Source: Candidatus Sulfotelmatobacter sp.
Lineage (GTDB): Bacteria; Acidobacteriota; Terriglobia; Terriglobales; Acidobacteriaceae
Length of the DNA stretch: 51,220 nucleotides
Direction of reading: 5' to 3'
NCBI GenBank assembly: GCA_049279555.1
Contig: JBAPOI010000396.1
Span: 1-51,220, forward strand
Below are positions 1 through 51,220 of the stretch, one piece after another (the first letter of the stretch is position 1; each line of letters starts with the position of its first letter). Below the pieces are notes generated by a model. The model was not told where the DNA came from. It saw only the letters and a program-made list of their open reading frames with translations, and did no database searches. The position numbers were made by a program, and so were the translations under genes.

Positions 1-251
1 CTTGTGGATGTCCATTCGATCGTTTCCTCGGAAGAGATTGCTTCAGCACAATCAGCTTCTCCGGTTTCGCTCGAATGGACAACGTGTTGAAAGATCACAG
101 CTGGCCCAGCCGCACTCTAACACGACACGGGATGCCCTATCTGTGGCAGTTTCACGAGTGGGCTGCTGCGAACGTTCCTGCATGTTCATAGTTCACAGCT
201 AAATCGTCGCGTTCCCGTTACACAGTCTGTAAGGCCGACTGAAAGGCGCGA

Positions 252-803
252 TCAGTCAACCTGGCGGGCGCGCGCACACCCCGGGCAAGCATCGTACTTG
301 ACGTAACGAAGGAACCGCGCACGTCCCCGGCCCTTCCAGTATGGAGCGTCATAATCGGCAATGCCCGGACCCGTGGTCATGAGGCTGAAGAAAACGTGTC
401 GCGATGGCCGGATGACAATTCCCACATGCCCGCGCCACACCACCAGATCGCCCGGCTGCGGCTGCGGCACTCGTTGAAACCCTTCGACTCCAAGATAGAG
501 GTCGCTGGAGCTGGCGTAGGAATATCGGAAGCCGGCTTTCTCGTAGATGGCGTGAACCAGGTGCGAACAATCGCTCGCAGAATGTCGACGCACTTTAGGG
601 TCGAGCGCGGCGGCGATCACTGACAAACGATCGTCCTGGTTTAGTGTGCGATCAGCCTGTGGCTTATAACTCCCAGAGCCTGCACGCACGGCTGTGGAGG
701 CATCGCTCTTGTTCGGTGCAGGTTCTGCGCCAGCTGGCGTCAAGCTCAGAGCAAGCCCGCAAATTAGGACCACGGTTGTGCCGGTTTTTGTCCAAATCGG
801 CAT
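252..803 (-). CDS. NlpC/P60-family cell-wall peptidase, probably secreted
   Basis: ORF 252..860. 'SDCSHLVHAIY' (Cys) and 'GDLVVWRGHVGIV' (His) resemble the NlpC/P60 catalytic motifs. The internal Met at 803 is followed by a hydrophobic signal-like segment (MPIWTKTGTTVVLICGLALSL). Start is ambiguous (803 or 860). Confidence 0.75.
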   Translation of the reverse strand: MPIWTKTGTTVVLICGLALSLTPAGAEPAPNKSDASTAVRAGSGSYKPQADRTLNQDDRLSVIAAALDPKVRRHSASDCSHLVHAIYEKAGFRYSYASSSDLYLGVEGFQRVPQPQPGDLVVWRGHVGIVIRPSRHVFFSLMTTGPGIADYDAPYWKGRGRARFLRYVKYDACPGCARARQVD

Positions 804-965
804 GGTCCCAGTTTGATGCCGATTTCGAGTCCAGCGTAGGTTACCTTTGTGCAGGGACACATCACGAATGGAGCTATCCTCTCGTTTTAAGCCTTTTCAC
901 GGCCCCTAGGTGACTTCTAGCCTGATGGGAATCCAGCTCTTTGATCGACATACCAGCGAGGACGG

Positions 966-1355
966 TTAATGTGCGGCGACTGCGTTCGCGCCCTCTCCGG
1001 ACTCAGCAACCACCGTCGTTCCCTCGCCCTGCCATTTCCGGGCAAGTCCCTCCATCTGGACCAGCACCTTCTCAATGTCCTTCATTCTTTCCGTAATGCC
1101 ATAGGTCACGGCAGGCGGAATGGTCTGTTCGTAGTGCCGGAAGACGAATCCAGCGCCTTCGAGGGTGCGCAGCCGCTCCGTCAGCACGCGCGCGGAGATG
1201 CCGTCGATCCGCTTCCGGAGCACGCCGAAGCGCAGCGGCCCCTCGTGGCTCAATGCCCACAAGATGTGAAGCGTCCAGGGACGCGTAAGCAGTTCGAGCA
1301 TTCCTCCAATTGCGCAACCAGAAGGCATTGGCATGGTTCGTCGCTTTGGACTCAT
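966..1355 (-). CDS. HxlR-family winged-helix transcriptional regulator
   Basis: 'LELLTRPWTLHILWALSHEGPLRFGVLRKRIDGISARVLTERLRTLEGAGFV' is a typical HxlR-type HTH. It is divergent from the CDGSH gene. Confidence 0.85.
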   Translation of the reverse strand: MSPKRRTMPMPSGCAIGGMLELLTRPWTLHILWALSHEGPLRFGVLRKRIDGISARVLTERLRTLEGAGFVFRHYEQTIPPAVTYGITERMKDIEKVLVQMEGLARKWQGEGTTVVAESGEGANAVAAH

Positions 1356-1571
1356 ATGGTTATTAAGTTACTTCTAAGTTCCTAATATGTAAAGAGTTAT
1401 CGGTTATTTATTGTAACCATAGTTGGCTAGTCTTCATCAAAAGCAACTGTGCCGATCGCGCTGTTTCTGGTCTGCGTCACGCCCATGATGCACAAGTTCT
1501 GGGCGGTCACCGATCTCATGAGTTGTCCGAAGTTTCACCGCAGTCAATCCCAAATGCTCAGAGGAGAAAAT

Positions 1572-1787
1572 ATGTCGGATCCAACCATTCAAGTTCTGTC
1601 CAAAGGTCCATATCTTGTTGCTGGAAAATTCACTCTCACCGATGCCAGCGGCAACAAAATTGAAGCGGGAGAAAAAATAGCGCTCTGCCGCTGCGGCGCT
1701 TCCACCAACAAACCGTTCTGCGACGGAACCCACACCAAGGTAGGATTTGAGGCTGCTGCCGCAGCCGTTCCCGGGAGTGCCGAATAG
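1572..1787 (+). CDS. CDGSH iron-sulfur domain protein
   Basis: 'CRCGASTNKPFCDGTH' is the CDGSH motif. ATG at 1572 is preceded by GAGGAG at 1561-1566. The longer ORF from 1449 looks non-coding upstream. Confidence 0.8.
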   Translation: MSDPTIQVLSKGPYLVAGKFTLTDASGNKIEAGEKIALCRCGASTNKPFCDGTHTKVGFEAAAAAVPGSAE

Positions 1788-1815
1788 TCGAGCCAGCGAT
1801 CACCGTGGCTCATGC

Positions 1816-1845
1816 AAAAAAGCCGCCATTTCAGGCGGCTTTCAA
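1816..1845. terminator. Hairpin between convergent genes, possibly a bidirectional terminator
   Basis: aaaaaAGCCGCCatttcaGGCGGCTttc: a GC stem flanked by an A-run and a T-rich run, lying between the CDGSH and DinB stop codons. Confidence 0.5.
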
Positions 1846-1864
1846 TGCAAACCTAAGCTGGCCC

Positions 1865-2401
1865 CTACGCCGCATTCTCGGCTGCCGCCGGCGGCTGGAA
1901 CGGCTCATCGTAGCTGCCGCCGTAGATCGTAGGCACCTTCGATCCCATGGGCCGCAGGTACGTTGCCAGCTCACCGCGATGGTGAATGCTGTGGTTGTTG
2001 AGGAAGCCTAAATACAGAACTGCGGGCAGGTTGAAGACGCCAACGAAATTGACCGGCGTCAGCAACTGCTCCGGCGTCATGGCCGCGATGCGGGCCACGC
2101 CGCGCTTCATGTTCTCCTCGTACCAGGCTGCCACATCGGCCGAAGTTTCCGGCTTGTGCTCCGGGTTTGCCATCTTGAATTCCAAGTCGGCGATTCCGTC
2201 CAGGAACTGAATGTCGGTGTTCGCGAGATGCCACGCTAGCTCTTTCGCCGTCCGCGCATGCGGATCGGGTTTGTAACTGGACGCAGCGTCGGGCACGGCC
2301 GCAATCACTTTCTTGGTTATTTCCGCTTCGCGCGCCATGCCGCCGAGCATCAGGGCGCGGTAGCCTACAGCGAATTCCGAAGTGAAACCTTGAGCGGACA
2401 T
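1865..2401 (-). CDS. DinB-superfamily protein
   Basis: Four-helix-bundle His pattern ('ELAWHLAN', 'NHSIHHRGELATYLR') typical of DinB/YfiT-like proteins. Confidence 0.8.
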   Translation of the reverse strand: MSAQGFTSEFAVGYRALMLGGMAREAEITKKVIAAVPDAASSYKPDPHARTAKELAWHLANTDIQFLDGIADLEFKMANPEHKPETSADVAAWYEENMKRGVARIAAMTPEQLLTPVNFVGVFNLPAVLYLGFLNNHSIHHRGELATYLRPMGSKVPTIYGGSYDEPFQPPAAAENAA

Positions 2402-2495
2402 ATTTCCTCCTCGTCAGGGTGGTATGTTTCGTTTGGGTGCAGGAAGCCGAATGGGGCGCCGCACGCGCCCCAAGCTCAGTTTCGAATCGAAGGGA

Positions 2496-3440
2496 TTATA
2501 CGCCGACCGGCTGTTTGCTGCTTACCGGCACGGGATTCAGCCAGCCGTACCGGTCGTTCTTTTCGCCGTGCACGATCGCATAAAACTCTTTCTGAATCGC
2601 CTTAGTGATGGGGCCTATCACGCCATTGCCCACCTTGACTTTGTCGACCGAGCGGATCGGAGTAATCTCAGCGGCCGTGCCGGTAAAGAAGGCTTCGTCG
2701 CAGAGGTAAAGCATCTCCCGCGGAATTATCTGCTCGACGATTGGAATATTCAGATCGCGCGCGATCTGCAGCACCGAATCGCGCGTGATGCCGGGAAGGA
2801 CTGAGCTGCCCGCCGGATTCGTGATCAGTTTGTCGTGTTGCACGACAAAAACATTCTCGCCGGAGCCTTCGCTCACGAAGCCGTTCACGTCGAGCGCAAT
2901 GCCCTCGGCATAACCATTCACGACCGCTTCCATCTTGATAAGCTGCGAGTTCATATAATTGGCGCCAGCCTTCGCCATCACCGGCAGCGTGTTCGGCGCA
3001 AGGCGCGTCCATGAAGAAATGCAGGCGTCGCAACCTTCGCTCTCGCCACCCAGATATTTTCCCCACGACCAATTGATGATGTAAACCTCGGTCGGCGTGT
3101 TGAACGGATTCACTCCCATCTCGCCACAGCCACGCAGAATGATGGGCCGAATATAGCAAGGCCATGCGCCGTTGCTAGCCACGGTTTCGAACATGGCCTT
3201 TACCAACTGGTCGCGAGTGTAGTCGACGTCGATGCGATAAACCTTGGCGGAATTGAGCAGCCGCTGAATGTGATCGTCAGCGCGAAAAATCGCTGGGCGC
3301 GACTGCGGCGCGTAGCAGCGAATCCCCTCGAACACCGAGGAGCCGTAGTGGACCACGTGCGACAATACATGAAGAGTCGCCTTGTCCCAGGGAATGAGCT
3401 TCCCATTGTGCCAGATGCTTTCCAATTTTTCGATCGCCAT
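2496..3440 (-). CDS. ilvE: Branched-chain amino acid aminotransferase
   Basis: 'WHNGKLIPWDKATLHVLSHVVHYGSSVFEGIRCY' and full-length class IV aminotransferase similarity. ATG at 3440 has GGAG six nt upstream. The GTG at 3446 is less likely. Confidence 0.9.
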   Translation of the reverse strand: MAIEKLESIWHNGKLIPWDKATLHVLSHVVHYGSSVFEGIRCYAPQSRPAIFRADDHIQRLLNSAKVYRIDVDYTRDQLVKAMFETVASNGAWPCYIRPIILRGCGEMGVNPFNTPTEVYIINWSWGKYLGGESEGCDACISSWTRLAPNTLPVMAKAGANYMNSQLIKMEAVVNGYAEGIALDVNGFVSEGSGENVFVVQHDKLITNPAGSSVLPGITRDSVLQIARDLNIPIVEQIIPREMLYLCDEAFFTGTAAEITPIRSVDKVKVGNGVIGPITKAIQKEFYAIVHGEKNDRYGWLNPVPVSSKQPVGV

Positions 3441-3556
3441 GAGCACTCCTTCAGCGCGGATTAGAACATTATAGCCGAACGCGGCGAAGCCTCCCCCCCC
3501 AAAGAGTCTGGGATGGGACCATGTGGGGCCTAAGCGTTCGAATGCCGAAGCGACTT

Positions 3557-3590
3557 ATGTAGGGCAGCCGCGCCCGGCTGTCCTGAGCGG
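3557..3590 (+). repeat. GC-rich hairpin repeat (family D), copy 1
   Basis: atgtaGGGCAGCCGcgccCGGCTGTCCtgagcgg. Near-identical to 5073-5105. Confidence 0.6.
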
Positions 3591-3862
3591 AGCCGAAGGG
3601 GGCTATCCAGCAGCGCGATGGTGGCGATCATAATGAGCGTTTGTGGGCGGCGGGATTGAAGCGGGCACGATAGGCCAAAAAATCAGCGTAGCCGTTGCCG
3701 GCTGCCGAAACGTCGATCTCTTAGAAACATCCTGGCTGTGCAATCCGCTAAGGGATTGTGTGCGTACTCAGGATGCACGGGAGAGTTGGCTCGCAACCCA
3801 GCTGCTGCAGGCCGCGATTGCGGATCTGCCAACTCCTCCCGAAATCAAACCAGGAGATTGGT

Positions 3863-4738
3863 ATGAACCTGCCCCAGAACATGGATATTGAAAAAGATAC
3901 ACCGGCCGATGAGAATTCGTCCGGAATGTCGAGACGCTCGTTTTTCAAACGGGCTACAGTGGTCGGAGCTACAAGTGCAGTCGCGATTGGCGGGCTGGTC
4001 ACGCTGGCTTCGGCGTTAGACAAGGGAGCGAGCACCACCAGCGACGACGAAATCGCGAAAGGCAGTTTGGCGAGTGGAGATCGCCAGATCCTGCTGGCGG
4101 CTGAGATTGCCGAGGCGTTGGCGGTTACCACCTACACCAATATCATCAACACTTCTCCTTTCTTTACCCGGCTGCCAATCGACGATCAGGGCTACCTCGC
4201 GGGTGCGCGGCAGGAGGAGATGTCGCATTATCTGCTGGAGCAGTCGGTGACCGATCAGTTGACGCCATTTACCTCGTTCTACTATCCGTTCAACATGTTT
4301 GCCGATGCGCAGACTACGTTGAACACTCTGGTCACCCTCGAGGACGCGTTCATCGCGGCGTACCTGATTGGCGTGCGGAATTTCAGCACCGGACAACTGC
4401 GAGTAACGGCGGCGCGCATCATGGGCATCGAGAGCGATCACCGGACGCTGGCGCGCGTGCTGGGCCCGGATGTGGCGGCGCAGGATGGCGGGCCGATCAT
4501 GACCATCACCGGCTTTCAGGGAGTGCCGGAAAGCGTTGCTCCTCCGAATAACAATGGATACGAGAGAACTCTGTGCCTGAGCAGGATCGACCAGGCGGTG
4601 AATGCTCTGCTGCCGTTCGTCGATGTCAACGCCGCGCAGGCTGCGGGATTCGATACGTCAAAATCGTTTTCCTTCGAACCATTCAATCCAACTTTGCCAA
4701 ATCCGCTGGGGGATTTCATTTCCTTCAAGGGTTGCTGA
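3863..4738 (+). CDS. Ferritin-like domain protein with twin-arginine (Tat) signal
   Basis: ATG at 3863 follows AGGAG. 'SRRSFFKRATVVGATSAVAIGG' is a Tat motif plus h-region. 'LAAEIAEALAVTTY...EEMSHYLLEQ...LEDAFIAAY...ESDHRTLARV' resembles ferritin-like four-helix metal ligands. Confidence 0.7.
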   Translation: MNLPQNMDIEKDTPADENSSGMSRRSFFKRATVVGATSAVAIGGLVTLASALDKGASTTSDDEIAKGSLASGDRQILLAAEIAEALAVTTYTNIINTSPFFTRLPIDDQGYLAGARQEEMSHYLLEQSVTDQLTPFTSFYYPFNMFADAQTTLNTLVTLEDAFIAAYLIGVRNFSTGQLRVTAARIMGIESDHRTLARVLGPDVAAQDGGPIMTITGFQGVPESVAPPNNNGYERTLCLSRIDQAVNALLPFVDVNAAQAAGFDTSKSFSFEPFNPTLPNPLGDFISFKGC

Positions 4739-4870
4739 ACGAGCTGAGGAGTTGGCGCTGTCCGGCTGGGGCTGCGGGTTCTTCGTGGACTCGCGGCCTT
4801 GCCGGAAGATCGAACGAAAACGGACACCGAAAGAAATTTGAAAGTACCATCGAGAATTCAAGGAGGCTTT

Positions 4871-5044
4871 GTGATTGAAGGATTGTTTCAGCCCATGCAT
4901 CTGATCGTGATCTTCGCCATCGCGCTGCTGGTATTCGGCCCCAAGAAACTGCCTGAGCTTGGCAAGGGATTGGGCGATGGTATACGCGGCTTCAAGGCGG
5001 CGATGAACCCGGGGGAAGAGAAAAAGGACAGCCCGGAGGTCTAG
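4871..5044 (+). CDS. tatA: Twin-arginine translocase subunit TatA/E
   Basis: 'HLIVIFAIALLVFGPKKLPELGKGLGDGIRGFK' is the canonical TatA sequence. GTG at 4871 is preceded by AGGAGG at 4861. Confidence 0.85.
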   Translation: MIEGLFQPMHLIVIFAIALLVFGPKKLPELGKGLGDGIRGFKAAMNPGEEKKDSPEV

Positions 5045-5072
5045 TGCGGCGCGCGCGCCATCGCCACAACTC

Positions 5073-5105
5073 ATGTGGGGACAGCCGCCCCCGGCTGTCC
5101 GGCGG
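5073..5105 (+). repeat. GC-rich hairpin repeat (family D), copy 2
   Basis: atgtgGGGACAGCCGcccCCGGCTGTCCggcgg: a 9-bp perfect stem directly after the tatA stop. It may act as a terminator or RNA stabiliser. Confidence 0.6.
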
Positions 5106-5112
5106 CCCAGAC

Positions 5113-5625
5113 TCACCGGGCCGCAGCTTTTGCCCGGACGCCAGAAATCTTATCGGCCGCGGCCTTCGCCGCTCGAACAGGTGCGGGTTTTCGCGAATCG
5201 AGTAACTCCCACGCTTCTTTGTAGCGCTCATGAACGCTGTCTTCGCGATGCGGACTGAGCACAACCACGTTTTGTCCCATGAGCTTCTTCGCCGGGAAGA
5301 TATACCAGATGTCCTCTCGCAGCAGATAGATGGCGAAGTAATCAATCTGCTTGGTCGTATAAGCTTTGAGTTTGTTGCTGGCCAGCATGCAGCTGTAATT
5401 GTTCCCTTCGCGGCAATCGGTGCCCTTCACCTGCACCCGCTTGAATCGCCCATCCTGTTCGATCCCGACGTCATAGCGAGCCGAGTCTCCCCACGGCTTC
5501 GACACAACGTAACCACGCTTGGCTGCGCGCGTCATAAACAGCAACTCCACCCACTCCCTGCGCTGCTTGTAAGTCTTAAACACTTCCATCCCCGTCGCCG
5601 GAGATTTCTCGCGATTCTTTCCCAA
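5113..5625 (-). CDS. PD-(D/E)XK endonuclease-like protein (group-I-intron-associated PDDEXK_5-like)
   Basis: 'AAKRGYVVSKPWGDSARYDVGIEQDGRFKRVQVKG' matches my recollection of the D...(D/E)xK core of this small nuclease family. Assigned by eye only. Start is 5625 or 5589. Confidence 0.55.
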   Translation of the reverse strand: MGKNREKSPATGMEVFKTYKQRREWVELLFMTRAAKRGYVVSKPWGDSARYDVGIEQDGRFKRVQVKGTDCREGNNYSCMLASNKLKAYTTKQIDYFAIYLLREDIWYIFPAKKLMGQNVVVLSPHREDSVHERYKEAWELLDSRKPAPVRAAKAAADKISGVRAKAAAR

Positions 5626-5697
5626 GACTCACACCTCACAAAGTTTTGCCATTACGAACGAATGCTTTCCAGTCCGCCTCTAAATCTTGTCATTAGG

Positions 5698-5739
5698 TTG
5701 TCATTCCGAACGGGCGCAGTTCAGCCCGGAGGAATCTGC
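5698..5739 (-). repeat. REP-like palindromic element (A/B superfamily, GGAATGACAA-type), inverted orientation
   Basis: TTGTCATTCCGAACGGGCGcagttcaGCCCGGAGGAATCTGC. Matches 7954-7994 and the reverse complement of 8333-8375. Confidence 0.75.
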
Positions 5740-5939
5740 TTTTCGCCGCCAGCGCCATAGCGACGTTTAGCCTATGAGGGAGTCGGAGGTGCACGTGAGA
5801 GCCGTTCGCGGAAGCCTCTTGAGTGGGTAAACATCCTACTACTAGTTTAGTGAGGGGGTGCAAGGTCCGATGTCACACAGGGGGTGTGGAAAAGCTCGAT
5901 ATGGGACGACTGCCGTCGATGCGGCCCTCACCCCTGGTC

Positions 5940-6563
5940 CTACTTTGCCGTGGCGAAACTTCTAATGATCTCCGTAGCATTAGTCAGACCGCGCGCGGTC
6001 AGGGTGTAGCCGGAATCCTTGGCTCCAGCCACCTCAGCAGAAAAGCTCTTCAGGTATGCGGCGAAGTTGGCGGTGTCGAAGGCGTCATAGTGAAGGCACG
6101 CCTCTTTTACCTGCTCGTGCGTCACCCGAGCGACACCGGTGCTTAAGTAAGCCGCTATTCCCTTTAGCAGGAGGACGCTATGCATCCGGTCTTTTTTATT
6201 TTCCCCTGGCACCTTTTTCGCCACCAAGTCAATTTCGTCTACCCCGAGACTAAATAGGGCGGAGAGCCCCGAGGGCGTGAACCCGCTCCTTTTCATCCAC
6301 TTGAGGGCCACTGGACTTATGCCCTCGGAGGCTTCGTTCTCTTCAGGAACGCTGGACCGGACCGAGCCGGCTGGCGGCCTTTCTTCAGCTTCGGAGGGCT
6401 TGGGCTGCTCCTCGTCGCTTAGAGAGGGCAACGCAAGCCTTCGTGAGACGTAATCAAGGACTCGCCTCTGGGCCGCGGGATCGAGTTCTTTCAAGGCATT
6501 GTAAACAGATGTGATCGCGGTTATTTCAGGGTCCGAACTGACCATTGATTTATCAGTCGCCAT
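5940..6563 (-). CDS. Uncharacterised partner protein of the PNP-fold gene, with an acidic/Pro-rich linker and a C-terminal winged-helix-like module
   Basis: ATG at 6563 is preceded by AAGGAGG and lies 15 nt after the upstream stop (6579), consistent with an operon. I recognise no family. The C-terminal ~75 aa align by eye with the N-terminus of the upstream protein. Confidence 0.7.
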   Translation of the reverse strand: MATDKSMVSSDPEITAITSVYNALKELDPAAQRRVLDYVSRRLALPSLSDEEQPKPSEAEERPPAGSVRSSVPEENEASEGISPVALKWMKRSGFTPSGLSALFSLGVDEIDLVAKKVPGENKKDRMHSVLLLKGIAAYLSTGVARVTHEQVKEACLHYDAFDTANFAAYLKSFSAEVAGAKDSGYTLTARGLTNATEIIRSFATAK

Positions 6564-6578
6564 AAAGCCTCCTTACCA

Positions 6579-7700
6579 TTATGCTGTGGGCCACAAGGCC
6601 TCCCATTCAGTCCTTAGGAACTCGACAGTGAACTCGGCTGCGACAAACGCAGCGTATTGCTGCCATGAATCGGACTTGACCGCTGCGAAGTCGCAAACCG
6701 ACTTGAAGGAAACAAAGCGCGGTTTTGGGTCAGGGGACTCGTAGCATGCCCGGTAGACCCCATAGGTTTCCATCTCCACGCCAATCAATTTGCGCCAGTG
6801 GCTTTGTATTTCGAGAATGCGCGATGCATCGTCGATTACCTGGTCGGCCCCTCCGACTGGGCCGATGTGGAGTCGATTGGAGCCCGCTGGAAGACGACCC
6901 TTCCAACGGCTGCGGATGGCGGCAAACATTGCGTGATCTGCGCGGTACTTTTGAAGGACGCTGCGAAGTCGGGGATTCAGCCCGATAGGGTATGGATCGG
7001 GGAGGAACTCTCTGATGCCGTCAGAGAACGCTACCTTCCCAGAGTTGTAGTCCACGCTCGGGTCCGCCACGAGAACATCGCCAAAGAGCTTGTTGCCCTC
7101 GCGCGTCCCGGCCGCGATGCCGATCATTGCGACCAGACGGGGTCGAAACTGTAGGACAAGCTGAGTGGTGGCTATGGCTGCAGCTGTAAGTCCCATTGAT
7201 GTCGACGTCGTCGCGACGACGCGGAGTTTTTTCCCAGCGGAGGTGCCGAGGGTCGCCTCGCGATAGACATGCGCGAAGCGTGGGCTGCCCACAACAGTCC
7301 AGGCGCTCTGTCCGCCGATGGCCTTGATCACGGCCTCGAGTTCCGGATTTTCTAGTGCACAGATAATGCCGATATCCGTAGAGAAGTCGGCTTCGGTCGT
7401 GCTCGTTGCTAGCTCCAATCCGCTCGTGGCCCGCAGCTGTTCCACGCCCTTCTGCGTAAGGGACCAGCGCAGCGGCGGCCCTTTTTCCGCCGGCTCGACA
7501 TAGGCTCCGTAGGCGCGGAGGCTGGCATTGACGTTCTTGGGCGTTTTCTTGCCGAGGTGGAGGCCGAGCATGTCGATCACTTGTTTGGCGGTCACGGGTG
7601 ATGAGTGCGCGTTGAGGCAAAAGAGTGCTGCGAGAATCGCGTACTGGTCGGAGCGCTCCCGGGGCTTAACAGCGCTCAGGATTGTAGATAGCGTCAGCAT
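6579..7700 (-). CDS. Winged-helix domain fused to a nucleoside phosphorylase/nucleosidase (PNP_UDP_1/MTAN-like) domain
   Basis: C-terminal motifs 'MIGIAAGT', 'GDVLVAD', 'GGADQV' and 'IGVEMETYG' match the MTAN/PNP fold. The N-terminal ~90 aa look like a wHTH ('VTAKQVIDMLG...LRWSLTQKG'). Met at 7700 is chosen as start because the 36-aa extension to 7808 looks non-coding. Confidence 0.8.
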   Translation of the reverse strand: MLTLSTILSAVKPRERSDQYAILAALFCLNAHSSPVTAKQVIDMLGLHLGKKTPKNVNASLRAYGAYVEPAEKGPPLRWSLTQKGVEQLRATSGLELATSTTEADFSTDIGIICALENPELEAVIKAIGGQSAWTVVGSPRFAHVYREATLGTSAGKKLRVVATTSTSMGLTAAAIATTQLVLQFRPRLVAMIGIAAGTREGNKLFGDVLVADPSVDYNSGKVAFSDGIREFLPDPYPIGLNPRLRSVLQKYRADHAMFAAIRSRWKGRLPAGSNRLHIGPVGGADQVIDDASRILEIQSHWRKLIGVEMETYGVYRACYESPDPKPRFVSFKSVCDFAAVKSDSWQQYAAFVAAEFTVEFLRTEWEALWPTA

Positions 7701-7843
7701 GGCGGCAGGGAAAAAGCCACAGCATAGCCGCGGCCCGTCACAACCGGGTTCCTTTTTACTCTTATGGGGGAGGGAATACCAAGAACTTTCATGGTGGCGA
7801 GGTGGCACGGGGAGGGGACGGGTACCTGCCTATGGCTGGGACA

Positions 7844-7888
7844 GCAGATTCCTCCTACTTCGCTTCGCTCAGGCGTCGGAATGACAAG
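7844..7888 (+). repeat. REP-like palindromic element (A/B superfamily)
   Basis: GCAGATTCCTCctacttcgcttcgctcaggcgtCGGAATGACAAG. Both termini are shared with 8333-8375. Confidence 0.7.
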
Positions 7889-7953
7889 AAGTTTTGCACA
7901 GTGAAAGTGGTGACGAGTGACGCTGCGTTTCGTTGGCCCAACCCCTTAGAGTT

Positions 7954-7994
7954 TTGTCATTCCGAACGGGCGGTGTTTGCCCGGAGGAATCTGC
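7954..7994 (-). repeat. REP-like palindromic element, left flank of the GIY-YIG gene
   Basis: TTGTCATTCCGAACGGGCGgtgtttGCCCGGAGGAATCTGC. Ends 17 nt before the GIY-YIG ATG. Confidence 0.75.
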
Positions 7995-8011
7995 TTTCCT
8001 TTGGAGTGGCA

Positions 8012-8383
8012 ATGCCGCGTGAGCGCACCTACTACGTGTACATCATGGCAAGTAAGAGCCGCGTGGTGTATGTCGGCGTTACAGGATTTCTTATGGCGCG
8101 GGTACTTCGGCATCGGGCTGGGGAGGGCGGACAGTTCACGCGGAAGTATCAAGTGCATCGACTAGTCTATTTTTCGTCGTTTCGAAATGTCGGCGACGCG
8201 ATCACGCGCGAGACCGAGATCAAGGGATGGCGGCGGGAGAAAAAAGTAGCATTGATTGAAGAGAGAAACCCGACTTGGGAAGACTTGGCGGAAGGATGGG
8301 GCGAGGCCGCCGTGATGACGGTGTCGAGGGCAGCAGATTCCTCACCGGGCTTGCGCCCGGTTCGGAATGACAAAGGCCTTTAG
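8012..8383 (+). CDS. GIY-YIG nuclease family protein (small COG2827/YhbQ-like)
   Basis: 'YYVYIMASKSRVVYVGVT...RHR...RETEIKGWRREKK' carries the GIY/YIG, Arg and Glu motifs. ATG at 8012 follows GGAG. The last ~15 codons read through the right-hand repeat. Confidence 0.8.
   Translation: MPRERTYYVYIMASKSRVVYVGVTGFLMARVLRHRAGEGGQFTRKYQVHRLVYFSSFRNVGDAITRETEIKGWRREKKVALIEERNPTWEDLAEGWGEAAVMTVSRAADSSPGLRPVRNDKGL
8333..8375 (+). repeat. REP-like palindromic element, right flank of the GIY-YIG gene (inverted relative to 7954-7994)
   Basis: GCAGATTCCTCACCGGGCttgcGCCCGGTTCGGAATGACAAAGG. Its reverse complement aligns with 7954-7994. Confidence 0.75.
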
Positions 8384-10173
8384 TGGCTTGCAACTGCAGG
8401 CGCGGGAACAGCGGCTGGCGTTAGGCTGGCTTTTACTGTCACGGCGGGTAATTCATCTCCGCGAAAATACTTTTCCTTCGCGGCCTTCATCTCTGGCATG
8501 GCTTCGTAGGGCTTCGAGTAGTCGTTAGCGGCGTTCCAGAACAAGAATCCAATGCCGCCTTTTTCTTTGGCGGTAGCGACTTGCACCTTGATGTATTCCG
8601 GGGAGTAAGTTTTTGTGCGCCAGTGGAAGGCTTGCAGCCACGGGCGAATTACCACGCCGCTGGACCTGTTTCCGTCCGGATGCGTGATCAGTTCGAAACG
8701 CTCCATGGATTCGCCGATGAAGTGCTCGGGCGCGTCGCCGGGGTGCGCGATGTTATCCATGCCGAAGAAGTGAGAGGGATAAATCATGGGCGAGAGCACG
8801 TCGCAATATTTCGCCATGCCCACGATGTCTTGTCCCGTGTGCGAGAGATCAACCGAGCGCTGCCAGGCCATCACGCCAAAAACGTCAAGCGAGAGCAGAA
8901 CGCCGGTGGGATGCAGTTCGCCGTAAGCCTTCTTCAAAAAGCCGGTGATGACGTCGGAGCGTTGCGGACCGGCGGGAGCGGCTTCGGGATGCTTCGCAGC
9001 GGCAACGTGCTTCGCGCCGTGATGCTTGGAATCTGGATGCTTCGGATCTGAGTTGCCGGGTGTCGGTTCAGCGTCGGCGGCGGCATCTGCCGTGATGGTT
9101 CCGCCTTGCTTCGCTTCGGCGGGACGGGCGAGAGCCTGCCCTGAGCTTGCCGAAGGGCGCCCGTCTCCACATGGTACATCGTTCTTCTCAGCGCAAGTGC
9201 CGGACTGAAACACGAACCCGGCATCTTTCTGGTCGCCTTCAGCAGGGAAGCGGACATAGTCGAACTGAATTTCGTCGGCGCCGGATTGGGCTACAAACTT
9301 GGCCAGCGCGATGTCATATTCCTGAACTTTGGGTTGCGAGGGATCGGTCCAGACCAGCTTGCCATTTTCGCGCCACGGCTGGCCGGTGCGCTTCGACTTC
9401 ACCGCGAGCTCGGGATGCTCGACCACCAGGCGCTCGTCGCGGAAGATGGCGATGCGGGCGATGGCGTGCATGTTCTCGGAATGCAGGAAGTGGACAAACT
9501 TCGGCAGGTCGTGAATGTAAACCTGGTGCTTGCCGAGCAGCGGGTGTTCGAAGGGAATGGTGACGCTGCCGTCGGAATCCTTGATATCGAAGACGACGGC
9601 ATTGCCGCCCACTTCGCGCCAGTGGCGGATGATGCGGAGTCCGTGATCGCTGGCGGCCATGATGCCGGTGAGGTAAATGGCGCGAACTTCAAAATCCCTG
9701 GCGATGGGAACGGTCTTTTCGACGATGGGCTCAGGCAAAATTCCGGGGATTGTAATCTGCTCGCCATTCTTGAGGATGTTGCCGGTACGATTTCCATTCA
9801 CTTTGCGAATGGCGTCGGCCAACTCAGAAGAAGTGAGATAGGAAGTCTGATGCAGAAATTGGCGCGCGACCGCTGGAATGCTTTCGCCGCGCTTCGCCGT
9901 GTAGATATCGGTCGGCCCGACGACTGAAGATTTAGCGGGCGGAATGTCGGCGGGCTTCACAGCTTCGGCGACGGTTGCGCTTGCCGGGTGGAGCTGCGCG
10001 GTATTTTTTGGCGCGGTCTGGGCTTGGGCTGCGAGAGCGGAAGACGGTCGCGGACTCAGGCGTAGCGCGGCTACGCCATACAGAAGGCAGGCTACTGCGA
10101 TGATGTTGAAAAGAGACGAGCGACGCACAAAATCCTCCAGGCAGAGCGACCTATTCCGGATGCTATCCCGCAC
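8380..10173 (-). CDS. Membrane-anchored LysM-like plus putative glycoside hydrolase (DUF4015-like) protein
   Basis: N-terminal TM segment. LysM-like 'YTAKRGESIPAVARQF...NGEQITIPG'. TIM-barrel-like 'AIYLTGIMAASDHG...NAVVFDIKDSDG...IQFDYVRFP'. Contains a His/Lys/Ala-rich low-complexity insert. Confidence 0.7.
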   Translation of the reverse strand: MRDSIRNRSLCLEDFVRRSSLFNIIAVACLLYGVAALRLSPRPSSALAAQAQTAPKNTAQLHPASATVAEAVKPADIPPAKSSVVGPTDIYTAKRGESIPAVARQFLHQTSYLTSSELADAIRKVNGNRTGNILKNGEQITIPGILPEPIVEKTVPIARDFEVRAIYLTGIMAASDHGLRIIRHWREVGGNAVVFDIKDSDGSVTIPFEHPLLGKHQVYIHDLPKFVHFLHSENMHAIARIAIFRDERLVVEHPELAVKSKRTGQPWRENGKLVWTDPSQPKVQEYDIALAKFVAQSGADEIQFDYVRFPAEGDQKDAGFVFQSGTCAEKNDVPCGDGRPSASSGQALARPAEAKQGGTITADAAADAEPTPGNSDPKHPDSKHHGAKHVAAAKHPEAAPAGPQRSDVITGFLKKAYGELHPTGVLLSLDVFGVMAWQRSVDLSHTGQDIVGMAKYCDVLSPMIYPSHFFGMDNIAHPGDAPEHFIGESMERFELITHPDGNRSSGVVIRPWLQAFHWRTKTYSPEYIKVQVATAKEKGGIGFLFWNAANDYSKPYEAMPEMKAAKEKYFRGDELPAVTVKASLTPAAVPAPAVASH

Positions 10174-10653
10174 CTACCCGCCCCGCCTAGTTACTCCCGG
10201 TCATCTCCCCCCTGTCCATGTCCGCCAACCATTGCGGCGACTGAGTCAGAAATGTGGTTCGCATACGGGGGTCCGCGGTTCATTAGAACCAAGGCATGGC
10301 CAGGGCTCGTCTGGCGGCCATCGACAGCGACTCGGTACATGCCCTCCATCCGTGCGCAAACAATTTCTCTTCCTCACTCTTAACTTTCCACCGGGTTCTG
10401 TTCTAATATCGTCGCCTGTCCCCTAACTCCTGTCGATGCAGGGTTTTCGCTTTGCCGTACCCGGGTCGATTCCGTGGCCAGAAGCTTGCTTATTCCCATA
10501 CACCACGGACGCTACATCGGCTCTGGCGAATGCAGGTTCTGGCTGACAAATTTTGTCACCTGCGGGATGTGGCAGCCAAGATGAGAGTCCGGGGAAACGC
10601 AGACAATAGGGCGCAGGATGCGACCCGGGAACAGGAAAGCGGAACGCCACTTT

Positions 10654-11817
10654 ATGAGAACAAACCTCGCTACCGTACTCGACCCGAACCGCCGCAGCAG
10701 CGATGCTGGGGAGTTTGAAGCCGCGCTGCGCCGCCGAATTGTGGGCCAGGACCAGGCGGTGGAAAAGGTCGCAGAGATTTACCAGATGTTCCTGGCTGGG
10801 CTGAACGCTCCGGGACGCCCAGTCGGCAACCTGCTGTTTCTGGGGCCGACCGGTTCCGGAAAAACCCGCGTGGTGGAAGCCATGGCGGAGTCGCTCTTCG
10901 GCGATGCGCGCGCCTGCATCAAGATCGATTGCGCCGAGTTTCAGCACTCGCATGAAATTGCCAAGCTGATTGGTTCGCCTCCGGGATACCTCGGACATCG
11001 AGAGACTCATCCGCTGTTGACGCAGGAAGCGTTGAACCAGTGGTTCACCGAGAAGCTGAAGCTCTCGATTCTTCTCTTCGACGAAATCGAAAAAGCTTCG
11101 GACTCGCTCTGGCAGCTGCTGCTCGGCATTCTCGACAAGGCGACCCTGACACTGGGCGACAACCGCCGTGTCGATCTTTCGCAGTGCATCATCATCCTGA
11201 CTTCGAACTTGGGTGCCAGCGAGATGACTAATCTGGTGGATGGCGGCTTCGGCTTCGCTCCCAAGGCAGTGGAAGTCGATAATAATTTCGACGACAAGAT
11301 TCAGCGCACCGCGGTGGAAGCGGCGCGGCGCAAATTTACGCCGGAGTTTATGAACCGCATCGATAAGACTGTGGTCTTCAAGACTCTGCGCGACGAGCAT
11401 CTGTCGCAGATTCTCGAAATCGAACTTGGCATGGTGCAGCAGCGGGTTTTGATGGCCGCGGGAACGAACCAGTTTGTGTTCAATTGCACCACGGCTGCGA
11501 AACAGTTCCTGCTGAAAGAAGGCACTGACCCGCGTTACGGCGCGCGTCACCTAAAGCGTGCGATCGAACGGCATCTCGTGTTCCCGCTGGCGAACCTGGT
11601 GGCAACTGCGCAGGTGAAACTTGGCGACTTTGTGCGCGTGGATATGGCTTCCGAAAATCAGATGATTTTTGTGAAGGAAGCGGAAAATACTATGGCCCCG
11701 GTTCTGCTGGAACGTTACGGAGCCGCTGCCGCGAACATGCCCGCTGCCCGCGCGGCACGCACCGCAGCCAACAACCGCCGCGATCTTGGGGCCAGCCCCA
11801 CCGCGGAGAGCAAATAA
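10654..11817 (+). CDS. Stand-alone AAA+ ATPase resembling the ClpA/ClpB D2 module
   Basis: 'IVGQDQAV...LLFLGPTGSGKT' (Walker A), 'ILLFDEIEKA' (Walker B) and 'GARHLKRAIE' (sensor 2/D2-small). There is no N-domain, D1 or middle domain. ATG at 10654. Confidence 0.85.
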   Translation: MRTNLATVLDPNRRSSDAGEFEAALRRRIVGQDQAVEKVAEIYQMFLAGLNAPGRPVGNLLFLGPTGSGKTRVVEAMAESLFGDARACIKIDCAEFQHSHEIAKLIGSPPGYLGHRETHPLLTQEALNQWFTEKLKLSILLFDEIEKASDSLWQLLLGILDKATLTLGDNRRVDLSQCIIILTSNLGASEMTNLVDGGFGFAPKAVEVDNNFDDKIQRTAVEAARRKFTPEFMNRIDKTVVFKTLRDEHLSQILEIELGMVQQRVLMAAGTNQFVFNCTTAAKQFLLKEGTDPRYGARHLKRAIERHLVFPLANLVATAQVKLGDFVRVDMASENQMIFVKEAENTMAPVLLERYGAAAANMPAARAARTAANNRRDLGASPTAESK

Positions 11818-11868
11818 CTTTTCTCGAATTCAACGAACTCGCTTGAACGCATCTTGCGAGCCTCTCGT

Positions 11869-11898
11869 GGCGCCGGTACCCTCCGGCGCCATTTTTCT
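11869..11898 (+). terminator. Rho-independent terminator after the AAA+ gene
   Basis: GGCGCCGGtaccctCCGGCGCC followed by ATTTTTCTT. Confidence 0.6.
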
Positions 11899-12146
11899 TC
11901 AGGCAACTTTCTAAGACACCCTGGCCACAGTTACCTGCCTGCGACCGTGGCTACGCTCTTCCGAGCAACTCATATGTACGTGACCGCTCTTATGTATATG
12001 TGAAATCGGACAGACGCGAAGCCATTTGATTTCGTAGCATTATGGCATCGAGAACGTCAGTTGCCCATCGGCTGGATGTGCCCCGGAAAAGGCGGCCAGT
12101 TTCTTGTGTGACGGATGATTCAAGAAGTTTTTTAGCGGAGTCTCTC

Positions 12147-12341
12147 ATGCGCCTCATTATTCCTGCGACTGTGCGCCGGATGAGATTTTATCCGAGACCT
12201 GTTCTGCCCACTTGCCCCATTTGCAACGAAGCGGTGGAGCTTGAAACGAGCAAGACCGATGAGTATGGATGCGCAATTCACGAAGAATGCTATTTGCGGA
12301 AAGTTCTGCCTAGAGCGGCGGCCAAGACAAAATCAGCGTGA
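12147..12341 (+). CDS. Small Cys-containing hypothetical protein (possible zinc-binding)
   Basis: ATG at 12147 follows GGAG. Contains 'CPICNEAVELETSKTDEYGCAIHEECY'. Family not identified. Confidence 0.4.
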   Translation: MRLIIPATVRRMRFYPRPVLPTCPICNEAVELETSKTDEYGCAIHEECYLRKVLPRAAAKTKSA

Positions 12342-12538
12342 GCTCGAAGCCTCAGTTCGACCAAACCAAGCCCTCACGTCGCTTCAGCGATCGTGAATCT
12401 AGTGTACGGGGACCCACGGCTGCAGAAGATGATCTGCAAGCTTCCTTCTGGAATCGAGTCGCAGATCTCTGGCCTTATCTACTGATTGCCATTTCGCTCG
12501 TTGGGCTGGCTTATAGATTTTGGATGGGCTCCCGTTAA
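12338..12538 (+). CDS. Small hypothetical membrane protein
   Basis: GTG start overlaps the preceding stop (GTGA). C-terminal TM segment 'LWPYLLIAISLVGLAYRFW'. Confidence 0.3.
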   Translation: MSSKPQFDQTKPSRRFSDRESSVRGPTAAEDDLQASFWNRVADLWPYLLIAISLVGLAYRFWMGSR

Positions 12539-12552
12539 ACAGATGGCCGGAT

Positions 12553-12765
12553 TCAATCCATCGACGATGTTCTCTCATTTCTTCCGCGGATATTTCCCGT
12601 TCCTGTGTTCCGCCACGAATTGTCGATTCGATGGGTAAGGCGGCGTTCGTTAGCTTCCAGCAGAGTGTTGAGTTCCTGAATGAGATATGTGAACTTGTTG
12701 GGATCTTGCTCTTTGGCAATTCGCTCGCACAGAATGGCCATCAGCTCTCTCTCATCGGGGGTCAC
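12553..12765 (-). CDS. Small helical hypothetical protein
   Basis: 'MTPDERELMAILCERIAKEQDPNKFTYLIQELNTLLEANERRL' has protein-like helical periodicity. The overlapping plus-strand ORF looks like a shadow. Confidence 0.5.
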   Translation of the reverse strand: MTPDERELMAILCERIAKEQDPNKFTYLIQELNTLLEANERRLTHRIDNSWRNTGTGNIRGRNERTSSMD

Positions 12766-13023
12766 GGTTGCGCTCCTTTTTTGGTCTTCTTTGACCTAGG
12801 GGCCTAGCCATAGATGGGGGCCCTAAGGGGAGGTTTCGCCAAAAGTATAGGAAGATAGATTTGCCTCGGTCTGCACGCTACCGCACACTGTGTCTCAATC
12901 GTTCCCGCAATGGGAATTCCTAGGCGACCTAGTTCAAACGGCTTGGTTTCGGGCAGCACGGCTGAAGCCATGACTTTCCCCGAAACGATTGATGAGATAG
13001 ACAGCTTCCAGAAAATGCAGGGC

Positions 13024-13566
13024 TCAGTGCTTGCGGAAGATTTCGAAAACCAGGTTGAAGACTTGTACCAGCGTTACTCCGATGGCGACGTAAACGGCGA
13101 TCTCCAGCCGGCGCGCAGCCTCCTGGCTGCCACGGAGCAAATCAGCAATGTCGATCGTCGCCTGGTGCAAAGTGTCAGCCAGTTGCTCGAAGTGTTGCAC
13201 CGACGCCCGCATTTTCTCCGAAGTCCGCGATAGGGCCAGCGACGCTTCGCCGAGTTGCTGTCCATTGCGCAGGTCGAGCTCGGCGCGGCATGCCGCCCAC
13301 CAGGGGCTGCCGGGCTCTTTGTCGTACATGCGCTGGCGGATCTCCGCATAGGAACGGTTCCGCAACAAGTCGACAAGCGCTGGCACTTGTTGGCCGGAGC
13401 CCTGCGATTCCTCGCTGGCTTGAGTCTCCACAGTTCGTGGATTGTTAGCTCTCTTGTCGCTCGTTCTGGCATCGTCGATGAAAACCGGCATGCAGACGAG
13501 TCTAGCCGCCAACGCATACCGACAAAAATATCGGAAGTGCACCTTAGAATTTTTCGCTGGGTCCAT
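13024..13566 (-). CDS. Hypothetical protein with C-terminal TM helix
   Basis: Coiled-coil-like middle and 'IAVYVAIGVTLVQVFNLVFEIF' tail. It competes with plus-strand ORF 12910-13233. Codon-position GC did not discriminate between them in my hand check. Confidence 0.35.
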   Translation of the reverse strand: MDPAKNSKVHFRYFCRYALAARLVCMPVFIDDARTSDKRANNPRTVETQASEESQGSGQQVPALVDLLRNRSYAEIRQRMYDKEPGSPWWAACRAELDLRNGQQLGEASLALSRTSEKMRASVQHFEQLADTLHQATIDIADLLRGSQEAARRLEIAVYVAIGVTLVQVFNLVFEIFRKH

Positions 13567-13717
13567 TTTGTGCGATGGGTAATGAACGTTACCCCTGACC
13601 TTTCAGCCATGCTGTCCGTCGGTCTTTCGTTCGAAAACCCGTGGACCCGGTTACTCATCCGAATACTTACCATTGTGCAGCAGTCGATTTACAATCGGTC
13701 GCAATTGGTGAACCGAA

Positions 13718-14236
13718 ATGCATGAACACGACGAACTTGTCCGGGAGTTTCAGGACTTCGCTAAGACCGCTGCCACGGCTCAGCTCGTGATGGAGCGCAT
13801 CTGCCAGCGTCTGCACGAGAAGATGACGCGTTACAACTGGGTAGGTTTTTACCTGGTCGATCCGGCGGACCCCGCAGTTCTGCTGGTTGGACCCTTCGTC
13901 GGCAGCTTCACGCCCAACACCCGCATTCCCATCAGCACGGGGCTTTGCGGCGCTGCAGCCAGCAGCGGGCGTTCGGTGGTGGTGCAGGATGTCTCAAAGG
14001 ATTCGCGTTATCTTGCCGGATCGGCCTTGGTGAAGTCTGAAATCGTGGTCCCCATCCTCGTGAAAAACAAGCTCGAGGCTGAGTTCGATATCGAGAGCTA
14101 TTTTGAAGGGACCTTCACCAAACCCGAACAGGACTTTGTCGAAGCCTGCGCGCGTGTCGCTGGAGAGTACCTGGGCAAACACCAGGCTACGAACTTACCG
14201 ATCGAAAAAGGACGGGCGAAAGTACAAAACGCTTAG
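13718..14236 (+). CDS. GAF domain protein (free methionine-R-sulfoxide reductase-like)
   Basis: 'YNWVGFYLVDP...LLVGPFVG...IPISTGLCGAAASSGRSVVVQDV...SEIVVPI' matches the fRMsr/YebR-type GAF pattern. Confidence 0.8.
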   Translation: MHEHDELVREFQDFAKTAATAQLVMERICQRLHEKMTRYNWVGFYLVDPADPAVLLVGPFVGSFTPNTRIPISTGLCGAAASSGRSVVVQDVSKDSRYLAGSALVKSEIVVPILVKNKLEAEFDIESYFEGTFTKPEQDFVEACARVAGEYLGKHQATNLPIEKGRAKVQNA

Positions 14237-14718
14237 CGCTTTCCCGGCGCGGAGTGAAAGGGATCGTCCTGTGGCGTATCTGAACCATCCTCCGGACTTG
14301 GGATGTCCAGATTAACCACGATCGGCTCCTGCCCACTGCGTACGATCACCGCTTCGACCGGCTGATCTTTTCTGGCGTTGAGTTCCTGATGCGGAACATA
14401 GGGAGGGACGTAGACGAAGTCTCCGGGACCGGCTTCATCGACGAACTCCAGATTATTTCCCCAGCGAAAGCGGGCGCGGCCGCGCACGACATAGATCACA
14501 GTTTCGAGTTCTCCGTGATGATGCGGGCCGGTCTTGGCATTGGGATGAACCACGACCGTTCCCGCCCAGAGTTTTTGCGCGCCAACTTTGGCATGCGAGA
14601 TAGCCTCGGCACGGGTCATCCCCGGGGTTTGCGCAGTATTGCTATCCAGTTCGCCGCTGCGAATGATGCGCAGGCCGTGCAGCTTCCAGTCGGGAGTTTC
14701 ATCGTGCCCAGCGCTCAT
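14233..14718 (-). CDS. Cupin domain protein
   Basis: 'GPHHHGELETVIYVVRGRARFRWG...GDFVYVPPYVPHQE' contains the two cupin motifs. Confidence 0.8.
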   Translation of the reverse strand: MSAGHDETPDWKLHGLRIIRSGELDSNTAQTPGMTRAEAISHAKVGAQKLWAGTVVVHPNAKTGPHHHGELETVIYVVRGRARFRWGNNLEFVDEAGPGDFVYVPPYVPHQELNARKDQPVEAVIVRSGQEPIVVNLDIPSPEDGSDTPQDDPFHSAPGKR

Positions 14719-14753
14719 TATCTCGAACCGTTCGTGGTCTGACTTTCAGTGCG

Positions 14754-15035
14754 CTTGTCATTCTAAACGAATGCTGTCGCGTGCAGAAGCATTGGCGGAG
14801 TCAAAGCAGGTTCCCGTTCGACTCCTTCGCTACGCTCGGTCGCTCAGGGCAGGCTCTCCTGTCTCGCTTCGCTCGCGCGTCGGAATGACAAGTATTTTGG
14901 CACCTCGGCCCGGGTCGAACCGATGGTCCTGCTCGCAACTGGGCTGACGATAGGGATCCCTTCGGCAGGCTCAGGGCAGGCTCTTGGACTGCACGCGCCG
15001 TTCGCTCTACTCCGCCGCGCTTCGCTCAGGATGGC
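14754..15035. repeat. Cluster of three or four REP-like units filling the cupin-mglA spacer
   Basis: 14754-14797: TTGTCATTCTAAACGAATGC... (inverted unit). 14808-14892: ...CGCTCAGGGCAGGCT...CGGAATGACAAG. 14952-15035: AGGGATCCCTTCGGCAGGCTCAGGGCAGGCT...CGCTCAGGATGGC. Confidence 0.65.
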
Positions 15036-15099
15036 TATTGTGGAAAGTGGATAGGGATTTCTGGCACGCTGAAGCCGCGCCCTTTCAAGACTTACTAAA

Positions 15100-15687
15100 C
15101 TATCCGCCAGCTTTCAGCTCGGTGAGCACCTGCTTGGCGATTTCCTTCAAAGTTTCAAAAACGCCCGAGCCTTGAAAAGCTACGGCCTCGACCACGGCTT
15201 CATTCTTCTTGCGCAGCTCTTTGCTCAGCGCTTCCGCCGATAAGATGTTGGGCAGGTCGCGCTTATTCAACTGCAGGACGTAGGGAATTTTATTGAAGTC
15301 GTAGCCGTGCTCTTTCAGGTTTGACATCAGGTTGTCGAGCGCTTCGACGTTGGCGTCCATGCGCTGTTCCTGAGAGTCTGCAACGAAAACGATGCCATCG
15401 ACGCCGCGCAAAATCAGCTTTCGGCTGGCATCATAGAAAACCTGGCCGGGGACGGTATAGAGATGGATGCGGGTCTTGAAGCCGCGAACCGAACCCAAGT
15501 CGAGCGGCAGAAAATCGAAGAACAAAGTGCGTTCGGTTTCGGTGGCCAGCGAGATCATCTTGCCCTTTTGCTGTTCGGCGGTTTTCTGGTAGATCACCTG
15601 CAGATTGGTGGTCTTGCCGCCCAACCCGGCGCCGTAGTACACGATCTTGCAGTTGATCTCGCGGGCTGCGAAGTTGATGAAACTCAA
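15100..15687 (-). CDS. mglA: Ras-like small GTPase MglA
   Basis: '[28 protein letters not shown]...[10 protein letters not shown]...LNKRDL' closely matches MglA. TTG at 15687 follows GAGGAAAG and gives the canonical MSFIN... N-terminus. Confidence 0.9.
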
Positions 15688-15847
15688 GACTTTCCTCAAT
15701 AGCGCGAGCCACAGCTCAACGGCCGCTTCCGCGCAAAAATGTCCCTATGGGGGCTTCGGGCTTTTATATCACACGCGCCGGATGCAAGGCAGGTTACTCC
15801 GGTGACCCCCTGTGCCAAACGGGCCGGAAGCGGGCTGAGAAGCGAGA

Positions 15848-15945
15848 ATTTCTGATTTTTGATTGCTGATTGAAAACCAAGAACAAACCACGACCTCTCC
15901 GTTCCCAGGCCTTTCAATCAGAAATCTACAATGAGCAATCAACAA
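15848..15945. repeat. AT-rich 'TGATTGCTGATTG / CAATCAGAAATC' inverted-repeat element (family C), copy 1
   Basis: atttctgatttttgattgctgattgaaa ... tttcaatcagaaatctacaatgagcaatcaacaa. Related to 36265-36348 and 43157-43246. Confidence 0.65.
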
Positions 15946-15946
15946 T

Positions 15947-17371
15947 TCACTGCCGCGCCGGCGGAAGCGGATAATAACCATCCCTGGCGTAGATTTTGAG
16001 GCCGGGGCGGGTCACAACCACTTCGATGTTGCGGTAAGCAGAGGAGGTCGGCGTCTTGGGTCGGGAGGGCGTGTAGCCCAAGGTGTACTGGTTGCGGGCG
16101 TCGCTCATTACCTCGGAGTAGGCATCTGCGATGGCGTTGCGCGTGAGTTCGGAATATGGCGTACCCCCGCCCGTGGCCGAGGTGTACTTGGGCAGAATGT
16201 TGCTGTAGCCCTGGTCGGGAATATGCAGTCGTTCAATCTTTCGATAAACCGGGAGAGCGCTGGTTTCAACGGCCACCGCTTTCACCTGGACTTCATTCGA
16301 GAGCAATACTCTCTTCACATCGTTGTAGCTGGCCTTGCTGCCAAACTCCCGGCCGTCGCTGATCACAAAAATAATCTTGCGGCGCTTGCGGTCCCGGTCG
16401 TGCCTGCTCAAGTCGAGCGCGGCTTTTAGAATAGCGTCGTTCAAAACGTGAGCCTCTTTTGGCGGCGTATTCACTGGCGGTGTTGGACTGTCCACCGGAA
16501 TTCCGTTGACAATCGGTCCATTCTGAGCGAGCGGCCCGCCCAATACCGGCGCTCCGTTGTCGTGCCCGCGCACCGTCTTCATCTGGTTCAACAGCGCTGC
16601 CAGCTTCTGGTTCACGCCCGAGAAATCGGTGACCTGGCTCACTGTGCTGCTGTAGGTGTAGAGCGCGACCTCGTCATAGGGAGCGAAAGCGCCCACCAGC
16701 GCCGGAAAAGTCTGGTTTACCTTTTGAACCGCAGTGTCCGGCATGCCCAAGTCCAGCACAATCGCTACGGAAAGCGCGAACGGATCGGAAGTAAAATAGG
16801 TCAGCTTCTGCACCGTCCCGTTTTCCTTCACGACGAAGTCTGAGGAGATAAGTCCGTCCACCGGCCGGCCGGATTTGTCCTTCACGGTGACTGGAACCTC
16901 CACGAAGTTGGTAGTGACCTTTAACTTGTAGAGATCCTCCTGGGGATTTGAACCGGTTTTGCTGGTGCTGCCCGGCGGGATAGTCTTTACCGGCGGCATG
17001 GGCGGCGGTGTCGCCTCATTAGACGAGCTGTCGGCTGGCTGAGTGCCGGGCTGCGCGGATGTGGGCTGATTGACGGGCTGGTTCGTCCAGGGGTTGCGCT
17101 CGACTGCCGGCTTCTTTTCTTCCGGCCGGGGAATCGGCGGAGGTTCTGGATTGTCTGTTGGAACCTGGACTGCGGAAGGTGCGTCCGGGATATCGCCGCT
17201 CTGCGGCGGCTGGCTTTGTGAACTTTGTCCCGCGGGTGCCTGGTTGCCGGACGGCTGAGCCCCGATTGGGAGACACGCAACCAGCAGAGTCACACAGACA
17301 GCGACTACCAGCCGGTAGCTTCTGTTTCGTGGAATACCCCGCGACGTCGCTTCGCCGTTCACAAATACCAT
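15947..17371 (-). CDS. VWA-domain protein (VWFA-related acidobacterial domain, TIGR03436-like) with Pro/Gln-rich N-terminal region
   Basis: Signal/TM segment, then 'YKLKVTTNFVEVPVTVKDKSGRPVDGLISSDFVVKENG', a VWA-like core, and the C-terminal 'YTLGYTPS...YRNIEVVVTRPGLKIYARDGYY' signature. Confidence 0.85.
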   Translation of the reverse strand: MVFVNGEATSRGIPRNRSYRLVVAVCVTLLVACLPIGAQPSGNQAPAGQSSQSQPPQSGDIPDAPSAVQVPTDNPEPPPIPRPEEKKPAVERNPWTNQPVNQPTSAQPGTQPADSSSNEATPPPMPPVKTIPPGSTSKTGSNPQEDLYKLKVTTNFVEVPVTVKDKSGRPVDGLISSDFVVKENGTVQKLTYFTSDPFALSVAIVLDLGMPDTAVQKVNQTFPALVGAFAPYDEVALYTYSSTVSQVTDFSGVNQKLAALLNQMKTVRGHDNGAPVLGGPLAQNGPIVNGIPVDSPTPPVNTPPKEAHVLNDAILKAALDLSRHDRDRKRRKIIFVISDGREFGSKASYNDVKRVLLSNEVQVKAVAVETSALPVYRKIERLHIPDQGYSNILPKYTSATGGGTPYSELTRNAIADAYSEVMSDARNQYTLGYTPSRPKTPTSSAYRNIEVVVTRPGLKIYARDGYYPLPPARQ

Positions 17372-17592
17372 GTTACACGCACCATCCGTTCGTTCTTGGG
17401 TTCGTTCCTCGGCTCGTTTTCGGTTCGTGCTTCGCTGGATCGGACTATCGCGGTTCTATCATGCTGGCCGAAAATGGGTTCCACGTGGCCCGCTAATCTT
17501 TACAGTTTCACTCTCTTCGGATGCCAGGGCGGGCCGTTTGGTGCATCTAACTTTCAAGAATAGACTAACAAAAAGCCCGAGGGAATGTTCGC

Positions 17593-18738
17593 ATGCCGAA
17601 AGTATCCGCTCAGCAGAGATCTTTGCCCACCCTGGCCGCTGCCGTCGTCACCTTATTTTTTCTAATCTTTGCAATCGTTACTGGGGGCGCTCTGGCCGCC
17701 TGGGCTCAGGGTTCCGGCGCTTCAAGTCCCACGCCGAAAAATTCGGCCGGCTCCAATCCCACGAATGCCCAGCCGTCTTCTGCTCAAAAAACTGACAGTG
17801 CTCAGAAGTCCGATGACGACAAACCGGCGGAAACCCTCAAACTGAATGTCAACGTCGTCGGTCTGTTCTTCAACGTGAAAGACAAGCACGGCGCACTCAT
17901 GCCCAATCTAACCAAAGACGACTTCGAGGTGTTCGAGGATGGCAAGCAGCAGACCATCAAGTATTTTGCTGCCGAATCGAACCTGCCGCTCACGCTCGGA
18001 ATCCTGATCGATTCTTCCGGCAGCCAGCTGCGGGTTCTCGATATGGAAAAAGAAGTCGGTGGCGCGTTTCTTCGCCAGATTCTCACCGACAAAGACGAAG
18101 CCTATGTGATGGACTTTGGCATCGATGCTGAACTCATTCAGGATTACACCCGCGACGTTCACCGCCTGCAGGCCGCGCTGAATAAGGTCAAGATCAATTC
18201 CGGGGTTACGATGCCAACACTTCCCGGCGCCGGCGGAGGGCCGGTTCCTACTGCACAGTCGCCCGGAACGGTGTTGTATGACGCGGTGTATCTATCGGCT
18301 CACGATATGCTGGCTAAAGAAGTTGGGCGCAAGGCCATGGTCCTGTTGACCGATGGCGAGGACGAGGGCAGCCGGCTCAAAATCAAAGACGCGATGGAAG
18401 CAGCCCAGAAAGCCGATGCTATCGTCTACGTGCTGCTGTGCGCGGACCGCGGCGGTTATTACAGTTTAGGTATGGGTTACAGCGGCGAAAGCGAGATGCG
18501 CAAGCTCACCGAGGCGACTGGGGGCCGCGTGATCAACGTCGGCAACAAGTTCGACAAGCTGAAAGAGGCTTTCGACCAGGTTTCTGCCGAGCTGCGCAGC
18601 CAGTACAACCTGGGTTATACGCCGACCAATACCAAACAGGACGGCAGCTACCGCAAGCTGGAAATCAAGTCCAAACAGAGTTACAAAATCCAATCGCGTG
18701 CCGGCTATTACGCCAGCGCTCGCGATCAGCAGCAATAA
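17593..18738 (+). CDS. VWA-domain protein (TIGR03436-like), paralogue of 15947-17371
   Basis: 'LKLNVNVVGLFFNVKDKHGALMPNLTKDDFEVFEDG', MIDAS-like 'LIDSSGS', and 'YNLGYTPTN...YRKLEIKSKQSYKIQSRAGYY'. Confidence 0.85.
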   Translation: MPKVSAQQRSLPTLAAAVVTLFFLIFAIVTGGALAAWAQGSGASSPTPKNSAGSNPTNAQPSSAQKTDSAQKSDDDKPAETLKLNVNVVGLFFNVKDKHGALMPNLTKDDFEVFEDGKQQTIKYFAAESNLPLTLGILIDSSGSQLRVLDMEKEVGGAFLRQILTDKDEAYVMDFGIDAELIQDYTRDVHRLQAALNKVKINSGVTMPTLPGAGGGPVPTAQSPGTVLYDAVYLSAHDMLAKEVGRKAMVLLTDGEDEGSRLKIKDAMEAAQKADAIVYVLLCADRGGYYSLGMGYSGESEMRKLTEATGGRVINVGNKFDKLKEAFDQVSAELRSQYNLGYTPTNTKQDGSYRKLEIKSKQSYKIQSRAGYYASARDQQQ

Positions 18739-18771
18739 GCGGCGAGTGTCGAAGGCTGGTGTCGAAGGATT

Positions 18772-19188
18772 CTAAACCGAAGCTGGGGTGGGAGCCTGCA
18801 TCTCGCTGACGACGGCTTCCAGATGTTCCAGAGTTTGCTCGACAGTCAGCGAATACATGTCGCGGCCAAGACCCTCGCCAGATTCCAATGCAGTTTTCAA
18901 ATAATGTCCGGCGATCTCGATAGCGAGAGAATCGGTGATCGACCTTCCCGTGCGCTTTTTATACTCGACCCAAGCGGGGTGCGGGAGTGCAACCGTAACC
19001 GTTCTGCCCTCGACCAGAAACTTAACATCGACGGCATCGGCGTGACGCGTCGCGATGGCAACGATCAGCGCCTGGTAGATGCAGTGAACCGGCTTCCTGG
19101 TCCAGCGGTCGACGACAGTGAAGTCTTCAAACACGACTACAAAACTATAGCGGAGGGGATGGGGCGGGAGCAAATGGCTGGCGATCAA
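18772..19188 (-). CDS. Hypothetical protein
   Basis: 138-aa ORF. Its ATG overlaps the upstream ORF's stop (ATGA). No family recognised. Confidence 0.4.
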   Translation of the reverse strand: MIASHLLPPHPLRYSFVVVFEDFTVVDRWTRKPVHCIYQALIVAIATRHADAVDVKFLVEGRTVTVALPHPAWVEYKKRTGRSITDSLAIEIAGHYLKTALESGEGLGRDMYSLTVEQTLEHLEAVVSEMQAPTPASV

Positions 19189-19409
19189 GAGTTCTTGAAG
19201 CGCTCTTCAAGCCAATGTGGAAGTGGATTGGGCAGAAATGCCGGTCGGCTAAGTTCGCGCGCGACTTGCGTCTCCTCCGCTCTGGATGATCCCGACGGAC
19301 CCTTCAGGGCCAGTTCCCTTGCGAAGAGACTCATCTCGAACGCGAGAAGGATGCGTTGCTCGCCACTCATCTCTTGCTGAATCCTGAGCTGAACTGCGTT
19401 CGCTTTCAA
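19185..19409 (-). CDS. Small helical hypothetical protein, possibly the 3' part of a frameshifted gene
   Basis: 'EQRILLAFEMSLFARELALKG...AEETQVARELSR' is protein-like. ORFs in other frames (19249-19602, 19467-19670) continue upstream. Confidence 0.35.
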   Translation of the reverse strand: MKANAVQLRIQQEMSGEQRILLAFEMSLFARELALKGPSGSSRAEETQVARELSRPAFLPNPLPHWLEERFKNS

Positions 19410-19671
19410 GCGTACAACTCCTCAGGAGAGCAGCCTTCGCCTCCGCCAGAGCGCTCTCCCGCTCGTTCAACATTGGGTCCTGCAAATCCTTGAAGGTCGC
19501 CCGCTTCGGTTGAAGTAATTTTGTCTTGAGTTTCGTTTTGCAAAGCGAACAATAAAGTTCTGTCGGTCGTCCGCTCGGTGGACATAAGAATAGTGAAGGC
19601 ATGAATCTAGCTCCCGGAGTTTCAGAGTTTCTACCAGCGTGAGGATCGCGACCGCCCTCATTGACTCCAAG

Positions 19672-20535
19672 TTAGATATTGATGGTTCCTTGTAGATAGA
19701 GCTTCGCTTCGCCTGCGATCTTTACGCGGGAGCCAAGGAGCGTGCACCACATTTCGGCGCCACGAGGGCTGAGTTGCCGCACGCGAAATGTTTGCTTGCC
19801 GGTGCGTCCGGCCCAGTAGGGGACGAGGGAGCAGTGGATTGAGCCGGTGGCGGGATCTTCGTCGATGCCTTCGGATGGAGCGAAGAATCTGCAGACGTAA
19901 TCGACATCATTGTCGCCGGCAGCGGTAACAATCGCTCCACCGCCGACGCCGATATCGATTTTCGCCAAGGCGGCGATATCGGGTTTGAGGTTGCGCACGA
20001 TCCCGGCATGATTGACGACAACGAGAAAGTCGCGAGGATCGCGCAGGACCTCTGCGGACTCCAGACCCAAGGCAGAGAGCAGTCCGGCTGGGATTTCGCA
20101 GGATACCGGCGGCCGGGAGGGGAAATTCATTTCAAAGCGGGCGTGATTGTGGCGCTTGAGATCGCGGCGTTCTTGATCGCGGCGATCAGTACCATGGCGC
20201 TTGCGGTCGTGATCGACCGTCAACAAGCCGCCGACCGTGTGGAAGCGAACCGGCCAGGTGTCGTGTTCACGCAACGAAAGAGCATATGCAGAAGCCAAAG
20301 TTGCATGGCCGCACAGCGTATCTTCCGCGACCGGTGTAAACCAACGCAGGTCGAAATCGCCATCCGCCCGGGCAACGACAAAAGCGGTTTCGCTGTGGCG
20401 GTTCTCGGCAGCGATCTTTTGCATGACTTCCTTCGCGGGAAATGCGGGAACGAAGCATACGCCGGCAGGATTGCCTGCGAACAGTTCGTCGGCGAAGGAA
20501 TCGATGTGGTAATACGGGATGGACACGTTTACCAA
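19672..20535 (-). CDS. PhzF-family isomerase
   Basis: 'YHIDSFADELFAGNPAGVCF...SETAFV...RWFTPVAEDTLCGHATLASA...DEDPATGSIHCSLVPYW' are PhzF family hallmarks. Confidence 0.85.
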   Translation of the reverse strand: MVNVSIPYYHIDSFADELFAGNPAGVCFVPAFPAKEVMQKIAAENRHSETAFVVARADGDFDLRWFTPVAEDTLCGHATLASAYALSLREHDTWPVRFHTVGGLLTVDHDRKRHGTDRRDQERRDLKRHNHARFEMNFPSRPPVSCEIPAGLLSALGLESAEVLRDPRDFLVVVNHAGIVRNLKPDIAALAKIDIGVGGGAIVTAAGDNDVDYVCRFFAPSEGIDEDPATGSIHCSLVPYWAGRTGKQTFRVRQLSPRGAEMWCTLLGSRVKIAGEAKLYLQGTINI

Positions 20536-20608
20536 AATATCACGGGGATGGACCCTTGCCGCTGATTGACGACTTGTCTTTGCGGATGCTGAAGCTGACG
20601 GTAAAGGG

Positions 20609-22546
20609 TTATTTCTTCTGCGACATTTTGCGGGAAATCTCGGCCATGAGCTTGGGGCGAAGGTCGGCTAAGACGCTGTCGACGATGTTGGCGAGTTCCT
20701 CAGCATTTTCGGAGGGCGCTTCGGCGGGAACTTCTTGCGCCACGTGCTCGGCACCGGCGGCTACTGCCATGGCGGCGGAATCCAGCGGGACGGGCTCGGG
20801 CGCTACGGACCCATTGGGATTGGATTCCGCGACTGACTCGGCCGTTGCATCGCCGGCGTCGCGAGTCTGACGCCAATTGGCCCAGGCGGCTGCAGTGCTC
20901 TTCACGACTTCAGATTCTGGCTTAGGGTCGGCCTCGTGCTCCACTTTGTGGAGAATTTGGGCGTAGCCGGTGGGCGCGTAGCTGCCTACCGCTGCGGCTT
21001 GCGCAATCATGGGCTCGACTTCCGGAGCGGGCTGGGCTTCATGCAAGTGCGAAACTGTCGTTACTTCTGCTACCGCTTCTGCCACGACCGGGGCCGGTTG
21101 CTCGGCGACCGGAGCGGACTCTTGATGCAGGGCGGGCTCGTAGCTTGCTTCCGTATGTGCGACGGCGATCTCGGCAGTGTGAGTTTGAACCGAAGAAGTT
21201 TCCGGTGGAGCAGACTCTGAAACTGCCGCGACCGGTTCATTCGAAACGGTCGCAGCCTGGGAAAGTTTTCCCGGCTCTGCAACTGCCGATAAAATTGTTT
21301 GGTCTTCGACCGATTGCACTCCTGCGGCGGTCGCCGTTTCGTAAGACACAGCAGCGGTTGAAGAGAGTTCGGGTTCGGGAGGCGCAAGCAACGCAACCGG
21401 CGACTCCGCAACCGGCTCTGACGACGAATACGCTGAACTAGGCGTATGTCCTGCGGGCGCGGGGGCTGGCGACGAAACAGGCTCTGGTTCTGGGGCTGTG
21501 ATTGCGCTCGCTTGCTCTGGCTCCGTGGCTACAAATGCGGCGTAGGCCTGGCGCATTTCGTTTTCCAGCGAGATCGACGCCTCTTCGGAATCCAACGCGA
21601 CGGAGACGGCTTTCCAGCGTGGCGCGTCGTCTTTCGCAACTTCGGATTCAGCGCTGGCCGCCATTGTGGCGGGCACTTCGCTCTCGGTTGCGGCCGGTAC
21701 GGGCTCAGAGGCCGATGCTTCGGATGAGCTATCTACCTTATTTTCGCTTTCAGTTTCGGGGTTTGCTTCTGATCTTTCGGGCGTTTGCTGCGCGAAATCC
21801 TGGGCGGCGGCGGCCATTTGCATTTGCGCCACAGCGGCTGCAATCGCGGCAACCTCTTCTGGTGTCACATCGTTCAAAAGGTTTGGCGGAACTGGCGCGA
21901 CAGCGTCCTGGGCTGGTTCCGGGAACTCCGCAAGAGGCGCGGCTTGCTCCGGGGATTTATCCACGACGGTGCGGAGATCCCGATTCATCTGGTTATAGAT
22001 GGAAGGCTCCTCCGCAACTTTCTCTTCGGGCTCGGTCTTCTCGTGAGGGAATGCGATGCGGCTCTTCCATCCATTGTCGGTGCCGGAAGGTTCTTTCGCG
22101 GCGCCCCGGCTGGCTTCTTCCTGTGCGGCGATCGCGCGCGCGAAACGTCCGGGCTTGGAAGGTTCGGCGCGCGGCACTACTTTGTCTTCGAGTTTCGACA
22201 GGGCGCTGAGAAGTTCACTGGCTTCAAAAGGTTTGACGATGAAAGCGTCGGCGCGTACGCGATGCGCTTCTTCGGGTTTGAAGGGTTCAAGTTTACCCAC
22301 GCTGAGAAGCACTGGAATGCGCGAGGTCTCCTGCGATTCCTTCAGGCGCTGGCAGACTTCGAGGCCGCTGTAGCCGGGCATGTAAACGTCGAGGATGACG
22401 AGGTCGGGTTTCAGTTCGGCGATCTTTTTGAGTGCGGCCGAGCCGTTGTTGACAGCAATTACCTCATACCCCGCATCGGCGAGGATTTTGCGCCCCATGT
22501 TCTGGGCGGTCACGCTGTCATCGGCTAGCAGTATTTTCCTGGCCAA
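20609..22546 (-). CDS. Response-regulator receiver domain plus ~500-aa Ala/Pro/Glu-rich disordered region plus short conserved-looking C-terminal helix (RomR-like architecture)
   Basis: REC: 'KILLADDSVTAQNMG...DLVILDVYMPGYSG...IVKPFEASELL'. The rest is low-complexity A/E/P/S. C-terminus is 'ELANIVDSVLADLRPKLMAEISRKM'. Confidence 0.8.
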   Translation of the reverse strand: MARKILLADDSVTAQNMGRKILADAGYEVIAVNNGSAALKKIAELKPDLVILDVYMPGYSGLEVCQRLKESQETSRIPVLLSVGKLEPFKPEEAHRVRADAFIVKPFEASELLSALSKLEDKVVPRAEPSKPGRFARAIAAQEEASRGAAKEPSGTDNGWKSRIAFPHEKTEPEEKVAEEPSIYNQMNRDLRTVVDKSPEQAAPLAEFPEPAQDAVAPVPPNLLNDVTPEEVAAIAAAVAQMQMAAAAQDFAQQTPERSEANPETESENKVDSSSEASASEPVPAATESEVPATMAASAESEVAKDDAPRWKAVSVALDSEEASISLENEMRQAYAAFVATEPEQASAITAPEPEPVSSPAPAPAGHTPSSAYSSSEPVAESPVALLAPPEPELSSTAAVSYETATAAGVQSVEDQTILSAVAEPGKLSQAATVSNEPVAAVSESAPPETSSVQTHTAEIAVAHTEASYEPALHQESAPVAEQPAPVVAEAVAEVTTVSHLHEAQPAPEVEPMIAQAAAVGSYAPTGYAQILHKVEHEADPKPESEVVKSTAAAWANWRQTRDAGDATAESVAESNPNGSVAPEPVPLDSAAMAVAAGAEHVAQEVPAEAPSENAEELANIVDSVLADLRPKLMAEISRKMSQKK

Positions 22547-22741
22547 GAAAGTCCTCGAAGCGGGGAGATATGGCGAAGGTAACCTGAGGATGAACGTAAG
22601 TCAATGTTCCCATTGGAGGTTACCTGGTTACCAGTGGTCAACGCCTAGTGCGCGGGCGGGGATATTGTGGTGCGATTCGGCGGACTTACACAGTTGTTGT
22701 GAGTTTGGTCACTTGGCTAACGCACGTGGCCGGTGAAGGTA

Positions 22742-22787
22742 GAGATCCTTCGCTTCGCCTGAAAAACGGCTACGCTCAGGATGACAA
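22742..22787 (+). repeat. REP-like element (family A), short copy
   Basis: GAGATCCTTCGcttcgcctgaaaaacggctaCGCTCAGGATGACAA. Confidence 0.6.
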
Positions 22788-22826
22788 CGCTTCGGGACCG
22801 CAGGAGCTTGCAGCGGGGCGTGCTGG

Positions 22827-24353
22827 CTAGAACGGTATTACCTTTTTCAGTCCCTTCTTTTTCTTCTTCTTGCTGCTGGAAATATCTTGATCGCTGGCGG
22901 GAGTGGAGGTGGAAGTTGAGTCTGCGGCATTGGCTGAGGCCGGGCTGGGCTGAATCTCATTGAGCTGCGCCGGAGGAGGCAAGGGCTGGCTGTTTGCAAC
23001 CGCGGCTTGACTGTTTGCAGCCGGGGTCAGTTCGTTTGGATCTGCAGTCGGCTTTAGCTCGTTGGGATCGGGCGCACCGCTGGGCTTCAGTTCATTCGGG
23101 TCCGGCACGCTTGCGGTGGTGTTGGGTCGGGCGAAGGGATCGGCCTTGGCAACGGGCAGTGTATCCGATCGCGGAGCCGGCTCGTTCGCGGCGGGCGTTC
23201 CACCATTCACCACTTCAATGCTCAGGCCGTGCTCACCGCCTCCCGAGCCAGAAGTTCGCATTGCGGTTGCCGCTTGTCCCACTTCTCTTAGCTCGGTGCT
23301 CGCGGCGACTGGGGTAGGATCCACCAATGTCGGCTCTCCAATTTTGGCGGCTTGGGCGACGTCAGGGCCTTTCTTTACGACGCTGATCAAGCGGCCAAGC
23401 GCGTCGGCCTCGCGCCGGCTGTCTTCCTCCGCTTTGTTTTGCGCCACGGCCGCTTTCGTTGGCCGCGGGATGGGCTGATGCAACGCAGCGAGGCGCTTCT
23501 TTGCATCGTCTCCGCGATCCATCAGCGGGTATCGAGTGATGATCTGGGAATACGCCGTAGCCGCATTCTTGCTGAGGATTTCGATCATGTTGGCTTTGTC
23601 GGTTTCGAGAACGCAGCCGGGTTGCGGACTGGTCTTGACACAGGTAGGCCGAGCACGCACTTGCGCAACCTGGCCTTCATAATCCTGGCCGAGCACAAAC
23701 AGCGCTTCATCAGCGTGGCTGTAGAGTGGGTATTTCTCGACTAGAGTCTTGAGGCGCGCGATGGATGCGGGATACGACAGCCGCAGGAAGTAGAACCTGC
23801 CGATCTCAAACTCGCGCTCGGCCAATACCTCCTGCACTTCGAGCAGACGCTCCTTGCCTTCTTTCACCAACTTGGCATTGTCCGGGTACTGCATGATGAG
23901 ATTGCGGTATTCATCTTCGGCGCGCTTGGCATGGGTGTAATCGCGATCGGCTTTCTCCATTTGCTGATACTGGATGTTGGCGATCTTCAGCTGCGCCTCA
24001 GCCGCTTCCGGCATATTGGGAAAGAAGGTCTCGAAGTCGCGATACTCCTGTTCGGCCTGGGCAAGCGAGGCTGTGCCACCTTCGGCATACCAGGAGTCGC
24101 CTACCGCCAGTTTGGCGCGGGCGATGAATTCGGAATCAGGATAAGTGTTGATAAGGGTCTGCAGCGTCATGCGCGCCACGTCGAAGCGGTTGTGCTTCAT
24201 CGCGTCCATGGCTTTGTCGAAGAGGACTTTGTCGGGCTGCTTGGACCCGATGTTGGCCAACGGATTGGTGGACTTTTTATTGGTGCAGGCAGCAGTGATC
24301 AGGATCAGCAGCAGCAGCATGCCCATCGCGACGGGGGATTCTCGACGTAACAT
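22827..24353 (-). CDS. bamD: Outer-membrane assembly lipoprotein BamD (YfiO) with long C-terminal extension
   Basis: Lipobox-like 'LILITAAC'. TPR-like 'FDKAMDAMKHNRFDVARMTLQTLINTYPDSEFIARAKLAVGDSWY'. C-terminal DPNELKP repeats and a KKKKKK tract. Confidence 0.8.
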   Translation of the reverse strand: MLRRESPVAMGMLLLLILITAACTNKKSTNPLANIGSKQPDKVLFDKAMDAMKHNRFDVARMTLQTLINTYPDSEFIARAKLAVGDSWYAEGGTASLAQAEQEYRDFETFFPNMPEAAEAQLKIANIQYQQMEKADRDYTHAKRAEDEYRNLIMQYPDNAKLVKEGKERLLEVQEVLAEREFEIGRFYFLRLSYPASIARLKTLVEKYPLYSHADEALFVLGQDYEGQVAQVRARPTCVKTSPQPGCVLETDKANMIEILSKNAATAYSQIITRYPLMDRGDDAKKRLAALHQPIPRPTKAAVAQNKAEEDSRREADALGRLISVVKKGPDVAQAAKIGEPTLVDPTPVAASTELREVGQAATAMRTSGSGGGEHGLSIEVVNGGTPAANEPAPRSDTLPVAKADPFARPNTTASVPDPNELKPSGAPDPNELKPTADPNELTPAANSQAAVANSQPLPPPAQLNEIQPSPASANAADSTSTSTPASDQDISSSKKKKKKGLKKVIPF

Positions 24354-24431
24354 TAGGACCTCGAATCAGAAAATGCATATCCAGCTACACACGCCGCAGG
24401 GGCTAAAGCCCACATCAATTTAGGCTTTGAC

Positions 24432-24451
24432 GGCACGACTAAAGTCGTGCC
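24432..24451. repeat. Perfect 8-bp hairpin in the rpe-bamD spacer (REP-like)
   Basis: GGCACGACtaaaGTCGTGCC. There is no T-tract, so it is not called a terminator. Confidence 0.4.
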
Positions 24452-24474
24452 CTTCCCAGGCCGTGCCGTAACGT

Positions 24475-25149
24475 TCACACTTTAAGCAGCGCGGCTTCCG
24501 TTGCGGCTTTGAGCAGAGACTGGGTATTCTTGCTTGGATCGCCATTACCGAACACGGCGTTGCCTGCCACCAGAATTTCCGCCCCAGACCGCACCACATC
24601 GGCAACCGTATCGTGCGCTACCCCGCCATCCACTTCGATGCGGTAGGTTAGACGGCGCTGGCTGCGGATCTCGGCCAACCGCCGCATTTTGTGCAAAGTA
24701 GACGGAATAAACTTCTGCGCGCCGAAGCCGGGGTTGACTGACATTACCAGGACATAATCGACAATATCGAGCACTTCCTCAAGCGCGCTTACGGGAGTTG
24801 CCGGATTAATCACCACACCGGCGAGACAATTGTGGCTCTTGATCAGATGCAGGGTGCGGTTCAAATGCCGGCAAACTTCCTGATGCACCGAAATCCAATC
24901 CGCTCCCGCTTCCGCAAATGGCGGGATAAACTCGTCCGGATTCTCAATCATCAGGTGGCAGTCGAGCGGCAAGTCGGTAACTTTTCGCAGCGACTTCACC
25001 AGAGGCGGGCCGAGGGTGAGGTTGGGGACGAAGTGTCCATCCATAACATCGACGTGGATGACACCTGCTCCACCTTCAGCCGCAGCGCGCACCTGCTCGC
25101 CAAGGCGGGCAAAGTCCGCCGCAAGAATCGATGGTGCAAGTTCAATCAA
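24475..25149 (-). CDS. rpe: Ribulose-phosphate 3-epimerase
   Basis: 'LAPSILAADFARLGEQV...IHVDVMDGHFVPNLT...MSVNPGFGAQKF' is canonical Rpe. Confidence 0.95.
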   Translation of the reverse strand: MIELAPSILAADFARLGEQVRAAAEGGAGVIHVDVMDGHFVPNLTLGPPLVKSLRKVTDLPLDCHLMIENPDEFIPPFAEAGADWISVHQEVCRHLNRTLHLIKSHNCLAGVVINPATPVSALEEVLDIVDYVLVMSVNPGFGAQKFIPSTLHKMRRLAEIRSQRRLTYRIEVDGGVAHDTVADVVRSGAEILVAGNAVFGNGDPSKNTQSLLKAATEAALLKV

Positions 25150-25441
25150 AAGCTGAATCTCTCAGAATCTGGGCGTTTGAGACGAGCTTACAAACTGGGT
25201 GCTTTGTCAGATTCTAGCACGCGATTTCCTCAGGAGGCGATCTACTTGCGCTTGAGTGGCCCGAACTTGAAGGCCTCGGACGAAGACGCACAAGATCATC
25301 ACGTAGCACACAAACGGCATAGCATCCACTGTTCAGATCACAGCGGATCCGAACAGCCGGAACCCTCGACTGCTGTACTAATCGGAGCGTGGCCTAGTGG
25401 GCTCTCACGTCTGCGAGGCGCTCAAGCTCGAACATTCCAGC

Positions 25442-25894
25442 CTAACGAATCGCCGGCGCTGGCCCGCTAACGAGCGGGAGGTTCGTGCTCCAGCAATCGG
25501 CCACGATAAGCCACGCGCCAAGGCGCCGCCACGCCCGCACGTACTTGCCGCGGTCGGCTTGGATGGTGCCATTGGGTTGCCGGATGGCAACGGTGTAGCG
25601 CCCAATCTCTACCGCCATGTCAGCAGAGGAATCGACCCGAACGGTTTCGAAGCGTAGATCTTCGTATCCCGCCTCGCCAAACTCGCGCAGCAGGCGCTCG
25701 ACGGACTTGGGGCCGTAGGCGGGCTCATGGTGCGGCACCATGAGAACACCTTCCTGGGCAAAAAGGGCTGCTACCTGATCGTAGTTGGCCGTGTTAAACG
25801 ACGTGACAAAATCCAGACAAAGGTTGCGAATCAAAGACTGAACGTCCAAAAATGGACGCGAGTCCGCGACGGAACTCGAATAGGAGCGATACAT
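25442..25894 (-). CDS. SnoaL-like/NTF2-fold (DUF4440-like) protein
   Basis: Size and pattern ('[20 protein letters not shown]...[20 protein letters not shown]') are typical of NTF2-like proteins. Confidence 0.6.
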
Positions 25895-26119
25895 TTACTA
25901 CCTCCTGGGGGAAGGCCAAGAACGAGTCCACGGCCATGGATGCCCGTTCTTCAAATGCAGAAGGATTCTAGCGCAAAAGTGGCTGTGGAAGGGCAAACTT
26001 TTTTCAACTGCCGGACCTCGACTCTGGGGCTAGGGGCGGCCTCAGCCTTAGGTGGAGATGGCCGGAAAGAAGCCGGTTTCCCACTTGTGTGGCGGAAGCG
26101 CGCGGCGTATCTTGCGCGA

Positions 26120-26350
26120 ATGAACATGGGCGGGAGGGAGTATCAGTTGGCGGTTCGCAGCGAGACGCGGGACGGCGAATCGGCGGGGCTAGGAGACTTC
26201 GGAAGCGACAGGACTATTTGTTCCAACGCGCGAGGCGCGGGGCACCCGGAGCGATTTTGTCCCAACTGCTCGGCGGAGCTGAAAGAGCTGCACTGCAAGT
26301 TGAGCTGTCCGCTGTGCGGATTCTACTTGAGCTGCTCGGATTTCTATTGA
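26120..26350 (+). CDS. Small zinc-ribbon-like hypothetical protein
   Basis: C-terminal '[31 protein letters not shown]' contains two CxxC pairs. Start uncertain. Confidence 0.4.
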
Positions 26351-26465
26351 ATTCGCGTGCGCCTTTGCCGCGCTGAACCCACCAACCTCCCCATTACACG
26401 GGTCGGGCGGTCTCCGTCTACAATGGTAAGGATTAAATTTTCTTAGGCATGATGAGGAGAAAGCA

Positions 26466-26888
26466 ATGGAACGTAAGGCAAGCGCGGTATGGAAGGGTGG
26501 ATTGAAAGATGGAAAGGGGTCGATTTCGGCACCGGGTGGAGTACTAAAAGATACGCAATACTCGTTTACTTCGCGGTTTGAGAATGGTCCGGGGACGAAT
26601 CCGGAGGAATTGATTGCGGCGGCGCATGCGGCGTGTTTCTCAATGGCGCTGTCGGCACAACTGGGCGGCGCGAATCTGACGCCGGAGAGCATCAGCACAA
26701 ACGTGACCCTGACCATGGAGAAGCTGGATTCCGGGTGGACGATCACGGCGAGCCATCTGGATGTGGTGGGCAAAGTTCCGGGCGCGGATGCTGCGACGTT
26801 CCAAAAGTATGCGGAAGCGGCGGAGAAAGGGTGTCCGGTATCGAAGGTGCTGAACGCGAAGATTTCGATGACCGCGAAGTTGGGGTAA
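26466..26888 (+). CDS. osmC: OsmC-family peroxiredoxin
   Basis: 'ASAVWKGGLKDGKG...NPEELIAAAHAACFSMAL...EKGCPVSKVL' carries the two conserved Cys of OsmC. Confidence 0.9.
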   Translation: MERKASAVWKGGLKDGKGSISAPGGVLKDTQYSFTSRFENGPGTNPEELIAAAHAACFSMALSAQLGGANLTPESISTNVTLTMEKLDSGWTITASHLDVVGKVPGADAATFQKYAEAAEKGCPVSKVLNAKISMTAKLG

Positions 26889-27020
26889 TTTCCGTCTGGC
26901 TTCCGCTGTCCACTTCCAGCAATTGAGCTGCGTTTGACAGGCGGTGACATGCCTGTAAAATAACTAAGTTGATCTTCCTGACGGCGGCCTTGCGGCCGCC
27001 GCTGCATTGCAATTCAGATT

Positions 27021-27107
27021 GCCATCGTGGCGGAATTGGCAGACGCGCATGGTTCAGGTCCATGTACTCGCGAGGGTGTGGGGGTTCGAGTCCCTTCGAT
27101 GGCACCA
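27021..27107 (+). tRNA. tRNA-Leu (anticodon CAG), CCA encoded
   Basis: Acceptor GCCATCG/CGATGGC. Anticodon stem CATGG/CCATG with loop TTCAGGT. Long variable arm. TTCGAGT T-loop. Terminal ACCA. Confidence 0.9.
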
Positions 27108-27195
27108 AGAATACGCTCAAGTTATTCTCGCTCGTAGATATGCACCGGACGGTGCGATTCTTCCCTAGGGTGCGAAATCCTGAAAGGGAGTAGTT

Positions 27196-27840
27196 ATGCG
27201 CCATCTTGACGCTGACTTTCCACTTGCCGCCTCACGCCGCGATTTTCTTCAGGCAATTTCGCTTGCGGCCACGACGGCGGTGCTCTCTGAAAGCCAGTTG
27301 GCACGGGCTGCTTCGCCGACCGCGCTCACCGCAAACCCGGCGGACTCCGCCGCTGACACGGAACGCATGCGAGCCCTTGCGGCGTTTACGGCACTAACCA
27401 TGGACACGCCAAACCCGGTACCTTTTGGGGCGGACATCGTAGACAGCAAGAGCGGCAAACGCCTGATGCGCGCCACGAACACGGTGGGACCGGAACACGA
27501 TCCCAGCGCTCACGCTGAGGTGCATACGATCCGGCTGGCGTGCAAGGGCTTGAACTCATATTCACTTCGAGGTTACACCCTCTACACAACGTGTGAGCCC
27601 TGCCCGATGTGCATGGCCTGCGCGCTGTGGGCTCGTCTCGACCGTGTGGTCTATGGCGCGACCATCGCGGACGCGGCCCGCTTCGGCCATCAAATTCAGA
27701 TTCCTGCTTCCGAGGTCGCAAAGCGCACCGACATGACCTGCATCGTCGACGGCCCGGTGGAGCGAGATGCTTGCTTCGCGCTTTTCACGAATCCGAAGAT
27801 GCAGGAGACCTTCAAGAGATGGAACGCTGAAAGGTCCTGA
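27196..27840 (+). CDS. CMP/dCMP-type zinc deaminase (TadA/guanine-deaminase-like) with a Tat signal peptide
   Basis: 'SRRDFLQAISLAATTAVL...ARAASP' is a Tat motif. 'HAEVHTIRLA' and 'CEPCPMCMACALWARLDRVVYG' are the H(A)E and PCxxC zinc motifs. Confidence 0.85.
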   Translation: MRHLDADFPLAASRRDFLQAISLAATTAVLSESQLARAASPTALTANPADSAADTERMRALAAFTALTMDTPNPVPFGADIVDSKSGKRLMRATNTVGPEHDPSAHAEVHTIRLACKGLNSYSLRGYTLYTTCEPCPMCMACALWARLDRVVYGATIADAARFGHQIQIPASEVAKRTDMTCIVDGPVERDACFALFTNPKMQETFKRWNAERS

Positions 27841-27889
27841 GTTGCACGGAGGCTTTCCGCGAACTGGCACAGTCTCGTACACTCTCCTC

Positions 27890-28813
27890 ATGCTGATCGC
27901 AAGAGGTTCTTTGAATGTTATCTTCCGAGTTGCACTCGTGCTGCTGTTTCTGTGTGGGGTAGGCGCAGCGCAGAAGCTCACGATTACCTTCGACGACCTG
28001 CCGCTGAACGGCGAACTGCCACCGAGCGTGACGCGCACGGAGACCGCCAGGAACGTGGTGGCAATTCTGAAGAAGCGGCATGTGCCTCCGGCGTATGGAT
28101 TTGTGAATGCGAAGAAGCTCGAAGGGAATCTCGATGGGGCTGAGGCTTTAAAGGTGTGGGCGGCGGCGGAGCCGGTGGGAAATCATACTTATTCGCACAT
28201 GGACCTCGAGAAGAATACTCCCGAGGCATTCGAGAGCGACATTGAGGAGAACGAGCCAGTGCTCGAACTGCTCCAGGCGAAGGACGACTGGCACTGGTTG
28301 CGGTATCCGTATCTGCATGAGGGAGACACGGTGGAGAAGCGGCGTGCAGTGCGGGCTTACCTGAAGACGCATGGCTACAGGATTGCGCAGGTTACGCTCG
28401 ACTGGGAAGACTACCTGTGGAATTTTGCATATGCGAGATGCGCCGCGAAAAACGATCAGAAATCGATTGCGTGGCTGCGGTCGAGTTATTTGAGCACGGC
28501 GTCGGAATTTCTTGATCTTGGCCGGGCGCAGGCGAAGCTGATTTACGGGCGCGACATCAGTTATGTGTTGCTGTTGCATCTGGGAGCGTTCAGCAGCACC
28601 ATTCTGCCGGAGGCGCTGGATCTGCTGCACAAAAAGGGGTTTAAGCTGGTGACGTTGCAGGAAGCGGAGAGCGACGCCGCGTATGAAGACGACCCGGATG
28701 CCGCTTTGCACGACGCCGGCACGTTCCTGGACCAGTGGATGCAAGTGAAGCAGATCAAATATCCCGAGCACGAGGACAAGCCTTACAAACAGCTGGAAAG
28801 CGCCTGCCAGTAG
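27890..28813 (+). CDS. Polysaccharide deacetylase (NodB-homology) family protein, secreted
   Basis: Signal peptide, then 'LTITFDDLP' and 'GNHTYSHMDL' motifs. ATG at 27890 chosen. Confidence 0.85.
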   Translation: MLIARGSLNVIFRVALVLLFLCGVGAAQKLTITFDDLPLNGELPPSVTRTETARNVVAILKKRHVPPAYGFVNAKKLEGNLDGAEALKVWAAAEPVGNHTYSHMDLEKNTPEAFESDIEENEPVLELLQAKDDWHWLRYPYLHEGDTVEKRRAVRAYLKTHGYRIAQVTLDWEDYLWNFAYARCAAKNDQKSIAWLRSSYLSTASEFLDLGRAQAKLIYGRDISYVLLLHLGAFSSTILPEALDLLHKKGFKLVTLQEAESDAAYEDDPDAALHDAGTFLDQWMQVKQIKYPEHEDKPYKQLESACQ

Positions 28814-28864
28814 CGCCGTCTCGATTGGCGAATCATTCCTTCCCGTATAATTCAGGGACCGTTT

Positions 28865-29674
28865 ATGCCCGTGTCCCTTGATCAGATTGTCCACTCGACG
28901 CGCGGGAAAGTTACTGCAGCGAAGCGAACGGCCGATGTGCGTGAACTGGGGCGGCGGGCGGAACGGCATGTGCCGCGCGGGTTTCGGCGGGCTTTGGAAG
29001 AAAAGAGCAAAGCCGGAATAGCTGTGATTGCCGAGTTGAAGAAGGCGTCGCCGTCGAAGGGATTGATCCGGGCGGAGTTTTGCGTGGAGCAGTTGGCGAA
29101 GGAACTGGAAGCGGCTGGAGCCGCGGCGCTTTCGGTGCTGACGGATCAGGAGTTCTTTCAGGGATCGCTCGGGAACTTGCGGAACGCGTCGGCGGCAGTG
29201 AAGATTCCCTGTCTGCGCAAAGATTTTATTGTGGATGAATTCCAGTTGCTGGAGGCGCGGGCGTATTCGGCCGATGCGGTTTTGCTGATTGTGGCAGCTT
29301 TGACGCAGACGGAGTTGACGGCGCTGGCTCTGGGTGCGCGTGCCCGCGGGCTGGATGTTTTGTGCGAAGTGCATGACGAATCAGAGTTGCAGCGGGCGTT
29401 GGATGCGGACTGCGATTTGATTGGAGTGAACACGCGCGATCTGCGGACGTTCAAAGTGGATCCTGAGACGGCGTTCCGGTTGGCGGAGCGGCTTCCGAAG
29501 AATGTGGTGCGAGTGGCGGAGAGTGGGATTCGGTCGGGAGAAGATATTGCGCGGCGGCGAGATGCGGGGTATCAGGCGGTTTTGATTGGGGAGACGCTGA
29601 TGCGGGCGGTTTCGCCCGGCGAAACTTTGCGGGAGCTCGTTGCGAGTACTCGGTACCCAGTGCCCAGTACCTAG
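28865..29674 (+). CDS. trpC: Indole-3-glycerol phosphate synthase
   Basis: 'IAELKKASPSKGLIR', 'CLRKDFIVDEFQ', 'LIGVNTRDLRTF'. Confidence 0.95.
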   Translation: MPVSLDQIVHSTRGKVTAAKRTADVRELGRRAERHVPRGFRRALEEKSKAGIAVIAELKKASPSKGLIRAEFCVEQLAKELEAAGAAALSVLTDQEFFQGSLGNLRNASAAVKIPCLRKDFIVDEFQLLEARAYSADAVLLIVAALTQTELTALALGARARGLDVLCEVHDESELQRALDADCDLIGVNTRDLRTFKVDPETAFRLAERLPKNVVRVAESGIRSGEDIARRRDAGYQAVLIGETLMRAVSPGETLRELVASTRYPVPST

Positions 29675-29740
29675 CCTTCGCAGTGAACGAGGGATCGCAA
29701 CGGTCAATCCAGAAAGCCGCGCGGGCGACGCGCGATGCAA

Positions 29741-29803
29741 GGGATCCTTCTACTGTGGTTTTGCTTCGCTGTTGCGAAGCAAAATCCTCGCTCAGGATGA
29801 CAA
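29741..29803 (+). repeat. REP-like element (family A) in the trpC-trpF spacer
   Basis: GGGATCCTTCtACTGtGGTTTTGCTTCGCtgttGCGAAGCAAAATCCTCGCTCAGGATGACAA. Confidence 0.8.
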
Positions 29804-29824
29804 CTGACTGGATGGCCGTGTGAG

Positions 29825-30502
29825 ATGACTTGGGTGAAGATTTGCGGGATAACGAATTTGGAGGATGCGCTTGTGGCCGTTGAGGCCGGGGCGGATGCGG
29901 TGGGGTTTGTATTTTATGAGAAAAGTCCACGGAATATTGGCGTGGAGGCGGCGCGGGAGATTATTGAGAAGCTGCCGAAGGGCGTGGAGAAGGTTGGAGT
30001 TTTTGTTGATCTGGAAGCTCAGGGTATCCGCGAGATCGTGGTGAAGGCTGGGCTGACGGCAGTGCAGTTGCATGGCAAATCATCGTTGGATAGCGTGCTT
30101 GTCGACTCTCGCCCCGCTATTGAGAGTGTGAAAGTGGCAAAATTAATTGCGACGATTCCGGATTACGCGTTACACCATGGCACCGGGGTGGCGCTCAGCG
30201 AGCGGGTTCGCGAGAAAGCCTTCGCAATCTTGATCGATGCACAGGTGAATGGCGAAAGTGGAGGGACGGGAACGAAGTTCGACTGGGAGGCTAGTAGAGA
30301 TATGGTGCAGATGCTCGGCTTCGTCGTCCCGGTGATAGTGGCTGGGGGACTTACCCCTGGTGATGTGGCCGAGGCGATGAGGACATTTCAACCTTTTGGA
30401 GTGGATGTAGTTTCGGGAGTAGAAGCGAAACCTGGGAAGAAAGATCCGGAGAAGGTGCGGGCGTTTGTGCGGGCGGTGCAGGACGCGGAGAGGAGTTTGT
30501 GA
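29825..30502 (+). CDS. trpF: Phosphoribosylanthranilate isomerase
   Basis: '[27 protein letters not shown]'. Full-length TrpF-like. Confidence 0.9.
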
Positions 30503-30542
30503 GCGTGGCGACGGCGAAGGTCCAACTCAGCGCAAGAAAGAG

Positions 30543-30604
30543 TAGGTCCCTCGACTCCGCATCACCTTTGCTACGCAAAGATGATGCTCCGCTCGGGATG
30601 ACAA
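30543..30604 (+). repeat. REP-like element (family A, diverged) in the trpF-trpB spacer
   Basis: TAGGTCCCTCGACTCCGCatcacctttgctacgcaaagatgatGCTCCGCTCGGGATGACAA. Its ATG (30598) is the probable trpB start. Confidence 0.65.
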
Positions 30605-31797
30605 GCAAGAGGAATGACGTGGATGTTCCCGGGCGGTTTGGCATTTATGGCGGGCGGTATGTGCCGGAGACTTTGATGGCGGCGCTCGAGGAATTGGAGC
30701 GCGAGTACGAAAGGGCGAAGCGGGATCCAAAATTTCAGAAACGGCTGGACGAGTTGTTGCGAACTTATGCGGGGCGTCCCACGGCGCTGACGTTTGCGCG
30801 AAGACTGACGCAGAAGTTGGGTGGGGCAAAGATTTATTTGAAGCGCGAGGATTTGTTGCACACCGGGGCGCACAAGATTAATAACTGCCTGGGGCAGGCG
30901 CTGCTGGTGGAGCGCATGGGAAAGCGGCGCGTGATTGCCGAGACTGGAGCGGGCCAGCATGGCGTGGCTACGGCTACGGTTTGCGCTCTGCTCGGTTTTG
31001 AATGCGTGGTCTACATGGGCACCGAGGACATGCGGCGGCAAGAATTGAATGTCTTCCGCATGCGGTTGCTGGGCGCGGAAGTTCGCGGCGTGGAGTCGGG
31101 ATCGAGGACGTTGAAGGATGCGATCAATGAAGCCATGCGCGATTGGGTGACGAATGTAAGAACTACGCATTATTTGTTAGGAAGTGTGCTGGGAGCGCAT
31201 CCATATCCGACGATGGTGAGAGATTTTCATCGCGTGATTGGGCGGGAGGCGCGGGCGCAGATTTTGAAGGCCGAGGGAAAGCTTCCGGCGGCGGTGATTG
31301 CATGTGTAGGCGGCGGATCGAATGCGATTGGAATTTTCTACGAGTTCATAAAGGACAAGAAAGTTCGCTTGATCGGAGTGGAGGCCGGCGGACGCGGCGA
31401 AGCGCTGGGAGAACATGCGGCGCGGTTTCGCGGAGGGTCGCCGGGCGTTTTGCAAGGCACATTTTCTTACGTTTTGCAGGATTCCGCCGGACAGATTGCG
31501 TTGACCCATTCGGTTTCTGCGGGGTTGGATTATCCCTCGATTGGGCCGGAACACGCGGCGTTGAAAGACGTGGGTAGAGCTGAGTACGTTTCCGCATCGG
31601 ATGCAGAGGCGTTGGAGGCAACTACGTTATTGGCGCGGACGGAGGGAATCATTCCGGCTCTCGAATCGGCGCACGCGGTGGCGGAAGTGATGAAACGCGC
31701 GCCTCGAATGAAGAAGTCTGACGTGGTGATCGTGAATGTTTCCGGACGAGGCGATAAGGATATCGGGATTATGCGGGAGAGTTTGAAATTGGATTGA
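30598..31797 (+). CDS. trpB: Tryptophan synthase beta chain
   Basis: '[15 protein letters not shown]', 'HTGAHKINN', 'GGGSNAIG'. The alternative GTG at 30499 overlaps the trpF stop but would translate the repeat. Confidence 0.95.
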
Positions 31798-31892
31798 ATC
31801 GGCGGAATTCTCGGAAGCGCAGTGGGAAGCCCCACGAAAACTGGGGCCCGCGTATGAACTCCTATTGAGGCCCGCAGGCAGTGAGAGCGAAA

Positions 31893-31954
31893 GGGATTCT
31901 TCGACTGCGGTTACGCTCGCATCCGCGAAGCGCAACCTTCGCTCAGAATGACAA
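31893..31954 (+). repeat. REP-like element (family A) in the trpB-trpA spacer
   Basis: GGGATTCTTCGACTGCGGTTacgctcgcatccgcgaagcgcaaCCTTCGCTCAGAATGACAA. Confidence 0.8.
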
Positions 31955-32733
31955 AAATGCCTTTATCTTTTTATAAGAAGCCGGGGCTGGTGGTGTATGT
32001 GACATGCGGCGATCCGGACCTCGCGACAACACGCGAGATCGTGCTGGCTGCGATTGAGGCGGGCGCGGATGTGATTGAGTTGGGGGTGCCGTTCAGTGAT
32101 CCGGTGGCGGATGGTCCGGTGATTCAGCGGGCCAGTGAGCGGGCGCTGAAACACGGTACATGCCTGGCACAGGTGTTGACGCTGGCGGCGGAAGTTCGGC
32201 AGCATGCGCAGTCAACCGGGATCGTTGTGTTTTCGTATTTGAATCCGATCTTGCGCATGGGGATTGAGAAGTTTTGTGCAGTGGCGCGGCATGCGGGAGT
32301 CGACGGCGTGCTGCTAACAGATTTGCCGGTGGAAGAAGCGGGGCCGTACTTGCGGACGATGAAGGCGAACGATTTGGCGCCGGTGTTTCTGGCGGCGCCG
32401 ACCAGTCCGGATGCCCGGTTGAAACGGATCGCAGAAGCGTCACGAGGATTTGTTTACGCGGTGTCGCGCACCGGGGTGACCGGGACGCGGCAGCAACTGG
32501 CGGACGATGCGCAGAAACTGGTTAAGCGGCTGCGGCGCGTGACGAAACTGCCAGTCGCGGTTGGCTTTGGGATTTCGAATGCGGAGCAGTTTGCGGAGGT
32601 CGGTAAGTTTGCGGATGCGGTGGTAGTGGGAAGCGCGGTTGTGGAGACGATTGAGCGGAATCGAGGACGGGAAGCGCAGGCAGTGGGGGAATTTGTAAGA
32701 AAGCTGACAGGTGGACGTTCGGTGATGGTCTAG
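31948..32733 (+). CDS. trpA: Tryptophan synthase alpha chain
   Basis: 'VTCGDPD', 'ELGVPFSDPVADGPVIQ', 'GFGIS'. Start is 31948 (inside the repeat) or 31957. Confidence 0.95.
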   Translation: MTKMPLSFYKKPGLVVYVTCGDPDLATTREIVLAAIEAGADVIELGVPFSDPVADGPVIQRASERALKHGTCLAQVLTLAAEVRQHAQSTGIVVFSYLNPILRMGIEKFCAVARHAGVDGVLLTDLPVEEAGPYLRTMKANDLAPVFLAAPTSPDARLKRIAEASRGFVYAVSRTGVTGTRQQLADDAQKLVKRLRRVTKLPVAVGFGISNAEQFAEVGKFADAVVVGSAVVETIERNRGREAQAVGEFVRKLTGGRSVMV

Positions 32734-32828
32734 GCATTTGTGAATCCCACGCTTGCGCAACGGACGCGCAAGGATGGAGCACCGCCGTCAGCAAAGGTCG
32801 AGGAACACCGAGGCAGTACAGAATGGTA

Positions 32829-32891
32829 GGGATCCTTCGACTGCGGTTGTGCTTCGCGTTCGCGAAGCGCAATCCTCGCTCAGGATGACAA
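32829..32891 (+). repeat. REP-like element (family A) in the trpA-chorismate mutase spacer
   Basis: GGGATCCTTCGACTGCGGTTGTGCTTCGCGttcGCGAAGCGCAATCCTCGCTCAGGATGACAA. Confidence 0.8.
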
Positions 32892-32908
32892 GTTGGGATA
32901 AAGATTTC

Positions 32909-33229
32909 ATGGACATCGCAGATTGGCGGGAGAAGATCGATGAGCTTGACCGGCGGCTGGTGGAGTTGCTGAGTGAGCGGGCGCGGGCTGCGGTGGAGAT
33001 CGGACGCTTGAAGCGGGATACGAATTTGCCGATTTACGAACCGCAGCGGGAGCGGGTTGTGTTTGAGAATGTGCAGAAGCTGAATCCGGGACCGCTTCCG
33101 GCGCAGGATCTGGTTCGAATTTTTGAGCGAATTATGGATGTAATGCGCAATATTCAGAAGGAAGGAATCGGGCCGACGGCGGAGACTGCAAAAACGGAGA
33201 CAGAGTTGGATTCGGAAGTGAATGATTGA
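32909..33229 (+). CDS. Chorismate mutase (AroQ class)
   Basis: 'WREKIDELDRRLVELLSERARAAVEIGRLKRDTNLPIYEPQRE'. Start is 32909, or 32885 inside the repeat. Confidence 0.85.
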   Translation: MDIADWREKIDELDRRLVELLSERARAAVEIGRLKRDTNLPIYEPQRERVVFENVQKLNPGPLPAQDLVRIFERIMDVMRNIQKEGIGPTAETAKTETELDSEVND

Positions 33230-33269
33230 AGCAAGCGGGAAAAAGCAGCGGCGCGGTACTCGAAATCAA

Positions 33270-33298
33270 GGTTCCTCGCTGCGCTCGGAATGGCAAAG
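33270..33298 (+). repeat. Possible degenerate family A remnant
   Basis: GGTTCCTCGCTGCGCTCGGAATGGCAAAG resembles the 3' half of the element. Confidence 0.3.
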
Positions 33299-33349
33299 AG
33301 TTGGTTTGAGCTAGAAGCCGGAAGCCAAGGACGAGAAGCAGAGATTCTT

Positions 33350-34369
33350 ATGATTGTAGCGATGCAGGAAATGGCGGATGAGGCGTTGGTGCAGCAGGTG
33401 ATTGAGCACCTGGTGAAGATGGGTTTTGAAGTGCACCGCTCGACTGGGGCCCGGCAAACCGTGCTGGGCGCGGTGGGAGCGGTGATCGATTTTGACATCC
33501 GCAACCTTGAGCTGTTGCCGGGGGTGCAGGCGGTCCATCGCATCAGTTCTCCGTACAAACTGGCGGGAAAAAGTTTTCGTCCAGAGGGAACGATCGTCAA
33601 GCTGGCGGATGGAATCAGCGTTGGCGGAAACGAAGTGGTGGTGATGGCGGGACCGTGCTCGGTGGAGTCGCGGGAGCAGCTTTTTTCGACGGCCGAAATC
33701 GTGGCGAAGGCCGGCGGGCGCGTGCTGCGAGGCGGAGCGTTCAAGCCGCGAAGTTCTCCTTATTCATTTCAAGGGCACGGAGAAGACGCTCTCAAGTTGC
33801 TGCGCGAGGCTGGGGAGAAGTTCGAGCTGCTCATCATCAGCGAGGTGATGGAGATCTCGCAGATTCCGATGATGCTGCCCTACGTGGATATTTTGCAGGT
33901 GGGGGCGCGCAACATGCAGAATTTCAATCTGCTGCGCGAGCTGGGAAAAGTGCGTAAGCCGGTGCTACTGAAACGCGGAATCGCCGCGACACTCGAAGAG
34001 TTGCTGCTCTCGGCGGAATATATTATGGCGGGCGGAAATTATGACGTGATCCTGTGCGAGCGGGGGATCCGAACGTTTGAGACCTACACGCGGAACACGA
34101 TGGACATTTCGGCAATCCCGATTATCCACAAGTTGTCACATCTTCCGATGACGGCCGATCCTTCGCACGGGACGGGACGGCGCGACAAGGTTCCGCCGAT
34201 GGCGCGAGCTTCCGTGGCCGCCGGGGCGGATGCGCTGCTGATCGAAGTGCATTGCGACCCGAACAAAGCATGGTCCGATGGCGCACAGTCGCTGTTTCCC
34301 GAGCAGTTCGAGAAACTGATGGACGAGTTGCGGATGATCGCGCCGGCAGTGGGAAGAAAAATTGGGTAA
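33350..34369 (+). CDS. 3-deoxy-7-phosphoheptulonate (DAHP) synthase, type I-beta, with N-terminal ferredoxin-like regulatory domain
   Basis: 'VVVMAGPCSVESREQ', 'GAFKPRSSPYSFQG', 'DPSHGTGRRD'. N-terminal ~70-aa ACT/FL-like domain. ATG at 33350. Confidence 0.9.
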   Translation: MIVAMQEMADEALVQQVIEHLVKMGFEVHRSTGARQTVLGAVGAVIDFDIRNLELLPGVQAVHRISSPYKLAGKSFRPEGTIVKLADGISVGGNEVVVMAGPCSVESREQLFSTAEIVAKAGGRVLRGGAFKPRSSPYSFQGHGEDALKLLREAGEKFELLIISEVMEISQIPMMLPYVDILQVGARNMQNFNLLRELGKVRKPVLLKRGIAATLEELLLSAEYIMAGGNYDVILCERGIRTFETYTRNTMDISAIPIIHKLSHLPMTADPSHGTGRRDKVPPMARASVAAGADALLIEVHCDPNKAWSDGAQSLFPEQFEKLMDELRMIAPAVGRKIG

Positions 34370-34386
34370 GTGGCCGAATTTGTTAA

Positions 34387-35397
34387 ATGAACGATCTTAG
34401 CAATACTGAGAAGATCGATAAAATACTAGGTGCTCATGATAAGGGCATTTGGGGCGCCGAATACGCCGTTACTACTCTAAAGAAGTTGCTAAGCTCCCTC
34501 GATGAGCCGGGGCGGGAATCGTGCCTAGAATATCTTTTCAAGGTTCTGGTCCACCAAACCCAGCAAAGAGTCGCAGGCGACACCACCTCGGCTGAAAAGC
34601 AACGCCAGCGTATAAATATTCCCTTCAGAGTGCTCGAGCAAGCAGGTCGCGTGAACAAGCTCTTAGGCGAGATCTTCGCTTACTTCGACCCTAGTGATCC
34701 GGCGATAGTCAACAACTGGGCAAACTACGTCTTTCAAGAAATCGGTTCTGCGGTCTACTCATACGCGGGGGACCTTTCGGAGGGTACTCTGAGCACGCTC
34801 AAGGACAATTGTGCTCTCTACTCAGGCTCAGGGCCGATAGGCAGAGGACTAGATCCGGTTCTCGCGTCGAATATATCCATGATAAGCCGCGCTATCGAGA
34901 GTGCCGAGCTCTCACGTTTCGAACAGCAGATTCGTGGCGCTCCGCCGAGTGCAGCTGGATTCGGGGGTACTGACAAGCAGCCAGAAGTCGCGAGGCTGAG
35001 TCCGGCTATTGACGAGGCGATGAGGCAAGCGTCGGAGTATCTCCGCAATGAAGGAGCGTTTGATCCCAAAAAAGCGGCAGACCTAATGAGAACTTCGATC
35101 GACGAGTCACATCGCGAGATTGTGAAAAGGCTTGCCGACCGCACAGGCTCGCCGTACACAGGCGGAGAGAAGGATGGCAAAAGACGCGAGTATCTGCGCA
35201 GTGTGCAATTCATAAGCGAACCTGAAGAGAAATTCTTTAGCGCCATTTACACGCTCCTTTCCGAGGAGGCGAGTCATAAGTTGATCGCTCCGCGTGAGAC
35301 GATCCTAGTTATGGAGCAAACGGTTCGAAGTTATCTTTCCCTACTCGTCCGCCGGCTGTCTAGCTTCACACCGCCAAAACCAGGAGCTAATCGGTAG
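34387..35397 (+). CDS. Orphan hypothetical protein inserted in the aromatic operon, with a possible HEPN-like C-terminal helical domain
   Basis: 336-aa ORF. The stop TAG (35395-35397) is one nt from the tyrA ATG. Hand-counted GC is about 50% over 420 nt, versus 53% and 63% in single 60-nt lines of the two flanking genes. 'RTSIDESH' fits Rx6H, which is weak evidence. Confidence 0.65.
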   Translation: MNDLSNTEKIDKILGAHDKGIWGAEYAVTTLKKLLSSLDEPGRESCLEYLFKVLVHQTQQRVAGDTTSAEKQRQRINIPFRVLEQAGRVNKLLGEIFAYFDPSDPAIVNNWANYVFQEIGSAVYSYAGDLSEGTLSTLKDNCALYSGSGPIGRGLDPVLASNISMISRAIESAELSRFEQQIRGAPPSAAGFGGTDKQPEVARLSPAIDEAMRQASEYLRNEGAFDPKKAADLMRTSIDESHREIVKRLADRTGSPYTGGEKDGKRREYLRSVQFISEPEEKFFSAIYTLLSEEASHKLIAPRETILVMEQTVRSYLSLLVRRLSSFTPPKPGANR

Positions 35398-35398
35398 A

Positions 35399-36265
35399 AT
35401 GCCCATTCGGCAAATCACGATCGTTGGAACGGGGCTGATCGGCGGGTCGTTTGCGCTGGCGCTGCGGAAGAAGAAATTCAAAGGGAGGATTGTTGGTTGC
35501 GACCGCGAGCCTGCGCTGAGGCGGGCGAAAACCGGCGGGGTAATCGACGACGGGTTCGTAAGACCTACCGAGGCGGTGCGTGGCAGCCAATTGGTAATGC
35601 TGGCAACACCGGTTCTGGCTATCGTGGATTTGATTGGACAACTCGGCCCGATACTTCCTGCGGACGCGTTGCTGACGGACGTGGGCAGCACAAAGACGGC
35701 AGTGACGGAGCAGGCGCTGAGCGTGTTCGGAAAGAATGCGGGCAAGCGATTCTTGGGCGGGCATCCCATGGCGGGGAAAGAGAGCAGCGGCGTGGAATTT
35801 GCGGATGCCGATTTGTTTCAAAATGCGGTCTGGTTCTTGACGCCGGTAGCCGGACAAAACTTGCAGAAGGGATTGTTCGCGGAATTCACGGGATGGATCG
35901 ACCAGATTGGAGCGCGAGTTGCGATGCTGCCGCCGGGTGAGCACGACCGGCTTTGCGCCTGGATCAGCCAGGTGCCGCAGATGATTTCGACGGCGCTGGC
36001 GGCGGTGCTGGTCGAGGAGTTCGGAGAGGCCGCGCCGCTGCTTTCGACGGGCGGGCGCGCTTTGCGGGAGATGACACGGATTGCGGCGAGTCCGTATTCG
36101 ATGTGGCGGGATATTGCGATTTCGAACAAGAAAAATCTGGAGGACGCGCTGTTGAAAGTGGAACAGCGGCTGGCTCATATCCGGGAGAATCTGGCGACGC
36201 GGCAACTGGCGGAGGAGTTTGAGCTGGCGCACGGGTTGAAGAAGAGTTCGGGGAAGAAAGGGTAA
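35399..36265 (+). CDS. tyrA: Prephenate dehydrogenase
   Basis: 'ITIVGTGLIGGSFALAL', 'GGHPMAG'. Confidence 0.9.
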   Translation: MPIRQITIVGTGLIGGSFALALRKKKFKGRIVGCDREPALRRAKTGGVIDDGFVRPTEAVRGSQLVMLATPVLAIVDLIGQLGPILPADALLTDVGSTKTAVTEQALSVFGKNAGKRFLGGHPMAGKESSGVEFADADLFQNAVWFLTPVAGQNLQKGLFAEFTGWIDQIGARVAMLPPGEHDRLCAWISQVPQMISTALAAVLVEEFGEAAPLLSTGGRALREMTRIAASPYSMWRDIAISNKKNLEDALLKVEQRLAHIRENLATRQLAEEFELAHGLKKSSGKKG

Positions 36266-36348
36266 TTGTTTATTGCTGATTTCTGATTGTTGATTGAAGA
36301 CATCGCCTATCGATAATCGGAAATCAACCATTTCTCCTGGCCTTTGAA
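36265..36348. repeat. Family C AT-rich inverted-repeat element, copy 2
   Basis: aattgtttattgctgatttctgattgttgattgaag ... aatcggaaatcaacc ... ggcctttgaatttc. Lies directly after the tyrA stop. Confidence 0.6.
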
Positions 36349-36370
36349 TTTCATTTAGAATGCGGACGCT

Positions 36371-37069
36371 ATGAATAAAGTTGTGGCCAATGCCGATGAG
36401 GCGATTCGCGATGTGGACGATGGCGCGATCATTATGATCGGCGGCTTTGGGCTGTGCGGGATTCCGGAGAACCTGATTCGCGCGCTCGTGAAAAAGGGAT
36501 CGAAGAATCTGACGACGATCAGCAATAACGCGGGAGTCGATGGCTTCGGCGCCGGGATGCTGCTTTCGGCGGGACAGATTCGGCGGCACATTGGGACTTA
36601 CGTGGGAGAGAACAAGCTGCTGGAATCGATGGTGCTGGCGGGGAAAGTGGAACTCGATCTGGTACCGCAGGGAACGTTTGCGGAACGGATTCGCGCGGCG
36701 GGTGCGGGGATTCCGGCGTTTTTTACTCCTACGGGTGTTGGCACGATTGTTGCGGAAAGCAAAGAAACGCGCGAGTTCGATGGGCGGCCTTATGTGATGG
36801 AGCGCGCGCTGAAGGCGGACTTCGCATTTGTGAAGGCGTGGAAGGGTGACCGGATGGGGAATCTGGTTTACCGGAAGACGGCGCGGAATTTTAATCCGAT
36901 CATGGCGACGGCGGCGAAGGTGACGATTGCAGAAGTAGAGCATCTGGTGGAGGCGGGGGAGCTCGACGGGGACCTGGTACATACGCCGTCGGTCTATGTA
37001 AAGAGGATTTTTCAGGGGGAGATGTATGAGCGGAGGATTGAGAAGCGGACGGTGAGGAAGGCGAGTTGA
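36371..37069 (+). CDS. scoA: 3-oxoacid CoA-transferase subunit A
   Basis: 'GAIIMIGGFGLCGIPENLI', 'ELDLVPQGTFAERIRAAGAGIPAFFTPTG'. Confidence 0.9.
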   Translation: MNKVVANADEAIRDVDDGAIIMIGGFGLCGIPENLIRALVKKGSKNLTTISNNAGVDGFGAGMLLSAGQIRRHIGTYVGENKLLESMVLAGKVELDLVPQGTFAERIRAAGAGIPAFFTPTGVGTIVAESKETREFDGRPYVMERALKADFAFVKAWKGDRMGNLVYRKTARNFNPIMATAAKVTIAEVEHLVEAGELDGDLVHTPSVYVKRIFQGEMYERRIEKRTVRKAS

Positions 37070-37140
37070 ACGCGTAGGCTGCTGGGAGAGAACTCCCCGA
37101 AGAGGCGATGTTGAAAAGGCGATGTTAGGTTGAGGTGCTA

Positions 37141-37203
37141 GGGATCCTTCAACTGCGGTTTTGCTTTGCTGTCGCGAAGCAAAATCCTCGCTCAGGATGA
37201 CAA
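37141..37203 (+). repeat. REP-like element (family A) in the scoA-scoB spacer
   Basis: GGGATCCTTCaACTGCGGTTTTGCTTtGCtgtcGCGAAGCAAAATCCTCGCTCAGGATGACAA. Confidence 0.8.
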
Positions 37204-37214
37204 AGGCTATTTCC

Positions 37215-37904
<690 letters not shown>

Positions 37905-37905
37905 T

Positions 37906-38409
37906 GTGCTGGTTTCAGCGGAACTCGTTCGAATGCATTGCGATTACTCGATGTGGGCTTCAAGGCGACTGCTCGATGCGGCAGCGCAGCTTACTTCGGA
38001 AGAACTGACGCGTGACTTCGGAACGGCGGACAAGAGCGTACACGGGACGCTGGTTCATATCTTCGGCGCGGATCGCATTTGGCTTGCCCGTGTAGAGGGA
38101 AGACAGCTCGATGCTTTGGTAAAGCCTGCAGACTACGATCTAGCCAAGTTGACTCGCGAGTGGACGAGTTTGGGGGATCGGTGGAAAGAGTGGGCCGCAT
38201 CGCTGACCGACGATTCGTTGAACGAGTGGCGCGATTACAAAGACATGAAGGGAAATTCACATCGAACGCCGCTTTGGCAGATCGGGTTGCATGTGGTGAA
38301 TCATGCCACGCATCATCGCGGGCAGGTGTCTGGATTTCTGCGATCTCTTGGGAAGACGCCTCCTCCGCTCGACCTGATCTATTACTACCGGACGAAATCT
38401 GCTGCTTGA
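37906..38409 (+). CDS. DinB-family protein
   Basis: 'YSMWASRRLLDAA...HGTLVHIFGADRIWL...HVVNHATHHRGQVSGFLR'. GTG is 1 nt after the scoB stop. Confidence 0.8.
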   Translation: MLVSAELVRMHCDYSMWASRRLLDAAAQLTSEELTRDFGTADKSVHGTLVHIFGADRIWLARVEGRQLDALVKPADYDLAKLTREWTSLGDRWKEWAASLTDDSLNEWRDYKDMKGNSHRTPLWQIGLHVVNHATHHRGQVSGFLRSLGKTPPPLDLIYYYRTKSAA

Positions 38410-38416
38410 ATGACGT

Positions 38417-38641
38417 TTAAATCCGGAACGGTGCGGCTAACAGCCTGAAGGGGAGGGTGATGGCGAGGTAGATGAGTTCCAGCACTCCATGGACGGCCAC
38501 GCCTATGATGCGGAACGGCAGCAACAATAGCCAGATGAATGGGTAGGCGATCAGCGCTAGTAACGCTAGCGGCCAGCAGATTACGAAGAGGATGCACCAG
38601 AGGAAGAACGTGAACATGGAGAGACCTCTTTTTCTTTCCAT
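38417..38641 (-). CDS. Small hydrophobic membrane protein
   Basis: 74 aa with two predicted TM helices ('FTFFLWCILFVICWPLALLALIAYPFIWLLLLPF'). No family assigned. Confidence 0.45.
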   Translation of the reverse strand: MERKRGLSMFTFFLWCILFVICWPLALLALIAYPFIWLLLLPFRIIGVAVHGVLELIYLAITLPFRLLAAPFRI

Positions 38642-38718
38642 TTGATTGTACGGCGAGGCAGCGGAGAAAGTTCCGTGGAAGAACGCCTTCCGAGGGCGAC
38701 GGTTGCGCAGACCTGATA

Positions 38719-38769
38719 GGGATTCTTCGACTTGTGCTCGCTATCGCTCGCCCTTCGCTCAGAATGACA
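38719..38769 (+). repeat. REP-like element (family A), shorter copy
   Basis: GGGATTCTTCGACTtGtgctcgctatcgctcgCCCTTCGCTCAGAATGACA. Confidence 0.7.
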
Positions 38770-38786
38770 GAGCTTGAGGGAGCAGC

Positions 38787-40112
38787 TTATTCGTAGCGCA
38801 GGGCTTCTGCGGGCAGGGTTCGACCGGCGGACCATGAGGGATAGAGTGTCGCTACGAATGAGACTCCGATCGCTACCAGGGCTACCAGGGCGCCGTCGAT
38901 CAGGCGGGGAGCGAAGGGGACGTAGTCGATGGAATAGACTTCCGGCGACAGAGAGATCATGTGGTAGTGGCCGCCGGCGTACGAGATGGCATAGCCGAGG
39001 AGCAGGCCGATGGCGGTGCCGATGACGCCGATCAGAACTCCTTGAGCGATGAAGACGTTGCGCACTTGCGACTTGCGCGTACCCATCGACATGAGCACGG
39101 CGATGTCTTTGGTTTTTTCCATGACCATCATGATCAGCGAAATCAAAATATTCAGGGCGGCGACGAAGACAATCAGACCGATGGTGATGAACGTGACCAG
39201 TCGCTCCAGACGCAGGGCATGAAACAGAGCTTTGTTTTGCTCCATCCAGTTGGTAGTCATGAAGCCTTTGCCGGCCGCATCTTCCAGTTCACGCGAAACT
39301 TCGTCGGCCTTGTAGATATCGTCGACCTTGAACTCGATAACCGAGATCAGATCGCCGAGTCCGAAGAGGCGCTGCGCGTCGGATAGCCGCGTGAAGGCCC
39401 ACGACGAGTCGTAATCGAAAAAGCCTGAGTTGAAGACTCCTACGACGCGGAAGCGGCTGTATTTGGGCACCATGCCGAAGGGGGTAAGTTCGCCCTGCGG
39501 GCTGGTTACTAGCACTACGGAACCGACCGTCGCGCCCAAATTGTCAGCCATGTCTTTGCCCATAATGATGGGAGGCATGGCTGCCACACGCGCCTGTACG
39601 CCGGCAAGGGAATCGGCGGAGTCGGTCGTTGGCGCTCCCTGAACAGGCGAGGCGACCGACTCCACGTGATCTTTTCCCGGCTCGTTCTCTTCGAGCGCGG
39701 AAGCCGAGCCTTCTTTCACGCTGTTGAGCAGATCGCCCACCTTGCGTTCATAGAACGGAATCATTCCCTTGAGGACCGCTCCCCGGGCGCGTGGTCCCCG
39801 CGAGATAAGAACTTGCTCGAAAATTGCCGGGGCTGCAGCAATGACATGGGGCTGCTTGGAAAGGCGATCGAAGAGCGGCGGCCAGTCCTTGATGCCATCG
39901 TCGGCGATGCGCAAAAGGCTGACGTGCGAAGTCGAGCCGATGAGGCGCTCCTGCAAGTCCTGACGAAAACCGTTGTTGATAGCGAGCGCTACGATAAGGG
40001 AGGCAACGCCTGCCGCGACTCCCACGATCGAGATGCCGGTAATAATGCCAATGAAGGCTTGGCGCCTTTTCGCGCGAAGATAACGGGTTGCAATGAAAAG
40101 TTCGAAGCGCAT
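38787..40112 (-). CDS. LolC/LolE-type ABC transporter permease (FtsX/MacB family)
   Basis: 'FELFIATRYLRAKRRQAFIGIITGISIVGVAAGV', a periplasmic domain, and a C-terminal FtsX-like 4-TM bundle. Met at 40112 is chosen because the upstream extension lies in a repeat. Confidence 0.85.
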   Translation of the reverse strand: MRFELFIATRYLRAKRRQAFIGIITGISIVGVAAGVASLIVALAINNGFRQDLQERLIGSTSHVSLLRIADDGIKDWPPLFDRLSKQPHVIAAAPAIFEQVLISRGPRARGAVLKGMIPFYERKVGDLLNSVKEGSASALEENEPGKDHVESVASPVQGAPTTDSADSLAGVQARVAAMPPIIMGKDMADNLGATVGSVVLVTSPQGELTPFGMVPKYSRFRVVGVFNSGFFDYDSSWAFTRLSDAQRLFGLGDLISVIEFKVDDIYKADEVSRELEDAAGKGFMTTNWMEQNKALFHALRLERLVTFITIGLIVFVAALNILISLIMMVMEKTKDIAVLMSMGTRKSQVRNVFIAQGVLIGVIGTAIGLLLGYAISYAGGHYHMISLSPEVYSIDYVPFAPRLIDGALVALVAIGVSFVATLYPSWSAGRTLPAEALRYE

Positions 40113-40120
40113 GCAAGCTT

Positions 40121-40155
40121 TCAGCCCTTCGCCTGTAGGCTCAGGGCAGGCTGGG
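40121..40155. repeat. Fragment related to the 'CCCTTCG..AGGCTCAGGGCAGGCT' sub-motif
   Basis: CAGCCCTTCGCCTGTAGGCTCAGGGCAGGCTGGG. Compare 14958-14986 and 14841-14856. Confidence 0.35.
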
Positions 40156-40353
40156 GGCAGCTGCGAGCTTTCAGCCAAGTCGGATTATAACGAGCGGTTC
40201 TGGGACGTGCGGGATCCAGGGAATAAAAACTTCCGATGCGGACCGGATTTGAGGATCTCGCGCTCGCCCATGCACGCGCGATCGCGTTCTGTGGCACATT
40301 AGAGGATCGTATTATTGATCGTATTAATTCAAGATCAGTTTACTCGACCTCAA

Positions 40354-41655
40354 ATGGCCGCCGCTTCCGACTCCAAGGCTGGACTCATTGCATTTACGCA
40401 TCCGGATTTTGTGCTGTTTCAGACCGCACGATTCCTGATAGTTGCCGCCATCGAGATGCAGGCGGTCGCGGTGGGATGGCAGGTTTACGAGATTACCAAG
40501 CGCGCCCTCGATCTGGGACTGGTTGGGCTGGCGCAGTTTCTTCCTGGGATTTTGTTGTTTCTGGCTTCTGGGCACGCCTCCGACCGCTTCGAGCGGCGCA
40601 AGGTGCTGGCTACCTGCTATGCGGGTTTTGCGGTGTGCTCGGCACTGTTGCTTGTGATTGCGGAGCGCGGGACACATTCGGTCAAACCGATTTATGTTGT
40701 TCTGGTCATGCTTGGCGTGGTGCGATCATTCAACGGGACCGCAAGCCGATCGATTCTGCCGCAACTCGTTCCGGAGGAACACTTCCATAACGCTGTTACC
40801 TGGAATGCCACAACCTTTCAAGCCGCGGTGATTATTGGACCATCGCTGGGCGGAATTCTGTATGCGCTGGCGCACGGTCCCAAGGCTGTTTATGCACTCG
40901 CCATGCTGACTGCTTTGGGCGCGCTGGTCTCGGCGTTCCGTATCAAGGCGCAGGAGCAAGCGCGACGCCGCGAACCGCTGACTGGAAAAACGGTGCTGGC
41001 CGGCTTGCATTTTATTTGGCGCGAGAAGCTCATCCTAGGAGCGATCTCGCTCGATCTGTTTGCGGTGCTGCTGGGCGGAGCCGTCGCTCTTTTGCCCGTG
41101 TATGCGCGGGAGATTCTGCACACTGGACCGTGGGGACTTGGGCTGCTGCGAACGGCTCCGGGAGTAGGCGCGGCTGTGACGGCTGTGGCTTTGGCTCATC
41201 GTCCATTACGCGGGCGGGCGGGTCCGACGCTCTTGTGGTCGGTGGCTGGATTCGGAGTTTTCACGATTATCTTTGGAGTCTCACGCAGTCTGACGCTGTC
41301 ACTGGCGGCGCTAATTTTGCTCGGCGCATGCGACATGGTCAGCGTAATCATTCGCGCGATGCTGGTGCAGTTTGGCACACCGGACGTGATGCGGGGACGA
41401 GTGATGGCCGTCGATATGGTTTTTATCGGCACGTCGAATGAACTTGGCCAGTTCGAATCCGGCCTGACCGCGCAGTGGTTTGGTACGGTTCCGGCCGTGG
41501 TGCTCGGGGGCATAGGAACGCTTTTGGTGATCGGTTTATGGGCGTGGGTGTTCCCGCAGTTGCGGCAGGCGGGTGAACTCAGTAGGATGAAAAACAGAAC
41601 GAGCGACGATGCGTTGGAGGCGGAAGAGAATATCTTAGAGTCCGGCAAAACCTGA
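40354..41655 (+). CDS. MFS transporter (EntS/MFS_3-like)
   Basis: About 12 predicted TM helices. 'GHASDRFERRKV' resembles the loop 2-3 motif. Met at 40354 chosen. Confidence 0.85.
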   Translation: MAAASDSKAGLIAFTHPDFVLFQTARFLIVAAIEMQAVAVGWQVYEITKRALDLGLVGLAQFLPGILLFLASGHASDRFERRKVLATCYAGFAVCSALLLVIAERGTHSVKPIYVVLVMLGVVRSFNGTASRSILPQLVPEEHFHNAVTWNATTFQAAVIIGPSLGGILYALAHGPKAVYALAMLTALGALVSAFRIKAQEQARRREPLTGKTVLAGLHFIWREKLILGAISLDLFAVLLGGAVALLPVYAREILHTGPWGLGLLRTAPGVGAAVTAVALAHRPLRGRAGPTLLWSVAGFGVFTIIFGVSRSLTLSLAALILLGACDMVSVIIRAMLVQFGTPDVMRGRVMAVDMVFIGTSNELGQFESGLTAQWFGTVPAVVLGGIGTLLVIGLWAWVFPQLRQAGELSRMKNRTSDDALEAEENILESGKT

Positions 41656-41725
41656 GCTGCGGTTCTGCGGACTCCGAACGCGAACCTTGTCTCTAGAAAT
41701 CTGATACTTAATATCGAGGACGCAT

Positions 41726-43075
41726 TCACCGCCCCTTCGATTTTTGCTTTACTCTGGCTGGCTTGGGCGAAGGATGACCTTTCTTGCCGAAGACGCGCGC
41801 GAAAATCTTATCCACATTCTTTAGCTGCCGCTGCAAATCGAAGGCGTATTCGATTTGTTTGCGGGGAACTTTTCCGGTGATTTGCTTATCGGCGAGAACC
41901 AGCTTGTGGAAGTCGAGATTCTCTTTCCAGGCGCGCATCGCGTGGCCCTGCACCAGTCGATAGGCGTCTTCGCGCGAAACGCCGTGCTCGACGAGGTCGA
42001 GCAGAAGTTGCCCGCTGAAAATCAGCCCGTGCGTGCTCTCAAGATTCGTGAGCATGCGTTCGGGATAGACGAACATGGTCTCGATCAAATTCGTAGTTTT
42101 ATTCAGGAGGTAATCGATGAGCGTGGTCGAGTCCGGCAAAATGACGCGCTCCGCGGAAGAATGCGATATGTCGCGTTCGTGCCACAGGGCGACATTTTCG
42201 AATCCTGCCTGCGCGTTGCCGCGTACCACGCGCGCCAGGCCGCTGATTTGCTCAGAGGTCACGGGATTGCGCTTGTGCGGCATGGCAGAGGAGCCCTTCT
42301 GCTTTTCGCTGAAAAACTCCTCGGCCTCACGGACTTCGGTTCGCTGCAGGTGACGGATTTCAGTTGCGATCTTGTCGAGGGTCGAGGCAATCACGGCGAG
42401 GGTCGCCAGATAAGTTGCATGCCGGTCGCGCTGGATGACCTGCGATGAAACTGCTGCCGCCTTCAGGCCCAGGCTCGCGCAAATCTTCTCTTCGATCTCT
42501 GGCGTGAGATGGGCGAAGATTCCCACCGCTCCGGAAAATTTCCCCACGCGCATGTCTTCGGCAGCAGAGCGAAAGCGTGCGATGTTGCGCTGCGTTTCAG
42601 AGAACCAATTGGCCAGTTTGAATCCGAAGGTAATGGGCTCGGCGTGGATGCCGTGAGTGCGGCCCACCATCGGCGTGTCCTTGAATTCCCAGGCGCGGCG
42701 TTCCAGCACGTCGGCCAACCGCTTAAGATCCTTTGCGATGAGAGCCGAAGCCTGCTTAATCAGTAGCGCCTGCGCGGTGTCAACAACATCATTCGAGGTA
42801 AGGCCGTAATGAAACCAGCGGGCATGCGGGCCAACGATCTCTGCCACTGCGGTGGTAAAAGCGATCACATCGTGGCGTACCTCGGCTTCGATCTCGTGGA
42901 TGCGCTCCACGCGGAAATCGGCGCGCTCACGGATGGCGTGCGCTGCTTCCTTTGGGACCATGCCAGCTTCGGCCAAGGTTTCGCTGGCGGCGACCTCCAC
43001 GGCCAGCCATGTGCGGAAGCGGTTTTCGTCGCTCCAGATGTGGCCCATCTCAGGGCGGGTGTAACGGGGAATCAA
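41726..43075 (-). CDS. purB: Adenylosuccinate lyase
   Basis: 'MIPRYTRPEMGHIWSDENRF' and the 'GSSAMPHKRNP' signature. Confidence 0.95.
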   Translation of the reverse strand: MIPRYTRPEMGHIWSDENRFRTWLAVEVAASETLAEAGMVPKEAAHAIRERADFRVERIHEIEAEVRHDVIAFTTAVAEIVGPHARWFHYGLTSNDVVDTAQALLIKQASALIAKDLKRLADVLERRAWEFKDTPMVGRTHGIHAEPITFGFKLANWFSETQRNIARFRSAAEDMRVGKFSGAVGIFAHLTPEIEEKICASLGLKAAAVSSQVIQRDRHATYLATLAVIASTLDKIATEIRHLQRTEVREAEEFFSEKQKGSSAMPHKRNPVTSEQISGLARVVRGNAQAGFENVALWHERDISHSSAERVILPDSTTLIDYLLNKTTNLIETMFVYPERMLTNLESTHGLIFSGQLLLDLVEHGVSREDAYRLVQGHAMRAWKENLDFHKLVLADKQITGKVPRKQIEYAFDLQRQLKNVDKIFARVFGKKGHPSPKPARVKQKSKGR

Positions 43076-43156
43076 AGTCGATTCGCTCCTGTCGATTGCG
43101 GCGATAGTGGACAGAGGATTCTAACTGGAGAGCGGAAAAGAGGCCAGCGCGGAGTG

Positions 43157-43246
43157 CAATTGCTGATTGTCCATTGCTGATTAGGGCCGAAGCGCTTCGG
43201 CGCTTTAATCGGCAATTAGCAACTAGCCGTTAGCAATCAACAATCG
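43157..43246. repeat. Family C AT-rich inverted-repeat element, copy 3, with a central perfect palindrome
   Basis: caattgctgattgtccattgctgattag GGCCGAAGCGCTTCGGCgc tttaatcggcaattagcaactagccgttagcaatcaacaatcg. GCCGAAGCGCTTCGGC is a 16-bp palindrome. Confidence 0.65.
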
Positions 43247-43335
43247 ATTCTCGGCCGACCTTCTGGTATTATATCGTAAAACGATATAGTTCATCGCGAT
43301 TCGATGCTGGATCGCAGCACGATACAATCGGCGGC

Positions 43336-43812
43336 ATGAAGAAGCTCACCCTATCGGACTACCAGGCGCTGGCGGAATTTCGCTATCAGATTCGCCGCTT
43401 CCTTCATTTCAGTGAGCAAGTCGTGAAGCAGGCAGGGCTGGAGCGTGGGCAGTATCAGCTCATGCTGGCGATCAAGGGCATGCCGGCGGGAGTGCGGCCT
43501 CGAATTCGCGAGTTAGCCAGCCGCATGCAAATCCGCCACCACAGTACCGTGGAACTGGTGAACCGCCTGGAAGCAGGCGGATTTGTGCATCGCACACGCG
43601 CGCAGGACGACCGCCGAGAGGTGCTGCTCGCCCTCACTGCAAAAGGAGAGAGGGTCCTCGGCGAACTGGCGCTTCATCATCACGAGGAGCTGCGATCTAC
43701 CGGACCTGAGCTAGTAGCTGCTCTTCAGCGCATCATGCGCGAGGGTAACGAAACTCCTGCAACGCAGTCGACCCTTCCCCGCGAAAAACGAAGGGCAGTA
43801 AAACATCCATGA
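43336..43812 (+). CDS. MarR-family transcriptional regulator
   Basis: 'QYQLMLAIKG...IRELASRMQIRHHSTVELVNRLEAGGFVHRTRAQDDRREVLLALTAKG'. Confidence 0.85.
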   Translation: MKKLTLSDYQALAEFRYQIRRFLHFSEQVVKQAGLERGQYQLMLAIKGMPAGVRPRIRELASRMQIRHHSTVELVNRLEAGGFVHRTRAQDDRREVLLALTAKGERVLGELALHHHEELRSTGPELVAALQRIMREGNETPATQSTLPREKRRAVKHP

Positions 43813-45704
43813 GCACGATCGATAACCAAACTTCCAAACATTCAGTCTTCCCGGCAAACTCAACCGAGGTCTCCGCTGCCTCAGAGCGAGATAAGGCTCG
43901 GACGGCCATCGACGCGGCGCCGCCTGCGCCGTTCCGCATGCTGCTCGTCTCAATTCTCGCGGCCGCGATTGGCTTAGTGGCCGGTCTCGTAGCGTTCGCA
44001 CTCTATAAGTTAATCGGCCTGTTCACCAACCTCTTCTTCTTCCATCGCTGGTCGGCCGACTTCTCCAGCGCCCAGCACAACCAACTCGGCTGGATGATTA
44101 TCGTCGTTCCGGTGATTGGCGGCCTCGTGGTTGGCGGGATGGCGAAATACGGCACGTCGAAAATCAAGGGCCACGGCATCCCAGAAGCCATGGAGGCCGT
44201 GCTGTTCAACCGCAGCCGTATTGCGCCGCGCGTGGCCATTCTAAAGCCCATTTCGGCGGCAATCGCGATCGGCACCGGCGGTCCCTTCGGCGCGGAGGGT
44301 CCGATCATCCAGACCGGCGGAGCGATCGGATCGCTTGTCGGACAAGCCTTCCACGCCACTGCGGTCGAGCGCAAAGTGCTGCTCGCGTGCGGTGCCGCCG
44401 CAGGAATGTCGGCCACATTCAACACTCCGATCGCCGGCGTGATTCTTGCCATCGAACTTCTGCTCTTCGAATTCAAATCGCGTTCCTTCATCCCGCTGGT
44501 GATCGCAAGCACTCTGGCGACCGCCGTCCACATGCAGCTTCTGGGACTGGGACCAATGTTTCAGGTCAGGCCGATGGACTTCGCTATTCCACGCGGGCTG
44601 CCGTTTTATCTGGTCTTAGGAGTGATCTGCGGCCTCGCCGCCGTCGGTTTTAGCAAGCTGCTTTACTGGGTGGAGGATCAATTCGACAAGCTTCCCTTCG
44701 ACGAGGTTTGGTGGCCTGCGGTCGGCGCGCTCGGACTCGGTATCATCGGCTTCTTCGTACCTCGCGTGCTCGGCGTCGGTTATGACACCATCGGCGACAT
44801 TCTCAACGGCCAGCTGGCGTGGAAGCTTTTGCTGGTCGTCATGCTGGCCAAAGCCACAGCCCTTGCTGTTTCGCTCGGCTCCGGAACCTCGGGCGGATTG
44901 CTGGCGCCCTGCTTTATGTGGAGCGCCGCGATGGGCGGCATCTTCGCCATAGTGTCCAATCACTTTTTGCCGGGCGCGCACCTGTCGCCGGGCGCCTTCG
45001 CGCTGGTGGCGATGGGTGCGGTGTTTGCTTCAGCTTCACGCGCCACGTTTACGTTCATCATCTTCGCTTTCGAAATCACGCGGGATTACAACTCCGTGTT
45101 GCCTCTCATGCTGGTCAGCGTCATCGCCGATGGCATTGCCATGCTCCTGATGCCTAACAGTTCGATCATGACGGAAAAACTTGCGCGACGCGGCCTGCAT
45201 GTCCATCAGGACTACGAAGCTGACACTCTGTCGCAAAGCAAAGTTTCCGAGACCATGGACCGGGAACTGCCTACCGTCGTCGCTGGGACCAAGGTGAGCG
45301 AACTCGCCGAACGCATCGCGCGGCACGATCCCACCGTAGCTCGCCACGAAGCTTTGCTGATCCTCGACGGCGACGGGAAGCTTGCGGGTATCATCACGCG
45401 TGGCGACCTGCTCCGCGCATTCGACAAAGACTCCGCCGGAGCCATGACCGTTCAGGAAGCCGGCAGCACACGACTTGTAGTCACGCACCCTGATGAACTT
45501 GTCTCCGAAGCTGCGTCGAAGATGCTGCGCTATGACATCGGACGATTGCCTGTGGTCGATCGCGCGAACCACCGTGCAGTGGTGGGATATTTAGGCCGCA
45601 GTGGCGTGATGGCCGCGCGGCTCCGGCGTTTCCAGGATGAGCACGTGCGCGAGCCGGGATGGTTTCCGAGGAAAGCTGGCCTGGATGTTTCAGGGTTGAA
45701 GTAG
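43809..45704 (+). CDS. ClC-family chloride channel/antiporter with C-terminal CBS pair
   Basis: 'GHGIPE', 'GTGGPFGAEGP' and 'GGLLAPCF' are ClC selectivity motifs. Two C-terminal CBS-like repeats. The ATG overlaps the marR stop (ATGA). Confidence 0.9.
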   Translation: MSTIDNQTSKHSVFPANSTEVSAASERDKARTAIDAAPPAPFRMLLVSILAAAIGLVAGLVAFALYKLIGLFTNLFFFHRWSADFSSAQHNQLGWMIIVVPVIGGLVVGGMAKYGTSKIKGHGIPEAMEAVLFNRSRIAPRVAILKPISAAIAIGTGGPFGAEGPIIQTGGAIGSLVGQAFHATAVERKVLLACGAAAGMSATFNTPIAGVILAIELLLFEFKSRSFIPLVIASTLATAVHMQLLGLGPMFQVRPMDFAIPRGLPFYLVLGVICGLAAVGFSKLLYWVEDQFDKLPFDEVWWPAVGALGLGIIGFFVPRVLGVGYDTIGDILNGQLAWKLLLVVMLAKATALAVSLGSGTSGGLLAPCFMWSAAMGGIFAIVSNHFLPGAHLSPGAFALVAMGAVFASASRATFTFIIFAFEITRDYNSVLPLMLVSVIADGIAMLLMPNSSIMTEKLARRGLHVHQDYEADTLSQSKVSETMDRELPTVVAGTKVSELAERIARHDPTVARHEALLILDGDGKLAGIITRGDLLRAFDKDSAGAMTVQEAGSTRLVVTHPDELVSEAASKMLRYDIGRLPVVDRANHRAVVGYLGRSGVMAARLRRFQDEHVREPGWFPRKAGLDVSGLK

Positions 45705-45714
45705 CTGATCTCTA

Positions 45715-46677
45715 CTACTTTTTTTCGGCCGCGTCGATCAGGGGGCGCAAGGCCTCTACCGAAACTCCCAGCGTGCCGCCGGAGAATCCGTCGATGTAGG
45801 CGGAGTTGACTCCGATCACTTCGGCATTCGAATTGAATACGGGTCCGCCGCTGCCGCCGTGCGCTGTGGGGGCGTCGTAAATGAGTTTGTCGCCGACTAC
45901 GTCACCCAGATGCCCACAAGTGGTCGAGGGTCGAATCAAAGATAACGCTGCCAGTTCGCTCGCAGCATTGATGTCATTGTGCCGGTACGCGAGCCGCTGG
46001 TAAATTCCGCTCGGCGACTTCGCGACCATCCCGGCGATTCCCATGGGATAGCCGATTACCGTCACCAATTCTCCGGGCGACGCCGTTCCTTTCGCCAGCG
46101 GAAGCACAGGAAGGCCGCTCACAGCTTCTTTATCTTCAATTCTGAGTACGGCCAGGTCGCCGCTGGAAGAAACTGTTCCGGGGGTTAAGGTCACCGGCGT
46201 GGGAGAGTTGGGGAAGAATACAACCAAGCTCTCTAGGCGGGCTGTGGCGCCGCGCTGAATCAGAGCTTCAGCTTCGGCGTCGCCATACCAAGGCTCGGCC
46301 ACGTGACGGTTGGTGGCGAGAAGTCCGTTGCCGACCAGAAACCCTGTTCCCGATACCCGCGCACGAATCGCGACCGGCTGGTTGGGAAACCCAACCTGAA
46401 AAACACCATGGATATAACCAATCGAATTACGATAGTGAGCCAGAACGAGGGCGGGCATCGCCTGTTCTTTTTCGAGTTCTGCGACCTGCCGCGAAAGTTG
46501 GCCGACTTGCTTTCGGAGTTCTTCTTCCTGCTGTGGGGCCTGCGCCGTGGCGGGCGCATAGTAATGGAAGAGAGCAACCGCGCCAACCACCAACGCCACT
46601 CCCAGCACGGACTGCACCATCCATTGCCAGAGGTCGCTAACTTCGTTCGATGCCTGACGATCTTCCGGTTCGGACAT
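45715..46677 (-). CDS. Membrane-anchored trypsin-like (S1) serine protease
   Basis: TM helix and coiled coil, then 'LATNRHVAEPW' (His), 'GDLAVLRI' (Asp) and 'HGGSGGPVFN' (Ser). Met at 46677 chosen. Confidence 0.8.
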   Translation of the reverse strand: MSEPEDRQASNEVSDLWQWMVQSVLGVALVVGAVALFHYYAPATAQAPQQEEELRKQVGQLSRQVAELEKEQAMPALVLAHYRNSIGYIHGVFQVGFPNQPVAIRARVSGTGFLVGNGLLATNRHVAEPWYGDAEAEALIQRGATARLESLVVFFPNSPTPVTLTPGTVSSSGDLAVLRIEDKEAVSGLPVLPLAKGTASPGELVTVIGYPMGIAGMVAKSPSGIYQRLAYRHNDINAASELAALSLIRPSTTCGHLGDVVGDKLIYDAPTAHGGSGGPVFNSNAEVIGVNSAYIDGFSGGTLGVSVEALRPLIDAAEKK

Positions 46678-46851
46678 TAGCGGATTGCCCCCGCGCTCGA
46701 TCCCTTTCCGCAGGCGGAAAATGAGGAGCGATGAATGCGGGGGATTGGTCATCTTCCCTTGTCCGGCAAGGCTTTTCCACGGTACGGAAGATGATGACCG
46801 GGGGATATCAGAGGCGCCTAAGTAAAGAGATTCCTGCCGAGGAAATGGGAG

Positions 46852-47109
46852 CTATGGTTTTTCGATGCCCAGCCGCTTTGCCATTTGTTCGTACAGAAAT
46901 CCACGCCCCGGCACATAGGGTTGAACCCACTCGCCATCGATCACAAATTGGGGGATGGCGCGCTTGCCGGTGTGTTTTACAATCTCTTCGGCCGCGCCCG
47001 GCGTGGATTCGACGTCGATCTCTTTGAAAGGGACATTGTGCTTCGCCAGGAAGCGCTTTGCTTCGCGGCAATCCGGGCACCACGCTGAAGAATAGACGGT
47101 CAAATCCAT
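46852..47109 (-). CDS. Glutaredoxin-like (NrdH/mycoredoxin-type) protein
   Basis: 'VYSSAWCPDCREAKRFL' has the CxxC motif. 'KRAIPQFVIDGEW'. Confidence 0.8.
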   Translation of the reverse strand: MDLTVYSSAWCPDCREAKRFLAKHNVPFKEIDVESTPGAAEEIVKHTGKRAIPQFVIDGEWVQPYVPGRGFLYEQMAKRLGIEKP

Positions 47110-47220
47110 GGTCTCATTGTAATGCCTGCCGGACGGCTCTCGAAAATGAATGGGTTCAACGCCGCCGGAGGCATATCAGAAAGTCTCCGGCAGCCCAGCG
47201 AAACCGTGCGCTACATAGCG

Positions 47221-47583
47221 TTATACGCGTTGCAGCTCAGGCAGAGTTCGCTCGTTAATCACATTGCCGGTATTGAGCGTGGAGGCCGGTTCGAACAGCA
47301 CAATCCAGCATTCTTCTTCGGCAACTGGCTTGTGCTCCACACCGCGGGGTACCACGATAAACTCGCCTTCCTTGATCCACTCATCGTGGTCGCGGAACTC
47401 CATGCGAAACTTTCCCTTGACCACGAGGAACATCTCGTCTTCGTGATCGTGGTGATGCCAGACGAACTCAGTGTTCGCCTTCACCAGCTTCACCATTTGT
47501 CCGTTCAACTCGGCCGCGATGTGCGGTTTGTAGAATTCCGAAATCTTGGCGAACTTCTCGGCGATATTAATTTTATGCGTCAT
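47221..47583 (-). CDS. Cupin domain protein
   Basis: 'FVWHHHDHEDEMFLVVKGKF...GEFIVVPRGVEHKP'. Confidence 0.8.
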   Translation of the reverse strand: MTHKINIAEKFAKISEFYKPHIAAELNGQMVKLVKANTEFVWHHHDHEDEMFLVVKGKFRMEFRDHDEWIKEGEFIVVPRGVEHKPVAEEECWIVLFEPASTLNTGNVINERTLPELQRV

Positions 47584-47806
47584 GCTTTCCTCCAGTCACT
47601 GGAAGTTCTTGGTTCAAGGTCTCTGCATTCAGATTCGTCGTGCGGCGGCCGGTCGCGGAACTTCTCGAGACACATCGTCCGTTCGGACGATTGTTTCATG
47701 TCCTGACGATCTCGTTGCACTTGAACTTCCGTGTTTTCCGCGAAGGTTTCTGCATGCTGAGATCGTGCTAATCTTGCCTCAACGAATTCCCTTCCCGAGG
47801 TGTTTC

Positions 47807-49015
47807 ATGCAGCGACTCCGTTTTCTGCTTGCCATCGCACTGTGCATTTCATATTTTACTTCCGGCGCGCGCGCTCAATCCTGCAGCGGCATGAGCCTTG
47901 GCCGTGGCGCGAGCCTTAACGGATTCATTCCCTTCCCCAGCGACACTGCATGGAATCAGGATATTTCTGCTGCGCCTGTCGATCCCAACTCCAGCGCCAT
48001 CATAAATTTCATCGGCGACTCTACGCCACTGCACCCTGACTTTGGCGCCGGGCTCTATGGCGGCCAGACTATCGGCATTCCTTACATTGTGGTCAGCGGA
48101 TCGCCATTTGTCCCGATCAAATATACCGCCTATGGCTCCGAGAGCGACCCTGGCCCGATGCCCGTCCCGAAAAATGCTCCGATCGAAGGCTATCCAAATC
48201 CGGGCAATGGCGACCGCCACGTACTTGTGCTGGATCGCGATAACTGCTGGCTCTACGAACTCTACAGTTCGTATTCGCAAAAGAATGGAAGTTGGGAGAC
48301 TGCTTCAGGAGCAGTTTGGGATCTCTTGAACGACGAGCAACGGCCCTACACCTGGACTTCAGCCGATGCGGCCGGGCTCTCGGTGTTTGCGGGCCTGACT
48401 CGCTACGATGAGGTAGCCAGCGGCGCGATCCACCATGCTTTGCGCTTCACGCTGCAGAACAGTGAGACTGCATTTACGCCGCCGGCTTCGCACTGGGCGG
48501 GAAACTCAAGCAATCCTTATGCCGCGCCCATGGGCATGCGCATGCGGTTGCAGGCTTCCTACAATATTTCTTCGTTTCCGCCGCAGGCGCAAACGATTCT
48601 TGCGGCACTAAAGAAGTACGGCATGATCATGGCCGACAACGGCAGCTCGATGTTCATCAGTGGCGACCCGGACAATCGCTGGAACAATGACGATCTCGGC
48701 ACCCTGAAATCGGTTCCGGTCTCGGCGTTCGAAGTGGTGCTGATCGATCCTTTGTATACACCGAACAATGTTCCGACGGGACCAGCACCGGTAATCAGCA
48801 GCTTCACGGCAAATCCGCAGACTCTATCCTCCGGCCAGCCGGTGACTTTGAGTTGGAATGTTTCTGGAGCTTCCTATTTCGTGGTTTCGCCGCAGGTGGG
48901 AGCCGTGCGCGGAAATTCCGTGATTGTGACTCCGACGGCAACCACGACTTACACGTTAGTCGGAACCAACGCTTATGGCCGGTCTACGGCAAAGGTGAAG
49001 GTGACAGTGCAGTGA
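47807..49015 (+). CDS. Secreted hypothetical protein with C-terminal Ig-like beta domain
   Basis: Signal peptide 'MQRLRFLLAIALCISYFTSGARA'. Conserved-looking core ('HHALRFTL', 'YGMIMADNGSSMFISG'). Family not identified. Confidence 0.7.
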   Translation: MQRLRFLLAIALCISYFTSGARAQSCSGMSLGRGASLNGFIPFPSDTAWNQDISAAPVDPNSSAIINFIGDSTPLHPDFGAGLYGGQTIGIPYIVVSGSPFVPIKYTAYGSESDPGPMPVPKNAPIEGYPNPGNGDRHVLVLDRDNCWLYELYSSYSQKNGSWETASGAVWDLLNDEQRPYTWTSADAAGLSVFAGLTRYDEVASGAIHHALRFTLQNSETAFTPPASHWAGNSSNPYAAPMGMRMRLQASYNISSFPPQAQTILAALKKYGMIMADNGSSMFISGDPDNRWNNDDLGTLKSVPVSAFEVVLIDPLYTPNNVPTGPAPVISSFTANPQTLSSGQPVTLSWNVSGASYFVVSPQVGAVRGNSVIVTPTATTTYTLVGTNAYGRSTAKVKVTVQ

Positions 49016-49054
49016 ACTACAAAGATCACGTCGAGGCTGCCTCCAAAAAGAAAA

Positions 49055-49080
49055 AGCCGTCGGCTTTTCGACCGACGGCT
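49055..49080. terminator. Hairpin between convergent genes, possibly a bidirectional terminator
   Basis: aaaaAGCCGTCGGcttttcgaCCGACGGCT: an A-run upstream and a T-rich loop, lying between the secreted-protein stop and the SDR stop. Confidence 0.55.
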
Positions 49081-49097
49081 GAGATAAGTTGTCTTAT

Positions 49098-49850
49098 TTA
49101 GATCTGTCCGGTTCCACCATCCACATTTAAGTCGACACCCGTGATATATGAAGCTTCGTTGCCACCCAGGAATAGAACGGCCCGCCCTACCTCTTCCGGC
49201 TTGCCAAAACGCTTCATAGGAACGCGGTTCTTGATGCTCTCCGCGAAGTCGTCCACAGCGGCCTGCGGCATTCCGCCTTTTCCAAGAATTGGGGTCTCGA
49301 TTGGTCCCGGGCTTACGACGTTGACGCGAATACCGCGGTCCACCAATTCCGCGCCAAAGGTGCGAGCCAAGGACCGCACTGCCGCTTTGGTCGCTGCGTA
49401 GATGCTTGAGCCCAGGTAGCCCTTCGTACCGACTACGGACGAGTTCAATACGATACTACCGTTATCGTTAAGAAGAGGAATTGCTTTCTGCACGGTAAAG
49501 TAAAGGCCTTTGACGTTGATATCGAACTGCTCATCGAACAGCTGCTCGCTGCTGCCGTCTGCAGGGCTAAACTTAGCAATCCCGGCATTGGCAAACAGAA
49601 CATCGATCTTTCCGAACTTCGCGCCCACCTCGCTGAAGAACTTGTCGATATCGGCCAATTTCGAAACATCGGCCTTTACTGCCAGGGTGCCGTTACCGAT
49701 GGTTTTGACAGCTTCATCCAGCGTCTTCTGATCGCGTCCTGAGATGGCGACCCTGGCCCCCTCGTCGTGAAAAAGCTTGGCCGTGGCCAGTCCGATGCCG
49801 CTGTTGCCGCCTGTTATGACTACTATCTTGCCTTCAAATCTTCTCGCCAT
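49098..49850 (-). CDS. SDR-family oxidoreductase
   Basis: 'KIVVITGGNSGIGLA' (TGxxxGIG), 'NAGI' and 'YAATKAA' (YxxxK). ATG at 49850 follows GGAGAG. Confidence 0.9.
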   Translation of the reverse strand: MARRFEGKIVVITGGNSGIGLATAKLFHDEGARVAISGRDQKTLDEAVKTIGNGTLAVKADVSKLADIDKFFSEVGAKFGKIDVLFANAGIAKFSPADGSSEQLFDEQFDINVKGLYFTVQKAIPLLNDNGSIVLNSSVVGTKGYLGSSIYAATKAAVRSLARTFGAELVDRGIRVNVVSPGPIETPILGKGGMPQAAVDDFAESIKNRVPMKRFGKPEEVGRAVLFLGGNEASYITGVDLNVDGGTGQI

Positions 49851-49988
49851 AAATCTCTCCAATCGTTGAATGCAGAAATCTTCAAGAGCAGCCATTAACG
49901 CACCGGCTGATTTAAACGTTTTGATGTATGTCAAAATATCAAAGATTCAGAATTAGACACCGCAAGCTAAGGACTATACTGTGCATGC

Positions 49989-50279
49989 ATGACAGAGAAG
50001 ACGTTAGCTAAGATTTCCAAGGCCTTGAGCGACCCGACGCGCCTCCGCATTTACGAGGCCATCTCGTCTCGCGGCCAGATGTTTTGTGGCGAGGTTATGC
50101 AAAAGTGCCCGCTCACGCCGGGGACGATCTCTCATCATCTTCGAGTGTTGGCTGAAGCAAACCTGATCGAGTCCCGCAGGCAAGGACAATTCATCTATAA
50201 CCGCTCACGGCCGGAAACAATCCGGGAATATACTCGCGCGCTAACAAAAATAGCCGGAAAAACAAAAGCCAAGGGTTAA
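49989..50279 (+). CDS. ArsR/SmtB-family transcriptional regulator
   Basis: 'LSDPTRLRIYEAIS...ISHHLRVLAEANLIESRRQGQFIYN'. Divergent from the SDR gene. Confidence 0.85.
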   Translation: MTEKTLAKISKALSDPTRLRIYEAISSRGQMFCGEVMQKCPLTPGTISHHLRVLAEANLIESRRQGQFIYNRSRPETIREYTRALTKIAGKTKAKG

Positions 50280-50361
50280 ATCCGCAAAATAATTCGACGA
50301 TCTGAAAACTAAAAAAAGAATTAGGAAATAACCTAAGCGCCGCTTGGGTTATACTGAATTT

Positions 50362-50625
50362 GTGGTTTCAATAAGGTTTGGCGGAGTGCGATTCATCGCT
50401 TACACGAACGATCATCCGCCTCGCCATGTCCACGGCTTCACTAGCGAATGCGAAGCGATCATAGACCTTCGATCGGACGGGAATGTGGCTTTGGCCAAAC
50501 GAGCGGACGCCGTTCGCCCGGCGAACGCGAAACGCTCGGATATCAAAAAGATTCTCAGCGCCGCGGCTGGACATTTCGAGGAGCTTGCTTTGTTATGGGA
50601 GAGCATCCATGAAACAAAAGGTTGA
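50362..50625 (+). CDS. DUF4160-like protein
   Basis: 'RFGGVRFIAYTNDHPPRHVHG' matches the DUF4160 'DH.PPH.H' core as I recall it. Start is uncertain (TTG 50344 or GTG 50362). Confidence 0.6.
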   Translation: MVSIRFGGVRFIAYTNDHPPRHVHGFTSECEAIIDLRSDGNVALAKRADAVRPANAKRSDIKKILSAAAGHFEELALLWESIHETKG

Positions 50626-51070
50626 GCGGGAAAAGACTCCGAGACGGAAGATCATCACCAACAACGCTGAGATCAACCGCGCGATTGAGCGCGCTCGACG
50701 ATTGCAAAATGAGCCGATTGTAACGGCAGTGGAATATAAGCCAGGGCCGGGATTGGATCTGATCATCCTCCAACTGAGCGACGGCCGCCGTCACGTGATC
50801 CCGCGAGAACTACTGCAAGGACTAGAGGCGGGGACGAGCAAGCAGATAGCCCATGTAGAAATTGTTGGCGGTGGCACCGGCCTTCATTGGCCTGATCTCG
50901 ATGCAGACCTCTACGTGCCCGCTCTGCTTCGCGGCGTCTATGGGACCCGGCAGTGGATGGCGAAGATTGGGCGCGCCGGAGGGCTGGCGAAAAGTCCTGC
51001 TAAGAAAATGGCTGCACGAGCGAATGGGAGTTTGGGAGGGAGGCCGAGAGAACGCCCCAGTGTGATCTGA
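50609..51070 (+). CDS. DUF2442-like protein with basic C-terminal tail
   Basis: 'LQLSDGRRHVIP...VEIVGGGTGLHWPDLDADLYVPALL' is DUF2442-like. Tail is 'AARANGSLGGRPRE'. ATG at 50609 overlaps the upstream ORF by 17 nt. Confidence 0.6.
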   Translation: MKQKVEREKTPRRKIITNNAEINRAIERARRLQNEPIVTAVEYKPGPGLDLIILQLSDGRRHVIPRELLQGLEAGTSKQIAHVEIVGGGTGLHWPDLDADLYVPALLRGVYGTRQWMAKIGRAGGLAKSPAKKMAARANGSLGGRPRERPSVI

Positions 51071-51220
51071 ATAATTTCAAGCTCGGCTAATATGAAGATC
51101 ATCAGGCCACTGACCGGCTGTGGCGGCTAACCTAGGTGGTTTTCCGTTGGAACGTGGCATTACAATGGCCCTAATTTCTGCTTCGACTTCGCGATGCCGA
51201 CCTTGAATTCGACCGTGAAT

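Follow-up and report, generated by a model that had tools for sequence, protein, structure and literature searches.

PNP-fold ATP nucleosidases are attached as effectors to many immune sensors, among them CBASS, Detocs, Avs/NLR, pAgo, and DRT8. The 51,220-nucleotide stretch of Candidatus Sulfotelmatobacter sp. DNA analysed here (hereafter "the window") carries on its minus strand a gene for a nucleosidase of this fold with an additional N-terminal domain, followed by a gene for a small protein that no database family covers. The locus raises the question of whether such a pair serves nucleoside metabolism, constitutes a toxin–antitoxin (TA) pair, or forms an immune module, and what role the small partner plays. 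We consider it reasonably probable that the pair is a self-contained two-gene conflict module, a new architecture built round a known immune effector, which works in a TA-like or abortive-infection manner with the partner as inhibitor.

Organization of the effector and partner genes

The effector gene (6579..7700, minus strand) starts with an ATG and encodes a protein of 373 aa, comprising a predicted N-terminal winged helix and a PNP-fold nucleosidase domain that is assigned below to the Cap17/DtcC clade. Its stop codon, TAA at 6579–6581, is followed by an intergenic spacer of 15 nt (6564..6578, minus strand), in which the Shine-Dalgarno (SD) sequence AAGGAGG (6568–6574) lies ahead of the ATG of the partner gene (5940..6563, minus strand), an ORF of 207 aa whose family has no Pfam model. 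An earlier note on this DNA had described a two-gene cassette with this gap and this AAGGAGG, both of which hold, and had given the effector 374 aa, which we correct to 373. An in-frame GTG further upstream, at 7808, would extend the effector to 409 aa; the ATG start is preferred because the listed homologues, at least 120 of them, are about 373 aa long and align from MLTLS.

Homologues of both proteins number in the hundreds, at 50–90% identity, and given these numbers for each protein the cassette is, on sequence grounds, not a chance pair of ORFs. A sigma-70 scan of positions 5000–8500 found no promoter-like site, and no Rfam RNA family was found near the cassette.

The nucleosidase domain groups by sequence with immune ATP nucleosidases

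Effector residues 108–373 (6582..7379, minus strand) make up the nucleosidase domain, as judged from its alignment to DtcC and to E. coli MtnN and from Foldseek. Pfam PNP_UDP_1 matches residues 110–344 with an E-value of 4.8e-15 (56 bits; cut-off, 25.1), and the motifs MIGIAAGT, GDVLVAD, and IGVEMETYG, by which the domain had originally been recognized, are present and near-invariant in 40 homologues. A profile search of the PDB retrieves the MTAN fold (E = 9e-8), and Foldseek matches the effector to MTAN structures with an E-value of about 1e-10 and a target-normalized TM-score of about 0.65.

The closest relative found is DtcC, the nucleosidase of Detocs (DtcA/DtcB/DtcC), which is represented in PADLOC-DB 2.0.0 by the candidate PDC-M60; in Detocs-type operons carried by plasmids of Klebsiella, Agrobacterium, and Arcobacter, PDC-M60A corresponds to the kinase gene, PDC-M60B to the receiver gene, and PDC-M60C to the receiver-PNP gene. 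Specifically, the DtcC profile PDC-M60C is the best match to the effector (228 bits, E = 4e-68), covering profile positions 141–399 only, which is the PNP half, and the Cap17-type PADLOC model "Effector PN-superfamily" scores 67 bits (E = 2.6e-19). In BLASTP comparisons, the effector reaches about 150 bits against the Detocs-type plasmid DtcCs (E about 1e-45, 32–37% identity), 89 bits against the experimentally tested V. alginolyticus DtcC (E = 3e-23), and 28–41 bits against E. coli MtnN (E = 1e-3 to 5e-8), while the portion of the PNP domain of Cap17 that was available is 32% identical over 105 aa (E = 2e-9). The curated NCBIfam models for MTAN, MqnB, and DeoD score below their cut-offs (MTAN, 57.5 against 169; futalosine hydrolase, 27.8 against 124.7; a further pair of values, 32.4 against 73.8 bits).

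In the alignment, effector residue D337 (codon at 6690–6692) corresponds to DtcC D353 and MtnN D197, E120 corresponds to MtnN E12, and M310/E311 correspond to MtnN M173/E174. All of these residues are invariant in 40 homologues, and the catalytic site is intact by alignment. Mutation of the equivalent Asp of Cap17 (D472) or DtcC (D353) abolishes defence (bioRxiv 10.1101/2023.01.24.525353, from which both the V. alginolyticus DtcC sequence and the D353A data were taken). The effector and DtcC are thus alike in the catalytic Asp, Glu, and Met-Glu, and they also have in common a D[YWF]xSGK insertion, which is missing from MtnN, and a regulatory domain placed N-terminal to the PNP domain. By profile scores, BLASTP, and NCBIfam cut-offs rather than by a tree, the enzyme domain groups with the immune ATP nucleosidases DtcC and Cap17, and not with MTAN or MqnB. 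The earlier note's reading of the domain as an effector, which a grouping with metabolic clades would have refuted, survives this direct comparison with MTAN and MqnB.

The fold and catalytic residues are those of MTAN, as they would be in a housekeeping or regulatory nucleoside-salvage enzyme (for MTA/SAH or a related substrate), which, through its winged helix, would double as a transcription factor responsive to metabolites, with the partner as co-regulator. However, the effector scores far under the curated MTAN and MqnB cut-offs and resembles DtcC far more closely than MtnN. Furthermore, although it has the fold and catalytic triad positions of MtnN and MqnB, it is about 20% identical to them and differs in two extra insertions and in the N-terminal winged helix, and it is not part of a salvage or menaquinone operon. 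We regard a salvage function as very improbable; the genomic setting, described below, also bears on it.

The N-terminal domain of the effector is predicted to be a winged helix

In the AlphaFold2 model of the effector (mean pLDDT 80), residues 1–100 (7401..7700, minus strand), with pLDDT of about 79–95, are predicted to form three helices (residues 19–29, 39–53, and 58–64), followed by a beta-hairpin wing (strands 69–73 and 79–82) and a linker helix (residues 84–94). The domain is strongly conserved among 40 aligned homologues, for example in the motifs GPPLRW and LT.KG. None of the Pfam HTH models matches it significantly, HTH_20 reaching 2 of the 40 members with an E-value of 0.069; it is the topology of the model only that gives this domain its label of winged helix. 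The N-terminal wHTH-like module that the earlier note saw fused to the PNP domain is therefore upheld by the predicted topology and finds no support in the Pfam HTH models. A second part of that proposal pairs a wHTH-PNP protein with a wHTH partner. Between the N-terminal winged helix of the effector and the C-terminal winged helix of the partner, BLASTP finds nothing and hhalign gives an in-register alignment with P = 0.017 and a probability of 2.7%, so that homology is not demonstrable.

The partner joins a helical hairpin to a winged-helix-like domain in the predicted model

The partner family comprises 561 homologues, or 611 clusters at 50% identity, and has no match in Pfam, PADLOC, NCBIfam, PHROGs, or PDB. 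According to the alignment and the AlphaFold2 model, residues 12–43 (6435..6530, minus strand) form a conserved two-helix hairpin (helices 12–25 and 29–43, pLDDT 76–80) with the pattern DPEI.AI..VY.ALK.L.P.AQ.RVL.YV. The hairpin is followed, at about residues 49–76 (6336..6419, minus strand), by an acidic, Pro-rich linker that is predicted to be disordered (pLDDT <50) and varies in length and sequence among homologues. Residues 78–207 (5943..6332, minus strand) form the C-terminal domain (pLDDT 80–88), the most conserved part of the protein, whose invariant residues include W89, R92, R126, C156, H158, Y159, R191, and G192. The model shows this domain to be winged-helix-like, ending in a winged-helix-like unit, and Foldseek returns weak winged-helix matches only (best E = 0.088). 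The acidic, Pro-rich linker and the want of a nameable family, both remarked upon in the earlier note, are confirmed.

The two genes are conserved as a unit in at least eight phyla

The pair was surveyed in 38 loci of GTDB species and in metagenome contigs. In every locus with upstream DNA, the gene immediately upstream of the partner gene is the effector gene, and the pair is found in at least eight phyla (Acidobacteriota, Planctomycetota, Nitrospirota, Bacteroidota, Verrucomicrobiota, Alpha- and Betaproteobacteria, and Actinomycetota). Of about 185,000 species representatives, 38 carry it, and its chromosomal sites are unrelated. Effector identity between phyla is 58–87%, and the identity of one gene varies with that of the other (r = 0.69). 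The proposal that the two genes co-occur as a unit is thus borne out, as they are adjacent in all informative loci from many phyla. Judged from these sequences, the pair has spread horizontally. Frameshifted or fragmentary copies in several MAGs (L007, L018, L034, L038, L039, L040, L041, and L042) may reflect decay or assembly error.

An SD-like site of at least 4 nt precedes the partner gene in 27 of 33 loci (at least 5 nt in 17 of 33), whereas an SD of at least 5 nt is missing from the effector gene in 29 loci. The translation signals are asymmetric, with an SD on the partner and little on the effector. The gap between the two genes ranges from −19 to +30 nt over the loci. The pair has the make-up of a type II TA module, namely that of a co-transcribed, pair-conserved, mobile two-gene unit.

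The pair lies mostly among housekeeping genes

All-against-all clustering of flanking ORFs revealed no third conserved gene, PDDEXK_5 recurring in only 4–5 loci. In a crude, ORF-based survey of 37 loci that used Pfam only, the genes within about 1.9 kb of the pair belong to 151 Pfam families, none of which appears more than three times. Most of these neighbours are housekeeping genes (chaperonin, SHMT, ribonucleotide reductase, DnaB, tRNA synthetase), accessory matches are single ones such as XhoI, with PDDEXK_5 seen twice, and no recurrent defence genes were seen. In a clade-level statistic of Rousset et al., the immune PNP clade is reportedly associated with known defence systems. The association with known defence genes expected of this clade is not seen in the 37 loci, and neither is the defence-island enrichment that the earlier note envisaged. 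Accessory neighbours found at some loci are an integrase, PemK, PhdYeFM-PIN, SNase, and PDDEXK_5; PemK adjoins the pair in L005 and PhdYeFM-PIN in L044. In another locus (L045), the pair directly follows genes for SAM synthetase and SAH hydrolase, a possible metabolic hint. No conserved motif or operator is visible upstream of the effector gene in 34 loci.

In the window itself, the nuclease genes on either side (PD-(D/E)XK and GIY-YIG), which had been taken as part of the context, lie outside the conserved unit. The 45-nt repeats (5698–5742 and 7954–7997), formerly read as a sign of accessory origin, belong to the source genome and not to the cassette because they are missing from all other loci. 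Nor is the pair a fresh insertion, as had been supposed, because in the related Acidobacteria of L044 and L007 it occupies the same interval, of the DUF4015 ... ilvE type. We also considered that a mobile element might carry the pair and rejected this, since the partner was not found in sequenced plasmids, phages, or IMG/VR. Plasmid matches of the effector are all Detocs DtcC and not orthologues, and its single phage match is marginal (E = 4e-4).

This setting gives the salvage-enzyme alternative its mostly housekeeping neighbours and the SAM and SAH genes of L045, but it also counts against it, in that so few species representatives carry the pair, at unrelated sites, with no recurring metabolic operon partner and no conserved operator. 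The setting also bears on the possibility that the pair is a plain chromosomal TA (addiction or stress) pair, a selfish cassette whose toxin is a nucleosidase with no dedicated anti-phage role. Solitary occurrence outside defence islands, patchy phyletic spread with high identity, tight gene spacing with asymmetric translation signals, and the adjoining TA pairs of some loci all point in this direction. However, all characterized members of this PNP clade act in phage defence, and the partner is absent from every sequenced plasmid, although addiction modules are common on plasmids. We consider a plain TA pair unlikely and note that, because the boundary between TA and abortive infection is blurred, this alternative overlaps with the conflict module that we favour.

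A sister branch of the partner family is coupled to a different protein

HHalign relates a distant sister branch to the partner family with a probability of 100% (E = 3e-39), and this branch keeps the hairpin. In 56 of 85 loci, it is translationally coupled to a different protein of ~255 aa, which has an invariant R-x2-R-x3-H motif. This protein has no significant match in Pfam, NCBIfam, PADLOC, or PDB; its weak matches are to Cas3_HD, in 7 of 29 members (best E = 1.6e-4), and a single one to Abi_C. Homology of either winged helix to the C-terminus of the ~255-aa protein is not significant.

We put forward, tentatively, that the partner family could be the common sensor or regulator of an unrecognized minimal two-gene immune class with interchangeable effectors, each with a winged helix (the ATP nucleosidase here, the ~255-aa R-x2-R-x3-H protein in the sister branch). 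Activation in such a class would proceed through winged-helix contacts or the sensing of invader DNA, and not through second messengers, phosphorelay, or NTPases.

A sensor or activator role for the partner, in which its C-terminal domain reads a phage cue and switches on the nucleosidase as DtcA does for DtcC, appears rather unlikely. In known PNP systems, the effectors are switched on by a separate sensing component; moreover, the strongly conserved C-terminal domain of the partner recurs in the sister branch beside a different companion, as would be expected if a common sensor served exchangeable effectors. Nevertheless, a strong SD on the partner and a missing SD on the effector fit an inhibitor made in excess at least as well, the acidic disordered linker resembles the labile regions of antitoxins, and the partner has no enzymatic or NTPase domain that could transduce a signal. 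We continue to favour a partner that acts as inhibitor.

Comparison with known systems

Although DtcC is the closest relative, the cassette is not Detocs, as DtcA, DtcB, and the DtcC receiver are all missing. Specifically, no counterpart of DtcA, a large TPR and histidine kinase protein, lies beside the pair in the window or in about 40 loci, where PDC-M60A matches only the plasmid controls. The stand-alone receiver DtcB, a "buffer", is replaced by an unrelated 207-aa protein without a PDC-M60B or Response_reg match, and the receiver of DtcC with its phospho-acceptor Asp is missing from the effector, which has no Response_reg match and a modelled winged helix instead. Activation by phosphotransfer is excluded, because there is no kinase, no DtcB, and no receiver on the effector. 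Type III CBASS uses the TPALS-PNP effector Cap17, another member of this immune PNP clade. The effector studied here lacks the TPALS/SLOG sensor of cyclic oligonucleotides, and neither a CD-NTase gene nor any further CBASS gene lies close to the pair.

In type II TA systems with reversed gene order, such as HigBA and MqsRA, the toxin gene comes first. The pair resembles these systems in its toxin-like first gene, in a partner with a DNA-binding-type fold and a disordered segment, in its tight spacing and patchy distribution, and in being solitary in the chromosome. It differs in that the putative toxin would act as a nucleosidase on nucleotides, not as an RNase, and itself has a predicted winged helix, and in that no autoregulatory operator was detected. 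The claim that this architecture is not a named system stands, as none was found in PADLOC 2.0 or the searchable literature. The description as a compact abortive-infection-type module is supported in part, by the immune-clade enzyme and the strict pairing, but not by the defence-island context.

Proposed mechanism and significance

We infer the following for the substrate and toxicity of the effector, for its inhibition by the partner, and for the trigger. [quoted passage not shown] The predicted winged-helix N-terminus would be the regulatory domain of the effector, taking the place of the DtcC receiver or the cyclic-nucleotide sensor of Cap17. The partner would be the cognate regulator, co-transcribed with the effector and translated more efficiently, and would bind the effector and keep it inactive, as antitoxins do. 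Loss, titration, or alteration of the partner in infection or stress would free the effector. Alternatively, contact of the winged helices with a sign of invasion, for instance foreign DNA, would bring the PNP domains into an active oligomer.

The cassette would add a minimal architecture to the PNP-effector systems, one in which a winged-helix regulatory domain is combined with a single small companion of an unannotated family, widespread in soil bacteria. If defensive, it would provide a compact and easily cloned system for the holding and release of PNP effectors without second messengers, phosphorelay, or STAND NTPases, and it would give a role to a family of several hundred clusters and to the sister operon, whose putative effector is a different one. 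Should it prove to be a plain TA pair, it would still be a TA module with a nucleotide-nucleosidase toxin.

Gene layout and domain architecture of the effector

The pair comprises two head-to-tail genes on the minus strand of the window: gene 1 (6579–7700), which has an ATG start and encodes the 373-aa effector, and gene 2 (5940–6563), which encodes the 207-aa partner. The 15 nt between the TAA stop of gene 1 and gene 2 include an AAGGAGG (6568–6574, minus strand), confirming from the sequence the two linked ORFs described in the earlier note. A longer gene 1 starting from the GTG at 7808 is unlikely, since the best 120 homologues are ~373 aa long and align from the same Met.

Pfam places PNP_UDP_1 at residues 110–344 of gene 1, and the PNP motifs previously read from the sequence are all present and almost invariant over 40 homologues. 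In the AlphaFold2 model (mean pLDDT 80), a confidently predicted N-terminal domain of ~100 residues, formed by three helices, a beta-hairpin and a linker helix, precedes an alpha/beta domain that the model and the structure search identify as MTAN-like. The topology of the model points to a winged-helix layout for the N-terminal domain, as the earlier note had proposed, although no HTH profile matches the gene 1 N-terminus significantly.

Kinship of the enzyme domain with immune ATP nucleosidases

Grouping of the PNP domain with metabolic nucleosidases had been named as the main test that could refute a defence role. Gene 1 falls below the NCBIfam cut-offs for MTAN (57.5 bits, cut-off 169) and futalosine hydrolase (27.8 bits, cut-off 124.7), while its best PADLOC match is the DtcC profile PDC-M60C (228 bits, E 4e-68), limited to profile positions 141–399 of 407, the PNP half; the PADLOC Cap17-type effector model gives 67 bits. 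BLASTP aligns gene 1 with three plasmid DtcCs (~150 bits, E ~1e-45, 32–37% identity), the experimentally tested DtcC of V. alginolyticus (89 bits, E 3e-23, 29% identity), a partial Cap17 sequence (47 bits, E 2e-9, 32% over 105 aa) and E. coli MtnN (28–41 bits, E 1e-3 to 5e-8, 24% identity). D337 aligns with DtcC D353 and MtnN D197, E120 with MtnN E12, and M310-E311 with MtnN M173-E174, while a D[YWF]xSGK insertion is common to the gene 1 protein and the DtcCs and absent from MtnN. The DtcC D353A mutation abolishes defence (bioRxiv 10.1101/2023.01.24.525353). The scores, the aligned residues and the insertion together indicate that the enzyme domain belongs with the immune ATP nucleosidases, and this kinship suggests ATP as the substrate. 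Gene 1 thereby joins an intact nucleosidase of the Cap17/DtcC clade to a winged-helix-like domain. A role as a metabolic or regulatory enzyme would be compatible with the residues shared with MtnN but sits poorly with the profile scores, and we consider it very improbable.

The best plasmid matches of gene 1 are 'response regulator' genes on Klebsiella, Agrobacterium and Arcobacter plasmids, which lie in three-gene operons encoding proteins of ~1,170, ~157 and ~405 aa that match the PADLOC profiles PDC-M60A, B and C full-length. The PDC-M60 operon architecture is that described for Detocs, which consists of DtcA (TPR and histidine kinase), DtcB (receiver) and DtcC (receiver and PNP) (bioRxiv 10.1101/2023.01.24.525353). 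Unlike Detocs, the pair has neither a kinase nor a stand-alone receiver, and its effector lacks a receiver domain; we therefore reject its assignment to Detocs. Sensor genes of CBASS, Avs, pAgo or other systems were not found near the pair, and a winged-helix-PNP protein accompanied by such a partner did not come up in our literature search.

The two genes are inherited as a unit

Hundreds of close homologues exist for gene 1 and gene 2 alike, and the lengths of the longest contigs carrying them agree pairwise. Scanning GTDB with the partner alignment, at one genome per species, revealed 38 loci with a partner gene, in Acidobacteriota, Planctomycetota, Nitrospirota, Bacteroidota, Verrucomicrobiota, Alpha- and Betaproteobacteria and Actinomycetota. 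In every locus with upstream DNA and a partner that is more than a fragment, the effector gene directly precedes the partner gene; the lack of co-occurrence that the earlier note gave as grounds for refutation is therefore not seen. Any two loci share 58–87% effector identity, and the pairwise identities of effector and partner rise and fall together (r = 0.69 for 300 pairs drawn from 25 distinct loci; the pairs are non-independent, which makes the value descriptive only). Only the effector and partner families recur among the clustered flanking ORFs. The partner is obligatory and co-inherited, and the pair has spread horizontally.

Several copies are disrupted. The effector gene of locus L018 carries a ~0.9 kb insertion (about 4052–4971) inside its winged-helix region, the copies in L007, L034, L039 and L041 contain frameshifts, and L038, L040 and L042 retain partner fragments only. 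These disruptions, all in MAGs, may mean that a costly module is decaying or that the assembly is faulty.

The pair behaves as a solitary cassette

The annotated neighbourhoods of the pair vary between loci, and include SNase and acetyltransferase genes in a Nitrospira locus (L001), a tyrosine integrase in a planctomycetotal locus (L004), a PemK toxin in L005, PhdYeFM-PIN in L044 and PDDEXK_5 in L045. In L045 (5886–8468), S-adenosylmethionine synthetase and S-adenosylhomocysteine hydrolase genes also lie directly upstream of the pair, without recurrence elsewhere. A wider but crude survey took in the 150 ORFs closest to the pair, all within ~1.9 kb, across 37 loci and yielded 151 different Pfam families, none occurring more than three times and most of them housekeeping; defence-like items, such as XhoI, were single matches only. 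The pair thus behaves as a solitary cassette rather than a defence-island resident, which weakens the argument from context made in its support. Many toxin–antitoxin modules are likewise solitary cassettes, as a plain addiction module would be; for a pair whose enzyme resembles immune effectors, we regard this reading as unlikely.

In the window, the pair is flanked by two small nuclease genes identified by Pfam/PADLOC, a homing-endonuclease-like PD-(D/E)XK_5 gene (5113–5625, minus strand) and a GIY-YIG gene (7802–8383, plus strand). Direct copies of a ~45-nt element (TTGTCATTCCGAACGGGCG...GCCCGGAGGAATCTGCTTT) flank the cassette at 5698–5742 and 7954–7997, 2,256 nt apart, and partial inverted copies at 7839–7855, 8327–8343 and 8357–8374 bracket the GIY-YIG ORF. 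Every copy in the 51-kb window lies at 5.7–8.4 kb, and none was found in 135 other loci. Nucleases and repeats, which the earlier note took as signs of an accessory origin, are local to the window and lie outside the conserved unit. A PDDEXK_5 gene shortly downstream of the pair recurs weakly, in a few other loci (e.g. L022 and L045).

Related Acidobacteria (L044 and L007) likewise carry the pair between DUF4015 and aminotransferase genes; within this lineage it is therefore inherited rather than freshly inserted. The small surrounding genes vary, and the interval is a local variable spot. In particular, the DUF4015, ClpB-like AAA_2 and class-IV aminotransferase genes are arranged alike around the pair in the window (8380–11817 and 2496–3446) and in L044, a soil acidobacterial contig, whereas the small genes in between are tatA, a 326-aa ORF and the nucleases in the window and PhdYeFM-PIN in L044. 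Elsewhere in the window, positions 28000–38000 show a sustained strong positive GC skew (0.17–0.34 over ~10 kb), far above the rest, with no rRNA or other RNA family by Rfam; a tRNA-Leu(CAG) lies at 27021–27107.

The partner and its sister branch

The AlphaFold2 model of the partner (mean pLDDT 73) has three parts: a two-helix hairpin (residues 12–43), a variable, acidic, Pro-rich and disordered linker (residues 49–76), and a strongly conserved C-terminal domain (residues 78–207) with a winged-helix-like unit at its end. Only weak winged-helix matches (E at least 0.09) came from structure searches, and the sequence has no match in Pfam, PADLOC, NCBIfam, PHROGs or the PDB. An exhaustive profile search gathered 611 clusters at 50% identity, and almost all of them consist of stand-alone proteins of 180–250 aa. 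This uncharacterised family extends beyond the winged-helix-PNP pair. Its sister branch, distant relatives with the same three-part build over the full length (HHalign probability 100%, E 3e-39), does not adjoin a PNP gene; a gene for a ~255-aa protein follows instead in 56 of 85 metagenome loci, at a gap of −8 to +7 nt in 50 of the 56, forming a translationally coupled operon (L050 7001–8365, L052 7001–8374 and 54 further metagenome loci within L056–L135). R108, R111 and H115 of the ~255-aa protein are invariant (IRNNRGVGH), its C-terminus reads like a winged helix, and its matches are all weak (7 of 29 members match Cas3_HD, and Abi_C is matched once). Further sister-branch subsets have other small neighbours. 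A shared small protein with differing neighbours is a modular pattern typical of conflict systems; the modularity is supportive, but not decisive because the ~255-aa neighbour has no assigned family.

Of four long contigs, three have, near the sister-branch gene, a PF27235 (AF_1680) gene (L052 8489–9232, L054 8468–8794, L055 7418–8146); the assignment is a precomputed Pfam match, and our own Pfam search of the same gene gave none. In L054 (6560–8079) and L055 (5978–7431), the partner-like gene is flanked by 120–161-aa proteins with seemingly winged-helix-like C-termini and no database match.

Translation signals and a model for the pair

The gap between effector and partner genes is −19 to +30 nt in 33 distinct loci. 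An SD-like site of at least 4 nt precedes the partner gene in 27 of these and one of at least 5 nt in 17, the loci without a site being mostly from Bacteroidota; for the effector gene, the corresponding counts are 5 and 0 of 29. From this systematic difference, the partner is predicted to outnumber the effector, as would suit a partner that holds a dangerous enzyme in check. The asymmetry is also compatible with a partner that acts as sensor or activator, a possible though not a likely role. No conserved DNA motif was found upstream of the cassette, which leaves a conserved operator for the winged helices without support.

We favour a conflict module in which an ATP-nucleosidase effector is probably paired with an inhibitory partner. 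In this model, the partner would bind the effector directly and, like an antitoxin, keep the nucleosidase inactive, possibly through its hairpin or acidic linker. PNP/MTAN enzymes work as oligomers. The effector could be released when the partner is lost or titrated away, or an invader cue could engage the winged helices and bring the PNP domains into their active oligomer; once active, it would deplete ATP and dATP. The conflict-system reading of the earlier note accordingly keeps the PNP clade and the co-occurrence of the two genes in its favour and loses its arguments from context. The pair is not categorically new; its novelty lies in the architecture, which is built around a known immune effector.

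Follow-up and report, generated by a model that had tools for sequence, protein, structure and literature searches.

The Ssn proteins are single-domain GIY-YIG nucleases of approximately 94 aa (CDD cd10448, GIY-YIG_unchar_3), which bind hairpin repeats, referred to as NTS or SRM (GTCATTCC...GGAATC), only in single-stranded form and whose cut falls immediately on the 5′ side of the repeat (Chenal et al., Nat Commun 2025, PMC11893778). As detailed in the same study, ssn genes are typically flanked by such repeats, ssnA is carried by 81% of the genomes with more than 200 SRMs, and each of four SsnA family members, once purified, binds and cuts the hairpin repeats that flank its own gene without binding RNA, while duplex DNA is not cut by the characterized Ssn enzymes (PMC11893778). 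The NTS consensus has been defined as CGTCATTCCCGCG..GCGGGAATCYRG; in Neisseria, the GTC is needed for cutting and the C following the palindrome for binding, and cutting by SsnA of Neisseria meningitidis (Nm SsnA) is abolished by mutation of Y6, Y17, or E64 (PMC11893778). The activity demonstrated for the family is the hydrolytic nicking of single-stranded DNA, and the biology demonstrated, in Neisseria only, is the restriction of incoming transforming DNA and not transposition, a mobile-element reading having been raised as a hypothesis (PMC11893778). The inverted flanking of the gene and an analogy with the IS200/IS605 and REP/RAYT systems are also to be found in that publication, the main text of which makes no mention of Acidobacteriota.

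The present analysis concerns a 51,220-nt stretch of DNA from a soil Terriglobia bacterium (referred to below as the window), in which a gene for a GIY-YIG protein is accompanied by three copies of a hairpin repeat. The original prediction had placed this gene at 8012 to 8383, with one repeat copy 17 nt upstream, an inverted copy across its 3′ end, and a third copy nearby, all of which was borne out to within 1 to 2 nt, the upstream copy ending 16 nt ahead of the ATG. The features of the locus are as follows.

7843 to 7887, minus strand: SRM copy A, with conserved boxes and a weak fold (-3.0 kcal/mol)
7888 to 7953, plus strand: conserved spacer TTTTGCACAG-N-GTGAC..GCTGC..CCCTTAGAGTT, between copies A and B
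7954 to 7995, plus strand: SRM copy B, with a DNA hairpin of -8.8 kcal/mol
8012 to 8383, plus strand: ssnA homolog for a single-domain GIY-YIG nuclease of 123 aa (Pfam PF01541, BLASTP, and catalytic-residue alignment)
8332 to 8373, minus strand: SRM copy C, with a DNA hairpin of -12.4 kcal/mol, inside the final 52 nt of the ORF

The ORF at 8012 to 8383 is preceded by a ribosome-binding site (GGAG, 8003 to 8006), and PF01541 (GIY-YIG) is the sole Pfam match of its 123-aa product (E 9.9e-10, residues 7 to 77), which is of single-domain architecture in common with the Ssn proteins. The catalytic core corresponds approximately to residues 1 to 95, and the length in excess of the approximately 94 aa of the Ssn family is made up of a conserved, clade-specific 10-aa extension (GWGxxAxMxV, residues 95 to 104) and of a repeat-encoded tail, SRM copy C specifying the last 17 or so residues. 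A tblastn search of PLSDB (7.3 Gb) yielded one match on chromosomes of N. gonorrhoeae, at 41% identity and E 3e-11, and pairwise BLASTP of the window protein against the N. gonorrhoeae ssnA homolog, whose gene has five canonical NTS copies around it, gave 41% identity at E 5e-20; with the gonococcal protein serving as a proxy for Nm SsnA, this value lies below the published threshold for family homology (E < 1e-10). Y6, Y17, and E64 of Nm SsnA recur at the same positions in the gonococcal protein and align with Y10, Y20, and E67 of the window protein; among 31 clade members, E67 is invariant, and conservation of Y10 and Y20 is 90% or higher. The C-terminal motif KxWxRxxKxxLIExxNxxWxDL is likewise common to SsnA and the window protein, whereas the identity of only 41%, the length of 123 aa, the GWGxxAxMxV extension, and the repeat-encoded tail set the latter apart. 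Homologs of the window protein with 74 to 93% identity numbered more than 1281, and a pattern-limited scan of species genomes yielded 541 relatives of the gene.

Among solved structures, the best match was the UPF0213 protein 1zg2 (BH0048; E 1.9e-7), with 1ywl (EF2693) giving E 0.024, and the stand-alone GIY-YIG domain of approximately 100 aa that constitutes UPF0213/YhbQ proteins is similar in kind to the window protein. This similarity is, however, much weaker than that to the gonococcal homolog, and the NPxWxDL motif is missing from UPF0213, a group for which we know of no association with hairpin repeats. No NCBIfam or PADLOC model matched the GIY-YIG protein, and an AlphaFold2 model built from a 31-sequence clade alignment, too shallow for the purpose, was uninformative (mean pLDDT, 38). 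From the sequence comparisons, we consider it likely that the gene at 8012 to 8383 encodes an Ssn-family single-strand-specific GIY-YIG endonuclease and that the surrounding repeats are its cognate SRMs.

On the plus strand, copy B reads TTGTCATTCCGA-ACGGGCGGTGTTTGCCCG-GAGGAATCTGCT, and its orientation (5′-TTGTCATTCCGA-inner hairpin-GAGGAATCTGCT-3′) is that which is bound and cut in Neisseria; because it ends only 16 nt ahead of the ATG, it probably lies within the 5′ untranslated region. Copy C is in the reverse-complement form (AGCAGATTCCTC...TCGGAATGACAA on the plus strand and TTGTCATTCC...GGAATCTGCT on the minus strand), lies over the 3′ end of ssnA, and comes to within 7 nt of the stop codon of a convergent DUF4015 gene. 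In one relative, L084, a cut-down SRM copy followed by a T run resembles a terminator for DUF4015. Copy A, which is located 66 nt upstream of copy B in the orientation of copy C, possesses the same boxes as the other copies, its inner segment, CGCCTGAGCGAAGCGAAGTAG, forming no strong hairpin; this subtype was found again at the equivalent relative position in relatives.

The Neisseria NTS and the window repeats have in common the GTCAT box, the ATTCC/GGAAT stem, and a C after the stem; both are oriented, enclose the gene, and are dispersed intergenically. The window SRMs differ by their tandem G-A mismatches, hypervariable inner hairpin, and length of 31 to 67 nt, and their downstream copy at the gene runs antisense and includes the stop codon, whereas the N. 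gonorrhoeae copy is sense and follows the stop; the host, moreover, is a soil Terriglobia bacterium and not a symbiont. The repeat variant, GGAAT or GGAAC, was observed to track protein residues 83 to 85, which read EER or R/H-A-E/D.

The spacer at 7888 to 7953, which is specific to the region upstream of ssnA, is probably a promoter or operator. Of 74 ssnA loci, 41 have its motif upstream of the SRM closest to the start codon; the motif adjoins 10 of the 297 further SRMs nearby and none of 47 remote ones, and a sigma-70 consensus promoter scan upstream of ssnA returned no match. A sigma-54 reading of the spacer TTGCA was dropped, the -24 element being missing in most loci, as was the notion of a REPIN-like doublet in which copy A, the spacer, and copy B disperse as a unit, given the lack of the motif at remote SRMs.

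Across the window, 13 credible repeat elements were identified, 10 of them besides the three at ssnA, and the 15 or more other sites originally reported were not reproduced. Four are complete type 1 elements (AGCAGATTCCTC..TCGGAATGACAA), six are complete type 2 elements (GGGATCCTTCGAC..CGCTCAGGATGACAA), and three are partial. The family consensus put forward earlier, GGATCC...GGATGACAA, is that of type 2, whereas all three copies at the gene are of type 1. The elements located away from the gene are listed below.

5698 to 5740, plus strand: solo type 1 SRM, with a DNA hairpin of -8.1 kcal/mol and a duplicated half-site, CTTGTCATTAGGTTGTCATTCC, before it
14755 to 14891, both strands: two degenerate type 1 SRM remnants, namely, a 5′ box at 14756 to 14766 (plus) and a copy-A-like fragment at 14856 to 14891 (minus)
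22741 to 22786, minus strand: type 2 SRM (TTGTCATCCTGAGCG...GAAGGATC on the minus strand)
29740 to 29802, minus strand: type 2 SRM, between trpC and trpF
30567 to 30604, minus strand: partial type 2 SRM with the 5′ box TGTCATCCCGA, where trpB begins
31892 to 31953, minus strand: type 2 SRM, between trpB and trpA
32828 to 32890, minus strand: type 2 SRM, 3′ of trpA
37140 to 37202, minus strand: type 2 SRM, 3′ of a CoA-transferase gene
38718 to 38769, minus strand: type 2 SRM, 3′ of a DinB-family gene

The solo SRM at 5698 to 5740 sits on the far side of candidate defense genes, while the fragment at 14856 to 14891 is interrupted by another repeat, GGGCAGGCTCT, and repeat family D12, at the 14755 to 14891 remnants, is 83% identical to 7852 to 7899. 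The box motifs exceeded their frequencies in shuffled sequence: GGAATGACAA (at most one mismatch) occurred 9 times in the window against a shuffle mean of 2.8 (largest, 7), TGTCATYCYGA (at most one mismatch) 15 times against 3.0 (largest, 9), and GTCAT[TC]C...GGA[AT][CT]C 9 times against 1.1 (largest, 4). Rfam, applied at gathering thresholds, identified one tRNA in the window and no match at the repeats.

The repeat consensus is TTGTCATTCCGA-hairpin-GAGGAAYCTGCT, in which the boxes are 85 to 100% conserved and the inner segments are hypervariable (250 distinct segments among 391 copies), a perfect closing stem of at least 4 bp nonetheless being present in 53% of the inner segments versus 4% of shuffled segments. 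The published SRM pattern, HGTCWYN(0-2)YYVSBRHN(0-5)WNVSBRGN(0-2)RNCYNB, matched three sites in the window that have nothing to do with the repeats and missed all 13 real elements, because the inner hairpin makes the local copies longer than the pattern allows. As this pattern is a search heuristic and not a definition of the Ssn family, local patterns, checked against shuffled sequence, were used in its place.

The repeats are also a consistent feature of related GIY-YIG loci: SRMs were present on both sides of ssnA, the arrangement typical of ssn genes, in 65 of 81 Terriglobia loci. An SRM overlaps the end of the ORF in 71 of the 81, with the TGA inside GGAATGAC acting as the stop codon in 54, and at least one SRM lies upstream in 74, a copy-B equivalent being situated no more than 40 nt from the start codon in 44. 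Up to 500 nt from ssnA, the SRM density was 29.8 per 10 kb, as against 0.25 per 10 kb across 399 kb of ssnA-free relative loci, which represents a roughly 100-fold concentration at the gene. The Planktothrix and Novosphingobium homologs possess their own variant SRMs, likewise sense upstream and antisense downstream. The original suggestion that the protein is the cognate nuclease of the hairpin family is very probably correct, in view of the SsnA homology, the conserved catalytic residues, this flanking among relatives, and the behavior of the four purified family members.

A different account would hold that the repeats are ordinary REP-like intergenic hairpins, acting as terminators or mRNA stabilizers, and that their association with ssnA reflects regulation or chance without any enzyme-substrate tie. 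The type 2 copies in spacers of the trp/aromatic amino acid operon, all in one orientation, and the terminator-like copy of L084 would agree with such a role, which is nevertheless very improbable as an explanation of the family: the T run is missing from most copies, the enrichment at ssnA is of the order of 100-fold, the conserved boxes are oriented, non-palindromic, and of the same kind as those of the Neisseria NTS, and the four characterized family members cleave their flanking repeats as single-stranded DNA without binding RNA (PMC11893778).

The genomic surroundings of the putative nuclease gene bear on its mobility. The context in the window is chromosomal, within a variable island, and the PADLOC candidate PDC-M60C adjoins the gene; the Planktothrix homolog is located between MmeI and the DISARM gene drmA. 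One or two ssnA copies per genome were seen in the three genomes sampled twice, each of which gave two loci in the 80-locus sample, and their paralogs are divergent (74 to 91% identity to the query). While ssnA is syntenic beside DUF4015 in 10 species, in which DUF4015 itself is only 64 to 94% identical, at least 26 to 33 flank contexts were apparent among 80 species. The interval between DUF4015 and ilvE contains ssnA in some relatives (L040, L016, L086, and L091) and lacks it in most, and the comparison of filled (L040 and L016) with empty (L112 and L158) intervals revealed no target-site duplication or clean junction in intergenic DNA that is too diverged for exact insertion boundaries to be aligned. 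Homology to L084 (90.6% nucleotide identity) stops at 8346, inside SRM copy C, and L085 carries a solitary SRM at a site where the window has none. The cut-proximal half-site forms tandem arrays at several loci and in Planktothrix.

The position of the gene between two SRM copies, as if it had been put into a repeat cluster, and the polymorphic presence of ssnA could be read as the marks of a free-standing GIY-YIG homing endonuclease with a duplex SRM target, copying itself through host repair, and I-TevI-type enzymes do have the same catalytic domain and are likewise associated with mobile DNA. We regard this as exceedingly unlikely, and marginally more so than the ordinary-hairpin account, since no DNA-binding domain follows the catalytic core of approximately 95 aa, duplex DNA is left uncut by the characterized relatives, and the gene is of few copies and stable synteny. 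The long linker, DNA-binding domain, duplex cutting, and intron or phage residence of the I-TevI type are all absent here; the window protein has no second domain, its context is chromosomal, and a scan of viral contigs returned no relative.

REP and REPIN elements of Proteobacteria are mobilized by RAYT transposases (IS200/IS605-like Y1 HUH enzymes), whose genes are characteristically flanked by inverted REPs. The window locus shares with this system a single-copy nuclease gene, inverted flanking hairpin repeats, and intergenic dispersal of the repeats; the recognition of hairpins in single-stranded DNA is common to RAYT and Ssn, and inheritance is in both cases largely vertical, which suggests domestication. 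The folds and chemistries are unrelated, however, the GIY-YIG nuclease being a hydrolytic nickase, RAYT an HUH/Y1 enzyme that forms a covalent 5′-phosphotyrosine intermediate and Pfam showing GIY-YIG alone, with no Y1_Tnp domain, in the window protein. The resemblance to RAYT/REPIN is one of arrangement and not of enzyme. The IS200/IS605 transposase TnpA (“peel and paste”) likewise recognizes subterminal hairpins in single-stranded DNA and cuts a short distance away, as does Ssn, but its ends are not inverted repeats and both of its cuts fall on the same strand, whereas the flanking SRM copies are inverted and the predicted cuts are therefore on opposite strands; the enzyme family also differs, and the copy number at hand is low.

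It may be asked in this light whether the SRM-ssnA-SRM segment makes up an autonomous transposable unit, or did so until recently, from which solitary SRMs derive as non-autonomous elements via Ssn nicks, in the manner of RAYT and REPINs. The inverted SRMs which bracket ssnA with their cut-proximal GTCAT ends outward (65 of 81 loci), the diversity of flank contexts, the presence/absence polymorphism in the DUF4015-ilvE interval, the loss of homology to L084 inside copy C, the additional SRM of L085, and the tandem half-site arrays all point in this direction. We nonetheless judge it rather unlikely, as the three genomes with two loci carry divergent copies and not many near-identical ones, the position beside DUF4015 is stable across relatives, the conserved spacer is absent from the 47 remote SRMs, the viral contigs contain no relative, and the two cuts would fall on opposite strands. 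Furthermore, GIY-YIG enzymes hydrolyze DNA without forming a covalent intermediate, and such an enzyme alone therefore cannot perform strand transfer. The comparisons showed none of the marks of an autonomous insertion sequence, namely, several near-identical copies per genome, duplicated target sites, and cleanly delimited filled and empty sites.

Somewhat more doubtful again is the broader proposition that SRM-ssnA-SRM represents a new class of prokaryotic mobile element, or the descendant of one, whose sole enzyme would be a single-strand-specific hydrolytic GIY-YIG nickase; nicks at the outward GTCAT ends, together with host replication and repair, would spread the hairpins, and the host would keep the gene against foreign single-stranded DNA, a use with which its place in defense-type islands, in the window and in Planktothrix, would be in keeping. 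Nick-driven spread would thereby give rise to tandem half-site arrays and to synteny breaks inside repeats. Overall, ssnA gives the impression of a host gene that is resident, present in few copies, and for the most part inherited vertically, and not of an active insertion sequence; a mobile-element origin for it is plausible.

For the preferred reading of an Ssn nuclease with cognate SRMs, a mode of action may be outlined by extension from the experiments on four homologs. The protein is predicted to bind the element in its extruded hairpin form within single-stranded DNA, in the orientation 5′-TTGTCATTCC...GGAAYCTGCT-3′ only, and to nick the strand a few nucleotides away from the GTCAT box on its 5′ side, leaving duplex DNA and RNA alone. 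The nicks would be expected just left of 7954 and 5698 on the plus strand and just right of 8373 and 7887 on the minus strand. Single strands that carry SRMs, be they transforming or conjugative DNA or exposed chromosomal strands, would thus be processed or restricted, and this processing may influence recombination around SRM-bounded segments. The processing or restriction of SRM-bearing single-stranded DNA is the most likely role of the enzyme, and the least certain part of the proposal.

Judged by sequence, the window locus is an acidobacterial member of the Ssn nuclease/SRM repeat pairing. This gene-repeat pairing, which was rediscovered here from raw sequence alone, is real but, contrary to the original belief that it was undescribed, not new, because the association, the inverted flanking, the correlation across genomes, and the REP/RAYT analogy were all published in 2025 (PMC11893778). 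The locus and its relatives extend the host range, the Ssn/SRM system being widespread and well conserved in soil Terriglobia, and reveal a modular form of the repeat in which conserved recognition boxes surround a freely varying inner hairpin. The published pattern is blind to this modular repeat, and published SRM counts may therefore be underestimates for such lineages. Residence in variable, defense-type islands offers a lead, and the breakpoints inside repeats bear on whether Ssn moves its repeats, while the GGAAT/GGAAC variant that tracks residues 83 to 85 could guide the specificity engineering of single-stranded DNA cutters.

The 123-aa product of the gene at 8012-8383 (ssnA) harbors a GIY-YIG catalytic domain as its sole Pfam match (E 9.9e-10), and its more than 1281 database relatives share 74-93% identity with it. 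The original prediction, in which this small nuclease is the cognate enzyme of the surrounding palindromic repeats, regarded such a pairing as undescribed; both the pairing and the likeness to REP/RAYT systems are, however, already present in the description of SsnA of Neisseria meningitidis. SsnA is a 94-aa single-domain GIY-YIG protein (CDD cd10448) which binds the hairpin repeat NTS, CGTCATTCCCGCGMAVGCGGGAATCYRG, as single-stranded DNA only and in that orientation only, and cuts a few nucleotides 5′ of it (Chenal et al. 2025, PMC11893778). In that study, three bases preceding the palindrome mattered for cutting and the C immediately after it for binding, cutting was abolished by Y6A, Y17A, and E64A, and transformation by NTS-bearing DNA rose approximately five-fold without SsnA, while three further homologues cut their own repeats. 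At least one Ssn-related motif (SRM) was located near 71% of Ssn homologues, with SRMs on both sides of 42%, and the gene was present in 81% of genomes bearing more than 200 SRMs (PMC11893778).

The repeat of the window shares the GTCAT box, the ATTCC/GGAAT stem, and the following C with the NTS. Among the N. gonorrhoeae chromosomes in PLSDB, the protein matched a single locus (41% identity, E 3e-11; E 5e-20 in pairwise BLASTP), which is surrounded by five canonical NTS copies and whose protein, when numbered, reproduces Y6, Y17, and E64, here aligned with Y10, Y20, and E67; UPF0213 structures provided a far weaker match than this gonococcal homologue. A Planktothrix plasmid and Novosphingobium pNL2 encode homologues (49% and 48% identity, respectively) with their own SRM variants, sense upstream and antisense downstream, one Planktothrix variant resembling the type 2 element described below. 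On the basis of this homology, the catalytic residues, the shared repeat features, and the SRM-bearing homologues, the gene is assigned as a predicted member of the Ssn family with cognate SRMs. The gonococcal locus (L081) derives from two 2.17-Mb chromosomes filed as plasmids (NZ_CP119142.1 and NZ_CP119140.1); in this strain, the ATG preceding the ssnA homologue does not share the conserved reading frame, so that the gonococcal gene may start elsewhere or be disrupted.

The ssnA gene and the type 1 SRMs of the window are as follows.
8012-8383, plus strand: ssnA homologue of 123 aa, with a GGAG ribosome-binding site 5 nt 5′ of the ATG
7954-7995, plus strand: SRM copy B, reading TTGTCATTCCGA-ACGGGCGGTGTTTGCCCG-GAGGAATCTGCT and ending 16 nt 5′ of the ATG
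8332-8373, minus strand: SRM copy C, the reverse complement form, inside the final 52 nt of the ssnA ORF
7843-7887, minus strand: SRM copy A, in the same orientation as copy C
5698-5740, plus strand: solo type 1 SRM
near 14.8 kb: type 1 SRM remnants

The three copies originally noted at the gene (upstream, inverted at the 3′ end, and a third) were thus found in place; the 15 or more further sites were reduced to 10, as 13 credible elements were counted in total. Motif searches allowing at most one mismatch recovered the conserved boxes far more often than expected by chance, at 9 sites for GGAATGACAA (2.8 in shuffles) and 15 for TGTCATYCYGA (3.0 in shuffles). Type 1 elements (TTGTCATTCCGA..GAGGAATCTGCT) are those listed, while type 2 elements (TTGTCATCCTGAGCG..GAAGGATCCC) comprise six complete copies and one partial copy between 22.7 and 38.8 kb, all reading so on the minus strand and mostly occupying intergenic spacers of the trpC-trpF-trpB-trpA/aromatic amino acid gene cluster. 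The cuttable reading lies on the minus strand in 10 of the 13 SRM-like elements, including every one between 14.9 and 38.8 kb, and the plus strand over 14880-38769 displays positive GC skew (up to 0.23) and bears the co-oriented trp/aromatic operon. It may be speculated that this bias serves the avoidance of self-cutting on exposed single strands; alternatively, it could reflect gene orientation alone. The first listed ATG of trpA (31948) is that within an SRM box, AGAATGACAA (31943-31953), the true start probably lying a few codons downstream, and the listed start region of trpB (30499) contains a partial SRM (30567-30604).

Across relatives, the SRM consensus reads (T/A)TGTCATTCCGA-[inner segment]-GAGGAA(T/C)CTGCT, in which the ATTCC/GGAAT outer arms pair and the adjoining GA..GA would form tandem G-A mismatches. 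Hypervariable inner segments (250 distinct versions in 391 copies) nevertheless retain hairpin potential, 53% being closed by a perfect stem of 4 bp or more versus 4% of shuffled ones; the SRM is, therefore, conserved in structure in its middle and in sequence at its ends. Folded as DNA, copy B, copy C, and the solo element each form a hairpin (-8 to -12 kcal/mol). The inner hairpin extends the local SRM to 31-67 nt, such that it escapes the published degenerate pattern, which failed to match any genuine copy in the window. The GGAAT and GGAAC variants track protein clades, residues 83-85 being EER with the former and R/H-A-E/D with the latter (an association uncorrected for phylogeny), and one metagenome-assembled genome (MAG) holds a paralogue of each kind (loci L001 and L071). 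Tandem arrays of only the cut-proximal SRM half plus 8-14 nt of flank (for example, CGGTTCGGAATGACAAGCCTTTTTT repeated) occur near ssnA in relatives' loci L011, L012, L020, L034, L038, and L049, and the solo SRM of the window follows a duplicated half-site, CTTGTCATT-AGG-TTGTCATTCC, at 5680-5709; such arrays could have arisen through recurrent nicking and repair, or through slippage.

A pattern-limited scan covering one genome for each species returned 541 relatives, of which the best 80, almost all from Acidobacteriaceae, Sulfotelmatobacter, or other Terriglobia MAGs (three genomes contributing two loci each), were compared with the window. Among these 81 loci, an SRM overlaps the ORF end in 71 and the TGA inside GGAATGAC is the stop codon in 54; at least one oppositely oriented copy lies within 400 nt upstream in 74 (within 40 nt of the start codon in 44), and 65 possess SRMs on both sides. 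SRM density reaches 29.8 per 10 kb within 500 nt of ssnA, compared to 0.3-0.7 beyond 2 kb and 0.25 in ssnA-free loci of relatives (399 kb). The repeat-gene-repeat arrangement is conserved, beyond local chance.

Three further features distinguish this clade from described Ssn cases. First, the downstream copy falls within the ORF and generally provides its stop codon, the translated repeat forming the C terminus of nearly all of the more than 1281 relatives (..ADSSPGLRPVRNDK, or ..ADSSPGLAPGSE and ..ADSSLRSE before the stop), and over-extended 5′ ORF calls translate the inverted upstream copy (..CHSERAGFARRNLL..). Because the frame in which the tail is read differs between relatives, selection would appear to act on the DNA of the downstream copy and not on the tail peptide. 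Second, a GWGxxAxMxV extension after the catalytic core is conserved while synonymous sites vary, and is thus a protein-level feature. Third, 41 of 74 loci carry a conserved spacer, TTTTGCACAG..GTGAC..GCTGC..CCCTAAAnT, ahead of the start-proximal SRM; since this spacer was never found beside remote SRMs, it is presumed to belong to the ssnA control region, separate from the repeat.

Homology with retained catalytic residues, conserved oriented boxes, conserved hairpin potential, and tight gene-repeat linkage are established, and the predicted role as cognate nuclease is very probably correct. As in its homologues, the protein would bind the SRM hairpin in single-stranded DNA and nick a few nucleotides 5′ of GTCAT; the expected cuts would lie to the left of 7954 and of 5698 (plus strand) and to the right of 8373 and of 7887 (minus strand). 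Its in vivo target, more speculatively, may be incoming or transiently exposed single-stranded DNA.

The gene ilvE and those that separate it from ssnA are listed below.
2496-3446: ilvE
3758-4738: ferritin-like gene
5113-5625: PD-(D/E)XK endonuclease
5940-6563: ORF of 207 aa, no assigned function
6579-7808: PNP_UDP_1 protein, matching the PADLOC candidate defence family PDC-M60C (E 5e-68)

The 207-aa ORF and the PNP_UDP_1 gene are bracketed by the SRMs at 5698-5740 and 7843-7887, and 3447-8011 resembles a small variable or candidate defence island. The first 25-63 codons of the long PNP_UDP_1 ORF call (window 7710-7808) match DNA approximately 220-480 nt upstream of ssnA in relatives without that gene (L001-L003, L017); it is probably a conserved non-coding region to the left of copy A, and the true start of the PNP_UDP_1 gene probably lies further in. 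A second Ssn gene in a defence-type neighborhood is that of Planktothrix agardhii plasmid p1 (L082; NZ_LR882964.1 18250-19716), which, at 49% identity, has a type IIL MmeI restriction-modification gene to one side and DISARM drmA to the other; two SRM variants, together with threefold tandem arrays of the GTCAT-proximal half-site, flank it.

Movement or rearrangement of the SRM-ssnA unit is favored by the at least 26-33 flank contexts among the 80 loci. In 80 metagenomic loci of DUF4015, the gene converging on ssnA, ssnA is directly adjacent in only 2 and within approximately 2 kb downstream in 3 more, ilvE usually following DUF4015 after approximately 50-1000 nt; this interval spans 4.9 kb in the window and holds an SRM-ssnA-SRM-spacer-SRM block in L040 and L016. 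DNA of relative L084 is 90.6% identical to window 8346-11896, its homology being lost inside copy C, past the inner hairpin, with no ssnA at that position and the contig stopping 148 nt later; in L085, an SRM lies upstream of DUF4015 at a site that lacks one in the window. Vertical residence, conversely, is favored by ten species in which ssnA adjoins DUF4015 (DUF4015 64-94% and Ssn 83-91% identical to those of the window). No target-site duplications were seen in the comparison of filled and empty intervals, where intergenic divergence was too great for junctions to be placed. GIY-YIG chemistry is hydrolytic, and the two predicted cuts at the ssnA unit would fall on opposite strands; the enzyme alone, therefore, cannot account for transposition. 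Active mobilization is considered unlikely, and we favor a resident gene, possibly domesticated, with its repeats acting as rearrangement hot spots.

The intergenic regions of these genomes gather several unrelated REP-like families. A second family, I2 (AGAGCCTGCCCTGAGC..GCCGAAGGG, 91% complementary), occurs at 9131-9162 and 14953-14984, once in frame inside a low-complexity segment of the DUF4015 coding region (..PSASSGQALARPAEAK..), and within SRMs of L017, L021, L025, L026, and L085, where it separates the inner hairpin from the 3′ box. A third hairpin repeat (GGGACAGCCGCCCCCGGCTGTCC, then GGCCC..GGGCC) follows the DUF4015 stop codon in many relatives (L087, L088, L091, and L016; also L085 390-560). 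AT-rich direct and inverted repeats based on TGATTGCTGATT/AATCAGAAATC (D4, D6, I1, I3), unrelated to SRMs, occupy three intergenic regions (15833-15954, 36256-36331, and 43158-43244), and a tRNA gene at 27021-27104 is the sole Rfam match in the window (RF00005, 49 bits). The additions to knowledge of the Ssn family are modest, comprising the inner-hairpin form of the SRM, the in-ORF copy that supplies the stop, the extension, the spacer, the tracking of GGAAT and GGAAC, and the island context.
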